From Thermoproteus tenax Kra 1 (GTDB taxonomy: Archaea; Thermoproteota; Thermoprotei; Thermoproteales; Thermoproteaceae): a stretch of 32,000 nucleotides of DNA. Positions 1 to 32,000 of this stretch are shown one piece after another. The DNA lies in the NCBI RefSeq assembly GCF_000253055.1, contig NC_016070.1, positions 330,001 through 362,000 on the forward strand, given 5' to 3'. The position numbers and the translations under genes are program-made. The first letter of the stretch is position 1; each line of letters begins with the position of its first letter. The notes below the pieces were generated by a model. It saw only the letters and a program-made list of their open reading frames with translations, was not told the DNA's origin and did not search any database.

Positions 1-425
1 CCGTAGACTCCTCTGAGGCCCAAGAAGTAGGAGGACTCCCTTATCTCCGCCGCCGTGGGGTTGTGGAGCTGGATCAAGTCGGGGATCCTCCCGAGCCTCT
101 CGACCGACCTCCTCAGAGCAACCTCGACGTACTCTCTGTCGTACCTCCTCCTGGGCCTGCCCCCAGCGTAGAAGTCGTAGCCCACCTTAGTGGCCACCAC
201 TACGCCCTCGGCGCCGGCGAGCAGCTCGCCCAACAGCTGCTCCGCCTTGCCTGAGCCGTAGACGTCGGCTACGTCGAAGAAGTTTATGCCGAGGTCGAGG
301 GCCTTCCCCACCAGCCTCCTCGCCTCGTCTCTCCCCAGTCTGCCGTACATATCTCCGAGCACCCACGCCCCGAAGCCTATCTCGGAGATCCGCAGAGGGC
401 CGTAGGAGCGCGCCTCCACGCTCAT
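1..425 (-). CDS. Aldo/keto reductase family oxidoreductase, N-terminal 141 codons (gene continues beyond window start)
   Basis: The ORF is absent from the track because it runs off the window. The reverse complement from ATG (comp. 423-425) reads MSVEARSYGPLRISEIGFGAWVLGDMYGRLGRDEARRLVGKALDLGINFFDVADVYGSGKAEQLLGELL..., a typical AKR N-terminus (GFGxW, DxADxYG). Confidence 0.75.
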   Translation of the reverse strand, partial: MSVEARSYGPLRISEIGFGAWVLGDMYGRLGRDEARRLVGKALDLGINFFDVADVYGSGKAEQLLGELLAGAEGVVVATKVGYDFYAGGRPRRRYDREYVEVALRRSVERLGRIPDLIQLHNPTAAEIRESSYFLGLRGVY

Positions 426-436
426 CCCGATTGACG

Positions 437-450
437 TTAAAAAATAAATA
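437..450. promoter_or_regulatory. AT-rich TATA-like box shared by two divergent leaderless genes
   Basis: TTAAAAAATAAATA lies about 15-20 nt from the AKR ATG (comp. 425) and about 25 nt from the GTG at 470. Confidence 0.4.
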
Positions 451-469
451 GGCGGGCGGCCTCCCGCTT

Positions 470-1003
470 GTGAGGGCCTTTTTCCCGGGGAGGTTCCAGC
501 CGCCGCACTGGGGCCACGTCAGGGCCATATCGGCAATTCTGCAGGAGGCGGACGAGGTCGTCGTAGGGGTGGGCTCGGCTCAGTTCAACTACCTTCTCAA
601 GGACCCGTTCACAGCCGGCGAGCGTATATGGATGTTGAGGGAGGGCCTCAGAGACGGCGGAGTCGATCTGGCCAGAGTGGTCGTAGTACCCATACCGAAC
701 GTGGAGAACAACCTCGAGTGGCTGGGGAGAGTTAAGTCCTACGCCCCTCCTTTCGACGTAGTATACACGGGCAATCCCTTCGTGGCCCTCCTCTTCCGCG
801 AGGCGGGCGTGCCCGTCAAACAGCAGCCGCTCTTCGACAGAGGGAGGCTCAGCTCCACCAAGGTGAGGGAGCTCCTGTTGAGGGGCGACCCAGGTTGGGA
901 GGAGCTCGTCCCGCCCTCAGTGGCCCGGATCATAAAACAGCTGGGCGGCGCCGAGAGGCTGAGGATAGCGGCGCAGGGCGAGGCGGAGCCCCACAGATGG
1001 TGA
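470..1003 (+). CDS. Nicotinamide-nucleotide (NMN) adenylyltransferase, archaeal type
   Basis: The ORF is 177 aa. FPGRFQPPHWGH is the (H/T)xGH nucleotidyltransferase motif in the context typical of archaeal NMNAT. It has a GTG start. Confidence 0.8.
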   Translation: MRAFFPGRFQPPHWGHVRAISAILQEADEVVVGVGSAQFNYLLKDPFTAGERIWMLREGLRDGGVDLARVVVVPIPNVENNLEWLGRVKSYAPPFDVVYTGNPFVALLFREAGVPVKQQPLFDRGRLSSTKVRELLLRGDPGWEELVPPSVARIIKQLGGAERLRIAAQGEAEPHRW

Positions 1004-1117
1004 TCAGCCCATGCTTGTGTCGCCACCGGTCGGCACCGCTATCGTTCTTCACCAAGCCTCTACAACTCGGCGGGTTAAAAGTTTCACGCGCCGCGGGCGC
1101 GCGTCGGGCGAGAGGCC

Positions 1118-2002
1118 GTGGGCTACCTAGGCGAGGTTCTGGCCGCTCAGCTCAGGGCGGCGGGCGTAGAGAGAATACGTCTCCCAAGGCGCTTCAAGTG
1201 CTCTTGGGATCCGGCACAGTGCGCCGCCGTGGAGCTCCTGTTGGGCAGAAGGAGGCTCTGCAGAAGGGGGAACGAGGCCTTTCTGGCCAAGGGCGTATGC
1301 GAGGAGGAGATACGCGTGGCCCTCACGCCTCCGCCGGTCCCGAAGATCTACATAGACTTGGGACTATGGGATGTACACACAGACAGAGAGAAGAACGAGC
1401 TCGTGGAGCAGATAGCGGCCTCGATACACGTGGTGCGCTCCCAGCTCTGGGACGGCAATTTGGCGCTGGCGAGGACGCCCTCCGAGTTTCTGGAGAGGTT
1501 CGGGAGGGCCATGAGGGGGATGCGCCACGCGGTGGCGATATCCCCCGATCCTCCGCCCGCCGGCGCCGTCTTCCTCGACCCAGAGGGGCCCTGTAGAGCC
1601 GACGAGGGGCTTCTGAGGGGGTGGGACAGCTTTGTGGTGGGAGGAGTGGTGGACAAGGAGAGGGTCTATAAGGGGGCCTCCAGGAGGCTGGCCGAGTCCG
1701 CGGGGATCCCGCCGGAGAGGAGGTGCAGGATAGAGCTGAGGGGCTCCACCGTGGGAGTCCCCGACAGAATAAATAAAATCATTGAGATTCTCCTCTCCGT
1801 GAGGTTCCGCGGCCTCTCTCTGGAGGACGCAATTCTGGAGGCGCAGGCGAAGAGGGACAAAGTCTACCGCCTTATGAGGGAGCTACAGCGCCTCGGCCCA
1901 AGAGTGCCCAGAGAGAGGGCGCTGGAGATAGCGGCCTGGCTTAAAGCGGGCGAGGACGTCTTGGAGCTCGCGGCGAGGAAGGCCAGAGTGGAGCTGGTAT
2001 GA
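1118..2002 (+). CDS. Probable SPOUT-fold tRNA methyltransferase (Trm10-like)
   Basis: The ORF is 294 aa. FLDPEG...FVVGGVVDKE...IELRGSTVGVPDRINKIIEILL resembles the Trm10 family, and the length fits crenarchaeal Trm10. The assignment is from motif memory only. The stop overlaps the next start (ATGA). Confidence 0.45.
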   Translation: MGYLGEVLAAQLRAAGVERIRLPRRFKCSWDPAQCAAVELLLGRRRLCRRGNEAFLAKGVCEEEIRVALTPPPVPKIYIDLGLWDVHTDREKNELVEQIAASIHVVRSQLWDGNLALARTPSEFLERFGRAMRGMRHAVAISPDPPPAGAVFLDPEGPCRADEGLLRGWDSFVVGGVVDKERVYKGASRRLAESAGIPPERRCRIELRGSTVGVPDRINKIIEILLSVRFRGLSLEDAILEAQAKRDKVYRLMRELQRLGPRVPRERALEIAAWLKAGEDVLELAARKARVELV

Positions 2003-2436
2003 CCTCCTGGGGCAGAGGCCTCCCGCTGGAGCCTGCGGCGATCACCGAGGTGGTGAGGAGGGGGGAGCCGATCCTTGCGTTGATCCACTACGAGGTAGTG
2101 GAGATCGGGGACGGCAATGCCTGCGCCGTCTTTCAACATACTCCCTACGCAGTGAGGATCGGCGGAGTGCTACACGGGGGCGTCATCGCCGCGGCGCTCG
2201 ACGAGACCCTCGGCGTGGCGGTCCTCACAGTGAACCACGGCGCCGATCAAGTCACTGTGGAGCTCAAGATAAACTATCTGGAGCCCGGGAGGGTTGGGCC
2301 CTACAGAGTGTGCGGGCAAGTCGTGAGGAGGGGCTCCAGAATCGTCGTAGCCGAGGGGGAGGTGAGGGACGCAAACGGCGTCGTGATCGCCAAGGCCCTC
2401 GGCACCTGGTACATACTCTCTAAGGCGATCTCGTGA
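1999..2436 (+). CDS. PaaI/4HBT-type hotdog-fold thioesterase
   Basis: The ORF is 145 aa. GGVLHGGVIAAALDETLG followed by long beta-strand segments is typical of PaaI-family thioesterases. It is overlap-coupled on both sides. Confidence 0.7.
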   Translation: MTSWGRGLPLEPAAITEVVRRGEPILALIHYEVVEIGDGNACAVFQHTPYAVRIGGVLHGGVIAAALDETLGVAVLTVNHGADQVTVELKINYLEPGRVGPYRVCGQVVRRGSRIVVAEGEVRDANGVVIAKALGTWYILSKAIS

Positions 2437-2981
2437 GGCCGACGCTGGTATTGCTCGCGCTGACGGCGGCAGGCTTTATTGCAGGCGCCGTCTTGGCCGT
2501 AGTGGATCCCCGCCTGTTGATACTCCTCATGTTGAACAACGAGGCCGTGTTGAAGGGAGCCTACTACGAGCTTTTGACCTCTGTCTTCGTAACGCCGTCT
2601 TTCACAGACTTCGCACTGAACGCCATAGCCCTCTATGTGCTGTACCGCATCTACAACTCAGAGGCCGGCCCAGTGGAGTACGTAGCCTTCTTCGCGGCCG
2701 CCCTCGCGGGGAACTTCGCCACTGTGGCCGTCCTGCCCCCGAGGACTCTATCGGCGGGAGCGTCGGGAGGCATATTCGGGCTTTTCTCGTACTACGTCGT
2801 GGCCGATATGATGAAGTCCCGCCAAGTCAACTGGGTCGGTCCCGCCTTCTTGGGAGCGCTATTTTTGAGTTCGGCCATCTTGCCCCAAGTCAACTGGGTC
2901 GCCCATCTGGGCGGCATCCTCGGCGGAAGCGCCGTGGCGCTCGCAGAGCGCGCGCTGGCGGGGGGCCGCAAGTCTAATTAG
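2433..2981 (+). CDS. Rhomboid-family intramembrane serine protease
   Basis: The ORF is 182 aa and multi-TM. GASGGIFG carries the GxSG catalytic Ser and VAHLGGILGG the catalytic His. Confidence 0.7.
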   Translation: MRPTLVLLALTAAGFIAGAVLAVVDPRLLILLMLNNEAVLKGAYYELLTSVFVTPSFTDFALNAIALYVLYRIYNSEAGPVEYVAFFAAALAGNFATVAVLPPRTLSAGASGGIFGLFSYYVVADMMKSRQVNWVGPAFLGALFLSSAILPQVNWVAHLGGILGGSAVALAERALAGGRKSN

Positions 2982-3045
2982 ATTTGTTCAAAATTAGCTC
3001 GATTATCTATACATAAAATTTAAATATAATTTTAATTCTGCCACT

Positions 3046-3987
3046 ATGAAGGCGAAAATAATTGCCCCAATACTGGCAATATTGGTGTTGATGGCGTTGT
3101 TTATGCACCAGTCTGCGCCTCCGGCATTCCCGCCGGTTAGGCCGCCCCACGGCCTACAAGTCACGCTCCCGCCCTCTTGGTACAGCGGCGACAACGCGCC
3201 AGTGGGGATAACAGACTATGGCGTATATCAGAACGTGCCCTACTCGTACTCCACAAACGAGTTCATGGGCAATTTCACCATCTACTCGGCCTACTTTGAC
3301 TCAAACAGCTCCTCTTATCCCCACAGCTTCTCCATACAGCTCAACGTCGTGTTGAACTACACGTCGGGCGGAACGCCGAGGTACCTCTGGGTCCAGGACG
3401 TGGCCGTCATAAACACGGCTACAAACCAGCTCACGATTGTGGACAACATCTGGAATATAACTACGAGCAACGCCCAGCTCAATAGAAAGCTTATCAGCGG
3501 CAACGGCAAAGTCTACACATATAAAGGCTATACGTATTACGCCTACCAATACCCCTACGCGATCACCTATAGCTATCCACTCTCGGTCTCGCTGTTTGTG
3601 ACAGTCCAGTTGGTGAGAGGATACCCTGTGGTCAACTTCTACTTCGTCTACGGAGGGAAGGTGGTCCAGTACGACTCTGTGACTATAAAGGTGCCCTCCA
3701 CCAGCGCCTCCTACACAGTCGAGGGATACTCGCTTCTGCCCAGCGGCCTCTACGACGACGCAGAGCTTGTGACAGGCGGGCCGGGCGGCGGGACCAGCGC
3801 CATGCCTCTGACGTATAACGCCACCTACACGTTGCAGTATCTCTCGAGCGGCAGACTCGTCTCAGTGCCGCACGCGTACGACTATGGCGCAGACACCGCC
3901 GAGACTGTGTACAAGACCTCTGACGCTGGAGCCAACTACGCCGCCTATCTGGGAGTGGGCACCGAGTACTTCCACAACCTCTGGTGA
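3046..3987 (+). CDS. Secreted thermopsin-like (peptidase A5 family) protein
   Basis: The ORF is 313 aa with an N-terminal signal/anchor (ILAILVLMALF). Blocks PVGITDYG, SIQLNVVL, YLWVQDV and IVDNIWN resemble thermopsin-family blocks as I recall them. It has many N-x-S/T sequons and an AT-rich promoter upstream. Confidence 0.55.
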   Translation: MKAKIIAPILAILVLMALFMHQSAPPAFPPVRPPHGLQVTLPPSWYSGDNAPVGITDYGVYQNVPYSYSTNEFMGNFTIYSAYFDSNSSSYPHSFSIQLNVVLNYTSGGTPRYLWVQDVAVINTATNQLTIVDNIWNITTSNAQLNRKLISGNGKVYTYKGYTYYAYQYPYAITYSYPLSVSLFVTVQLVRGYPVVNFYFVYGGKVVQYDSVTIKVPSTSASYTVEGYSLLPSGLYDDAELVTGGPGGGTSAMPLTYNATYTLQYLSSGRLVSVPHAYDYGADTAETVYKTSDAGANYAAYLGVGTEYFHNLW

Positions 3988-4162
3988 GGCCTAACTCGAA
4001 CCCTTTTTCCCGGCGCGTAGATTGAAACAATGTTGAATATTTGTTGTTCAACAATATTTTCTTAGCCTATTTTCAAGAGAATAGAAATATATATTTATAA
4101 TATAATACATTAATTTAATTTCAAAAATTATCACTTTAGTAAAACTTAAAAATACCTTAAAA
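3988..4162. promoter_or_regulatory. Unusually long, extremely AT-rich intergenic region (promoter region of 4163 gene)
   Basis: My hand count over 4041-4180 gives roughly 17-20% G+C in a genome that otherwise looks about 60% G+C. It contains several TATA-like runs (TATATATTTATAATATAATA, ACTTAAAAATAC). Confidence 0.5.
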
Positions 4163-4972
4163 TTGTATGATATGTTGCTCCAAATAGGTCTACAAGAGGC
4201 GCTGACGTCGCTGGAAATTCAATTAGTAAACGCCATCCCATCGATAATTCTGTTCGCAGTCATAGTCTTGATCGGCTACGCCGTTGCGGTCATAGTCTCA
4301 GACATCATCCGCGCCGTGTTGAAACATCTGTTCAAAGGGGAGCACATCAGCGTGAACCTCATCGCCGGCGCAGTCAAGGCTTTCATAATATTGGTCGCGC
4401 TGTCCATAGCATTCTCAGTCCTCAACCTGGGTCCGGCGTTCAGCTACGTCTCGTTCATAGCCAACTATCTGCCCTATCTGGCCGGTGCCATCGTGCTCAT
4501 TACTCTCGGAATACCGATGATCAACATACTCGTGGACTATATGGCGAAGCAGATGCCGCAGGATCAGTTCCTCAGCGTTGTGCTAGGCGTCCTCCGCTTC
4601 GGCCTCTACGCAGTGATAATAACCATCGCGGCCACCCTCGCCATATTCAAGTGGGTTCCTCTATCGCCCTACATCTTTTACGATATAATTATGGCGTCCA
4701 TAGTCCTGTTGTTCAGCTTCGCCATCACCGACAAGGCGATTGAGGCCATCGCCAAATCGCACCCAGACGAGAAGTATATAACCGTCTACGGCAGATTCGT
4801 CCTCTACGCCGTGTTCATACTGATAGTCGTAGGCATAATCACGCAGCCGATGGGCAACGTCACAGCCATAATACAGACGCTGGCCTGGGGCCTCGCCATA
4901 GCCTTCGCCCTGCTGTTGGTGCCGTTGGCCTACGCCTTCGCCAAAAAGATAGCGGCCGAGGTCTCGAAATAA
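4163..4972 (+). CDS. Polytopic membrane protein of unknown function (repeated TM-helix units)
   Basis: The ORF is 269 aa with about 8 hydrophobic helices. Helix plus basic-loop units are reminiscent of 'conserved TM helix' repeats seen at N-termini of MscS-like proteins. I see no catalytic motif. G+C is visibly lower than in the neighbours. Confidence 0.6.
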   Translation: MYDMLLQIGLQEALTSLEIQLVNAIPSIILFAVIVLIGYAVAVIVSDIIRAVLKHLFKGEHISVNLIAGAVKAFIILVALSIAFSVLNLGPAFSYVSFIANYLPYLAGAIVLITLGIPMINILVDYMAKQMPQDQFLSVVLGVLRFGLYAVIITIAATLAIFKWVPLSPYIFYDIIMASIVLLFSFAITDKAIEAIAKSHPDEKYITVYGRFVLYAVFILIVVGIITQPMGNVTAIIQTLAWGLAIAFALLLVPLAYAFAKKIAAEVSK

Positions 4973-4979
4973 TCCTCTT

Positions 4980-6368
4980 TTATTTCGCCAACGCCGCCCC
5001 ATCCCCCCTCAGGTCCGAGGCGGCGCCCACCCTTTTTCCCTCCCTCACTGCGGCGGCAGCCACGCCCATCCTCGAGGGATAGTCGACTATGTGGACTCCG
5101 GGGCCCTCCTCGAACCCCCGCTCGGCCTCGGCCCTCCATCCCTCGACCCATATGAACCTCGGCGCCCAGACGGCCCTCCTCAGCTCCATACCGTAGTAGA
5201 GCAAGTTCTGGATCAGCTGAGCATAGATCACAGGCCTATAGTGCCCCGCGCTGGCGCCCAGCGCGACTGCCCGGTCCCCCCTAAGCGCAATCACCGCCGA
5301 GAGCGTGTGCGCCGGCCTCCTGCGGGGCCCGGGCTTGTTCGGCCCATCGGTGAAGTCGCTGGCTCTGTTGTTTAAAACAACTCCGTTCCTCTCGACGTAC
5401 CTTGAGCCGAAGGCGTAGTAGAGGCTCTGTATAGCCGAGATAGTCATCTCCCTCCCGGCCACTGCGAAGTAGGTGGTGCCCGGCGTCGGCGTAGGCCTCT
5501 CCGACTCGCTCAACTGGATCCTCCCCTCGAGCAACTCCCTCCAGGGTATTTCGCAGTCGCCTAGATATTTGTCTCTGGCCCAGTGGGCCCTCCTCGCCGC
5601 CGACAAGATCGATTTAATCCGGGCGTACGAGAGGGGAGGGGGCCTCGGAGGTTGGTCCGCCAGCTTTAACGTCAGAAGGACTGCGAAGCCCAGAGACGGA
5701 GGAGGCGCCTCGTAGAGGGTCCACCCCTCGTGCTCCACTGCGAGCGGCTCCCTTACCTCTGCCCTATACTGGAGGAAGTCCTCGGGCGCGAAGAGCTCGC
5801 CGGAAAGCGATGCGGCAAGGGCTCGGTAAAGGGCGTCTGGCCCCTCGTCTGCAATGGAGCGGTATAGGGAGAGGAGGGGGGCCACTGTATATCTTTCGCC
5901 AGGCGCCCTGGGGATAGAGCGGTAAAGCGAGCTCCCAGGCCCCTCCAGCTCCGCGCGCTCTAGAGCCTCGGCGAGCGATGGATGGACGACGGCCTCCCGC
6001 TCCAAAAAGTCGGCCACAGTCCTCACCACTTTCCCCCAATCGAGCGAGCCGTACCGCCTGTGCAGCTCCCAGAGCCCCCTCGCCATACCGGGCACTACAG
6101 CCGAGGCGAGGCCGAACCTAGGCGGCCTCTCCCCTATCCCGCTCGGCGCCCATCCCAGGCCCATCACGGCCTCCACTTTGCCTCCCCTTTCCACTAAGGC
6201 GAGGAAGTCTCCGCCGAGGCCGTTTAGGTGGGGCAGAAGGTAGGCGAGCGCTAGGGAGACTGCGAGGGCTACGTCGGCCTCGTTGCCTCCCAGCTCGGCT
6301 ATCTTCATACCGAGGTAGGTCGCTTGATAGCTCTCTGAGGCGACCGCTATCTTGCTCCCCCAGCTCAT
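4980..6368 (-). CDS. ggt: Gamma-glutamyltranspeptidase family Ntn-hydrolase
   Basis: I trimmed track ORF 4980..6521 to the ATG at comp. 6366-6368 ([20 protein letters not shown]...). That ATG overlaps the thrC stop as ATGA, and the 51 aa upstream are G/R-rich read-through inside thrC. GGT blocks are [16 protein letters not shown] (catalytic Thr) and [12 protein letters not shown]. Confidence 0.8.
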
Positions 6369-7366
6369 AGCGTCTTGAGCCCGCTCCCCGTCAGAACCAC
6401 AATCCCCTTTCCGCCCCTTTTCCACATGCCGGCCAGGGCCGCGGCCGAGGAGGGCTCGACCAGAAGCCCCCTCTTGGCCAACCACTTCCAAGCCTCCCCT
6501 ATCTCGGCGTCCTTTACCCACACGCAGTCTCCGTGGCGCCTTATAATCTCAGCCATCTCGGGCAGAAGGGGCGGATTGGTGGAGACTATTGCGTCGGCCA
6601 CTGAGGTGACGCGCTTGGGCGGCGCGTAGGGCTCGCCCTTTACTGCGGCGCAGAGGGGTCTCACCTGCTCTGTCTGTACAGCTATAAGCCTGGGCATCTC
6701 CTGGATGACGCCGGAGTCTAAAAGGTGTTTGAAGCCGTAGTAGACGCCCAGGAGGAGGGTGCCCGCCGAGGTGGGGAGATAGATCTCCTGTCCCTGGGCC
6801 TCTTTACCGAGCTCGTAGGCCAGAGTCCTTATCCCGTCTCTGAACTCGGGCCTCCAGATGTGTGAGGCGTAGTAGGCGCCCGACCTCTCGGCGGCCCTCG
6901 AGACCTCCTCCCTAGAGCCTCTGACCTTGATCACCTTCGCGCCGTAGGCCTCTATCTGCCTCAGTTTGCCGCCCCTTGCTCTCGCGGGTACGTAGACCTC
7001 GACCTCCATTCCGGCAAGGGCGCCGTAGGCCGCTATGGAGGCCCCGGCGTTGCCAGAGGAGTCCTCTGCTATCCTCTTTACTCCCCTTTCCGCCAGCCAG
7101 GAGATCAACGTTGCAGAGCCTCTGTCCTTGAAGCTGCCGGTGGGGTTCAGGAACTCCAGCTTGAACTTCACGCCCTCCAGCTCCACGAGGGGGGTGTTGC
7201 CCTCGCCCAAGCTTATCCACCTCCTTATATAGGGGAAGTTCTCCCTTGCTCTCTCGCGGTAGGGGAACTGGGGCTCTATTATGAAGGGGCCGCCGCACCT
7301 AGGGCACCTCAGCTCGTCCCCCCTCCTCTCCGTCCCGCATCTGGCGCATTTAACTACGACCTCCAT
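6365..7366 (-). CDS. thrC: Threonine synthase (PLP-dependent) with N-terminal zinc ribbon
   Basis: The ORF is 333 aa. It has a CxxC...CxxC ribbon at the N-terminus, PTGSFKDRG (PLP lysine) and SSGNAG. Confidence 0.85.
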
Positions 7367-7772
7367 CGCCCATCACAACGACGGTTATCCTCCTCAGGCG
7401 GGGGCCGTCGAACTCCGCCAAGAACAGCTCCTGCCAAGTACCCCTTACCAGTCTGCCCCCCTTTACCGGAAAGATGTAGTGTTGCTTTAACAGCGCCGAG
7501 AGGAGGTGGGCGTCGCCGTTGTCGTCGATCTTGTTGTGCTCGTAGCGCCCGTCCTGGGGGACGAGCCTCTCGAACAGCGCCATGTAGTCCCTACGGAGGT
7601 TCGGCTCGTCCTCGTTGGCGAACAGAGCGGCGGTCGCGTGTGCCACAAAGGCCAGAGCTATACCGTCCGACACGCCCGACTCCCGGACTGCGTCCTCCAC
7701 CAGGCTGGTAATGTTGACGAGGTCTCTACGCGATTTGGTCGAGACCGAGAGCTCCTTTACGTAGACCCGCAT
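7350..7772 (-). CDS. YjbQ/UPF0047 family protein (secondary thiamine-phosphate synthase family)
   Basis: The ORF is 140 aa. [20 protein letters not shown] and GDAHLLSAL are typical of UPF0047. The 3' end overlaps the thrC start by 17 nt. Confidence 0.8.
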
Positions 7773-7854
7773 TTAGATGTCTGGGCACAGCTTTAAATAC
7801 GTGGGCCCCGTGCGTCCGCCGGAAAGGCATTTAAAGGCGGGTCTCCCTCCATCT

Positions 7855-8805
7855 ATGAGGGGCAAGCTCGCCCTAGCCGCCGGAGCGATCGCCATAGCTT
7901 TTCTCGCGCTCTATTTCGCCCGCCCCGGCGCGACCTCAAACGCGACTACTGCTACAGAGGGCGCAACGGCGACCTCCACAGAGGGCTCGGGGTACAGCTT
8001 GATCCCGGAGGGCTTGCCCCCGGCGGCGGCCGCCGCAGAGAACGTACGCGAGATGATGGCCAGAGCCGCGGTCGGGCCTGTCTTCATAGCCCCCTACCCC
8101 TGGAACGCAAAGGAGTGGACCGGCGTGGTGCAGGTCGCCTACGACGGCCGGGAGGTGACCGCCTCAGTGAACATGAGCTACACAGCTAAGTTCAACCCCT
8201 ACGCCCCCGTGTTGGGCTATCCCTCGGTTCGGTACGGCTGCGACCCTCTCTTCTACTACTGCAGCGGGAGGGCACAGCCTCTGGAGCTGCCCGAGCCGGC
8301 CTCCAAGGCAGGCGGGGTTCTGGTTCTGTCCTACAGCGTCAGCCCGGGAGACTGCAATGTGACCGACTTCTCCTACGACATATGGTTCAACAGAGGCGGG
8401 TTCAGACTCGGCGCAGGCGACCTAGAGCTGATGCTCTGGCTGTACTACAACGTTGACCCCTCTGCGTCTCTGCCGGCCCCGTACTGGCGCTATCTGGGCG
8501 AGAGGCGGCTGAGGATAGCGGTGGACGGCGCGTGGCAGACGGCGGAGGCCTCGGCCTACGTCCATCTGAGCCAAGGGAGCTGGTCTGTGCTCGTCTTCGT
8601 CCTGCGGAGGCCTGTGCGGTCGGGCACCGTCGCCGTAGATCTGGGCCAGCTGGTGCGGGCGGCGCAGGAAACGCTCAACGGTACACCGATAGATCTGGAG
8701 CGCCTAAACCTCACCTCGATAGACGTCGGCATGGAGTTCGACGGCCCGCCGGGCGTTCGGCTGACCTGCTCCTACGCCATATACGGCTGGTCGGCGGAGC
8801 CATGA
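7855..8805 (+). CDS. Secreted/anchored GH12-like endoglucanase-fold protein
   Basis: I trimmed track ORF 7777..8805 to ATG 7855 (MRGKLALAAGAIAIAFLALYF), about 22 nt downstream of the TTTAAA box at 7830-7835. SYDIWFN, DLELMLWLYY and VGMEFDG resemble the GH12 core blocks. Confidence 0.55.
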   Translation: MRGKLALAAGAIAIAFLALYFARPGATSNATTATEGATATSTEGSGYSLIPEGLPPAAAAAENVREMMARAAVGPVFIAPYPWNAKEWTGVVQVAYDGREVTASVNMSYTAKFNPYAPVLGYPSVRYGCDPLFYYCSGRAQPLELPEPASKAGGVLVLSYSVSPGDCNVTDFSYDIWFNRGGFRLGAGDLELMLWLYYNVDPSASLPAPYWRYLGERRLRIAVDGAWQTAEASAYVHLSQGSWSVLVFVLRRPVRSGTVAVDLGQLVRAAQETLNGTPIDLERLNLTSIDVGMEFDGPPGVRLTCSYAIYGWSAEP

Positions 8806-9377
8806 ACGCGCGTCTGGTGGGCGCGGCCCTAATAGCCGACGCCCTTCTGATAGCGCTGGAGTACGCCGCAGTTCCTGCGGTAGCGCACCTGCCCACCTAC
8901 GCGCTGGATCTGCTCAGATCTCTGTTCGCGCTGGCCGTAGTAACGCTGGACATAATAATGGCTGTCGGCGCCTTGATCGGCGAGGCCTCTGTGCCAACGG
9001 CTCTGGGCGCCGTGCTTCTGTCTATATCTGGCCTGTTCGTCATAGAGATCTCCTCTCTGTCCCGCCTCCTGCCGCCCGGCGCCTCGCCCTCTCTACCCCT
9101 CGCCGCCATAGCCTTAAACTCCGTTCTCGTCCTGGTTGGCTGGGCCCTGGTCGCCCTAGGGCTCACCCTGTGGTACAGAAGGCTTGTGCCGGCCTTGTTC
9201 GGCCTATTGATGGTGACCGGCGTCGCACTTACGTCGCTCGAGCTCTTGGCCTTCGTAGCGAGGCCCACCTCATCGGTCCTTTCGACCATAGGACGGATCC
9301 AGACCGTCGCCCTCGCCGTTATGGCCGTCGGGAGGGCCGGCCTGGGGATCTATACATATCTCAACCCAAGGCGCTGA
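8802..9377 (+). CDS. Integral membrane protein, unknown function
   Basis: I trimmed track ORF 8532..9377 to ATG 8802, which overlaps the upstream stop as ATGA. The product is 191 aa with about 6 TM helices. The upstream 90 codons are R/G-rich out-of-context read-through. Confidence 0.55.
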   Translation: MNARLVGAALIADALLIALEYAAVPAVAHLPTYALDLLRSLFALAVVTLDIIMAVGALIGEASVPTALGAVLLSISGLFVIEISSLSRLLPPGASPSLPLAAIALNSVLVLVGWALVALGLTLWYRRLVPALFGLLMVTGVALTSLELLAFVARPTSSVLSTIGRIQTVALAVMAVGRAGLGIYTYLNPRR

Positions 9378-9407
9378 ACCGTTTTATCCGTCAGCGTCCG
9401 CGCTCCT

Positions 9408-11096
9408 ATGGCAGGCGCCAACAGAAGGGAGGCCCTCAGGCTCCTGGGGGCCGCGGGTCTAGGCGCTCTGGCGGGCGCCCTCGCGGCGGACCTTCTGGCA
9501 AAGCCCGCGCCCGCTGCCACTACAACGGGCGCTCCACCGCCGGCGCCGCCCTACTCAGTCCTCGTCCAGACGCCCACGGGGCCCAACGGCGAGCCTAGGC
9601 CGATGGTGGTGTCGGCAGATGGGGAGGTCATAGTGGACAGCAACGGCAGAATAGTGAGCGACCTCGGAGTGTATCCGGCCCAGGGGATAAACGAGCTGGG
9701 CGGCACCACTGAGACGGCGGGCATACAAGAGGCGGTGGCCTACGTGTTGAACACCGGCGGCGGGAGGATCTTCATCAGGAGGGGGGACTATTACCCGAGC
9801 AAGGTGATCCACGTGGGCGTACTCGCGAGGCAGGCGCAGGTCATAATAGAGGGTGAGGGCGCGGCCACGAGGATCCATCTGTACAACAACCGGGGCAAGG
9901 GGCAGGCCTGGGCCTTCACCGTGGGGACCCCCGGGAACTCGCCGGCGGCCGACCAAGCGCCTCCGCCGGTCTTCAGAGGCTTGGCCTTCGTGAACGACCT
10001 AAACGAGGGTCCCCCCGTGGGCCCCATAGTGACCGGAGGATACTACTCGGGGGGAGGGGCGGTGGGCAACGGCGTGATACTGGAGGATATAACTGTGGTG
10101 GATCCGCCGGCGCTGGCCAACAACCCGTCCAAGGCGCCCTCGCCCATAGGCTGGATCTGGTTCAACAACTCCTACGGAGTGAGAGTGAGGGGGTTCACAT
10201 ATCTGGGGGCGAACCCGAACAACGCCGGCACCACAGTAATATTGAGCGACGGCGTCACCTTCACAGAGATAAGCGATTCGTACTTCATCAATACTGCGCG
10301 CGGGGGCAAAATAACGGCCATAGCCTCCGGCACAGGCACTCTCCAGATATCCAACGTGCAGATACTCGGCTTCGATGTGGGCATAAACTACGGCAACACC
10401 GACAGCAGAAGCAAGCTCATGGTGGTGAACACAGTGATAGGCACCGAGAGGGGCGGCGTAGAGGCGTTCGGAGCCCAGCTCTACACCAGCGTCCCGCTGT
10501 ACGTGGACTACGGCTTTGTGGACGCCATGATATGCTGCAGCAGACTGGGCGGAGTCCTGAGGCTGTTGGACTCAGTGGGGAGGATCACCATCAGCAACTC
10601 CGAGGTGCACCCGCTGACTGTGGAGGCTGTGACTCGCGGGAGCCCCCAGTCCGACCTCCTTCTGACTATCGAGGGGAGCAGAGTGAGGGGCCAGGGCAGC
10701 GGCCCGCTCCTGCACGTGTTGCCCGGGGGATCCTCGGTGAGGGTGAGGCTCATCGGCAACTATATGGCCAAATCGGCCGGCGAAGGGCAGTGGAGCTTGA
10801 TAGACATCCCCGACCTGGAGCTCTTCGAGGCGAGAGGGAACTACATCGAGCTCGGGCAGGGCTTCGACGTCGTGCTCTCCTTCAGCGAGAGCCCCGCAAG
10901 CGGCTTCTACGAGTTCAGCGACAACGTGGTAGCCCCCTCGGCGCAGCCCGCCTATCTGTTGAACGGCGGTGTGTCGATCTCGGCCCCCTTCATCGTAAGG
11001 AACAACAAATTCCTGTCGCCCACCTCGCTGGCCAAGTCGCCCCTCACCGGGGCATCGGGCCTGGCGCTGTCGGACAATCTGAATCTGTCCCAGTAG
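9408..11096 (+). CDS. Tat-exported right-handed beta-helix (pectate-lyase-fold) protein
   Basis: The ORF is 562 aa. It has a twin-arginine signal MAGANRREALRLLGAAGLGALAGAL and a Pro/Thr/Ala linker. GIQEAVAYVLNTGGGRIFIRRGDYY and repeated Gly/Asn/Val-rich segments are typical of parallel beta-helix proteins. Confidence 0.65.
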   Translation: MAGANRREALRLLGAAGLGALAGALAADLLAKPAPAATTTGAPPPAPPYSVLVQTPTGPNGEPRPMVVSADGEVIVDSNGRIVSDLGVYPAQGINELGGTTETAGIQEAVAYVLNTGGGRIFIRRGDYYPSKVIHVGVLARQAQVIIEGEGAATRIHLYNNRGKGQAWAFTVGTPGNSPAADQAPPPVFRGLAFVNDLNEGPPVGPIVTGGYYSGGGAVGNGVILEDITVVDPPALANNPSKAPSPIGWIWFNNSYGVRVRGFTYLGANPNNAGTTVILSDGVTFTEISDSYFINTARGGKITAIASGTGTLQISNVQILGFDVGINYGNTDSRSKLMVVNTVIGTERGGVEAFGAQLYTSVPLYVDYGFVDAMICCSRLGGVLRLLDSVGRITISNSEVHPLTVEAVTRGSPQSDLLLTIEGSRVRGQGSGPLLHVLPGGSSVRVRLIGNYMAKSAGEGQWSLIDIPDLELFEARGNYIELGQGFDVVLSFSESPASGFYEFSDNVVAPSAQPAYLLNGGVSISAPFIVRNNKFLSPTSLAKSPLTGASGLALSDNLNLSQ

Positions 11097-11257
11097 CCGG
11101 CAATTCCTAAGTCGCAGCCCTTTTAGGCCCCTCAGCCCGTTGACGAAGGTCGCCGCGGCCGCGGCCGGCGCGGGGGGAGACCGTTGCAAAACGCCGGCTG
11201 ACGGCCGGTTAGGGTTCGTACGTCTTAAGGCTTTTATGGTGGAGGTTTTGTCTTAGT

Positions 11258-11761
11258 GTGGCTGTAGTGTTGCCTGAGAGGCTGGTTAGGGAGGCGGAGC
11301 GGAGGGGTATCGACGTGGGGGAGGTGGCGTTGGAGGCCCTGGCCAGGGCTCTGGAGCTGGATCCAGCCGATGTAGCCGCCGCGCGTGTGGAGCTGGCGGA
11401 GAGGTTTCTCGCTGAGGCGGAGCAGTACGTCGAGAGGGGGGACGCGGTGCAGGCCAGCGAGAAGCTCCATAGAGCTGTGGAGGAGTGCGTCAAGGCGTTG
11501 GCGGAGGAGCTGGGGGTCGAGGCGCTTGGGGAGGTCAGGCGGAGGGGGCGGTGGGATACTTGGCTTCTGGGGCGGGCGGCGAGGGAGGCTGCTGAGAGGC
11601 TGGGGGAGGACAGAGTTAGGCTGGCGTGGAAAGACGCCTACGATATACACGTGTGGGGCTTCCACGAGGCTAAATACGACGTTAGGGACGTGAAGGCGGC
11701 TCTGCCCCTGGCCAGGTGGCTCGTCGAGTTTGTGAAGAGCCGCGTGGCCGGCCGCACCTAA
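11258..11761 (+). CDS. PaREP1-family protein (all-helical, HEPN-clan-like)
   Basis: The ORF is 167 aa. AEQYVERGDAVQASEKLHRAVEECVKALAEELG and DIHVWGFHEAKY resemble the Pyrobaculum PaREP1 family as I recall it. The GTG start lies about 26 nt after the TATA-like CTTAAGGCTTTTA. Confidence 0.6.
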   Translation: MAVVLPERLVREAERRGIDVGEVALEALARALELDPADVAAARVELAERFLAEAEQYVERGDAVQASEKLHRAVEECVKALAEELGVEALGEVRRRGRWDTWLLGRAAREAAERLGEDRVRLAWKDAYDIHVWGFHEAKYDVRDVKAALPLARWLVEFVKSRVAGRT

Positions 11762-12441
11762 CCTGCGGGGGCTCCCCCGGCGTATGTTCGCGGAGCTGTG
11801 GAGCCCCTAAAAATGCGATGAAGGTTCGGCCTTAACGGTGTTGACACGGGAGGCATCGGCGTGTTTAAAAATGGTGGAGGGGAAGGGACTAGCATCTGGG
11901 GGCCCGGACTTGAGGAGGTGGGCCGAGGCCGGGTTCAGGTGGGTCGCGGATTAGATGTTCCCTATGAGCCCTTTTCTCTGTCGTGGCTTCCTTCTTATGA
12001 AAATCTGAGTGGGAGGGGGCCTAAATATGTGCCTTCGGCGGTGAGGGGCAGTTCTATGGAGGGCTCCGCGCCTGGAGGGGCCGTGCCTTCGTCCCCCATG
12101 TCCGACGAACCTGCGGTGGAGGCAGGCCGCCAGTGGAGGCGCAGAGGAGGGGAAGGCCCTAGGCGTGTGCGGCCAACGACTGTCGGCAATGAGCGCCCGG
12201 GACAAACGGTACACAGTGGTGGGGAGATACCGAGGTCGACGCGGTCACATCGCCCGACTTCAGAGACTACGAGGTCAAATACAGAGAGGGCCGCCCCCTC
12301 AAGCTGAAAGCAGAGTGAAGGAGGTAGTCACGTTGACCAAGAGAGGCAGAGAGGGAACGGTGGCCCTCCAAAGCTTTCTCGCAGGTCTCTAGACGGCGTC
12401 CTTGCGCGCCGCTTAAGGTATTTATAAAGACGGTTCAGTAA

Positions 12442-12654
12442 GTGTACGTGGAGGAGGCTTGGAGGGCCCTCAAGGCGGCATATGAGGAGCTCGAGCGGTT
12501 TGGGAAGACGGGCGACCCCCTCGTGGAGGCCGCCCTCGCCAACTACTGGGGCCACGTATTGAGGCAGATGGCCTACGGGCTCATCCCCTACGGCTGCCCC
12601 GCCGACAAGATTCCTCCTATACACTCGGCGAACTCCTCCTCGGTCTCCTCGTAG
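12442..12654 (+). CDS. Hypothetical 68-70-aa protein
   Basis: GTG 12442 or 12448 lies 18-24 nt downstream of a strong TATA box (TATTTATAAA, 12419-12428). The first 45 or so aa look helical (VEEAWRALKAAYEELERFGKTGDPLVEAALANYWGHVLRQMAYG). The last 22 codons overlap the 3' end of the convergent McrC-like gene and are low-complexity. Confidence 0.3.
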   Translation: MYVEEAWRALKAAYEELERFGKTGDPLVEAALANYWGHVLRQMAYGLIPYGCPADKIPPIHSANSSSVSS

Positions 12655-13877
12655 TCTGGGTTTACTCTGCTGAATTTCACCTCCGCCTGCGTCGAATCTA
12701 TATTGGCCGACACCGCGGGGCATCCGCCGGCTTGAGGAGGGAGCTCCAGCGCCGTCAAGATCCCCCTCAGCTTGTGGTCTCTGGCCACGTCCGCCAGATA
12801 CGCCACAAGCCTAATGGCGTCGGCCCTCCTCAGCCTTCCCCCGTTCAGACGGCGGTATTTGGCCTCGACAATGACCAAGTTCCTCCCGCTCTCAACGACA
12901 ATGTCCGGCCTAGGCGGCCTCCCCGCTATCCTCTTTATCAGCTTGGACTTGGGCGCTCTATTGAAGTACACTCTGCCGTCGCCCCCCACCTCCACGGCGA
13001 TCCCCTCCCTCATCGCTTTCGCGGCCAACCCGTCCCTCTTGAGCGCCCAGATGGTGAGGGCTAGGACGTAGGTCTCATAGAGCTTTGTGCTCGGGATCAG
13101 GAAGAACTCGGACCCGGCCCTCCTGGCTGTGGCGGGGAGATAGAAGTAGTCGCCCGGATCGAGGTCCTCCGCCCAGAGGTGCGGGACCTCCTCTTCGGCG
13201 TCCTTCTGGAGCACTCTTAGGGCCGACTCCAGCGATGAGAGGTAGAGCTCGAACGCTCTTCCAACTCCCTCGGGGAGACCCGACGCATACCTCCGCGCCC
13301 TCTGGAGGAACTGGCTCAAGGTACTCAACGTCAGAAGGATCGAGCTGGCCAGCCAGACGTTGGGCACTACGACGTTTTTGACGAGGAGCTCTCTGCCCCC
13401 TCTGACGACGAGTTTCCCCGAGCCGGCCTCTACGGCGGCCCGGAAGTATTTGGGCTCCCGCTGGAGCAAGGCTCTGGCCTCCCAGAGGATCCTTGTTACG
13501 CGGACAACGTTGGGCACGTTTGTGGCGACGAGGCTCCTCGAGAGCAAATACAGAGGATAGACGTCGCGCAGAATCTCGTCGGCTCTCTCGATCATTCTGT
13601 AGTAGCGGCTCACCCTAGGCTTTATCACCAGCTCGATGCCGCCCGAGTATCTATAGACGCCGACCCAAAAGCCCGAGAGAACTCTGCGTCCAACGACGTC
13701 GGGCCTCGGAGTGTCCAAGGCTATTCCGCCCACCGGCCCCCTTCTGAAGTAGCCGAGGGTCGCCCGCATATCGAGCAACGCCCTCTTCAGCTCCTCGGCC
13801 GATACGCCGGAGTCGCACCCCCCGAGCGCCTCGTCCACCTCAAGCGCCTCGCCCTCGGTCAGAACGCACCGGCGCAT
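12588..13877 (-). CDS. McrC-like PD-(D/E)xK nuclease subunit
   Basis: The ORF is 429 aa. The N-terminal FWVGVYRYSGGIELVIKPRV resembles the McrC N-domain. The C-terminal PRPDIVVESGRNLVIVEAKYRRL fits PD...(D/E)xK. The ATG lies 1 nt after the McrB-like stop. Confidence 0.7.
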   Translation of the reverse strand: MRRCVLTEGEALEVDEALGGCDSGVSAEELKRALLDMRATLGYFRRGPVGGIALDTPRPDVVGRRVLSGFWVGVYRYSGGIELVIKPRVSRYYRMIERADEILRDVYPLYLLSRSLVATNVPNVVRVTRILWEARALLQREPKYFRAAVEAGSGKLVVRGGRELLVKNVVVPNVWLASSILLTLSTLSQFLQRARRYASGLPEGVGRAFELYLSSLESALRVLQKDAEEEVPHLWAEDLDPGDYFYLPATARRAGSEFFLIPSTKLYETYVLALTIWALKRDGLAAKAMREGIAVEVGGDGRVYFNRAPKSKLIKRIAGRPPRPDIVVESGRNLVIVEAKYRRLNGGRLRRADAIRLVAYLADVARDHKLRGILTALELPPQAGGCPAVSANIDSTQAEVKFSRVNPDYEETEEEFAECIGGILSAGQP

Positions 13878-13878
13878 T

Positions 13879-15072
13879 TCACTCTGGGAGCTCCTGGAGC
13901 AGCGCGTCTGCGATTCTGTACGAGAGGGAGTCCTCTCCGAATATCCTCTTGACGCCCCCTACAAAGTCGGCGAATTGGGAGCGGGATCTGTCGTTGGACG
14001 AGAGCAACGCCCTAAACCGCAGTTTGGGAACGGCGGCGGAGAACTGGGAGAGGACCAGAGAGGAGTAGGCCAGGTCGACGAAGGCCTCCCTCCTCAAATT
14101 GGGCAGAGTGCGCCTCAAGCCTGCGTACGCCGCCAGGAGCCGGGCCAGATCGGTTAAGACGGAGGGGCCGAGCTCGAGGCCCAGGTCCTTGGCCACGTCC
14201 AGCGTCCAGGCGAGCAGCCCGCCGAGGCCCAGCTCCGACCACAGCCCCCTCACCTCCTCTTTGACCCTCGCGCGGTCGCTGAAGTCCAGTCTGACTAACG
14301 TGGCTATGTCGCCCTCCACGGCGTCGCTGGGGGTCAGCTCCTCCACCGCGCGGTCGACGAAGCCGTCCAGAGCTCTCTCGAGCGGCCCGGCCGCCGCTCT
14401 GGGCACGGCCCCCTCCTCGAGGCGCGGCTCGTATCTCTCGTAGAAGGGCGGGACGTAGAGGTAGGCGAACCTCCTGAGGAGGGCGAAGCTCAGCCTAAAG
14501 AGCTGCGCTCTGTCGACGACGTTCATAGTGGCGAAGAGGCGGAAGGAGTAGGGCAGCGGCAGGCCGCCCAGACGAGCCGCCAACTCCTTCAGTTCGCGGA
14601 CGGCGGCTCCTGCGCACTCCTCCACTGCCGCGTCGTCGAGCTCGTGGGCCTTGAGCGCGGGCACTCTGTATCTATACGCCAGGTCTAGCGCAGTGAAGAG
14701 GTCTCCGAAGATCAGGTCTACGTTGGCTCTGTTGAGCTCGTCGAATACCACGTGGCAGGGGCCAGACCCCCTCAACAGAGAGGCCCAGGAGCGGAGCACG
14801 GCGCAGCCGAACGGGCCGTAGGCCCTCCTGAGGCCTCCGCCGGCTCTCTCGTATTTTGCCACAAGATCCTCGTGGGAGAGGCCGTCCCTGCCCACGACGA
14901 GCGCCGGCGCGCAGGCGGTCATGAACTCGGCCGACTCAAGCGCGAGCTTGGTTTTGCCGACTCCGGGCGCCCCCACGAACAAGACGTTTTTTCCAGAGGC
15001 CAACAGAGGCACGACGAACATCCTCAGCTCTTCGATGGCCACAGAGATTGACGGCCACCCGTATATTAGCAT
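13879..15072 (-). CDS. McrB-like AAA+ (GTPase-type) motor subunit
   Basis: The ORF is 397 aa with Walker A GAPGVGKT. VVFDELNRANVDLIFGDLFTALD and LFATMNVVDRAQLFRLSFALLRRF match the E. coli McrB DEINRAN... and NTADRS...ALRRRF blocks. The start is uncertain. ATG 15072 has no TATA box. GTG comp. 15042 lies about 23 nt after TATA-like CTAATATAC, and ATG 15021 is also possible. Confidence 0.8.
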   Translation of the reverse strand: MLIYGWPSISVAIEELRMFVVPLLASGKNVLFVGAPGVGKTKLALESAEFMTACAPALVVGRDGLSHEDLVAKYERAGGGLRRAYGPFGCAVLRSWASLLRGSGPCHVVFDELNRANVDLIFGDLFTALDLAYRYRVPALKAHELDDAAVEECAGAAVRELKELAARLGGLPLPYSFRLFATMNVVDRAQLFRLSFALLRRFAYLYVPPFYERYEPRLEEGAVPRAAAGPLERALDGFVDRAVEELTPSDAVEGDIATLVRLDFSDRARVKEEVRGLWSELGLGGLLAWTLDVAKDLGLELGPSVLTDLARLLAAYAGLRRTLPNLRREAFVDLAYSSLVLSQFSAAVPKLRFRALLSSNDRSRSQFADFVGGVKRIFGEDSLSYRIADALLQELPE

Positions 15073-15346
15073 AGACGCAGAGGGGCACGCCGTCGTTTGG
15101 ATGGGGCACGCGGCTGAACCGGCGCGGCCCGCTGGGGCTCAGGTCTGCGGCCTCTGGCGACGCCCAGGAGAGGCGCACATCAGTCCGCCGTCCCGGGTGG
15201 ACGCAAATGCAATGTAGCCGCCTCCACGGCAGAGGATAACGGCTACAACGCTGGACGAGGGCTGTCTCTACGTTCAATTATTATGACATGCGTTGCGCTG
15301 TTTTTAGCGACCCTACTAAGGAACGCAGGTGTAGCCGTATGTGCCG

Positions 15347-15852
15347 TTTACTATCTTTCGATTTCCATCCCTGAGGAGCAGAGGAGAGGATCAAGACGAG
15401 AATTAGAACGTTTCTACTATCTTTTGATTTCCACACGCGCTCTACGCCGTCCACGCGAGGCTATATAGCATCGCGATATTTCTACTATCTTTTGATTTCC
15501 ACTCAATGGCGATACAGCGTGGGGGCCTGTAGTGCCATGGCTCACATTTCTACTATCTTTTGATTTCCACCGAAGAGGTCTCTGGAGCGGCTGGGGAGCT
15601 AAAATATCCCCTCCCGTACTTTCTACTATCTTTTGATTTCCACCCCCGCTTTTTCTTCCGACCACGTAACTGTGGAAGTCAAACGTGATCTTTCTACTAT
15701 CTTTTGATTTCCACGCACCTACCTCTCTCTGTGTGTGGCCAGTCCATCGGAGATAACCTTTCTACTATCTTTTGATTTCCACAGCTAGGCTACATTTCTA
15801 AGACTGGCGGTGCTCACTTTGTGGAAGCTTTCTACTATCTTTTGATTTCCAC
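15347..15852 (-). CRISPR. CRISPR array, 7 perfect repeats plus 1 degenerate terminal repeat, 7 spacers
   Basis: TTTCTACTATCTTTTGATTTCCAC (+ strand) starts at 15411, 15479, 15547, 15620, 15691, 15759 and 15829. A degenerate copy, TTTACTATCTTTCGATTTCCAT, sits at 15347-15368. The spacers are 42-49 nt and all different. I infer the minus strand for three reasons. The repeat then reads GTGGAAATCAAAAGATAGTAGAAA(G), ending in a GAAAG-type handle. The decayed repeat sits at the low-coordinate (trailer) end. A TATA-like box lies just beyond the high-coordinate repeat. Confidence 0.95.
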
Positions 15853-15895
15853 CGCCCACGTTGACTGCGGCCTCGGGTATTTAAATTTTGCCCAG
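15853..15895 (-). promoter_or_regulatory. Probable CRISPR leader promoter
   Basis: TATTTAAATTTT at 15878-15889 lies about 25-30 nt from the first repeat (15852) when read on the minus strand. Confidence 0.45.
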
Positions 15896-16121
15896 ATCCT
15901 CCGCCCGCCCGGCGGCCGCTTTTCCGCTGCCCTTTACATTCACACATTCTCCTGTCCGGGCTACGGCGTGCGCCGTTCTTCGCCTTTACGATCGCGACAA
16001 TGCCTTAGAGACGGCGGCTACCCAGCGCCGTTCTTCGCATTTGGCCATCTAGCCCCTTGTCTGGAGTATATTACATCCTTTACCGACATATATTGGAATG
16101 TTTTAATGCTCGTGGGATATC

Positions 16122-16409
16122 GTGGGCGTGTACTTCGGCCGTGTGAAGGTAGGCCCCTTGGCGGGATACCTCTGGCTTTTGGGCAGGCGGCTCTACCTCA
16201 AGCTGGGCTGGCGCCCGCGTGATACGGTATACCTGGGCTCTGTGGACGACCTCCTGGGGGTTGCGGTGAGGGTTAGGAGGCTTCTGCCGAGGCCTCTGCC
16301 CGTTAGGCAGCTCGTGGCTGCGCTGGCGGACGCCCTCAAAAAGGCCTACTACGTCGCCAGCCGCTGCCGCGCTGGAGGGTGCGCGCCTGGGAGGCGGCGA
16401 TGGCCATAG
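16122..16409 (+). CDS. Hypothetical 95-aa basic protein
   Basis: GTG 16122 is preceded by TATA-like boxes at about 16087-16095 and 16101-16107. The N-terminal 75 aa look protein-like (VYFGRVKVGPLAGYLWLLGRRLYLKLGWRPRDTVYLGSVDDLL...LVAALADALKKAYYVAS). I recognise no family. Confidence 0.35.
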   Translation: MGVYFGRVKVGPLAGYLWLLGRRLYLKLGWRPRDTVYLGSVDDLLGVAVRVRRLLPRPLPVRQLVAALADALKKAYYVASRCRAGGCAPGRRRWP

Positions 16410-16740
16410 AATACGCCGCCTCTGCATTGGCAGTGTACTGGCCAAGCGCCGCCAGAAAGATACTGGACGACGGCTAAACATAGTGGAGGTAATGATGGCG
16501 TCTTTGGGGCCTCGGGGTCATGGATAGGCCTAGATAAACTGTGGTAGCTCTTGGGGACGTTGTGGTAGTACATAGGGATGACGGCGCCCTTGGCAGTTGG
16601 GCGGATCGAATGAGCGATTGCGCGGCGTGTCCTGAGGTCTACAAGCTCCGAATTTCGGAGGAGTAAGCGTCCTCAGCGCCGTACGGAGAGCACAACATCG
16701 AGCTCTGGGTTGATCTGACGCCGTAATTTCAGCTGTTCTG

Positions 16741-17862
16741 CTAGGCAGCGGTCGGCGTAGCGTTAGGCGTCGCGGGGCTCTTGGCGTATTTGGCGAGGAT
16801 TTCGGCGGCGGACGTCAGCATGACGTCTTCGGCGGTGGCTAGGTCCTGCGCCATTTTCCTTATATCTATTTCGGCGGTCGTGGCGCCGTGTTTGTCACGG
16901 TGGATGTAGTATGTTTTGACTCCTGCGACGCGGTCCCAGAGGGCCGAGAGCAGGAGGGGGTTGTGAGCGGCGAGCACCACGTGGATAGTGGAGGCGGCCT
17001 GGGCGATGTGGTCGGCGAGCAGATCCAGGAGGAACGGGAATAAGTGCGCCTCGGGCTCCTCCAGCGCGACGACGAGGCGCCCCTCTAGGCCGTAGAGCTT
17101 GGCGTAGCTGGCGGCGGACCTCAGGGCGGCTAGGTAGTACACCAGCCGGTACAGGTCCTCGGATACGGAGGGCGACGTCACCTCGTAGTCGTAGTCGTAG
17201 ACGGCGATGGCGCCCTCCTTGGACACCTTGAGCTCTATCTTCTCGCCGAGTCTTTCGGCCAACGTCTCGTTGATCTCCCTCACGACGTCTGGTGTGTACC
17301 TGATGACTCGGCGTATGTTCCAGCCGAGGTCGCTTAGGATGTTGTGGGGGATGACCCTACCCTGGGTGGTTAGGTAGTCGTAGAAGCCGCAGTGGCCCTG
17401 TCGGCACCCCGTGGCCGACAGGCCGTATCTGTCGTATCCGTAGAGGCGGGTCTCCACGAGGATGTCCTGGAATGAGGCCAGGTCGCCCCCGGCGGTGAGA
17501 TACTTCATATCTATCTCGGCTGTCGCGTCTCCTGCCTTCACCTGTAGCCTTAGGCCCTGTCTGTAGTGGATGGAGACGGAGTATTTGGGCATCTCGATGG
17601 TTGGAGTCTTGGTTAGGTCGTAGTTCCGGAAGAGGGCTCTGGGCTCTGTAAACCTGGCGATCCACTCCAGCGGCTCCAAACTGTTCGCTCTTCCGCCATA
17701 TTCCTCATTCAGGCGCAGGAGCCTGGCGGGGTAGCCCAAGACGGCGAGGGCGTCCAGAATATTCGACTTGCCCCCCGCCGGTGGGCCTATAAGCACAGTG
17801 AGGGGGGCTATCTCCAGCTCAGCGTATGCGACGCTTTTGAAGTCTCTGATGGCCACCCGCAC
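16741..17862 (-). CDS. ABC-type (AAA_15/AAA_21-like) ATPase, stand-alone
   Basis: The ORF is 373 aa. It has Walker A GPPAGGKSN, signature-like SEDLYRLVYYLAAL, Walker B LVVALEEPEAHLFP and H-loop LAAHNP. GTG 17862 lies about 25 nt downstream of TCATATAAAAA (comp. 17883-17893). Confidence 0.8.
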   Translation of the reverse strand: MRVAIRDFKSVAYAELEIAPLTVLIGPPAGGKSNILDALAVLGYPARLLRLNEEYGGRANSLEPLEWIARFTEPRALFRNYDLTKTPTIEMPKYSVSIHYRQGLRLQVKAGDATAEIDMKYLTAGGDLASFQDILVETRLYGYDRYGLSATGCRQGHCGFYDYLTTQGRVIPHNILSDLGWNIRRVIRYTPDVVREINETLAERLGEKIELKVSKEGAIAVYDYDYEVTSPSVSEDLYRLVYYLAALRSAASYAKLYGLEGRLVVALEEPEAHLFPFLLDLLADHIAQAASTIHVVLAAHNPLLLSALWDRVAGVKTYYIHRDKHGATTAEIDIRKMAQDLATAEDVMLTSAAEILAKYAKSPATPNATPTAA

Positions 17863-17943
17863 GTTTCCCCCGCCGCCCCGGTTTTTATATGAATCTGGCG
17901 CCGTGGGGCGGCTGCCGGCCTCCGAGTCCTCTGTGTCTGGCGT

Positions 17944-18231
17944 CTAGGGGTTCCGCCCCCTTTCCTGCCTTAGGAGGCGTCTGCCCTTCCTGGTGAGGCG
18001 GTAGTAGACGTGGTGTTTCCGCACCTCGTGGCCTAGCTTGTAGCGGGCCTCGGTCCGTTTGAGGGTTTTGCCGCCTCTTGCCCGCTCGACGAGGCCCAGG
18101 GCCTCGAGCTTTTCCAGGATCTCGAGGACCCTCTGTAGGGGGATGCCCGTGTTTACCGCGATGGATTTGCCGTAGAGGTCGTCCTCAAGCCCTAGCGAGA
18201 TCCCCGGCGAGCCCCACCCCCGCCGAACCAC
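17944..18231 (-). CDS. Small winged-helix DNA-binding protein (DUF2250-like)
   Basis: The ORF is 95 aa. IAVNTGIPLQRVLEILEKLEALGLVER is HTH-like. KHHVYYRLTRKGRRLL is a wing/C-terminal motif reminiscent of archaeal DUF2250 proteins. A TATA-like box on the minus strand lies at 18247-18256. Confidence 0.65.
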   Translation of the reverse strand: MVRRGWGSPGISLGLEDDLYGKSIAVNTGIPLQRVLEILEKLEALGLVERARGGKTLKRTEARYKLGHEVRKHHVYYRLTRKGRRLLRQERGRNP

Positions 18232-18446
18232 ACTGTGGAGCAGGCGCCTAAAAAGGCGGATTCCTACGAGGCCGGGGGAAGCCCGATAGGGAGATGATGT
18301 ACCTCCACTAGGCCGACCTCTGACGAACCGCGCGCAAGCCGCCCCCGGAGGGCCCGCCGGTTCTGCTCTATCTATTCTCTAGCTTAAAAATCTTCCGCCT
18401 CTGGCGCGAGGGGTGAGTGCATTTAAACGTGGAAAATAGCGCATGT

Positions 18447-19826
18447 GTGTATGTGTTTGTTAGGAAGGTCATTATTAGAAACTTCAAGAGCATCGGGGAG
18501 CTGGAGCTTGAGCTGAGGCCTGGGGTGAACCTCCTGGTGGGCCCCAACGGGGCTGGGAAATCCAACGTCTTGGAGGCGATTAGGTTCGCCAGGAGGGCTC
18601 TGGTGGAGGCGGCCTCGCCGTATCTCCCATATGCGCCGGACTACCTCTCGCCGCTTGACGTGATCTACGGCCGGGACCCGAGGCGGGAGGTGGCGCTGGG
18701 TTTTGGCCTGGAGCTCTACGGCGAGGAGGGCGGGGAGTGGCTGTCGGCCTATGCGGAGTTCACCACCTACTTCAGGTACAGGCCGCAGCCCTACGAGACG
18801 ATTGAGCCCGTCCGCCACGTGGTAAAAATCGGCGACACCCAGGCGGAGATAGACAGAGGAGGCGTCACCATCACGGCCCCAAGGGAGCACTTCGACAGAG
18901 CGATGAAGTGGATCAAGGAACATGGGAAGCGTATACTACCTTTACCTTTCAAACTAGCCGAGCCTAAGGAGGAGGGCGACAGGACAGTCGTCTCGTATAG
19001 GTGGGACATGGAGGTGCCGCTACAGCTCGAGGGCCTTAGACACGTGCTGTGGCCGGGGCCGAGGGGGAGGGCGTCGGAGGACTTGTTGGCGTGTAGCCTA
19101 GTCGCCCGGAGGACTCTCACGCCGTTCCCGGTCGCGTTGGGGAGGGCCAAGAGGCCGAGGGGGGTCCCCGTGGATCTGTCGCCGTGGTTCTGTCTGGATG
19201 GAGTCTTAGATGCCGTGAGGGGGGTTCTCTGGAGGGTGGTCTTTCTCCGGCATGTGGAGAGGCGTGTGGAGCCTGTGCCTATCGCCGGCGGAGATGTGCT
19301 TGATGAGCGGGGGCGGAACGTGGCCGCGGTGCTGTTTAGCTACAGGGGGAGGTTTGGGAGGAATCCCGAGTCTGTCGACAGAGCTCTGGCCGCCCTCTTT
19401 CCGGGCGTCCTGCTGGAGGTTAGGCAGCTTTACAACAGCGCTCTTCTTGTCGCCAGGGAGGGGGATGTGGAGCTTCCCCCCTCCAACATCCCCGACGGCT
19501 TGCTTAAGCTGGTGGTGCTGATGCTGGCGGTGGATTTGGGCCCCTCGCTGCTCCTCGTGGACGAGGTGGAGAACAGCATGCACGCGAGGCTTCTGGAGTA
19601 CGTCGTGGACGTGTTTAACGGGCTTAACGTGCCGGTCCTCCTGGCCACGCACTCCCCCGTGGTTGTGGATCTGGTCGACCTTGAGAGGATCTACTTCCTG
19701 TCTAAAGGCCCTGGGGGGACCCGCGCGGAGGCGGTTCCTGACCCCGAGGAGCTGAGAAGGCGGCTGGGCGAGGCCGGGGTTGCGATTAGCGACTATTTCT
19801 TTTACACGAAGAGGTACGGCAGGTGA
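18447..19826 (+). CDS. ABC-type (AAA_15/AAA_21-like) ATPase with large insert
   Basis: The track ORF starts at GTG 18417, but that codon sits immediately upstream of, and abuts, the TATA-like GCATTTAAACG (18419-18429). In-frame GTG 18447 or 18453 fits a leaderless start (VFVRKVIIRNFKSIGEL...). Motifs are Walker A GPNGAGKSN, signature-like PDGLLKLVVLMLAV, Walker B LLLVDEVENSMH and H-loop LLATHSP. Confidence 0.8.
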   Translation: MYVFVRKVIIRNFKSIGELELELRPGVNLLVGPNGAGKSNVLEAIRFARRALVEAASPYLPYAPDYLSPLDVIYGRDPRREVALGFGLELYGEEGGEWLSAYAEFTTYFRYRPQPYETIEPVRHVVKIGDTQAEIDRGGVTITAPREHFDRAMKWIKEHGKRILPLPFKLAEPKEEGDRTVVSYRWDMEVPLQLEGLRHVLWPGPRGRASEDLLACSLVARRTLTPFPVALGRAKRPRGVPVDLSPWFCLDGVLDAVRGVLWRVVFLRHVERRVEPVPIAGGDVLDERGRNVAAVLFSYRGRFGRNPESVDRALAALFPGVLLEVRQLYNSALLVAREGDVELPPSNIPDGLLKLVVLMLAVDLGPSLLLVDEVENSMHARLLEYVVDVFNGLNVPVLLATHSPVVVDLVDLERIYFLSKGPGGTRAEAVPDPEELRRRLGEAGVAISDYFFYTKRYGR

Positions 19827-20356
19827 TGGCCGCGCGCTTTCTATTCGTGGAAGACCAACACGGAGTCGAATTCCACCAAAGGCTTATAGAAAAGCTACAG
19901 AACTCTGGCATAGTACCTCACAGCTTGGCTCCTAAGATCGAGAGGATACCGACCGGCCTCTGTAATTCCTCCCTGGGGAGAAAAATTGCTGCGAGGTTAT
20001 TCGGGTTAGAGCGGTGGCGTATACTATTTGTTATAGACTCCGAGGGGGAGGAGAAGAGGGCGGCGGCCGACGCGAGAGTTCTCAGGCATCTGAGAAGCCA
20101 CGAGTCGCTCAGGGATAGGTTGGATAATGTAAGAGTTGTGGTGGTTCACCCACGTCATGAGAAGTGGCTTTGCATGGGGTTGGGCGGCAGAAGCTGTAAT
20201 TCAGATCCAGAGAGTGAGCTTGATAGAATCCTTGGGAGGGTGTATAAGAAAGACGAATTAGCTAAGCAGGCTGGCCGTCTAAATGTGGAGGGGCTAATGT
20301 CGGATGGCGACTTCAGGGAGTACATCGAGGGGCTTAGGTGGCTTTTGTCCTCTTAG
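19823..20356 (+). CDS. Small Toprim-like protein (DUF4276/RloB-like), coupled to upstream ATPase
   Basis: The ORF is 176-177 aa. GTG 19823 or ATG 19826 overlaps the ATPase TGA (19824-19826). FLFVEDQHG (E10), ILFVIDSEGEE (D72/E74) and VVVHPRHEKWL (E113) follow the Glu / acidic cluster / E-x-W order of Toprim-derived partners of AAA_21 ATPases. This is from memory of the family consensus, not a search. Confidence 0.55.
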   Translation: MMAARFLFVEDQHGVEFHQRLIEKLQNSGIVPHSLAPKIERIPTGLCNSSLGRKIAARLFGLERWRILFVIDSEGEEKRAAADARVLRHLRSHESLRDRLDNVRVVVVHPRHEKWLCMGLGGRSCNSDPESELDRILGRVYKKDELAKQAGRLNVEGLMSDGDFREYIEGLRWLLSS

Positions 20357-20573
20357 TAGCGCTGGTGGCGTAAGTTTCAGACTGATGCGCATTGAAGGGA
20401 GGTGCGGAGGTTGGTGCGGCATGCTGTGTGGCGGCCGCCTACCATGTGGCGAAGGCGCCGAACTAGGGTTGCGATTTCTGTCTGTATTTCTATGAGTCTC
20501 AGCTGGCCTCTGTGGGAATAGGACTCTGAATTTAGGGGGACCGGCTTCTTTTTATACAGTTTTTCTACGGGGC

Positions 20574-20861
20574 ATGTTGTTGGATAACGGGCTGAGGCTT
20601 GTGTTGGATAGGTTTGCTGCGCCTACGGCGGCTGCGGCGGTGAGGGTCGGCGTTGGATCGCTGTTTGAGGGGAGGGGCGTTCGTCAAGAGGGGGAACCTC
20701 CAGTACGTCAAAAAGAAAGCCGAGCTCTACCAGCGGACAGCCGGCAGGCCGCTGGACAGGGTGATCTTGGTGACGCCGTTTTACACGACAGGAACCCAGA
20801 CCTGGTCAGAGCAAAGGCAGAGAAGTACGGCATAGACATCGTAGCCCCCGAAGACCTCTAG
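20574..20861 (+). pseudogene. Chimeric remnant: M16-peptidase N-terminus joined to a frameshifted DUF3782-type C-terminal fragment
   Basis: MLLDNGLRLVLDRFAAPTAAAAVRVGVGSLFEGRG is an insulinase-type N-terminus that stops just before the expected HxxEH motif. From about 20677, another frame reads FVKRGNLQYVKKKAELYQRTAGRPLDRVILVTPFY. After a 2-nt slip at about 20785, the original frame reads DRNPDLVRAKAEKYGIDIVAPEDL*. This parallels the C-terminus of the 20988..21956 protein (LKRSDLPTIVKKRELYERARGAKVAAVYVVTPYIDDRYPERVKAMAKDLGLEVVYP). Confidence 0.55.
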
Positions 20862-20987
20862 CGGCTGCAGACAAACCGCAACCCAACGACCTCAGCCGGC
20901 GAGATGACTGAGCCGTCCACCAGAGGCGCAAGCCTTCGTTGCCGCGCCGCCGGAGGTGTCCCCAAATTCCAGACCCTCTATCTGTCG

Positions 20988-21956
20988 CTACTCCTGGGGT
21001 GGGGCCGGGTAGACTACCTCCAGCCCTAGGTCTTTGGCCATTGCCTTCACCCGCTCGGGGTATCTGTCGTCTATATAGGGGGTGACCACGTAGACGGCGG
21101 CCACCTTGGCCCCCCTGGCCCTCTCGTAGAGCTCCCTCTTCTTCACTATGGTGGGCAGGTCGCTCCGCTTCAGCGAGGACATAATCTCGACGATTATCAG
21201 CCTCCCGTCTCTGACCACCACGTCGTAGTCCACCTCGGAGGGGGTGCCGTATACGTAGCCCTCTCTGTCGTAGAGGACCTCCTTGGACGCAGACCACCCG
21301 GCCTCCTTCAACATGGCCCTCATGCCCTCCCTAAAGGCCTCCTCGCTGATCACCCCCCATCTGGCCCCCAGCGCGTCCAGCTTCCTCTCCAGCTTGTTGA
21401 TGGCCCTCCACAGCTCCTCGACGTCCTTCTTAGTGGCCATCCTCTCCTCGAGAGCCCTCAGCTCCTCTCTCGTGGCCAGGGCCTTCAGATCTTCCTTCGT
21501 AGCCATCCTCTCCCCAAGCGCCCTGAGCTCCTCCTTGGTGGCGAGGCCCTTTAGATCCTCCTTTGTAGCCATAACTTTTCTCACCTCCTCCAACCGCTCT
21601 TCTAGCCTCTTGAAGTCCTCTCTCGTGACAAGAGCCTTCAGATCCTCCTTAGTGGCGAGGGCTTTGAGGTCGTCCTTAGTGGCGAACGCCTTAAGATCGT
21701 CCTTTGCGGCCATCCTGGCCTCCAGATCCTTTATCTCCTCCTTGGTGGCCATTTCTCTCCTCACCTCCTCCAGCCGCTCCTCCACCCTCTGTATCTCCTC
21801 CCTCAAAGATCTCACGTCCTCCTTTGTGGCCAAGCTCTGCCACGGCGTAAGCTTGGCGAGGGCTCGGTAGAGCACCTCGGGCCTCGCCTCCAGGGCCTCG
21901 GCGATTATCTCGGGGTGCTCGAGAAGAACCCTCCTCACCTCCTCTGCGACGCCCAC
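20988..21956 (-). CDS. Coiled-coil tandem-repeat protein (ATKEDLKAL repeats) with C-terminal PD-(D/E)xK-like domain (DUF3782-type)
   Basis: The ORF is 322 aa with 11 copies of the A-T-K-E-D-L-K-A-L-type nonapeptide between aa 42 and 182. The C-terminal EVDYDVVVRDGRLIIVEIMSSLK...VVTPYIDD...LGLEVVYP resembles the restriction-endonuclease-like fold of archaeal DUF3782-type proteins. GTG 21956 lies about 24 nt after TTATAAAAAA (comp. 21976-21985). Confidence 0.75.
   Translation of the reverse strand: MGVAEEVRRVLLEHPEIIAEALEARPEVLYRALAKLTPWQSLATKEDVRSLREEIQRVEERLEEVRREMATKEEIKDLEARMAAKDDLKAFATKDDLKALATKEDLKALVTREDFKRLEERLEEVRKVMATKEDLKGLATKEELRALGERMATKEDLKALATREELRALEERMATKKDVEELWRAINKLERKLDALGARWGVISEEAFREGMRAMLKEAGWSASKEVLYDREGYVYGTPSEVDYDVVVRDGRLIIVEIMSSLKRSDLPTIVKKRELYERARGAKVAAVYVVTPYIDDRYPERVKAMAKDLGLEVVYPAPPQE
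21411..21833 (-). repeat. In-frame 27-nt periodic coding repeat (11 nonapeptide units, interspersed with EERLEEVR linkers)
   Basis: Units start at aa 43, 70, 84, 92, 101, 110, 130, 139, 152, 161 and 174 of the 20988..21956 protein. The DNA copies differ at many synonymous positions. Confidence 0.6.
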
Positions 21957-22244
21957 ACTATATCCTCCAACGCCTTATAAAAAACTGTCGCTCTCTGCTA
22001 CGGCCGCCGGGCGGCCCAACCGAGGCTGTAGTCTGGACGTGAGGGGCGAATTTACGCGGAGGCCTTTGTAGTCCAACTCTAGGAGGGGCGCTTGGGAGGG
22101 CCGGACGGTGGAGGCCGCCGAAACCTCCTAAGCCAGCTGTAGCAGTCGTTGAAGCTCCCGTGCTCAAGGGAAGGGCGACAGAGCTTATACCGACTGAGGC
22201 GGCGCGCGCCTCCACAACTTATTAATCCGCCCGTCCCTCCTCCC

Positions 22245-23432
22245 GTGTCGTTCAAACGCGTTGGGCGCGAGGGGCTTCTGCTAGCGGCGGCTGGATCTGC
22301 GGCAGGGGTCGTGTGGGGCGCAAACCAAGTGGCCCTCTCCATATATATGGCCTCGATAGGCATGAGCCCCGCCCTCATAGGCGCAGTCCTCGGCGCCTCG
22401 GCTCTGTTCAGCGCCGCCGGCTCGCTCGCAGTGGGCTATCTGGCGGACTACATGGACCGGCTCAGACTCTTCGTCCTGCTGTCCCTAGCCGAGGGGGCCT
22501 CCCTCCTCCTCATGGCGATTAGATCCCCCGTAGTGGTCTCAGCGGCGTACCTCCTCTTTATGTTCATCAACAGATACCCTGTGTGGGCCGCCGTGATGGG
22601 CGAGTTCGCCAGACGGAGGGGCGCCTCGGATGAGCTCTTCAGCATCTCCTCCGCGCTCAACGTGGCGTTCAGCGTCTTGGGCGCCGCCATAGCCTCTCTG
22701 CCCAGCTACCTCGGCCAGCTCGGCTACGACGTCCTCTTCGCTGCAGAGGCCTCCGCCGTGCTCATCTCGGCGGCTTCCGCCTACTCGGCCATCAAGAGGC
22801 TGGGGCTCGCCTCAATAGGAGCCGAGAAGGTGGGGCTGAGGGATCTGCTCCGCCTGCGCTCCTCCTGGCTTCTGAAGAGGCTTTTGCCCGACGCCTTGAT
22901 AGGGCTCGGGGCAGGCCTCATAATCCCCCTCTTCAGCCTCTGGTTCTATCTTAAGTTCCACGTAAGTCTGGCCAGTCTGAGCGTAGTCTATGCCGCCTCA
23001 AACGCGACGCTCGCCCTCGGGATCCTTGCGGCGCCCGTAGTCTCCAGAGCGTTGGGGAGCAGAGTGCTCTCAGTGACCGTGCTCCAGGGGATCGCCACCG
23101 CCATCTTGGCCGTAATGCCCGAGGTCCCCAGCCTGCCCGCGGTCCTGGCGCTGTTCGTGGTCAGGAACACTCTGATGAACATGGCGAACCCGCTCCTTAC
23201 CTCGTTGATCAACGACCTAACGCCGAAGGAGGAGAGGGGGCGCGTCTTTGGGGCGTGGAACACGCTCTCCTCAGTGCCCCGCGCTGTGGGCCCCGCCGTT
23301 GGCGGATATCTGATGGGCGCCGGCTATCTGGATCTGCCGCTCTATATAACGGCCTCCCTCTACGCAACGGCGGTGGCGTCCTTCTACGTCCTCTTGAGGG
23401 GGGTGGAGGGGTCTCTACAGGCCGGCGGATAG
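22245..23432 (+). CDS. MFS transporter
   Basis: I trimmed track ORF 22149..23432 to the in-frame GTG 22245, about 22 nt after the TATA-like CTTATTAATC (22218-22227). The product is about 395 aa with about 12 TM helices. The loop motif GYLADYMDRLR lies between TM2 and TM3. Confidence 0.75.
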   Translation: MSFKRVGREGLLLAAAGSAAGVVWGANQVALSIYMASIGMSPALIGAVLGASALFSAAGSLAVGYLADYMDRLRLFVLLSLAEGASLLLMAIRSPVVVSAAYLLFMFINRYPVWAAVMGEFARRRGASDELFSISSALNVAFSVLGAAIASLPSYLGQLGYDVLFAAEASAVLISAASAYSAIKRLGLASIGAEKVGLRDLLRLRSSWLLKRLLPDALIGLGAGLIIPLFSLWFYLKFHVSLASLSVVYAASNATLALGILAAPVVSRALGSRVLSVTVLQGIATAILAVMPEVPSLPAVLALFVVRNTLMNMANPLLTSLINDLTPKEERGRVFGAWNTLSSVPRAVGPAVGGYLMGAGYLDLPLYITASLYATAVASFYVLLRGVEGSLQAGG

Positions 23433-23574
23433 CCCGCGGTGGAGCCCTGGCTATAGGCCGAGCTGGATTGAGACGACCCCGCCCTGTGGGGCAGGGCCTT
23501 CGGTTGTAAAAAAGAACTAATAGGTAGAAGCCGGCTAAAAGACGGGGCTAGAGCGCTGCGAAACGCCCCGGTGG

Positions 23575-24039
23575 TCAGCCGGAGCCCCTCTGATCGGCGA
23601 TCTTCTCCGGCCTCACCACGATGGAGTTGAATGCCGTATAGCCCTCTCTGTACTTCAGAACTCCTACGGCGCTGTTGACGAGCCTTCCCCTCGTCATGAC
23701 GACCTCCTCGGCGTGTGTGTTGATCAAGATCACCTCCTCGCCCTCAACGCGCCCTACGACGCAATTGGTAAGCTTCACCCTTCTGCCGGCGACTCTCTGG
23801 ACGGTGGCGTTTTCGAGCGCCACGTCGTTGCCCTCGACTTTCTCCAAGACTACGTTGCTCAACGAGGGGGCCCCGCCGCCTATCCCCCACGGACGCCCTC
23901 TGAACCTCCAGGGGATCCCCCTCACTTCTACAGACGCCCCCCTTCCCCCCAGCGAGAGTTTCACAAGGCCCAAGTTTATCGTGCGCGCCCTCCCCCGCCT
24001 GCTGTAGTACTCGTAGTATCTGTCGAATTTATCGGCCAT
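23575..24039 (-). CDS. Beta-solenoid repeat protein (bactofilin/DUF4097-like), unknown function
   Basis: The ORF is 154 aa. It has four in-register 15-residue units (VEGNDVALENATVQR / VAGRRVKLTNCVVGR / VEGEEVILINTHAEE / VVMTRGRLVNSAVGV). The ATG overlaps the upstream TAA (TAATG). Confidence 0.6.
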   Translation of the reverse strand: MADKFDRYYEYYSRRGRARTINLGLVKLSLGGRGASVEVRGIPWRFRGRPWGIGGGAPSLSNVVLEKVEGNDVALENATVQRVAGRRVKLTNCVVGRVEGEEVILINTHAEEVVMTRGRLVNSAVGVLKYREGYTAFNSIVVRPEKIADQRGSG

Positions 24040-24158
24040 TATTTGACCTTGAGCATCTCCCTTATCTCGGCGAGGAGCTGCTTCATCTCCCTCAGCCTCT
24101 CCTTGATCATGCGCATCACCTCCTCGTCGTCGGCTTCGGCGTATTTCAGCTCGCTCAT
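24039..24158 (-). CDS. 39-aa helical micro-protein (not in ORF track)
   Basis: Hand translation gives MSELKYAEADDEEVMRMIKERLREMKQLLAEIREMLKVK*. Its ATG (comp. 24156-24158) overlaps the upstream TGA (24155-24157) as ATGA. Its TAA (24039-24041) overlaps the downstream ATG (24037-24039). Confidence 0.5.
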   Translation of the reverse strand: MSELKYAEADDEEVMRMIKERLREMKQLLAEIREMLKVK

Positions 24159-24475
24159 GCCTCGCTCACCTTCTTCAGCTCGTCCCTTATCTCCCTCAAC
24201 ACTGCGTTGACCTCGTCTAGCTCTTCGAGGAGGCTCCTCGCCAACGCCCTATATACGTCGATGCGGACCCTCCGCTCCTTGGCCTGGGCGTCCATGTAGT
24301 CCAAGATGGGCACAAAGGCCACCAACGCCATTATGGCCCCCCAGAATATGGCCAAGGCGCCGAGAACGCCTGCGACTATAAGGAATATCCAAGAGCCGGT
24401 CCTGAAGGCTATGTAGAAGAGGGACACCGGCACCACTGCGCCGATCATAAGCGCCGAGGCCAACATAACGATCAT
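24155..24475 (-). CDS. Small membrane protein with C-terminal coiled-coil helix
   Basis: I trimmed track ORF 24155..24811 to ATG comp. 24473-24475 (MIVMLASALMIGAVVPVSLFYIAF...), which overlaps the ArsR-like stop as ATGA. The product is 106 aa with 3 hydrophobic helices followed by AKERRVRIDVYRALARSLLEELDEVNAVLREIRDELKKVSEA. The upstream 112 codons are G/P/A-rich read-through in the ArsR gene's alternative frame. Confidence 0.6.
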   Translation of the reverse strand: MIVMLASALMIGAVVPVSLFYIAFRTGSWIFLIVAGVLGALAIFWGAIMALVAFVPILDYMDAQAKERRVRIDVYRALARSLLEELDEVNAVLREIRDELKKVSEA

Positions 24476-24795
24476 TGGCCCGACGACGAGCCTGACTCCT
24501 CCGACCTCGCCAGATCCTCCAGCAGCTGTCTGTCTATCACTAGCCTGAAGTCTCTGACCCTGTATATCTTTCTGAGGTGGGGCCTCGGCCTCTCCTCCAC
24601 CACGTAGGAGCCCTCCACTAGGCCTGCCTCCTCCAACACCTTCAAATGCATGTGGGCCAGCGCGTAGGGGATGCGGAGCGACTGAGCTATGTCCTGTATA
24701 AAGGTGGGCCTCCTCACTAACAGTAGGAGGATCTTCACGCGGACGGGGTGCGAGAGGGCCCTCGCTACCCGCACCAAGTCCTCCGGCGAGACCAC
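24472..24795 (-). CDS. ArsR/SmtB-family winged-helix transcriptional regulator
   Basis: I trimmed track ORF 24472..25488 to GTG comp. 24793-24795, 8 nt after the permease stop. The 107-aa product reads (M)VSPEDLVRVARALSHPVRVKILLLLVRRPTFIQDIAQSLRIPYALAHMHLKVLEEAGLVEG, a canonical ArsR HTH. Confidence 0.7.
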   Translation of the reverse strand: MVSPEDLVRVARALSHPVRVKILLLLVRRPTFIQDIAQSLRIPYALAHMHLKVLEEAGLVEGSYVVEERPRPHLRKIYRVRDFRLVIDRQLLEDLARSEESGSSSGQ

Positions 24796-24803
24796 TTTTA
24801 AAC

Positions 24804-25544
24804 TCAGCCATGTCTCTCCTCCCTCCTGATGGCGTATATTAGAATCAGTATCGACGCAATGGAGTACGCCAAGAGCCCGCCGGCGCCTCTGGCTATCTCG
24901 GCCGCGTTCAAGGCGAGGGAGCCGCGCAGGGCGTCTGCCATATAGGTGGTGGGGAGGACGGCGCTGATGAGCCTCAACGGCTGCGGCATCAGATACGCCG
25001 GATAGTAGACGGGGGCTGCGATCAGGAGCAACCAAGGTATTACTTGGGCCATCTGTTGTGATAACGCAACATTTCTTATACTTATCGCGTGGGCATAGCC
25101 CAAGAGTGTGGAGGCGGCGGAGACGAGGGGCGATGCCCCCGCAGCGGCCAAGATCTGCGGAGGCCCGTAGGACGCGCCGGTGAGGGCTGCGGACAGTACT
25201 AACAACAGCGCCGAGGCGCCCGTAGCCATGGCGACGGACTGCGCCACGTAGCTGAGGGCTATCTCCAAGTGGCCGGCTCCGTTGGCCAACAACAGGGAGT
25301 ACTGCCTGGACCAGTACTTCATCTGTGCGACGTCTTGGGCCGTGACAGTGTACGACATCGTAAAGCTGGTTGAGATGACGGTCCCCACTATGAAGTATAC
25401 AACGTACGCCGAGTTGCCCACTAGCCTCAAGATCCACAGCCACAGAAGGGGGAAGGGCACCATGAACCAGGCCAACGCAAGAGACCACCCCCTTGAGGCG
25501 AGCACCATGTATTTGGCGATGACGAGGGCTCTGCCCAGCCTCAT
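24804..25544 (-). CDS. ABC-2 type transporter permease
   Basis: The ORF is 246 aa with 6 TM helices and follows the ABC ATPase gene. Its ATG overlaps the ATPase stop (ATGA at 25541-25544). Confidence 0.7.
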   Translation of the reverse strand: MRLGRALVIAKYMVLASRGWSLALAWFMVPFPLLWLWILRLVGNSAYVVYFIVGTVISTSFTMSYTVTAQDVAQMKYWSRQYSLLLANGAGHLEIALSYVAQSVAMATGASALLLVLSAALTGASYGPPQILAAAGASPLVSAASTLLGYAHAISIRNVALSQQMAQVIPWLLLIAAPVYYPAYLMPQPLRLISAVLPTTYMADALRGSLALNAAEIARGAGGLLAYSIASILILIYAIRREERHG

Positions 25545-26365
25545 GGCAATACGGCGGATAGGACGTCCTCCAACGTCGGCTCCCTCACCTCGAACCTGGT
25601 CCTCGATTTGGCCAACTCAGCCACAATCTCCACGGCCTTGTCCCACTCAACCCTCACGACGCGGTCATCGGTTCTGATCTCGACCCAGGGCAGAAGCCTT
25701 TTGAGCTCAGCCGGCGTCCCCCGCATCAGAATACGTCTGTTTAACACGTAGACCACATCGCTGAGCTCCTCGGCCTCATGGATGTAGTGAGTAGTCAACA
25801 ATACCGTCGAGCCCTCCTCTTTGGCGGCTCTGATGGCCTCCCAGATCCTCCTCCTATTTTGCACGTCTACGCCGATCGTCGGCTCGTCCAACAGTATCAG
25901 CTTGGGCCTGCAGGCCATCGCCGACGCCACTAACACCAGCCTCCTCATGCCTCCCGAGAGGTTCGCGACCGTATCCTCCTCCCGTCCCCCGAGGCCCACT
26001 GCGTCGATGGCCTCCCTCGCGCACTCCTTGGCTCTGCCCTTGGGGATCCCCCGCAGCCTCACGGCCATCTCCACGTGCTCCCTCACCTTGAGCCAGAGGA
26101 AGGGCGATGCCTCCTGTGGGACAGCCCCCACCAGCCCCCTCTCCTTCGCCTTCCCGGGGCTGAGGCCGGCGACCTTGATGACGCCCCTATCGGGGCGGAG
26201 CTCGCCGTATATCTGTCTCAAGAGGGTGGTCTTCCCTGCGCCGTTTGGGCCCAGCAGCGACGTCGTCTCGCCCTCGCCCACCCAAAGGCTGACGTCCTCG
26301 TTTGCCACCACTCTGCCGAAGGACTTCCACACTCCATCAACTATCAAAAATTCTTGTTTCACCAT
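25541..26365 (-). CDS. ABC transporter ATP-binding protein (ABC-2/CcmA-like subfamily)
   Basis: Motifs are Walker A GPNGAGKTT, signature LSGGMRRLV, Walker B LILLDEPTIGVD and H-loop TTHY. ATG 26365 (or TTG 26368) lies about 27 nt after AAAATTTAAATATTTT (comp. 26385-26399). Confidence 0.85.
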   Translation of the reverse strand: MVKQEFLIVDGVWKSFGRVVANEDVSLWVGEGETTSLLGPNGAGKTTLLRQIYGELRPDRGVIKVAGLSPGKAKERGLVGAVPQEASPFLWLKVREHVEMAVRLRGIPKGRAKECAREAIDAVGLGGREEDTVANLSGGMRRLVLVASAMACRPKLILLDEPTIGVDVQNRRRIWEAIRAAKEEGSTVLLTTHYIHEAEELSDVVYVLNRRILMRGTPAELKRLLPWVEIRTDDRVVRVEWDKAVEIVAELAKSRTRFEVREPTLEDVLSAVLP

Positions 26366-26450
26366 CAATTTTAACTGATAGTGAAAATATTTAAATTTTC
26401 TGCTACCTCAGCCGGCGGGCAGACGCAGATAGGGGGAAGGGCCTCTACTC

Positions 26451-26774
26451 CTACGTCGGGCCCCTGTCGAACAGGTATCTATCAGAATAGTGGCGAAGCT
26501 CCTCCTGTAGCCTCTTGAGGACTCCCTCGTCTATCCTCGCGCCGTTGGCGGCGGTCCTCAGATAGGAGAGAGCCGACGAGAGCAGTAGGACTAGCCTTTT
26601 TATCTCCTCGAGGTACTCGTACGAGAGCCTCTTGTATCTGGCGAGCTCGCCTTCTCTCTCGACGCAATGGCGGGCGAGCCTCTCGTAGTCTTCGCAACAA
26701 TCCCTGGCCCGGGTAGCTCGGCCGATAAAGCCTCGGCCGTGGGACTGGTCCGTCTGGGCCGGCGTATGGGCTGT
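26451..26774 (-). pseudogene. Protein-like 107-codon open frame lacking any ATG/GTG/TTG (possible decayed gene or non-canonical start)
   Basis: Hand translation gives ...GRATRARDCCEDYERLARHCVEREGELARYKRLSYEYLEEIKRLVLLLSSALSYLRTAANGARIDEGVLKRLQEELRHYSDRYLFDRGPT*. The track ORF 26482..26853 on the same strand is an R-rich alternative frame. Confidence 0.3.
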
Positions 26775-26865
26775 TCAGCGAGAGGTCAGCGCGCCCTCTG
26801 CCGGGCCCCAGCCTGCGCCTCGGCCGTGCCCATGAGTCTTTATTAAGCTCCATCAGTCGATAGAT

Positions 26866-27651
26866 ATGGACGTAGAGTCGGTCAAAAGGCTGGGCGCAAG
26901 GCTGAGGGAGGCCCTCGGACTGACGACGTTCCCAGTCGGCGTGAAGTTCTGCCGTAGGGGGGAGACGTGCGATCTGTCCGGCTTCAAGAGGCCCTACAAA
27001 GACCTAGGGCTCAGAATGGCCCTCTGCCAAGTGGTCAATATAGCGAGGACGTACGGCTGGTCGCTGGCCGTGGGCCTGGAGGACTCCTTCTGTATGATAG
27101 GGGCCCAGGCCGCGGGCCTCGTGGACAGACATTTGGACTACATAGACGCCGAGGTCCCCAAATGGCACACGTCCAGCCGAGAGGCCGCTGACGCCATAGT
27201 TAGGGCGCTGGGCGCCCGATCGCTCGAGCCGGGCTCCGTAGACCTAGTGTTGGTGGCCCCCCTCGAGCGCTCCACCTTCGTCCCCGATGTAGTCGTCCTG
27301 TACGGCGCACCGGCCCAGATAAGCACTGCCGCTAAGGCGCTAGTCTGGCACGGCGTAATGCCGGAGATGTCGTTTTTGGGCATGGCGTCGTGCACATTGA
27401 TACCGCACGCGCACAAGACCGGCAGAGCGCAGATAAATCTGCCGGGCACAGGCGAGCTTATCTTGGGCAGGACCGAGAGCCACGAGGTGGGCCTAGTCGT
27501 GCCCGCCGACAAGGCAGAGTTGATCTTGACGGGCATGGAGGCCGTGAGGAGGATACACCCATACCCGTTGGCTAAGTTCTCGTTGTACGAGCCCAGAGTG
27601 CCCAGCTGGTACCAAGCTCTGACCTACGACTACTACAGACAGAGGACGTGA
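26866..27651 (+). CDS. DUF169 (COG2043, ArCR) family protein
   Basis: The ORF is 261 aa. The N-terminal LREALGLTTFPVGVKF and cysteine-containing core are typical of DUF169. ATG lies 24 nt after the TATA-like CTTTATTAAG (26838-26847). Confidence 0.65.
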   Translation: MDVESVKRLGARLREALGLTTFPVGVKFCRRGETCDLSGFKRPYKDLGLRMALCQVVNIARTYGWSLAVGLEDSFCMIGAQAAGLVDRHLDYIDAEVPKWHTSSREAADAIVRALGARSLEPGSVDLVLVAPLERSTFVPDVVVLYGAPAQISTAAKALVWHGVMPEMSFLGMASCTLIPHAHKTGRAQINLPGTGELILGRTESHEVGLVVPADKAELILTGMEAVRRIHPYPLAKFSLYEPRVPSWYQALTYDYYRQRT

Positions 27652-27675
27652 AGGCGCCCGGCGATGTTGGCTGCC

Positions 27676-27879
27676 ATGCTCCACGGCCCTTGAGATCTCT
27701 GCGTCGAGGAAGTCCCGGAGCCGGGGCCCGAGCGCGCCTGGGCGCTAGTGAGGGCGTCGGCCGTGGGCATCTGCGGCATGATCAGAGGGGGTAGCGAGGC
27801 CGCTTGTTATATCAGTCGTCGGCGGCCTCCGCAACGCTGGGGGGGGTCTTCGAGAGGGCGCTCCAGCCCTCCGAGGTGA
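27676..27879 (+). pseudogene. Relic of a zinc-type (MDR) alcohol dehydrogenase N-terminus
   Basis: The frame reads MLHGP-TGA-DLCVEEVPEPGPERAWALVRASAVGICGMI..., i.e. the characteristic (L)xxEEVPxPxPGPxExLVxVxAxGICGxD start of MDR dehydrogenases. It is interrupted by an in-frame stop at 27691-27693, and the similarity is lost after about 27790. Confidence 0.45.
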
Positions 27880-27932
27880 AGGTAGCGACAAGGCCGTGAG
27901 CCCGCCTGGGACAAGTCGGCCGAGGCTCTGCG

Positions 27933-28154
27933 TCAGAACGTCTGTATCTCGTAGGGCGGGCTCAAGAGCTCCTCAAGCTCCTCCTTGGTCAGTAGGACGA
28001 ACTCCTTGTCCACCTCGCCCCTCTCCACCGCTATCTTCCTCTCCTCCTCGGTCAGAGCCCATCCGCCCATGGTGAGGCTGCCGACGATGTAGGTGTAGAG
28101 CTTGCCCCCCTTCCTCTTTAGATAGGGCTTGAACTTGACCCGCACTACCCTCAC
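27933..28154 (-). CDS. Hypothetical 73-aa protein
   Basis: It has a GTG start and a balanced composition (MRVVRVKFKPYLKRKGGKLYTYIVGSLTMGGWALTEEERKIAVERGEVDKEFVLLTKEELEELL). I recognise no family. Confidence 0.4.
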   Translation of the reverse strand: MRVVRVKFKPYLKRKGGKLYTYIVGSLTMGGWALTEEERKIAVERGEVDKEFVLLTKEELEELLSPPYEIQTF

Positions 28155-28223
28155 GTTCTACCTAGAGGGAGCAGTTAAGAAGGTTCGGAGATAATACACT
28201 AAAAATGCTCCTTCTAGCTTAGA

Positions 28224-29579
28224 GTGGGCTCGTTGAAGCTCAGAGGCCTCTTCGCCTTGTCGCTGGCCGGCATACTGCCGGCCGGCGCAGCCATCGGGGC
28301 CTCTCCGCTGGTCCAATACGCCGGCGCCGCGGCCCCTTGGGCTGCCCTATTCGGGTTCATCGTAGTCCTATTGTCAGCTCTACCCGTCCTCGAGTACAGC
28401 AGAATCGCCGCCTTCGCGGGCGGCTACTACGGATTGGCGGAGCTAGGGCTGGGTCCGGCCGCGGGCCTCTTCACGGCTGTGTCCAACTACATCTATTACG
28501 TCTTGTGGCAGATCCAAAACGCAATGCTCGCGGGGTGGATCGTCTACGGGATGACCGGCTTGCCTGCGTCGTGGCCCGCCGCCGCTCTGGGGGCTCTGGC
28601 GCTGACCTTCCTGGGAGCTGCATCGCCGCCCAAGATATACGCCGAACGGGTGCTGTTGGTCGCCGTGGGCGGCTCCACTGCTCTGACGCTACTTCTCTCG
28701 GTCTACGTCGCCGTGATGGCCCCTCCGCTCTCCTCTTGGCTGAACCCGTTTGAGGTGGACTGGGGCTCCGTCGCTCTGGCGGCCGCCCTACAGGGAATAT
28801 GGCTGTACGTCGGCTACGGGGCGCCCCTCTTCTACAGCGAGGAGGCTGCGGAGCCGGAGAGGGATGTCTGGAGAGCTGTGGTCCTTGCCCTCGTTGCCTC
28901 GTCCCTCGTATACACGCTCACGGCGTATGCGCTGGCCGCAACGCGGCCCCGCCCCGGAGGAGCTCCCCTGTACATCTCCGCGTGGAGCCGTTATCTGCCC
29001 AGCGCTCTCCTCGCCCTCTACCCCCTCCTCGCAGCGCCCGCCGCAGTTGCCTACGGAGGCCCCGCTGGATCCCACGCGCGACTGCTCTGGGCCATGGCCA
29101 GAGAGGGCATAATCAAGAGCGACTGGCTCGCCCGTAGGAGGCGCGGCGTCCCGCTCAACGCCGCCCTCTTCAACTTCCTTTTGTCGGCCGCCGGAGCCTC
29201 GGCCTTGATGGCGCTCTTCGTCTGGGCCTATGGCCCAAGCCCCGAGTCGGCCGAGCGGGCTTGGCTCGCCGCGTCCTCTACAGCGACTCTCACGTGGTAT
29301 TATCACCACGTCCTGCCCCAGTTCGCCCTTTACCCCTGGCTCAAGAGGAGGGGGAGGTTGGGCGCAAGGGAGTACGCCATCTCTCTGGCGGCACCTGCCC
29401 TGGCGTCGGCCTTCTTCGCCTTCTCGGTCTACGAGTTGGCGGCGCACGGCAGATTCGCGGCCGGGTCGCTCTACGCGTCCTTAGCCATACTGGCGTGGGC
29501 GACGGCCTTCGCTTTGGCCAAGCGGGGCGCCCGGCCTGGCAGACTCTGGAGGCTCTCCCACGGGGCGCCGCTGCAGTAG
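28224..29579 (+). CDS. APC-superfamily (amino acid/polyamine) permease-like membrane protein
   Basis: The ORF is 451 aa with about 12 TM helices. The N-terminal GxG-rich TM1 and the general layout are typical of APC permeases. Confidence 0.65.
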   Translation: MGSLKLRGLFALSLAGILPAGAAIGASPLVQYAGAAAPWAALFGFIVVLLSALPVLEYSRIAAFAGGYYGLAELGLGPAAGLFTAVSNYIYYVLWQIQNAMLAGWIVYGMTGLPASWPAAALGALALTFLGAASPPKIYAERVLLVAVGGSTALTLLLSVYVAVMAPPLSSWLNPFEVDWGSVALAAALQGIWLYVGYGAPLFYSEEAAEPERDVWRAVVLALVASSLVYTLTAYALAATRPRPGGAPLYISAWSRYLPSALLALYPLLAAPAAVAYGGPAGSHARLLWAMAREGIIKSDWLARRRRGVPLNAALFNFLLSAAGASALMALFVWAYGPSPESAERAWLAASSTATLTWYYHHVLPQFALYPWLKRRGRLGAREYAISLAAPALASAFFAFSVYELAAHGRFAAGSLYASLAILAWATAFALAKRGARPGRLWRLSHGAPLQ

Positions 29580-29659
29580 GCCGGAGGGCCGCCGGGCGCC
29601 GCTATTGTTTAATATATAATTAGGAAAAAAGTTTATATCGTCAATTTTGCCCTTGTCCT

Positions 29660-30196
29660 ATGCTGAGGCTTCCTCCGGGCAGAAAACCCCCCGAGGAGAT
29701 CTACGTCTTCGTGGAAATACCCGCCAACTCCAACGTCAAGTACGAATACGACGACGAGCTCGGCGTTATAGCCGTAGACAGAGTCTTGTACACTGCGCTG
29801 GTCTATCCATTCAACTACGGCTTCATACCGAGCACGCTCTCGGAGGACGGCGATCCGCTCGACGTGGCCCTTCTGAGCGGCGCGGAGTTCGCCCCGGGCG
29901 TTCTAGTTAGGGCGAGGCCCATAGGGCTTTTGGAGATGGAGGACGAAGAGGGGACGGACTACAAGGTGATAGCGGTGCCCATAGAGAAAGTCGACCCCTC
30001 CTACGCGGACGTGAAGGACATAATGGATCTGACAAAGCCCACTCTGGAGAAGATAAGGCACTTCTTCGAGAGATACAAAGAGTTGGAGCCCGGCAAATGG
30101 GTGAAGGCAAAGGGCTACCTAGGGGCGGAGGAGGCCAAGAAGTACATAATGGAGGCAGTAGAAAGGTTCAAGAGGTCTCAGGGCTCTACCCCGTGA
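29660..30196 (+). CDS. ppa: Inorganic pyrophosphatase, family I
   Basis: The ORF is 178 aa. Blocks are VFVEIPANSNVKYEYD, YPFNYGFIPSTLSEDGDPLDV and DYKVIAVP. Confidence 0.9.
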   Translation: MLRLPPGRKPPEEIYVFVEIPANSNVKYEYDDELGVIAVDRVLYTALVYPFNYGFIPSTLSEDGDPLDVALLSGAEFAPGVLVRARPIGLLEMEDEEGTDYKVIAVPIEKVDPSYADVKDIMDLTKPTLEKIRHFFERYKELEPGKWVKAKGYLGAEEAKKYIMEAVERFKRSQGSTP

Positions 30197-30818
30197 TCCG
30201 GCCCCTCTCTATCCTTTTGATAGCTTGGGCGAATCTTACGTAGCTGGGGTTCGACTCGGCGATCAACGCCGCTGCGCCGGTAGTCGATATAAACTCTTTG
30301 ACGACTCCGGCGAGGTCGTCCCTCATCTTGGGCGAGAGGCCCTCGAACACCTCGTCCAACAACACGGCGCTGGTCCCCACGACCATCGCGCGCGCCAGCG
30401 CGACCATCTTCTGTTGGCCGCCCGACAACAGCCCGGCCCTCTTCTCCAAGAGCTCCCTCAACACCGGCATCAAGCTCAGGACCAGCTCCAGGCGGTCCTC
30501 CCTCAGCTTGAGCGCCCTCAAGGGCAGGAGGATGTTCTCTCTCACCGTCAAATTGGGGAAAAGCCTCCTGTCCTCGGGCGAGAGGCCGAGCCCGAGCGCC
30601 GCCCTCTCGTGCGGCTTGAGCCCGTCTATGGGCCTCCCGTCCAGCTCCACGCGGCCTTTATATTTTACCAAGCCCATGATGCTCCGCAGCGTCGTAGTTT
30701 TGCCGGCGCCGTTGGGGCCGACGAGGGCTACGGCGGTTCCCCTCGGCACCTCGATGCTGACTCCTCTCAGTATCTCAGAGCCTCCCAGAACTACTCTGAG
30801 GTCGTGCGCCTTGATCAT
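30186..30818 (-). CDS. livF: Branched-chain amino acid ABC transporter ATP-binding protein (LivF-type)
   Basis: The ORF is 210 aa. Motifs are GPNGAGKTTTL, LSPEDRRLFPNLTVRENL, LSGGQQKMVALARA and LLDEVFEGLSP. The 3' end overlaps the convergent ppa by 11 nt. Confidence 0.8.
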   Translation of the reverse strand: MIKAHDLRVVLGGSEILRGVSIEVPRGTAVALVGPNGAGKTTTLRSIMGLVKYKGRVELDGRPIDGLKPHERAALGLGLSPEDRRLFPNLTVRENILLPLRALKLREDRLELVLSLMPVLRELLEKRAGLLSGGQQKMVALARAMVVGTSAVLLDEVFEGLSPKMRDDLAGVVKEFISTTGAAALIAESNPSYVRFAQAIKRIERGRITG

Positions 30819-31516
30819 ACCTCCACTCTGTCTGCGTCCTCCGGCTTGGCTACGGCGACGACCCTACCTTGAGCCATAACCAAGACTCTCGACGCGTATT
30901 TTTTCACTATATCTAAGTCGTGCTCCACGAAGACCGCCGAGGCGCCGAGGCTCTTCAACGAGCTGGCCAGAGAGTCCATAATGCGGTATTTGTCGTCGGC
31001 GGCCACGGAGCTCGTCGGCTCGTCCAAAAGCATCAGCTTGGGGCGGCTGACCGCCGCAAGCGCTACGTCCAGAAGCTTCTTCTCGCCCTCCGACAGCTTC
31101 TCGAGGGAATACATCCTCTTCTCCCATAGGCCGAACAGCTCCAGCGTCTCCCTCACCTCCCGCTCCTCCACCCGCCTCAGAGAGATCCCCTTGGCCGCGG
31201 CCACTGCTATTGCGACGTTCTCGTAGACGGTCAAGCCCCAGAACGCCGATGGAAGTTGGAAGGAGCGGGCTATGCCGAGCCTCACCCTCCTCTGTGGAGG
31301 AAGGTTGGTTATCTCTCTGCCGAGGAAGAGGATCTTCCCCGAGTCCAGCCTAATGAACCCGGTCAGAGCGTTTATCAACGTGGTCTTGCCGGAGCCGTTG
31401 GGACCGACTATGGCCAAATACTCCCCCCTACGCACCTCTAAGTCTACGCCGTCCAACGCCCTCACTCCGCCGAACGACTTCCTCAGCCCAACCGCCTTGA
31501 GAATAACCTCCTCCAT
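30815..31516 (-). CDS. livG: Branched-chain amino acid ABC transporter ATP-binding protein (LivG-type)
   Basis: The ORF is 233 aa. Motifs are LRKSFGGVRALDGV, GPNGSGKTTL, IARSFQ, LSEGEKKLL and MLLDEPTS. It overlaps livF by 4 nt. Confidence 0.8.
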   Translation of the reverse strand: MEEVILKAVGLRKSFGGVRALDGVDLEVRRGEYLAIVGPNGSGKTTLINALTGFIRLDSGKILFLGREITNLPPQRRVRLGIARSFQLPSAFWGLTVYENVAIAVAAAKGISLRRVEEREVRETLELFGLWEKRMYSLEKLSEGEKKLLDVALAAVSRPKLMLLDEPTSSVAADDKYRIMDSLASSLKSLGASAVFVEHDLDIVKKYASRVLVMAQGRVVAVAKPEDADRVEV

Positions 31517-32000
31517 AGCGCCAACACGGCCAACAGAGTCGCCCCTATGACGAGCTCGGGCGATGCGAACTGGTACGAGTAGAGTCTGACTATCTGATAT
31601 ATCGCGGCCCCCGCCAAGAACCCGTACTTCCTGGACACAAGCGCGCCGATCAGAGAGGCGACCACGAGCTCCCCCGAAGTAGTCCAGTAGGCAAAGTCGG
31701 GGGTCACTATATTTGTGGCGTAGGCGACCAACGCGCCTCCCAACGCTGCGAACGTCGCAGCTACAGCGGTGCCCAGAGCGACGTTTAGTCTCGGGCTGGC
31801 GCCCAGAGCTACTGCTCTGAGCTCGTTGATCCTTATGCCCGCCGCTATTCTGCCCATCCTCGTCTCAGGGAAGGCGGAGGAGAAGTAGAGCGCCGCTAGA
31901 ACCAACGCGGCTGCGACTAGGTAGAGTTGCGGCGTGTGCAACGTTGTGCCGGCCAGCTGCGGCGGAGGGAGCACTATTCCGTTGCTCCCGCCAGTTATAT
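31483..32000 (-). CDS. livM: Branched-chain amino acid ABC transporter permease (LivM-type), C-terminal part; gene continues past window end
   Basis: The frame stays open to the window edge (...ITGGSNGIVLPPPQLAG...). The TGGxNG(I/L) motif and TM pattern are typical of LivM. It overlaps the livG start. Confidence 0.7.
   Translation of the reverse strand, partial: ITGGSNGIVLPPPQLAGTTLHTPQLYLVAAALVLAALYFSSAFPETRMGRIAAGIRINELRAVALGASPRLNVALGTAVAATFAALGGALVAYATNIVTPDFAYWTTSGELVVASLIGALVSRKYGFLAGAAIYQIVRLYSYQFASPELVIGATLLAVLALWRRLFSRRLG

Follow-up and report, generated by a model that had tools for sequence, protein, structure and literature searches.

A McrBC-type pair in Thermoproteus tenax belongs to a clade mostly without fused DNA readers and may have recently lost its targeting subunit

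The closest structural match to both subunits of the system described here is McrBC from Thermococcus gammatolerans, for which several structures are available (PDB 6UT3–6UT8; Niu et al. 2020, PMC7680126). Its motor, TgMcrB, carries a YTH-like reader of m6A and an N-linker that gives it specificity for GTP (PMC7680126). McrB from E. coli K-12 has an N-terminal domain that binds 5mC and an aromatic residue just after the P-loop. In other McrB proteins, the motor bears an EVE domain (Bell et al. 2020, PMC7641849; 2024, PMC11090510), and the consensus loop of McrB comes in two types, NxxD and NxD (PMC11090510). LlaI and BsuMI are three-gene McrBC systems in which R1 binds DNA, R2 is the motor, and R3 is the nuclease (bioRxiv 10.64898/2026.08.31.748284). 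They are bacterial, they come with methyltransferases, and R1 is upstream in the same operon. Their motors are characterized and have no fused DNA binder, and these systems are a precedent both for splitting the reader from the motor and for losing GTP specificity when the N-linker is missing (bioRxiv 10.64898/2026.08.31.748284).

We analyzed a window of 32,000 nucleotides from T. tenax Kra 1 (NC_016070.1:330001–362000; all positions are counted from its first nucleotide). An earlier reading, made from the sequence alone, had noticed a McrBC-like pair on the minus strand, and its description of the two ORFs and their coordinates holds. The McrB-type ORF is at 13879..15072 (-) and encodes at most 397 amino acids; this is a maximum because each ORF was called from the earliest start codon that follows a stop. 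Walker A (GAPGVGKT, nt 14950–14973) is at residues 34–41, or begins at residue 17 if the latest candidate start is used. Walker B has D111-E112 within VVFDELNRAN (nt 14737–14742), the McrB consensus loop is M183-N184-V-V-D187-R188 (nt 14509–14526), and the arginine pair of ALLRRF is R200-R201 (nt 14470–14475), followed by F202. These McrB-type blocks are as clear as the sequence-only reading said, and 195 residues (instead of its "about 190") follow F202. The McrC-type ORF is at 12588..13877 (-) and encodes 429 amino acids. As had also been noticed, it has a PD...EAK motif (P324-D325...E338-A-K340, nt 12858–12908 on the minus strand, in the stretch PRPDIVVESGRNLVIVEAKY), and it begins one nucleotide past the stop of mcrB: the junction is TGA-a-ATG, with a one-base spacer.

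The start codon of mcrB is probably GTG 15042, with ATG 15021 as the alternative. The NCBI annotation uses GTG 15042, which gives a protein of 387 amino acids (P0001, from T. tenax, 100% identical to our ORF). A candidate TATA-like element, CTAATATAC, which we read from the sequence at 15061..15069 (-), lies 19–27 nt upstream of this GTG and inside the longest ORF; it may be an archaeal promoter element. The MLIYGW/ATGCTAATATAC stretch is retained in Pyrobaculum islandicum, whose protein is also annotated from a downstream GTG. (A sigma-70 promoter scan is not applicable to an archaeal host, and scanning the window for Rfam families and tRNAs gave no hits.)

The product of 13879–15072 (-) is the McrB-type AAA+ motor of a McrBC-like pair. 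Its ORF matches the Pfam family AAA_5 (E = 6.5e-17), and the best match of the family's profile to a sequence in the PDB is to residues 191–361 of E. coli McrB (E = 1.1e-16). Both Walker motifs align within this region, as do the MNxxDR loop and ALRRRF of E. coli McrB. The AlphaFold 2 (AF2) model is confident (pLDDT 88.9, pTM 0.89), it resembles solved McrB from end to end, and its top Foldseek matches are TgMcrB and E. coli McrB. The model includes a beta-hairpin at residues 72–85, in keeping with an AAA+ motor of the AAA_5, helix-2-insert clade. In an alignment of 22 homologs, G34–T41, D111-E112, N184, D187, and R200-R201 are invariant. The MNVVDR loop aligns with MNTADRS of E. coli McrB and stands in place of sensor I; NVVD fits NxxD rather than NxD. 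We found neither a coiled-coil extension on the motor nor the NxD signature of the CoCoNuT/NxD branch. Like TgMcrB, the motor combines an AAA+ module of similar size with extra helices in the small subdomain, the NxxD loop, and the RR pair, but the two proteins are only about 17–20% identical. As in E. coli, the motor is encoded in tandem with a PD-(D/E)xK partner.

Upstream of the motor, there is no space for a hidden reader domain, because only 273 nt separate the longest ORF from the last CRISPR repeat (15345–15368, on the same strand). The EVE domains and other N-terminal extensions of relatives, used as tblastn queries, had no match in the window, and McrB from P. islandicum is equally short at its N-terminus. 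We also considered an out-of-frame ORF of 113 amino acids (14936–15277) as a hidden N-terminal domain, but it is bounded by the CRISPR array. So the inference that there is no room for an N-terminal reader stands: the T. tenax motor lacks an N-terminal DNA reader, and it also lacks an N-linker. In this it differs from TgMcrB, from E. coli McrB, and from the EVE-McrB fusions, and it resembles the motors of LlaI and BsuMI, which have neither a fused DNA-binding domain nor an N-linker and in which the architecture of the catalytic loops is conserved. The residue after the P-loop is not aromatic either: it is K42 (GKT-K42), and relatives have K, R, E, L, Q, or W there. Because it has neither the N-linker nor the aromatic residue, the motor is predicted to be nucleotide-promiscuous rather than strictly GTP-specific.

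The sequence-only reading reasoned that recognition must then come from the C-terminal region of the motor, from the long N-terminal half of McrC, or from another protein. As it said, the tail of the motor is some tens of residues longer than in E. coli: 195 residues follow RRF, compared to about 107, so the E. coli small subdomain is about 88 residues shorter. But TgMcrB has a tail of similar length (about 188 amino acids after ALRRRF), and in the AF2 model, the T. tenax tail forms a small subdomain made up entirely of helices. The family's profile, from about position 7 to 372 (of 396), is matched by the C-terminal ends of hundreds of longer relatives of McrB; these proteins have N-terminal extensions, and 190–228 amino acids follow their RRF. 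In other words, relatives that carry additional domains have the same kind of tail. The tail has a net charge of -6. A profile of the tail had no match in the PDB past the RRF motif, and we detected no sequence similarity between the T. tenax and TgMcrB tails beyond that motif. We therefore rejected the tail as a dedicated reader. The model suggests that these roughly 195 residues are the helical small subdomain of a standard module with no extra fold, which is the outcome that the sequence-only reading had said would count against its idea.

The N-terminal half of McrC does not look like a hidden reader either. The AF2 model of McrC is of lower confidence (pLDDT 72, pTM 0.80; residues 141–171 and 234–254 are uncertain), and it has a beta-rich scaffold, a finger, and long helices at residues about 1–250, followed by a C-terminal PD-ExK nuclease domain at residues about 257–425. 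This is the layout of McrC from T. gammatolerans. All five significant matches of the whole model to PDB structures (by Foldseek) are McrC chains, including E. coli McrC and TgMcrC (6UT7_G, E = 9.8e-12). The N-terminal half is thus predicted to be a standard scaffold and finger, with no extra reader fold. Among 12 McrC homologs, D325 and K340 do not vary, the acidic position is occupied by E or D, and an upstream glutamate is conserved. Pfam's McrBC family (PF10117) scores 20 bits on this ORF, just below its gathering score of 23.9. (Word-indexed searches for McrC homologs found just 6–7 proteins, and a scan of genome contigs found two loci.)

Motors without a fused reader are the rule in this clade of Thermoproteota. 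They make up 23 of the 27 full-length representatives of the close cluster, and Walker A is at residues 21–44 in 33 of 45 sequences from the family. In a neighbor-joining tree without support values, the reader-less forms are basal: neither the branch with T. tenax and P. islandicum nor any of the deeper branches of the clade has an EVE domain. Four Pyrobaculum motors (P0005, P0006, P0010, and P0011) carry a likely EVE domain at the classic N-terminal position, as in the known EVE-McrB fusions, although the match to PF01878 is weak (E = 4e-4). Given this distribution and the precedent of LlaI and BsuMI, calling a reader-less McrBC mechanistically unusual, as the sequence-only reading did, was an overstatement.

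The remaining option, recognition by another protein, is favored by a third gene that is linked to the pair. We found the third gene in the locus of every relative with enough flanking sequence. Its homologs adjoin the pair in eight loci (L001, L003, L005–L009, and L011, the last from P. islandicum), and a search seeded with the third gene found two further loci with the same arrangement. The third proteins share a core motif, NDLRRLG...W...RLT.LG...PYG.D; those of L005 and L006 are similar with E = 7e-47. In most cases the third gene converges on mcrC, overlapping its 3' end, and it is sometimes directly upstream. (Subunits of one complex are not usually encoded convergently.) In one member of the family, P0053, the two are joined in a single protein, with the third protein at the motor's N-terminus (E = 3e-8 and 9e-8), and this Rosetta-stone fusion argues for a physical association between the third protein and the motor.

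The third protein is uncharacterized. Against Pfam, NCBIfam, and PADLOC, and in a profile search of the PDB, it matched nothing; the best PDB hit, to a SAM-domain motif (E = 0.23), we attribute to chance. Some third proteins have an extra N-terminal domain (L006, L007, and L008). When aligned to EVE with hhalign, these domains from L006 and L007 gave a probability of 0.1, and the best match for L008 was the UPF0310 protein 2P5D, with E = 1 only. The isoelectric points of third proteins range from 5.3 to 9.2, and because they are not consistently basic, nothing points directly to DNA binding. Since the third gene is also present beside EVE-bearing motors (L001 and L013), it does not just stand in for a reader. 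And in two loci (L005 and L009), none of the three proteins has a recognizable reader. Alternatively, the third protein could serve as an adaptor, as a regulator, or as a partner akin to an antitoxin.

At the T. tenax locus itself, only the end of the third gene remains. Using tblastn, residues 267–305 of the 314-amino-acid third protein of P. islandicum match 12508–12624 of the window (61.5% identity, E = 2.6e-11). There is no second significant piece in the window or in 11601–12700, so the NDLRRLG core is absent from the window. The remnant is part of a chimeric ORF of 70 amino acids (12442..12654, plus strand), whose first 26 codons are PaREP1-like and are fused in frame to the last ~44–47 codons of the third gene; the chimera overlaps the 3' end of mcrC by 67 nt. 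Comparison with P. islandicum by blastn gave two blocks: 6784–9368 of its contig corresponds to window 15076–12510, and 13702–15044 corresponds to window 12519–11164. About 4.3 kb of the P. islandicum sequence is missing at window 12510–12519, where the two blocks share 10 nt of microhomology (GGCGACCCCC). Furthermore, another contig (L015) is 98.7% identical to window 14574–12509 and keeps the third gene in full beyond that point. Nearly the whole third gene was lost in a deletion of about 4.3 kb mediated by microhomology, and as such a close relative retains the gene, the deletion is very recent. Our preferred reading of the locus is a three-gene variant of McrBC that was truncated recently. 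The T. tenax system probably no longer targets normally, with its motor and nuclease ORFs still intact. So the suggestion that another protein supplies recognition gains a conserved, linked, and here truncated candidate, whose role we can only infer.

We propose, with somewhat more conviction than doubt, that this is a McrBC-class pair from a clade specific to Thermoproteota whose motors are natively no more than the AAA+ module, that its targeting is supplied in trans by a third subunit, and that the gene for this subunit was recently truncated. A hexamer of McrB would be an NTP-driven motor, and McrC, with its finger and its PD-ExK domain, would be the nuclease of a DNA restriction complex. 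The N-terminal half of McrC would plug the hexamer and stimulate hydrolysis. Engagement or licensing of the target would be supplied in trans by the third subunit, with or without EVE. We propose this role because it is analogous to that of R1 in the R1-R2-R3 systems LlaI and BsuMI. The parallel that we draw is one of arrangement (an extra gene linked to a motor-nuclease pair), and the archaeal third gene is usually convergent with mcrC rather than upstream in the same operon. We also found no methyltransferase domain among the larger ORFs that we scanned in the window. After the deletion, T. tenax would be left with a motor and a nuclease but without normal targeting. A stronger version is that the clade is an undescribed three-component class of McrBC, in which the NDLRRLG protein is an obligatory subunit for targeting or licensing, reader domains are added modularly to the motor (EVE) or to the third protein (other N-terminal domains), and T. 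tenax is a recent natural knockout; we hold this version only tentatively and would sooner bet against it.

Could the pair be sufficient by itself? DNA might be bound directly by the surface of the hexamer, by wing helices, or by a dimer of McrC, so that no reader of modifications is needed. Such a two-component McrBC might target, for instance, any unprotected or structurally aberrant DNA; the third gene would be an unrelated or regulatory passenger, and the T. tenax pair would be functional. This would fit with the intact ORFs and their full set of catalytic residues, with the dN/dS ratios relative to P. islandicum (0.12 for McrB and 0.14 for McrC, which reflect past purifying selection on both), and with the basic McrC (pI 9.3, with a net charge of +7 in residues 91–172). 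It would also agree with the two loci where no protein has a recognizable reader, and with third proteins that are not consistently basic. However, characterized McrC is not able to bind DNA stably by itself, the McrC finger blocks the pore of the hexamer, and the tail of the motor is acidic. A passenger gene also seems inconsistent with linkage in all loci with enough flank and with the fusion in P0053. And because the deletion is so recent, no conclusion about function since the loss can be drawn from the ORFs being intact. We consider a self-sufficient pair to be unlikely. It is also conceivable that the pair is an accessory effector of the CRISPR array, expressed by read-through and degrading DNA that CRISPR interference has marked or exposed. 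The pair adjoins the trailer end of the array, in the same orientation (15345..15852, minus strand; eight repeats GTGGAAATCAAAAGATAGTAGAAA, of which the terminal one at 15345–15368 is degenerate). The order [AAA_21 ATPase]-[leader]-[CRISPR array]-[mcrB]-[mcrC] is common to T. tenax and P. islandicum; the P. islandicum array is syntenic and has 36 repeats of the same family. But with 78–90% nucleotide identity, these are a single inherited or transferred island, so the two loci count as one observation, and none of the eight other loci that we checked for repeats has an array. There are no cas genes within the 32-kb window, and neither protein has a CARF, SAVED, or other signaling domain that we could find. 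Lacking independent replication, we rejected the linkage as a functional association, and we rate such an effector as very unlikely.

The two remaining rivals concern the motor itself. If it were a remodeling ATPase like MoxR or NorQ, with an unrelated nuclease-fold protein as its neighbor, then this would not be a restriction system at all. NorQ and CbbQ structures are strong Foldseek matches of the model (E about 1e-7), no aromatic residue follows the P-loop, and NCBIfam's equivalog for McrB (PRK11331) gives 28 bits, which is far below its cutoff of 637. We interpret this low score to mean that the protein is a distant member of the family and not an ortholog of E. coli McrB. The MNxxDR loop, which replaces sensor I, is specific to McrB and is invariant along with the adjacent RR; the best matches by both sequence and structure are to McrB; the partner matches McrC over its full length, and there is no VWA partner; and close relatives have a likely EVE domain fused at the classic position for McrB. 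A remodeling ATPase is therefore highly improbable. Least credible of all is that the missing reader is an artifact, with an N-terminal domain hidden because the frame is shifted, the sequence contains an error, or the start was called wrongly. There is an example of this in L003 (P. aerophilum type), which has frameshifted remnants of EVE directly upstream of a "reader-less" ORF. But in the window, the 273 nt before the CRISPR repeat, the absence of tblastn matches to EVE or other N-terminal domains, and the likewise short N-terminus in P. islandicum all argue against it.

Across McrBC systems, McrC plugs the pore of the hexamer, and none of the solved structures shows the tethered reader domains. 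So how McrBC engages DNA and moves along it is still unresolved, and systems that place engagement or licensing on a separate subunit, such as LlaI and BsuMI, are useful handles on the question. The archaeal clade would be a second, unrelated example, with a new family of partner proteins, a fusion, and varied sites for attaching readers. For annotation, an "AAA family ATPase" followed by a "hypothetical protein" in Thermoproteales may be recognized as a McrBC-type defense module, and the small ORF at 12442–12654 as a deletion chimera. Finally, with T. tenax and a relative 98.7% identical to it, there is a natural pair without and with the third gene, which makes the question of what the third gene does directly testable.

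The motor ORF (13879–15072, minus strand, at most 397 aa) and its McrC-like partner (12588–13877, minus strand, 429 aa) are joined by TGA-a-ATG, as read directly from the minus strand. The motor is identical (100%) to the "AAA family ATPase" P0001 on the 1.84-Mb T. tenax contig at NCBI. ORF translation and homologue alignments confirmed the motifs of both proteins where the sequence-only reading had placed them: in the motor, Walker A (GAPGVGKT) at residues 34–41, VVFDELNRAN with D111-E112, ATMNVVDR at 181–188, and ALLRRF at 197–202, with 195 residues beyond; and in the partner, PRPDIVVESGRNLVIVEAKY, which gives D325, E338, and K340. The motor matches Pfam AAA_5 (E = 6.5e-17), and the best PDB sequence match of a 22-member profile of its family is E. 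coli McrB (E = 1.1e-16; EcMcrB 191–361, including the P-loop, DEINRAN, MNTADRS, and ALRRRF). AlphaFold gives a confident model of the motor (pLDDT 88.9, pTM 0.89), with an alpha/beta core (7–207), a helix-2 beta-hairpin (72–85), and then seven helices (229–393). Foldseek ranks the AAA+ domain of T. gammatolerans McrB highest (E = 6.9e-9), followed by E. coli McrB and then NorQ and CbbQ. All five significant PDB matches of the partner model (pLDDT 72, pTM 0.80) are McrC chains, led by TgMcrC (E = 9.8e-12) and then EcMcrC. The modeled partner starts with a beta-rich domain, continues with helices and a beta-hairpin and then a pair of long helices, and ends in a PD-ExK domain, a layout that parallels the scaffold–finger–nuclease arrangement described for TgMcrC, a protein of 458 aa (PMC7680126).

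By most structural and motif tests, then, the pair is a McrBC. It departs from canonical McrBC in three: the reader (the N-terminal DNA-reading domain) and N-linker, the aromatic residue after the P-loop, and the curated equivalog score. The motor also differs from CoCoNuT in being NxxD-type, and therefore it is not a CoCoNuT.

The earlier reading had proposed that target recognition must be supplied by the motor's C-terminal region, by the long N-terminal half of McrC, or by another protein. The evidence says no to a reader hidden in either of the first two; under the refuting condition which that reading set itself, an extra C-terminal fold fails, and the McrC option fails too. The tail after the RRF motif is about as long as in TgMcrB (195 versus ~188 residues; ALRRRF is at 422–427 of 613), versus ~107 in E. 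coli; it carries a net charge of -6; and its sequence resembles no solved DNA-binding domain. An exhaustive search with the motor profile over 1.84 billion representatives gave 19,373 matches. The more distant matches (E = 1e-65 to 1e-36) are proteins of 550–1250 aa, in which positions ~7–372 of the 396-position profile align to the C-terminal end and are preceded by N-terminal extensions of 170–850 aa. The tail belongs to the motor module that is standard in a large McrB subfamily and is not a replacement reader: these extended relatives keep 190–228 residues after RRF, and in P0031 (MrcB_N plus AAA_5, from a word-indexed search) the N-terminal domain is followed by the same conserved C-terminal motifs.

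Upstream of the motor there is neither space for a reader nor a remnant of one. The degenerate terminal repeat of a CRISPR array lies 273 nt upstream of ATG 15072, and tblastn with the relatives' N-terminal extensions found no match anywhere in the window. NCBI annotates GTG 15042 as the start, and a TATA-like element (CTAATATAC, 15061–15069) about 19–27 nt upstream of this codon would fit a leaderless transcript. Walker A begins at residue 21–44 in reader-less family members, and under any of the possible starts the motor is the motor module alone.

The array itself, an orphan (15345–15852, on the motor strand), has eight repeats of 24–25 nt (GTGGAAATCAAAAGATAGTAGAAA) spaced 66–73 nt start to start. 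An AT-rich leader lies around 15853–16100 (whole feature 15345–16100, minus strand), and no cas genes are present within the 32-kb window. A functional link between the array and mcrBC could be imagined from their adjacency, and P. islandicum has a syntenic array of 36 repeats from the same repeat family, with a leader side that is 83% identical. But the arrangement is limited to these two organisms, which share one whole island at 78–90% nucleotide identity, and none of the eight other loci checked has an array, so a link is unlikely.

Close homologues of the motor are found in Thermoproteota only (Thermoproteus, Pyrobaculum, Pyrodictiaceae, Thermofilum, and related metagenomic contigs). Among representatives of the close clusters (E < 1e-71), 23 begin no more than a few residues from where the profile does, and four have N-terminal extensions (P0006, P0046, P0012, and P0053). 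In a neighbor-joining tree (without support values), the extended forms lie inside one Thermoproteaceae subclade, and the deeper branches are all reader-less. In P. calidifontis and its relatives, the extension weakly matches Pfam's EVE (E = 4e-4, 20.8 bits versus a gathering score of 23), which is the classic type of McrB reader (PMC7641849). In the "reader-less" P. aerophilum-type locus L003, tblastn found an EVE domain split over two reading frames (7562–7988) directly upstream of the 359-aa McrB P0004; this is either a decaying, frameshifted reader or a sequencing error found in several assemblies. Given the nested extended forms and these EVE pieces, the clade both gains and loses readers. 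The reader-less motor is its normal state, and the motor-nuclease pair is kept in all loci examined.

In the relatives, the pair is accompanied by a third gene. In loci L005 and L006, it immediately precedes the motor and is encoded on its strand, and the L005 protein (220 aa) aligns with the C-terminal half of the L006 protein (436 aa) at 43% identity (E = 7e-47). In L001 (P. calidifontis), L003/L004, L007, L008, L009 (P. oguniense), and L011/L012 (P. islandicum), it follows McrC directly, is encoded on the other strand, and overlaps the 3' end of McrC. A reverse search from the third gene found the same convergent arrangement, with McrC and McrB adjoining, in two more metagenomic loci, which are close relatives of those already seen. 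The third proteins share a core, NDLRRLG...G..W...RLT.LG, and a C-terminal PYG.D motif, and searches of Pfam, NCBIfam, PADLOC, and PDB sequences gave them no match. P0053, a motor of 608 aa, begins with a third-protein module (E = 3e-8 and 9e-8) and is a Rosetta-stone fusion of the two. Third proteins have pI values of 5.3–9.2, and composition therefore does not indicate DNA binding. Those of L006, L007, and L008 have an extra N-terminal domain of about 170–200 aa (L006 4731–5330; L007 9982–9400, minus strand; L008 9738–9230, minus strand) with no significant match (hhalign to EVE, probability 0.1; best PDB, UPF0310 protein 2P5D, E = 1). W/G beta-strand motifs are abundant in this domain, reminiscent of PUA-like folds.

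In T. tenax this gene is truncated. Blastn of P. islandicum L011 (CP000504.1) against the window gave three collinear blocks, about 6 kb across genera: L011 1641–3850 with 18160–15910 (83% nucleotide identity), 6784–9368 with 15076–12510 (78.5%), and 13702–15044 with 12519–11164 (90%). The 4.3 kb at L011 9368–13702 is missing from the window. In P. islandicum this segment carries the bulk of the third gene and, in addition, an AAA_21 ATPase paired with a small ORF, an ORF of 221 aa, a SocA_Panacea-like gene, and the 3' portion of a PaREP1-like gene. The two sides meet at a microhomology of 10 nt (GGCGACCCCC, 12510–12519), and the junction yields an in-frame 70-aa chimera (12442–12654) of VYVEEAWRALKAAYEELERFGKTGDP from the PaREP1-like gene and LVEAALANYWGHVLRQMAYGLIPYGCPADKIPPIHSANSSSVSS from the third gene. 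Its first 26 codons (12442–12519, plus strand) are what remains of the 5' end of a second PaREP1/DUF5618-like gene; another PaREP1 family gene is at 11258–11761 (plus strand, E = 1.9e-35). The deletion is strain-specific and very recent, because L015, an independent contig (Logan SRR28178318), shares 98.7% identity with window 14574–12509 yet runs past the junction into an intact third gene with the NDLRRLG core.

The shared block (11164–18160), with a DUF2250 regulator, AAA_21 ATPase, CRISPR, mcrBC, and PaREP1, suggests a defence island that was horizontally transferred or is unusually conserved. Two ABC/OLD-type ATPases (AAA_15/AAA_21; 16741–17862, minus strand, and 18417–19826, plus strand) have HEC-01A, PDC-M07A, AriA, and GajA as best PADLOC matches. 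A 177-aa ORF (19823–20356, plus strand) without a family match overlaps the second, and the genes at 16741–20356 are probably further two-gene defence modules. A DUF3782 and PDDEXK_10 nuclease-family gene (20988–21956, minus strand) has 66-nt and 27-nt tandem repeats (21424–21572 and 21634–21704) that make its N-terminal region internally repetitive. On the other side, a 562-aa ORF (9408–11096, plus strand), which has no Pfam match, carries a twin-arginine-like signal (RREALRLLGAAGLGALA) and may encode a secreted beta-helix-type protein; it adjoins a GH12 glycosidase gene (7777–8805).

By homology, the motor would form an asymmetric hexamer; the McrC finger would enter its pore and stimulate sequential NTP hydrolysis through the NxxD loop, and PD-ExK domains would dimerise to cut both strands (PMC7680126). 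The motor differs from canonical McrB in having no N-linker and in carrying K42, not an aromatic residue, after the P-loop. LlaI.R2 and BsuMI.R2 also lack the N-linker, and this accompanies a loss of GTP specificity in them (bioRxiv 10.64898/2026.08.31.748284); by this analogy we infer that the T. tenax motor is nucleotide-promiscuous. We propose that the third protein, with or without EVE, provides target engagement in trans. If it does supply targeting, then the T. tenax locus would be an incomplete system, which is the weakest step of our proposal. The main rival, a self-sufficient two-component enzyme, seems rather unlikely to us. The dN/dS values against P. islandicum are low (0.12 for McrB and 0.14 for McrC), which reflects past constraint and has no bearing on function since the deletion.

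The three-gene architecture of LlaI and BsuMI is functionally closest to the T. tenax pair, but here there is no methyltransferase within 32 kb, and no known family shows detectable similarity to the third protein. A reader-less motor is not surprising by itself. The parts worth pursuing are the third subunit, which is conserved and uncharacterised, and the fact that the T. tenax genome is a natural knockout of it.

Follow-up and report, generated by a model that had tools for sequence, protein, structure and literature searches.

Thermoproteus tenax Kra 1 carries two overlapping genes, one for an ABC-type ATPase and the other for a small DUF4276/RloB-like protein (Table 1). They lie in the window analysed here, a stretch of 32,000 nucleotides (NC_016070.1, positions 330,001 to 362,000). 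The pair is a diverged archaeal member of the known class of candidate antiviral ABC-ATPase plus DUF4276/RloB pairs, which includes AbiL, MADS3-4 and HEC-01, and is no new kind. We consider it probable that the genes form a self-contained two-gene module, in which the ATPase is co-transcribed with a metal-dependent Toprim nuclease of the DUF4276/RloB branch. Behind this reading stand observations on the structure of the genes, their family relationships, the conservation of residues, the strict pairing, the co-variation and a patchy, mobile distribution. The initial annotation had described a split OLD/PARIS/AbiL-like pair; the likeness to AbiL stands and is joined by HEC-01 and MADS3-4, whereas PARIS AriB (DUF4435) and the Toprim of OLD and Gabija proved not to be nearest.

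Gene structure and the ATPase

Table 1. Coordinates of the gene pair and its sequence features in the T. tenax window
Feature	Position	Strand	Basis
Upstream region moving with the pair; putative promoter	18246..18446	+	blastn block, sequence reading
ABC-type ATPase gene, AAA_15/AAA_21 family	18417..19826	+	Pfam, PADLOC, P. islandicum orthologue
Walker A / P-loop GPNGAGKSN	18540..18566	+	G-N-x-x-G-K-x-N invariant, 12 orthologues
Signature-motif equivalent PDGLLKLVVLMLAV	19491..19532	+	D-G-x-x-K core invariant, 12 orthologues
Walker B and D-loop LLLVDEVENSMH	19548..19583	+	DE-x-ENS-x-H invariant, 12 orthologues
H-loop LLATHSP	19638..19658	+	HSP invariant, 12 orthologues
Gene junction GTGATG	19823..19828	+	read from sequence GGTGATGG
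Small DUF4276/RloB-like (Toprim-type) predicted nuclease gene, 176 aa	19826..20356	+	homologues, model, fold match
E9-D10 codons, end of β1; predicted Toprim catalytic glutamate	19850..19855	+	conservation, model
D71-S72-E73 codons, end of β3; putative equivalent of the Toprim DxD metal-binding motif, here D-x-E	20036..20044	+	
E112 codon, directly after β4, inside HEKWLC motif	20159..20161	+	

The open reading frames, motifs and TGATG stop/start overlap claimed for this stretch were all found where they had been placed. The ATPase consists of 469 amino acid residues if translation begins at GTG 18417 and of 459 if it begins at the in-frame GTG 18447. The small frame (19823..20356, forward strand) specifies 177 residues from GTG 19823 or 176 from ATG 19826, so that the ATPase stop codon (TGA, 19824-19826) overlaps the start by 2 or 1 nt, respectively. 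At 14 other loci the two genes overlap by up to 4 nt or are separated by up to 38 nt; the annotated pairs overlap by 4 nt in locus L021 and by 14 nt in L018. The two genes are probably translationally coupled.

A blastn block covering positions 18246-19827 is 91% identical to positions 8226-9811 of the Pyrobaculum islandicum locus (L016), and is distinct from the 83% block on its left. Two TATA-like A/T boxes can be read from the sequence, CTTAAAAAT (18383-18391) and TTTAAA (18422-18427), each approximately 25-30 nt 5′ of a candidate GTG start, from which a leaderless mRNA would result. The upstream region listed in Table 1 thus probably holds the promoter of the pair. P. islandicum carries a 186-nt insertion, which has neither an Rfam match nor an unusual fold.

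Against Pfam, the ATPase scores 78 bits with AAA_21 (1.7e-21; cut-off 27) and 43.7 bits with AAA_15 (cut-off 32.1), and its N-terminus also matches AAA_23, SMC_N and AAA_15. On these gathering scores and the four motifs of Table 1, the protein is a member of the AAA_15/AAA_21 group of ABC ATPases. Its P. islandicum orthologue is 90% identical. The motifs had been recognized correctly at the outset, but the insert was overestimated at ~330 residues; about 310 residues separate Walker A from the PDG motif. Among PADLOC models HEC-01A is the best match (7e-24), AbiLi matches at 6.2e-17, and GajA, PtuA and Old are weaker. Two further PADLOC matches were rejected as evidence of specific membership: that to "AriA" coincides with the generic Pfam AAA_21 match in coordinates and in model length, and the "mad3" model has the length of Pfam AAA_15.

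The small partner protein

The three motifs noted at first, FLFVEDQHG, ILFVIDSEGEE and VVVHPRHEKWL, are all present. An exhaustive HMMER search of 1.84 billion representative proteins revealed 87 homologues at E<=1e-3, seven of them at E<=1e-30; it was needed because a word-indexed search returned just two matches with the protein and ten with the alignment. The T. tenax protein has no Pfam match at E<=1, and its sole PADLOC match is mad4 (E=0.031). The proposed similarity to DUF4276 and RloB was therefore found through relatives only. The PADLOC models mad4 (best 1.5e-8), HEC-01B (best 5.3e-6) and AbiLii are matched by 37, 21 and 7 of the 66 aligned relatives, respectively, while Pfam DUF4276 (PF14103) is matched by 19 at E<=1 (best 2.2e-6) and Pfam RloB (PF13707) by 11 (best 4.1e-5). 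In the ten relatives checked individually, the best scores were 26.2 bits for DUF4276 and 22.5 bits for RloB, under the gathering cut-offs of 30.2 and 31.5, so that the small protein is to be regarded as a sub-threshold DUF4276 relative and no Pfam member. The DUF4276 matches of the relatives are colinear with the Pfam model. DUF4435 gave no match with the small protein and is absent from the 25 families most often matched by its relatives.

The phage family phrog_3940, in which the modules are fused, matches the ATPase N-terminus with its profile positions 6-46 and relatives of the small protein with its C-terminal part (positions 348-469); the PADLOC ATPase-Toprim_I-B models likewise match both partners. 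Profile comparison via its relatives thus assigns the small protein to the DUF4276/RloB/Mad4/HEC-01B/AbiLii group. For this class it is not "miniature," as had been thought, since 176 residues is a normal size among DUF4276 and RloB proteins, the Pfam models of which have 192 and 195 positions. The GenBank protein model for T. tenax is 169 residues long.

Numbered from ATG 19826, the acidic residues earlier given as E10, D72/E74 and E113 become E9, D71/E73 and E112. They do indeed occupy the most conserved columns of the alignment, being invariant or nearly so. E9 and D10 are each found in 65/65 aligned relatives, D71 and E112 in 66/66; at position 73, 39 have Glu and 22 have Asp (61/66 E or D). 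Within the motif surrounding E112, W114 is present in 63/66 and C116 in 62/66. C46, H88 and C116 are conserved although they lie outside the canonical Toprim set.

The AlphaFold (AF2) model of the small protein has a pLDDT of 94.7; a single-sequence model (43.8) was unusable. At the level of secondary-structure order, the prediction, β1-α1-β2-α2-β3-α3-β4-α4, is compatible with Toprim, a three-layer α/β fold whose four parallel strands are arranged 2-1-3-4. With β1 at residues 3-8 and β3 at residues 64-71, the model places the invariant acidic residues where β1, β3 and β4 reach their C-terminal ends, and the protein would therefore possess the Glu at the end of β1 and the acidic DxD-type motif after β3 by which a Toprim domain is judged. 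Only one fold match is significant, that to an RloB-like protein of a phage (E=2.9e-4, TM 0.51). Foldseek against the PDB returned nothing at E<=1e-3; its top ranks were generic α/β folds (lumazine synthase, RadA), with AriB (8ux9_A) at rank 49 (E=0.17, 81 columns). Searches of PDB sequences with phmmer and with the profile gave chance-level matches only, and comparison of the family profile with P2 Old by hhalign yielded a probability of 0.4%, i.e., no similarity. Since no solved Toprim structure was matched, the term "Toprim" rests here on secondary-structure order, the E...DxE...E pattern and the literature, which places DUF4276 and RloB within Toprim, with Mad4 being of the DUF4276 type (PMC12065111), and describes HEC-01B as TOPRIM (bioRxiv 10.1101/2024.01.29.577857).

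Pairing, distribution and neighbourhood

The anticipated synteny is borne out, in that the ATPase gene lies directly upstream of the small gene in every informative locus, namely 14/14 genome loci with upstream DNA, P. islandicum and five euryarchaeal loci, ranging from Thermoproteota to Methanoperedens. Related loci were sought with a 23-sequence subset of the alignment, and this restrictive pattern revealed 15 loci in a set of 185,579 species represented by a single genome each, a patchy distribution. Co-variation between the two proteins is supported by a Mantel test (r = 0.86, p=2e-4). No third conserved gene was found among the 15 other loci or the euryarchaeal loci, and a larger conserved operon was rejected on that ground. 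Broken copies of the pair occur at five loci (L003, L007, L010, L012, and L015), and in several loci its G+C is under that of the surroundings. The island shared by T. tenax and P. islandicum is 83-91% identical at the nucleotide level. The pair is accessory and mobile, with a patchy distribution. A tblastn search of plasmids with one relative (P0052) gave no match; the window bears no signature of a plasmid or an integrase and lacks tRNA genes, the Rfam and tRNA scans being empty.

The small gene has a G+C of 0.520 (GC3 0.593) versus 0.622 (GC3 0.793) for the ATPase gene. This lower G+C, remarked upon in the initial annotation, is real in T. tenax and P. islandicum but does not extend to the family: a drop is seen in 8/18 homologous loci only, with a mean difference of +0.007. 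The dip is lineage-specific and was thus dismissed as a family-wide sign of separate acquisition.

Upstream of the pair, the window contains a CRISPR array of eight repeats (about 15345-15852), and an McrB-like AAA_5 gene (6.5e-17) with a weak McrC-like gene (3.8e-4, under the Pfam cut-off) at 12588-15072. The array ends about 2.6 kb and the McrBC-like genes about 3.3 kb from the pair, as first estimated. A PD-(D/E)XK protein, a second AAA_21 ATPase and a wHTH protein are also encoded in the window. At other loci the defence-type neighbours include Cas1, Csa1/Cas4, Csx1-CARF, HEPN, PIN and EVE, and many neighbours are housekeeping genes.

Relationship to known systems, mechanism and alternatives

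HEC-01 (Hma-embedded candidate 01) is likewise a pair of ABC ATPase and TOPRIM genes (bioRxiv 10.1101/2024.01.29.577857), and the T. tenax module resembles it in its two genes, its small TOPRIM partner and the ATPase's best model. It differs in that the T. tenax small protein has no HEC-01B match of its own, in lying outside any Hma helicase system, and in its host, an archaeal hyperthermophile. AbiL and MADS3-4 have the ABC ATPase and TOPRIM in common (PMC11464382). Mad3-Mad4 similarly combines an AAA_15/21 ATPase with a DUF4276 partner, and mad4 is the model matched by most relatives; MADS, however, is multi-gene and methylation-based, while the T. tenax locus has no methyltransferase or other mad genes. 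Assignment to a MADS system was rejected, the NCBIfam MAD3 equivalog scoring 55.2 bits against a cut-off of 420 and a methyltransferase being absent nearby. In Lactococcus, abortive infection by AbiL likewise relies on two genes, one for an AAA_15/21 ATPase and the other for a small Toprim protein of RloB type; the AbiLi model covers residues 8-427 of the T. tenax ATPase. In contrast, AbiL is bacterial and plasmid-borne, and AbiL/RloB matches among the relatives are weaker than those to mad4 and HEC-01B, the T. tenax small protein having none itself.

PARIS (AriA + AriB) shares the split into ABC ATPase and Toprim nuclease and the co-evolution of the partners, and, alone among the split systems, has a mechanism that has been solved: upon binding of a trigger the ATPase scaffold frees the nuclease, which leads to tRNA cleavage (PMC11464382). 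AriB, however, is a DUF4435 protein of ~300 residues, whereas the T. tenax partner matches neither DUF4435 nor, significantly, 8ux9_A. OLD and Gabija GajA possess the same two modules, and the Old, GajA and ATPase-Toprim_I-B models match the T. tenax ATPase; there the modules are fused, whereas in T. tenax they are two reading frames with a 1-nt stop/start overlap, and the Toprim part has no detectable profile similarity to P2 Old.

By analogy with the characterized ABC-ATPase plus Toprim systems PARIS, OLD and Gabija, we infer complex formation, a trigger, a nucleic-acid substrate and an antiviral role for the pair, with the following as the most likely mechanism. The ATPase would oligomerize and keep the nuclease inactive in the complex. 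An invader-derived cue might then be sensed by the poorly conserved insert of ~300 residues between Walker A and the signature motif, and binding or hydrolysis of ATP would release or activate the nuclease. The latter would cleave nucleic acid, be it DNA or, as PARIS does, tRNA, through a metal site formed by E9/D10, D71-x-E73 and E112, halting virus replication, possibly at the cell's cost.

The pair could instead be an addiction or selfish module of the toxin-antitoxin kind, in which the ATPase checks a nuclease toxin and which persists by post-segregational killing or by hitch-hiking on mobile DNA, with no dedicated virus sensing. Pfam describes AAA_21 as a "putative AbiEii toxin, Type IV TA system" domain, and the strict two-gene unit across varied contexts, the pseudogenized copies at five loci and the near-identical copies in two genera would all suit such a module, as would HEC-01, the sole tested member of which failed to protect E. 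coli against phage (bioRxiv 10.1101/2024.01.29.577857). Yet all characterized ABC-ATPase plus Toprim systems (OLD, Gabija, PARIS, and AbiL) are anti-phage (PMC11464382), and the window lacks the plasmid, integrase and tRNA features noted above; we regard this explanation as unlikely, and because it overlaps mechanistically with abortive infection, the difference is one of emphasis. A housekeeping role, be it break processing in DNA repair by a RecF/Rad50-like ATPase with a Toprim nuclease or RNase M5-like RNA maturation, is decidedly unlikely. RecF, Rad50 and SMC models match the ATPase N-terminus, but these matches are limited to a ~45-residue P-loop region and fall far under the family cut-offs. 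In three Methanoperedens/Methanosarcinales loci the gene next upstream of the pair encodes UvrB, several loci have housekeeping neighbours only, and RNase M5, a Toprim protein as well, is comparable in size (PMC12065111, citing PDB 6Z2B); against this stand the patchy distribution (15 loci by the restrictive pattern), the broken copies, the evidence of horizontal transfer, and the fact that the best profile matches are all to defence-system models.

It is very unlikely that the pair is part of a larger system with the divergent second AAA_21 ATPase and the DUF2250 wHTH protein and/or McrBC and the CRISPR array. The order McrB - CRISPR - ATPase2 - wHTH - pair is common to T. tenax and P. islandicum, which, at the identity of their islands, do not count as independent observations; three unrelated genes separate ATPase2/wHTH from the pair in P. 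islandicum, only the pair is common to the 15 other loci and the euryarchaeal loci, and the MAD3 score (55 bits against 420) and the want of a nearby methyltransferase argue the same way. That the small protein is a non-catalytic adaptor or regulator merely resembling DUF4276/RloB, its conserved Cys/His residues (C46, H88, C116) forming a structural metal site outside the canonical Toprim set, would agree with the lack of a significant match to any solved Toprim structure. We hold this to be highly improbable, as four invariant acidic residues at the modeled positions of a Toprim metal site would be hard to explain without catalysis.

As a further and rather doubtful proposal, building on the two-gene nuclease module, the pair may found an archaea-specific ABC-ATPase/Toprim immune clade, reaching from Thermoproteota to Methanoperedens, that is missed by current defence-finder models, with C46/H88/C116 beside the metal site and a PARIS-like cage that would release an RNase or DNase on encountering an archaeal virus protein.

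ABC-ATPase plus Toprim modules (OLD, Gabija, PARIS, AbiL, MADS3-4, and HEC-01) are a major theme of bacterial immunity. Least is understood, to our knowledge, of the pairs of DUF4276/RloB type, none of which we know to have been studied in archaea. The architecture being known, and the UniRef name of the P. islandicum orthologue already being "DUF4276 family protein," the gain is incremental. The alignment and conserved residues would permit the building of a dedicated model, and the thermostable, compact partner of 176 residues, with its high-confidence model, would suit structural and biochemical work on how an ATPase controls a nuclease. Since the archaeal clade falls under the Pfam DUF4276/RloB cut-offs and is barely matched by the PADLOC partner models, censuses of archaeal defence may under-count it. 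If the proposal of an archaea-specific clade is true, abortive infection by an ABC-ATPase/Toprim system would thereby be shown for the first time in archaea, and in hyperthermophiles.

Anatomy and surroundings of the gene pair

Both reading frames described in the initial annotation, an ABC-type ATPase gene followed by a small gene encoding a DUF4276/RloB-like predicted nuclease, were recovered at the same coordinates, and all of the motifs quoted for them were found, each at its expected place. The last base of the ATPase stop codon (TGA, 19824-19826) doubles as the first base of the ATG at 19826, from which residues of the small protein (176 aa) are numbered here. The GenBank model of this protein (P0001, 169 aa) begins at GTG 19847 (region 19823-19849), a start which drops the conserved first β-strand (RFLFV) directly before the invariant E-D; since homologues and the Pyrobaculum islandicum model favour 19823/19826, the deposited start looks mis-called.

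Features of the pair and of its neighbourhood in the window
Feature	Position	Strand	Remarks
McrBC-like pair	12588-15072	-	AAA_5 ATPase, 397 aa (6.5e-17), and 429-aa protein
CRISPR array	~15345-15852		8 repeats, repeat TTTCTACTATCTTTTGATTTCCAC
Second AAA_21/AAA_15 ABC ATPase	16741-17862	-	373 aa; PADLOC HEC-01A 5.7e-19, PDC-M07A 2.8e-17
DUF2250 winged-helix protein	17944-18231	-	2.9e-24; precedes second ATPase
ABC-type ATPase ORF	18417..19826	+	second in-frame GTG at 18447
Small ORF	19823/19826..20356	+	alternative starts GTG 19823 / ATG 19826
Small protein C46	19961-19963		conserved in 64/66 (A1)
Small protein H88	20087-20089		conserved in 64/66 (A1)
Small protein C116	20171-20173		conserved in 62/66 (A1)
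PDDEXK_10 protein	20988-21956	-	C-terminal nuclease domain 1.8e-33, plus DUF3782

The distances initially reported, about 2.6 kb to the CRISPR array and 3.3 kb to McrBC, are correct. The window ORFs that were scanned include no cas genes, and the 429-aa McrC-like protein has a weak Pfam McrBC match (3.8e-4), under the gathering score. The second ATPase, which is 87% identical to its P. islandicum counterpart, is transcribed together with the DUF2250 gene divergently from the pair; no Toprim partner for it is evident. The N-terminal half of the PDDEXK_10 protein consists of tandem KEDLKAL-type repeats, with DNA repeats (periods 66 and 27) at 21424-21704. Ten more large ORFs were scanned outside 12.6-22 kb, and all are ordinary genes, either for metabolism or transport or lacking an assignment; the window holds no tRNA genes or Rfam matches.

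The lower G+C content initially noticed in the small gene is real in T. tenax (0.520, GC3 0.593, versus 0.622, GC3 0.793, for the ATPase gene), but it is restricted to the lineage of T. tenax and P. islandicum and is not a feature of the family; across 18 loci the difference between the two genes is negative in eight and averages +0.007.

The small protein and the ATPase

The small protein is 99% identical to a T. tenax entry, in keeping with the origin of the window from Thermoproteus tenax, and 85% identical to P. islandicum Pisl_1951, the UniRef label of which is already "DUF4276 family protein." Alone, the T. tenax sequence retrieves no Pfam family at E≤1 and nothing from NCBIfam, PHROGs or PDB sequences, its sole PADLOC match being mad4 (E=0.031). 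When 1.84 billion representative proteins were searched exhaustively with HMMER, 87 relatives emerged at E≤1e-3, nearly all of 160-200 aa and aligning end to end; the "miniature" size first ascribed to the protein is in fact normal for the ABC-ATPase + DUF4276/RloB class. Individual scans of the 66 members of alignment A1 (relatives of the small protein) gave matches to Pfam DUF4276 in 19 (best 2.2e-6), RloB in 11 (best 4.1e-5) and DUF3226 in three, and to PADLOC mad4 in 37 (best 1.5e-8), HEC-01B in 21 (best 5.3e-6), AbiLii in seven, ATPase-Toprim_I-B in four and PDC-M38B in some. The DUF4276 matches run colinearly with the Pfam model, and all those inspected lie under its gathering score (best 26.2 versus 30.2 bits); the family is thus a sister of DUF4276/RloB that stays below the threshold for Pfam membership.

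Residue conservation was counted in A1. The acidic residues singled out initially as E10, D72, E74 and E113 (numbered one higher, from GTG 19823) are among the conserved columns: E9 and D10 (65/65 each), D71 and E112 (66/66 each), and position 73, which is E in 39/66 and D in 22/66. F163 (66/66), Y140 and K142 (64/66 each) and W114 (63/66) are also conserved. C46, H88 and C116, kept in 62-64 of the 66 relatives, lie outside the canonical Toprim acidic set, and C124 and H111 are additionally invariant within the crenarchaeal subgroup; these Cys/His residues might provide a Zn site or be joined in a disulfide.

The AlphaFold2 model built with A1 (pLDDT 94.7, pTM 0.90) comprises β1 (3-8), α1 (11-26), β2 (37-40), α2 (50-58), β3 (64-71), α3 (77-90), β4 (102-107), α4 (111-118), and a C-terminal helical bundle. 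The C-terminal ends of β1, β3 and β4 carry E9/D10, D71-x-E73 and E112, respectively, which, as modeled, is how a Toprim metal site is arranged. In the Menshen paper that site consists of a conserved Glu near β1 plus DxD after β3, and DUF4276 and RloB are placed in Toprim (PMC12065111). Against BFVD the sole significant match of the model is a myovirus "RloB-like protein" (E=2.9e-4, probability 1.00, TM 0.51, 184 columns). Comparison with the PDB gave no match at E≤1e-3, AriB (8ux9_A) appearing only at rank 49 (E=0.17, 81 columns); a profile search of PDB sequences with the family and hhalign of its profile against P2 Old were likewise negative. The predicted Toprim-type assignment, for which no solved Toprim structure was matched directly, draws on the DUF4276/RloB/HEC-01B link together with the literature, on the topology and on the pattern of catalytic residues.

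The ATPase matches Pfam AAA_21 (1.7e-21); AAA_23, SMC_N and AAA_15 match as well, over its ~45 N-terminal residues. The best specific PADLOC model is HEC-01A (7e-24), followed by AbiLi (6.2e-17, residues 8-427), then GajA, PtuA and Old. The PADLOC "AriA" and "mad3" matches were discounted as evidence of specific membership, the former having the coordinates and model length of the generic AAA_21 match and the latter the model length of Pfam AAA_15; against the NCBIfam MAD3 equivalog the ATPase scores 55 bits versus a cut-off of 420. In an alignment of 12 orthologues, the Walker A (G-N-x-x-G-K-x-N), D-G-x-x-K, D-E-x-E-N-S-x-H and H-S-P motifs are invariant, and the ~300 residues from Walker A to the signature equivalent are hardly conserved. 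The prediction is therefore of an ATPase with working catalysis and a variable insert. Regions of this kind are connected with recognition of the trigger and with the specificity of defence in the papers on PARIS and HEC (PMC11464382; bioRxiv 10.1101/2024.01.29.577857).

Pairing and mobility across genomes

A scan of one genome per species yielded 15 loci, all in Thermoproteota (Desulfurococcales, Thermofilales, Acidilobaceae, Pyrolobus, Thermoproteus sp. CP80 and Vulcanisaeta distributa). Wherever DNA upstream of the small gene was available (14/14 loci), that gene closely follows an ATPase homologue in the same orientation (32-40% identity for full-length ATPases), and the junctions vary between overlapping by 4 nt and leaving a gap of 38 nt. 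Distant euryarchaeal relatives (Methanoperedens, Methanosarcinales and one further MAG) have the same arrangement, with AAA_15/AAA_21 ATPases of 432-447 aa and overlaps of 14 and 4 nt or a gap of 5 nt; the synteny of the pair is thereby borne out. In three Methanoperedens and Methanosarcinales loci (L017 2675-4600, L021 2647-4578, L022 3-434) the pair lies directly 3′ of uvrB on the same strand, after a gap of ~70-80 nt. Pairwise identities of the two proteins co-vary strongly over 12 loci (Spearman 0.76; Mantel r=0.86, p=2e-4). In the phage family phrog_3940 (537 profile positions), positions 6-46 match the ATPase N-terminus (1.4e-12) and positions 348-469 match the small-protein relatives P0052 (6.9e-6) and P0082 (8.4e-3); one fused phage protein thus spans both partners in the same order. 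The fused ATPase-Toprim_I-B models of PADLOC match both partners likewise.

Between T. tenax and P. islandicum the region is 83-91% identical in nucleotides, the pair with its 200-nt upstream region forming a discrete 91% block. Their CRISPR arrays occupy equivalent positions with near-identical repeats; that of P. islandicum (36 repeats, L016 ~900-3400) is flanked by McrB and the second ATPase, and three unrelated genes separate the latter and its wHTH gene from the pair. A 186-nt G+C-rich insertion with GTGAT on either side (L016 9811-9997) sits exactly at the ATPase-stop/small-gene-start (window 19826/19827) and uncouples both genes in P. islandicum; it has no Rfam match and folds no better than shuffled sequence. 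Just 3′ of the T. tenax pair, positions 20562-20676 retain 87% identity to the first part of the peptidase M16 gene of P. islandicum, of which they are a remnant, and the 187-aa gene that lies between pair and M16 gene in P. islandicum is absent, which indicates a deletion or rearrangement at this border.

In several other loci both genes are lower in G+C than their surroundings. L003, L007, L010 (the isolate Thermoproteus sp. CP80) and L012 have an ATPase gene broken up into two or three ORFs, and the small gene is frameshifted in L015 4001-4452 (Vulcanisaeta distributa JCM 11216); these five may be decaying copies or, in MAGs, assembly errors. The setting outside T. tenax is mixed, neighbours including Cas1, Csa1/Cas4, Csx1-CARF, Cas_APE2256, HEPN, PIN (2), EVE (2) and PaREP1 as well as proteasome, TFIIB, MoaC and SUI1 genes.

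Affiliation and possible function

The pair would work like AbiL (AbiLi/AbiLii), MADS Mad3/Mad4 and HEC-01, to which it is distant kin, and resembles PARIS, OLD and Gabija at the superfamily level. Pfam DUF4276 and RloB membership of the small protein failed on score, MADS on score and context, OLD/GajA because the ATPase and Toprim-type parts are not fused, and PARIS for want of DUF4435. The pair is best filed as a diverged, newly added archaeal representative of the known ABC-ATPase + DUF4276/RloB kind.

The best-supported reading is that of a self-contained two-gene module, ABC ATPase plus Toprim-type nuclease, of a sort that serves in anti-phage defence. A rival would place the pair within a larger system; when flanking ORFs were compared all against all, no third conserved gene emerged. 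Others would treat it as a TA-like selfish module or give it a role in repair or RNA processing. HEC-01, the closest candidate system, gave no protection in E. coli (bioRxiv 10.1101/2024.01.29.577857), which leaves even the class-level function of DUF4276-type pairs putative except in MADS.

The analysis itself documents the build, kinship, conservation, pairing and mobility of the two genes; for the defence module, we infer complex formation, a trigger, a substrate and an antiviral role. PARIS offers the analogy (PMC11464382): the nuclease is probably bound and kept in check by the ATPase, whose variable insert would detect a cue from an invader. Turnover of ATP would then set the nuclease free or switch it on, and the nuclease would cut DNA or RNA via the E/DxE/E metal site, unless, as a further rival has it, the small protein is a non-catalytic partner. 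With size and G+C corrected, the initial interpretation is supported. The pair introduces no new principle, but its annotation is sound and useful, and it is a good candidate for the study of defence in archaea.

What the first reader, a model, noticed from the sequence alone, without database searches (positions are those of the whole stretch)
23575..26365. Six-gene overlap-coupled operon: ABC-2 exporter + ArsR regulator + membrane coiled-coil protein + 39-aa ORF + beta-solenoid protein
Seen: all six genes are on the minus strand and share a single good TATA box (comp. 26385-26399). The order is ABC ATPase, ABC-2 permease, ArsR wHTH, 106-aa TM/coiled-coil protein, 39-aa helical ORF and 154-aa beta-solenoid protein. 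The junctions are ATGA (25541-25544), an 8-nt gap (24796-24803), ATGA (24472-24475), ATGA (24155-24158) and TAATG (24037-24041). Established: such overlaps indicate translational coupling and fixed stoichiometry. In bacteria, a wHTH regulator plus a small membrane protein plus a beta-helix protein (PadR-DUF1700-DUF4097; LiaF-type) is often linked to envelope-stress sensing and ABC detoxification modules. Inference: this could be an archaeal analogue, i.e. an envelope-stress or toxin-export sensing module. I know of no characterised archaeal system with this composition.
Basis: partly seen in the sequence, partly recalled or inferred. Interest (0 to 1): 0.65.

Follow-up and report, generated by a model that had tools for sequence, protein, structure and literature searches.

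The report
Conserved archaeal exporter operon with orphan trio
This is a real six-gene operon found in all five genera of the hot-spring archaeal family Thermoproteaceae: a membrane export pump, its probable repressor, and three tightly coupled small proteins of unknown families that probably link the pump's expression to the state of the membrane, although no function has been tested.

Summary
In this Thermoproteus tenax window, six minus-strand genes are packed with the stated overlaps: ABC ATPase, ABC-2 permease, ArsR-type wHTH, a 106-aa membrane/coiled-coil protein, a 39-aa ORF and a 154-aa beta-solenoid protein. Opposite-strand genes bound them on both sides.

The same six genes occur in the same order in Pyrobaculum, Vulcanisaeta, Caldivirga, Thermocladium and about 20 metagenomic contigs.

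New findings:
- A conserved TATA box is followed by an inverted repeat (ATCAG-N6-CTGAT) that abuts the first start codon. It occurs once per locus and only there, so it is a likely operator for the Cys-free, sensor-less ArsR.
- The 39-aa ORF is under strong purifying selection (dN/dS about 0.09), is 39 codons long in every aligned ortholog, and is absent from NCBI's T. tenax proteins.
- The permease and the beta-solenoid protein have no detectable relatives outside the Thermoproteaceae; the membrane protein's were sought less sensitively.
- The beta-solenoid has 15-residue coils with an Asn ladder. It matches no Pfam family and no PDB fold significantly, so it is not DUF4097/Toastrack and not demonstrably bactofilin.

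The PadR-DUF1700-DUF4097 analogy therefore holds only at the level of architecture. The best reading is an autorepressed efflux or immunity module with a sub-membrane sensor or anti-repressor trio. The function is untested.

The parts
26384..26399 (-). BRE/TATA-like promoter element (AAAATTTAAATATTTT) of the operon
   Evidence: It is the only long A/T run upstream of the first gene. An equivalent AAAATTTAAAAAT block is aligned in all orthologous loci. Its centre lies about 26 nt upstream of the ATG, which implies a leaderless or nearly leaderless mRNA (inference from archaeal promoter geometry).
26364..26383 (-). Conserved element CACTATCAGTTAAAATTGAT, which contains the inverted repeat ATCA-N8-TGAT (ATCAG-N6-CTGAT in most orthologs). 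It lies between the TATA box and the start codon and is a candidate operator of the operon's ArsR repressor.
   Evidence: The pattern CA[CG]TAT[CA]A-N7-9-TGAT occurs 22 times in 315 kb of loci on both strands, always and only at this promoter position. L029 and L032 carry the perfect palindrome ATCAAAAATTTTTGAT. The rest of the upstream region is not conserved. Binding by ArsR is inferred, not shown.
25541..26365 (-). ABC transporter ATPase, 274 aa, closest to the DrrA subfamily
   Evidence: PF00005 at 1.3e-28. TIGR01188 drrA at 6.6e-56, which is below the subfamily cut-off.
24804..25544 (-). ABC-2 type permease, 246 aa. Its start overlaps the ATPase stop (ATGA).
   Evidence: PF01061 at 29.1 bits against a cut-off of 26.9. 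A profile search finds only 32 clusters, all with E below 1e-67; all named ones are Thermoproteaceae.
24796..24803 (-). 8-nt spacer GTTTAAAA between the permease stop and the ArsR GTG start
   Evidence: TGA-KTTTAAAA-GTG is conserved in 8 of 10 loci. Its role is unresolved: it could be an internal TATA box or a reinitiation spacer.
24472..24795 (-). ArsR/HTH_5 winged-helix regulator, 107 aa, GTG start, with no Cys and no alpha5 metal site
   Evidence: PF01022 at 2.2e-10. Best PDB match is 2p4w, the Pyrococcus Phr heat-shock regulator, at 4.3e-10 over the wHTH only. NCBIfam Phr, metalloregulator and SdpR models all score below their cut-offs. The sequence contains no cysteine.
24155..24475 (-). 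106-aa membrane protein: a hydrophobic N-terminal half (two predicted TM helices) and a cytoplasmic heptad-repeat helix ending in the invariant motif LLEELDxVN..L..IRD.L
   Evidence: Kyte-Doolittle profile. Alignment of 13 orthologs. No Pfam, PDB or PADLOC match above noise.
24039..24158 (-). 39-aa helical microprotein. Its start overlaps the upstream stop (ATGA) and its stop overlaps the next start (TAATG).
   Evidence: It is 39 codons long in every aligned ortholog. Median dN/dS is 0.085. A profile-profile comparison matches the C-terminal helix of the 106-aa protein at 43% identity, P=1.7e-4, probability 49.5%. The exact T. tenax sequence is not held under any NCBI accession.
23575..24039 (-). 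154-aa cytoplasmic protein with a conserved N-terminal motif MAxKFDxYYEYF, a low-confidence linker, and a C-terminal beta-solenoid of about six 15-residue coils with an Asn ladder (N77, N92, N107, N122, N138)
   Evidence: AlphaFold pLDDT exceeds 90 for about residues 80-140, and all five models agree. Repeat register. A full HMMER search of 1.84 billion representatives finds only about 8 true relatives. No Pfam or PDB sequence match. No Foldseek hit with E below 1e-3.
23507..23513 (-). Oligo-T run (TTTTTTA) about 62 nt downstream of the last stop codon; candidate archaeal terminator
   Evidence: Sequence. The next gene (MFS transporter, 22149-23432) is convergent on the plus strand. The terminator function is inferred.

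Best explanation
This is a single, autoregulated operon specific to the Thermoproteaceae. It encodes an inducible ABC-2 efflux or immunity pump together with its own control device.

1. Transcription. It starts from one BRE/TATA promoter as a leaderless or near-leaderless mRNA. An inverted repeat (ATCAG-N6-CTGAT) sits between the TATA box and the first ATG, where archaeal repressors block RNA polymerase recruitment. The obvious binder is the dimeric ArsR/Phr-like winged-helix protein encoded by gene 3, which would make the operon autorepressed.

2. Signal input. This ArsR has no cysteine and no recognisable metal site, so the inducing signal probably does not reach it as a metal ligand.

3. 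The trio. Three translationally coupled partners follow it: a two-TM membrane anchor with a cytoplasmic heptad helix, a 39-aa helix that resembles that anchor helix, and a cytoplasmic beta-solenoid protein with a conserved aromatic N-terminal peptide. I propose that they assemble into a sub-membrane complex. This complex would report the state of the membrane or of the transporter and would capture or release the repressor, raising pump expression when needed.

Shown: the gene content, conservation, coupling, promoter element, fold class and family isolation.
Inferred: ArsR binding to the repeat, complex formation, repressor sequestration, and the nature of the substrate or signal.
For: Unit and coupling:
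- The same six genes occur in the same order in T. tenax, P. neutrophilum, a Pyrobaculum MAG, V. moutnovskia, V. distributa, Vulcanisaeta JCM 16159, C. maquilingensis, two other Caldivirga, T. modestius and about 17 metagenome loci. Their flanks are unrelated.
- The overlap junctions are conserved.
- dN/dS is 0.09-0.22 for all six genes.
- Opposite-strand genes lie on both sides, and a T-run follows the last gene.

Autoregulation:
- The TATA box plus inverted repeat occurs once per locus, only at this promoter: 22 of 22 pattern matches in 315 kb are at this site.
- The ArsR recognition helix IPYALAH(M/L)HLK is nearly invariant and the TGAT half-site is invariant.

Sensor-less repressor:
- It has no Cys, and the metalloregulator model scores below its cut-off.
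- Its closest solved relative is Phr. From my own knowledge, Phr is a stress-released repressor that binds over the transcription start site.

Precedents for the mechanism:
- The ArsR-type autorepressor SdpR is sequestered by the membrane protein SdpI (PMC2910880).
- PadR-DUF1700-DUF4097 operons are autorepressed (PMC6624303).

Dependence of the parts on each other:
- The two loci that lost the ABC genes also carry a frameshifted or fused membrane-protein gene, or have lost the 39-aa and 154-aa genes.
Against: - There is no experimental datum of any kind: no transcript map, no binding assay and no interaction data.
- No multimer structure prediction could be run.
- The three small proteins show no homology to any known signalling component, so their role is argued only from position and architecture.
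- An ArsR protein can sense non-metal ligands directly, which would make the trio unnecessary for regulation.
- The conserved promoter element could be bound by a different factor, or could simply be a strong initiator region.
- The conserved TTTAAAA before ArsR leaves room for a second transcription unit.
- The similarity between the 39-aa protein and the anchor helix (probability 49.5%) may be coiled-coil composition only.
Confidence: 0.4

Rival explanations
1. The three small proteins are structural or accessory subunits of the ABC-2 exporter itself, for example a cytoplasmic platform that recruits or gates the substrate. ArsR senses a small-molecule ligand directly. On this reading the trio has no part in regulation.
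For: - Strict co-occurrence and translational coupling fit fixed-stoichiometry subunits just as well as a sensor.
- The permease and the beta-solenoid protein are similarly isolated, lineage-specific families, as expected if they co-evolved as one machine; the membrane protein's relatives are likewise all Thermoproteaceae where named.
- When the ABC genes are lost, the trio decays.
Against: - The gene order places ArsR between the transporter genes and the trio, with the trio coupled to ArsR by an ATGA or a gap of at most 7 nt.
- ArsR has no recognisable ligand or metal site.
- I know of no ABC-2 exporter that needs a beta-solenoid subunit (my own knowledge).
Confidence: 0.28
2. The 154-aa protein is a bactofilin-like, self-polymerising cytoskeletal element. 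The 106-aa and 39-aa proteins tether it to the membrane, and it contributes to envelope or cell-shape organisation in these rod-shaped archaea. Its linkage to the transporter is secondary.
For: - Bactofilin structures (2n3d, 6rib) are among the top Foldseek matches, with a target-normalised TM-score of 0.24-0.44.
- Like bactofilins, it is a small beta-helix with a conserved N-terminal peptide and disordered flanks (PMC12448750 and 10.1101/617639 describe bactofilin membrane-targeting peptides).
- All five host genera belong to one family of rod-shaped archaea (cell shape from my own knowledge).
Against: - The Foldseek E-values are 0.14-0.66, not significant, and CARP, pentapeptide-repeat and ice-binding solenoids score equally well.
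- There is no PF04519/DUF583 hit even at E up to 10.
- The coil length is 15 residues, against about 17-18 in bactofilins (bactofilin value from my own knowledge).
- The genome scan recovered the cluster in no other Pyrobaculum or Thermoproteus species genome, which is unexpected for a core shape determinant.
- Strict linkage to an ArsR and an exporter is not explained.
Confidence: 0.1
3. The module is a dedicated self-immunity or defence cassette, for example against an archaeocin or a membrane-active toxin or virus product, and it moves between genomes as an accessory island. The trio would be the immunity or sensor part specific to that toxin.
For: - Its distribution within Pyrobaculum and Thermoproteus appears patchy.
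- The flanks are variable and rich in HEPN/MNT pairs, OLD/AAA_21-type ATPases and a TnpB-like gene.
- The permease is split by an insertion element in one Caldivirga lineage, and some copies are decaying, as expected of a dispensable accessory module.
- ABC-2 pumps paired with an autorepressor are typical immunity modules (SdpRI precedent, PMC2910880).
Against: - There are no PADLOC hits for the permease or the trio; the ATPase and ArsR hits are generic P-loop and wHTH matches.
- No relatives were found in 2.9 million viral contigs.
- No toxin or bacteriocin gene is conserved next to the cluster.
- HEPN/MNT pairs are abundant in these genomes anyway (my own knowledge).
Confidence: 0.12
4. There are two transcription units rather than one. 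Genes 1-2 (the transporter) would be driven by the upstream promoter. Genes 3-6 (ArsR plus the trio) would be driven, at least in part, by an internal promoter at the conserved TTTAAAA.
For: TGA-KTTTAAAA-GTG is conserved in 8 of 10 loci, although it is intergenic. It is one of the few A/T runs inside the operon.
Against: - The heptamer lies 1-7 nt from the ArsR start codon, too close to serve as a TATA box for that start.
- The ArsR N-terminus (SPEDL) is conserved with synonymous changes, so translation does begin at the adjacent GTG.
- P. neutrophilum and the L004 lineage lack the heptamer and use ATG instead.
- The conserved operator-like element occurs only at the upstream promoter.
Confidence: 0.1

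Closest known systems
[quoted passage not shown] 2024, PMC11237479)
   Same: The parts list is the same at the level of architecture: ABC ATPase, permease, small HTH regulator and an intracellular beta-helical protein held at the membrane. The proposed role is also the same: a sub-membrane platform that links membrane-proximal sensing, transport and transcription.
   Different: - There is no sequence or fold homology. The 154-aa protein gets no DUF4097, DUF2154 or DUF2807 hit, and Foldseek puts the Toastrack structure 4opw at E=5.8, probability 0.02.
- Here the beta-helix is a separate soluble protein, and the anchor is a separate two-TM protein plus a 39-aa microprotein.
- The regulator is ArsR-type.
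- The host is a crenarchaeal family in which Toastrack is not reported.
PadR-DUF1700 (HAAS)-DUF4097 operons, e.g. Listeria monocytogenes lltR-lmo0600-lmo0601 (PMC6624303; HAAS-PadR dyad in PMC11237479)
   Same: The gene order is wHTH repressor, then membrane protein, then beta-helix protein, and the operon is autorepressed.
   Different: - The regulator is HTH_5/ArsR, not PadR.
- The 106-aa protein has no DUF1700/HAAS match.
- The beta-helix is not DUF4097.
- An extra, strictly conserved 39-aa protein is present.
- The module is fused to an ABC-2 exporter.
SdpR-SdpI of Bacillus subtilis (an ArsR-family autorepressor sequestered at the membrane by an immunity/signal-transduction protein; PMC2910880)
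   Same: An ArsR-family autorepressor is encoded directly upstream of, and tightly coupled to, a small membrane protein. This gives a mechanistic precedent for de-repression by membrane sequestration rather than by a ligand.
   Different: - The SdpR model scores 28.7 bits against a cut-off of 100.
- The 106-aa protein has two TM helices plus a coiled coil and gives no SdpI match.
- The archaeal module also has two further proteins and an ABC-2 pump.
Phr, the heat-shock regulator of Pyrococcus furiosus (PDB 2p4w)
   Same: It is the closest solved relative of the regulator's winged-helix domain (E=4.3e-10; NCBIfam Phr model E=4.6e-12). From my own knowledge, Phr represses by binding a palindrome over the transcription start site, which matches the position of the element found here.
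   Different: Phr is 202 aa and has a long C-terminal helical dimerisation domain. The protein here is 100-107 aa and lacks that domain. It scores 45.9 bits against an equivalog cut-off of 320. The genomic context is different.
Bactofilins (DUF583/PF04519; PDB 2n3d, 6rib) and archaeal halofilins (PMC11459167)
   Same: Small cytoplasmic beta-solenoid with disordered termini and a conserved N-terminal peptide. They are among the best, though non-significant, structural matches.
   Different: - No Pfam hit.
- Foldseek E=0.14-0.66.
- The coils have 15 residues and an Asn ladder.
- There is no evidence of polymerisation.
- The operon context is an exporter plus a repressor.
DrrAB-type ABC-2 exporters
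   Same: The ATPase is closest to the DrrA subfamily (TIGR01188, 6.6e-56). The permease is a six-TM ABC-2 membrane protein. The two genes overlap by ATGA, as in many DrrAB-like pairs.
   Different: Both proteins score below the DrrA and DrrB subfamily cut-offs. The permease family is isolated, with only 32 clusters, all Thermoproteaceae where a source organism is named. The substrate is unknown.

Membership tests
ABC-2 type exporter (ABC_tran ATPase + ABC2_membrane permease) | ATPase with Walker A, signature and Walker B motifs that matches PF00005 above the gathering score | tested here: met
   PF00005 scores 100.8 bits against a cut-off of 25. GPNGAGKTT, LSGGM and LLDEPT are visible in the sequence.
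ABC-2 type exporter (ABC_tran ATPase + ABC2_membrane permease) | Adjacent permease that matches PF01061 above the gathering score | tested here: met
   PF01061 scores 29.1 bits against a cut-off of 26.9, only just above threshold. Orthologs carry the same precomputed Pfam call.
ArsR/SmtB family | HTH_5 winged-helix domain | tested here: met
   PF01022 scores 40.7 bits against a cut-off of 22. PDB relatives are ArsR-family proteins.
ArsR/SmtB family | Metal- or metalloid-sensing site (alpha3/alpha3N cysteines or an alpha5 His/Asp/Glu cluster) | tested here: not met
   The T. tenax sequence and the four orthologs read in full contain no cysteine, and no alpha5 H/D/E cluster is visible. The NCBIfam metalloregulator model scores 40.9 bits against a cut-off of 55.
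PadR-DUF1700(HAAS)-DUF4097(Toastrack) module | PadR-type wHTH regulator | tested here: not met
   No PadR hit was found. The best families are HTH_5 and HTH_20.
PadR-DUF1700(HAAS)-DUF4097(Toastrack) module | Membrane protein with a DUF1700/HAAS three-helix domain | tested here: not met
   None of the 13 orthologs of the 106-aa protein hits DUF1700. There are only sub-threshold TM/coiled-coil hits (DUF948 at 1.3e-3, Rv2743c at 0.05).
PadR-DUF1700(HAAS)-DUF4097(Toastrack) module | Toastrack beta-helix (DUF4097, DUF2154 or DUF2807; fold of PDB 4qrk and 4opw) | tested here: not met
   No Pfam hit at E up to 10 in 6 family members. Foldseek gives 4opw_A at E=5.8, probability 0.02, query-normalised TM-score 0.16.
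LiaF / LiaI-LiaF-TM | Four-TM LiaI-LiaF-TM domain fused to Toastrack, with a partner two-component system | tested here: not met
   There are two TM helices, no matching Pfam family, and no histidine kinase or response regulator in any locus.
Bactofilin (DUF583/PF04519) | Sequence match to the bactofilin domain | tested here: not met
   No PF04519 hit at E up to 10. A profile search of PDB sequences found nothing at E up to 10.
Bactofilin (DUF583/PF04519) | Bactofilin-type right-handed triangular beta-helix fold | tested here: inconclusive
   In the two searches, 2n3d scores E=0.14 and 0.43, and 6rib scores E=0.16 and 0.66, with a target-normalised TM-score of 0.24-0.44. Other solenoid classes score similarly.
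Bactofilin (DUF583/PF04519) | Nucleotide-independent polymerisation into filaments | not testable with these tools
   This needs purified protein and EM.
SdpR/SdpI signalling pair | SdpR-subfamily autorepressor and an SdpI-family membrane protein | tested here: not met
   The SdpR model scores 28.7 bits against a cut-off of 100. The membrane protein has no SdpI family hit. The comparison is mechanistic only.
Phr heat-shock regulator | Full-length equivalog, including the C-terminal helical domain | tested here: not met
   It scores 45.9 bits against a cut-off of 320. The match covers only residues 5-82 of the query profile, corresponding to residues 3-78 of the 202-aa Phr.
Known anti-phage defence systems (PADLOC) | Specific match of the non-generic components | tested here: not met
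   The permease and the three small proteins give no hits. The ATPase and ArsR hit only generic P-loop and wHTH models.

The most novel reading that the evidence does not exclude
The two-TM coiled-coil anchor, the invariant-length 39-aa microprotein and the 15-residue-coil beta-solenoid protein may form a previously undescribed archaeal sub-membrane signal-transduction device. It would be non-homologous to Toastrack/HAAS-PadR, SdpI/SdpR and two-component systems but functionally convergent with them. It would control transcription by capturing and releasing a sensor-less ArsR/Phr-like repressor in response to membrane or transporter state. That would be a one-component-like pathway split over four polypeptides, one of them a microprotein that current annotation misses.
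Probability: 0.25. Interest if true: 0.65.

Novelty: new variant of a known kind. Interest (0 to 1): 0.45.

Why it matters
Very little is known about how Crenarchaeota (Thermoproteota) sense membrane or envelope stress. They largely lack two-component systems and the bacterial Lia/Psp partner domains.

This operon gives a compact, family-wide candidate with clear experimental handles:
- a defined promoter and palindromic operator;
- a sensor-less repressor;
- three orphan proteins whose genes are translationally coupled.

It also adds a well-supported conserved microprotein: 39 aa, dN/dS about 0.09, and unannotated in the T. tenax reference. It adds a beta-solenoid family with an unusually short 15-residue coil and no detectable relatives outside one archaeal family.

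If the sequestration model holds, it would be an independent evolutionary solution to the task performed in bacteria by Toastrack/HAAS-PadR or SdpI/SdpR. If it does not, the cluster is still a clean example of a lineage-specific, autoregulated ABC-2 exporter with novel accessory subunits.

Tried and rejected
- Homology of the three small proteins to known families. Pfam, NCBIfam, PADLOC and PDB sequence searches, both with single sequences and with family profiles, gave nothing above noise. The weak PspM/PspC (E=0.05-0.5), DUF948 (1.3e-3), COMP and HepT hits were rejected as TM or coiled-coil composition effects.
- Remote relatives of the 154-aa protein. A full HMMER search of 1.84 billion representatives gave 10 hits. 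Two of them (1094 aa and 506 aa) are unrelated low-complexity repeat proteins and were discarded.
- Structural homology. Two AlphaFold models, built from alignments of 3 and 10 sequences, were each searched against the PDB with Foldseek. There was no hit with E below 1e-3. Both Toastrack and bactofilin membership were therefore not accepted.
- Viral or mobile origin. A scan of viral contigs found no relatives. No Rfam RNA families occur in the window, and no tRNAs.
- The ArsR/membrane-protein fusion in L013 as 'Rosetta stone' evidence for interaction. I rejected it as firm evidence because the locus is decayed: the permease is broken and the 39-aa and 154-aa genes are missing.
- L020/L021 as a natural 'trio without transporter' variant. 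I rejected this because the locus is about 99% identical to L019 downstream of a breakpoint inside ArsR and carries a 5-bp deletion in the membrane-protein gene. It is a recent pseudogenised copy.
- Literature search for T. tenax transcript maps or for the Vulcanisaeta locus tags. Nothing usable was found.
- The sigma-70 promoter and terminator scanner was not used, because it does not apply to archaeal promoters.
- The exact-sequence contig look-up for the T. tenax 154-aa protein failed. Orthologs were used instead.

Full report
**Source and observation**

The window comes from Thermoproteus tenax. The 154-aa protein is 100% identical to an NCBI T. tenax hypothetical protein (CCC81052.1/WP_014126309.1).

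| Gene | Coordinates (minus strand) | Size |
|---|---|---|
| ABC ATPase | 26365..25541 | 274 aa |
| ABC-2 permease | 25544..24804 | 246 aa |
| ArsR-type wHTH (GTG start) | 24795..24472 | 107 aa |
| Membrane/coiled-coil protein | 24475..24155 | 106 aa |
| Short ORF | 24158..24039 | 39 aa |
| Beta-solenoid protein | 24039..23575 | 154 aa |

- The junctions are ATGA, an 8-nt spacer, ATGA, ATGA and TAATG.
- Pfam confirms ABC_tran (100.8 bits), ABC2_membrane (29.1 bits against a cut-off of 26.9) and HTH_5 (40.7 bits). It finds nothing for the last three proteins.
- The cluster is bounded by opposite-strand genes. A DUF169 gene lies at 26866-27651 (+) and an MFS transporter at 22149-23432 (+).
- A T-run at 23513-23507 follows the last stop codon.

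**Is it a conserved unit?**

- Orthologs of the 154-aa and 106-aa proteins led to Pyrobaculum neutrophilum, Vulcanisaeta moutnovskia and metagenome contigs. All carry the same six genes in the same order, with different neighbours.
- A scan of one genome per GTDB species with the ArsR alignment added two Caldivirga, Vulcanisaeta distributa, Vulcanisaeta sp. JCM 16159, two Thermocladium and a Thermoproteaceae MAG.
- A metagenome scan with the 154-aa alignment added 17 loci.
- HMMs built from the six proteins hit all six in order in every locus long enough to show them.
- Caldivirga maquilingensis IC-167 and a Pyrobaculum MAG have the cluster too.
- The cluster is thus present in all five named genera of the family Thermoproteaceae.

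There are two kinds of exception, and both are decaying copies:
- L013 has a broken permease, no 39-aa or 154-aa gene, and ArsR fused in frame to the membrane protein.
- L020/L021 is about 99% identical to the intact L019 downstream of a breakpoint inside ArsR. The ABC genes have been replaced and the membrane-protein gene carries a 5-bp deletion.

In one Caldivirga lineage the permease is split by an insertion of about 1.1 kb.

**Isolation of the families**

- A full HMMER search of 1.84 billion representatives with the 154-aa profile gave about 8 genuine relatives, all 78-171 aa. Two further hits were unrelated repeat proteins.
- The permease profile retrieved only 32 clusters at 90% identity. 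All had E below 1e-67, none were intermediate, and all named ones were Thermoproteaceae. The caveat is that only the 8000 candidates sharing the most words were scored.
- The ArsR peptide patterns occur in no other species genome.
- No relatives were found in viral contigs.

**Coupling and coding**

- The overlaps are conserved across genera. The junction between the membrane protein and the 39-aa ORF is ATGA in 9 of 10 loci. The junction between the 39-aa ORF and the 154-aa gene is TAATG or TGATG in 9 of 10. ArsR and the membrane protein either overlap or are separated by at most 7 nt.
- Median pairwise dN/dS is 0.17 (ATPase), 0.19 (permease), 0.12 (ArsR), 0.17 (membrane protein), 0.085 (39-aa ORF) and 0.215 (154-aa protein).
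- The 39-aa ORF is therefore a real gene. It is 39 codons long in every aligned ortholog.
- Its exact T. tenax sequence is not held under any NCBI accession, and it was not called in the Pyrobaculum MAG.

**Promoter and candidate operator (new)**

- Upstream regions of the ATPase gene align only over about 45 nt. This stretch holds an AAAATTTAAAAAT-type TATA block, 4-5 nt of spacer, and then CA(C/G)TAT(C/A)A-N7-9-TGAT, which ends at or 1-3 nt before the start codon.
- The core is an inverted repeat: ATCAGTTTTAACTGAT in Caldivirga, ATCAGTTAAAATTGAT in T. tenax (26379-26364), and the perfect palindrome ATCAAAAATTTTTGAT in L029 and L032.
- The pattern occurs 22 times in 315 kb of collected loci on both strands. 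Every occurrence is at this promoter.
- The distance from the TATA box to the ATG implies a leaderless or near-leaderless mRNA. This is inferred from archaeal promoter geometry.
- A dyad placed between the TATA box and the start site is where archaeal repressors act. The nearly invariant ArsR recognition helix (IPYALAH(M/L)HLK) is the natural candidate binder. This too is inference.

**The regulator**

- It is a minimal ArsR-type wHTH without cysteine and without an alpha5 metal site.
- The NCBIfam metalloregulator, SdpR and Phr models all score below their cut-offs.
- Its closest solved relative is the Pyrococcus heat-shock regulator Phr (2p4w, E=4.3e-10). The match covers the wHTH only, because the protein lacks Phr's C-terminal domain.

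**The trio**

- *106-aa protein.* It has about 58 hydrophobic residues, consistent with two TM helices. After these come a basic juxtamembrane segment and a heptad-repeat helix ending in the invariant LLEELDxVN..L..IRD.L.
- *39-aa protein.* It is a single heptad helix. In a profile-profile comparison, residues 15-37 align with residues 79-101 of the anchor at 43% identity (P=1.7e-4, probability 49.5%). This is suggestive, but it could reflect coiled-coil composition alone.
- *154-aa protein.* It has no signal peptide or TM segment. It has a conserved aromatic N-terminal peptide (MAxKFDxYYEYF), a low-confidence region (residues 1-62, pLDDT below 50) and a C-terminal all-beta domain. For that domain pLDDT exceeds 90 and all five models agree in the second run.
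- *Repeat structure of the 154-aa protein.* The sequence repeats every 15 residues, with an Asn ladder at N77, N92, N107, N122 and N138. The Vulcanisaeta and Caldivirga orthologs have one or two more coils.
- *Fold comparison.* Foldseek against the PDB gave no hit with E below 1e-3 in either run. The top hits are generic beta-solenoids: bactofilin 2n3d and 6rib at E=0.14-0.66, CARP domains, SV2 pentapeptide-repeat domains and ice-binding proteins. The Toastrack structure 4opw comes in at E=5.8.

**Interpretation**

The architecture parallels three described bacterial arrangements:
- the autorepressed Listeria lltR-DUF1700-DUF4097 operon (PMC6624303);
- SdpR/SdpI, where an ArsR-type autorepressor is sequestered by a membrane protein (PMC2910880).

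None of the defining domains of those systems is present here, so this is analogy and not membership.

My best-supported model (confidence about 0.4) is as follows. The operon is autorepressed and encodes an inducible ABC-2 efflux or immunity pump. The anchor, the microprotein and the solenoid form a sub-membrane complex that relays membrane or transporter state to the sensor-less repressor.

The main rival (0.28) is that the trio are accessory subunits of the pump and ArsR senses a ligand directly. Lesser rivals are a bactofilin-like scaffold, a mobile immunity or defence cassette, and a split into two transcription units at the conserved TTTAAAA before ArsR.

**Verdict**

- The operon claim is strongly supported.
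- The 'archaeal analogue of PadR-DUF1700-DUF4097' reading holds only architecturally.
- The cluster is best classed as a new variant of a known kind of system, a regulated ABC-2 exporter with wHTH and sub-membrane beta-helix accessories, built from three orphan protein families restricted to one archaeal family.
- Interest is moderate (0.45). The cluster is robust, clean and experimentally tractable, but its function is untested and the general logic is not unprecedented.

Noticed in passing
window 24796-24802 (minus strand); same position in L003, L006-L010 and L012: The intergenic heptamer TTTAAAA between the permease stop (TGA) and the ArsR GTG start is conserved in 8 of 10 loci. The two lineages that use an ATG start (P. 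neutrophilum and L004) lack it. It could be an internal TATA box or an unstructured spacer that helps reinitiation at a weak GTG start.
   Followed up: partly
L013 5001-5690 (Thermocladium sp. UBA166): ArsR and the membrane/coiled-coil protein are fused into one ORF. The locus has a broken permease and lacks the 39-aa and 154-aa genes. It may be a decay product, or a hint that the two proteins work together.
   Followed up: partly
L020 5076-6516 and L021, compared with L019: This is a recently decayed copy of the cluster. The sequence is about 99% identical to L019 from about codon 20 of ArsR onward. The ABC genes and the ArsR N-terminus are replaced by unrelated DNA carrying a 377-aa gene on the opposite strand. 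The membrane-protein gene has a 5-bp deletion.
   Followed up: yes
L010 3642-4709; also L018 3901-4994 and L024 303-1370: An insertion of about 1.1 kb splits the permease gene at the same codon in three Caldivirga-lineage loci, while sister contigs are intact. It carries a 401-aa ORF on the opposite strand with no Pfam match. There is one 17-nt imperfect inverted repeat. It is probably an uncharacterised insertion element.
   Followed up: partly
window 24039-24158 (minus strand); L032 4728-4847: The exact T. tenax 39-aa protein sequence is held only by a Logan assembly and by no NCBI record, so the gene appears unannotated in GenBank and RefSeq. It was also not called in the Pyrobaculum MAG. 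In addition, the original GenBank call for the membrane protein (CCC81053.1, 218 aa) is the long ORF that overlaps ArsR in another frame.
   Followed up: yes
window 18417-19826 (+), 19823-20356 (+), 20988-21956 (-); L001 7037-8155: A 469-aa AAA_21/OLD-type ATPase is overlap-coupled to a 177-aa ORF with no family match. Its best PADLOC hits are HEC-01A, AriA and PtuA-like, at 1e-22 to 1e-24. A PDDEXK_10/DUF3782 nuclease-like gene lies next to it. This is a candidate defence pair. A similar AAA_21 ATPase lies just downstream of the cluster in P. neutrophilum. HEPN/nucleotidyltransferase pairs flank the cluster in L004 and C. maquilingensis.
   Followed up: partly
window 30186-31516 (minus strand): Two adjacent, overlapping ABC ATPase genes (210 aa and 233 aa) belong to a different ABC transporter that is unrelated to the cluster studied.
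   Followed up: no
window 3001-5000 and 15001-16000: G+C content drops to 0.48-0.54 against a background of about 0.62. These stretches were not examined. No Rfam family and no tRNA were found anywhere in the window.
   Followed up: no
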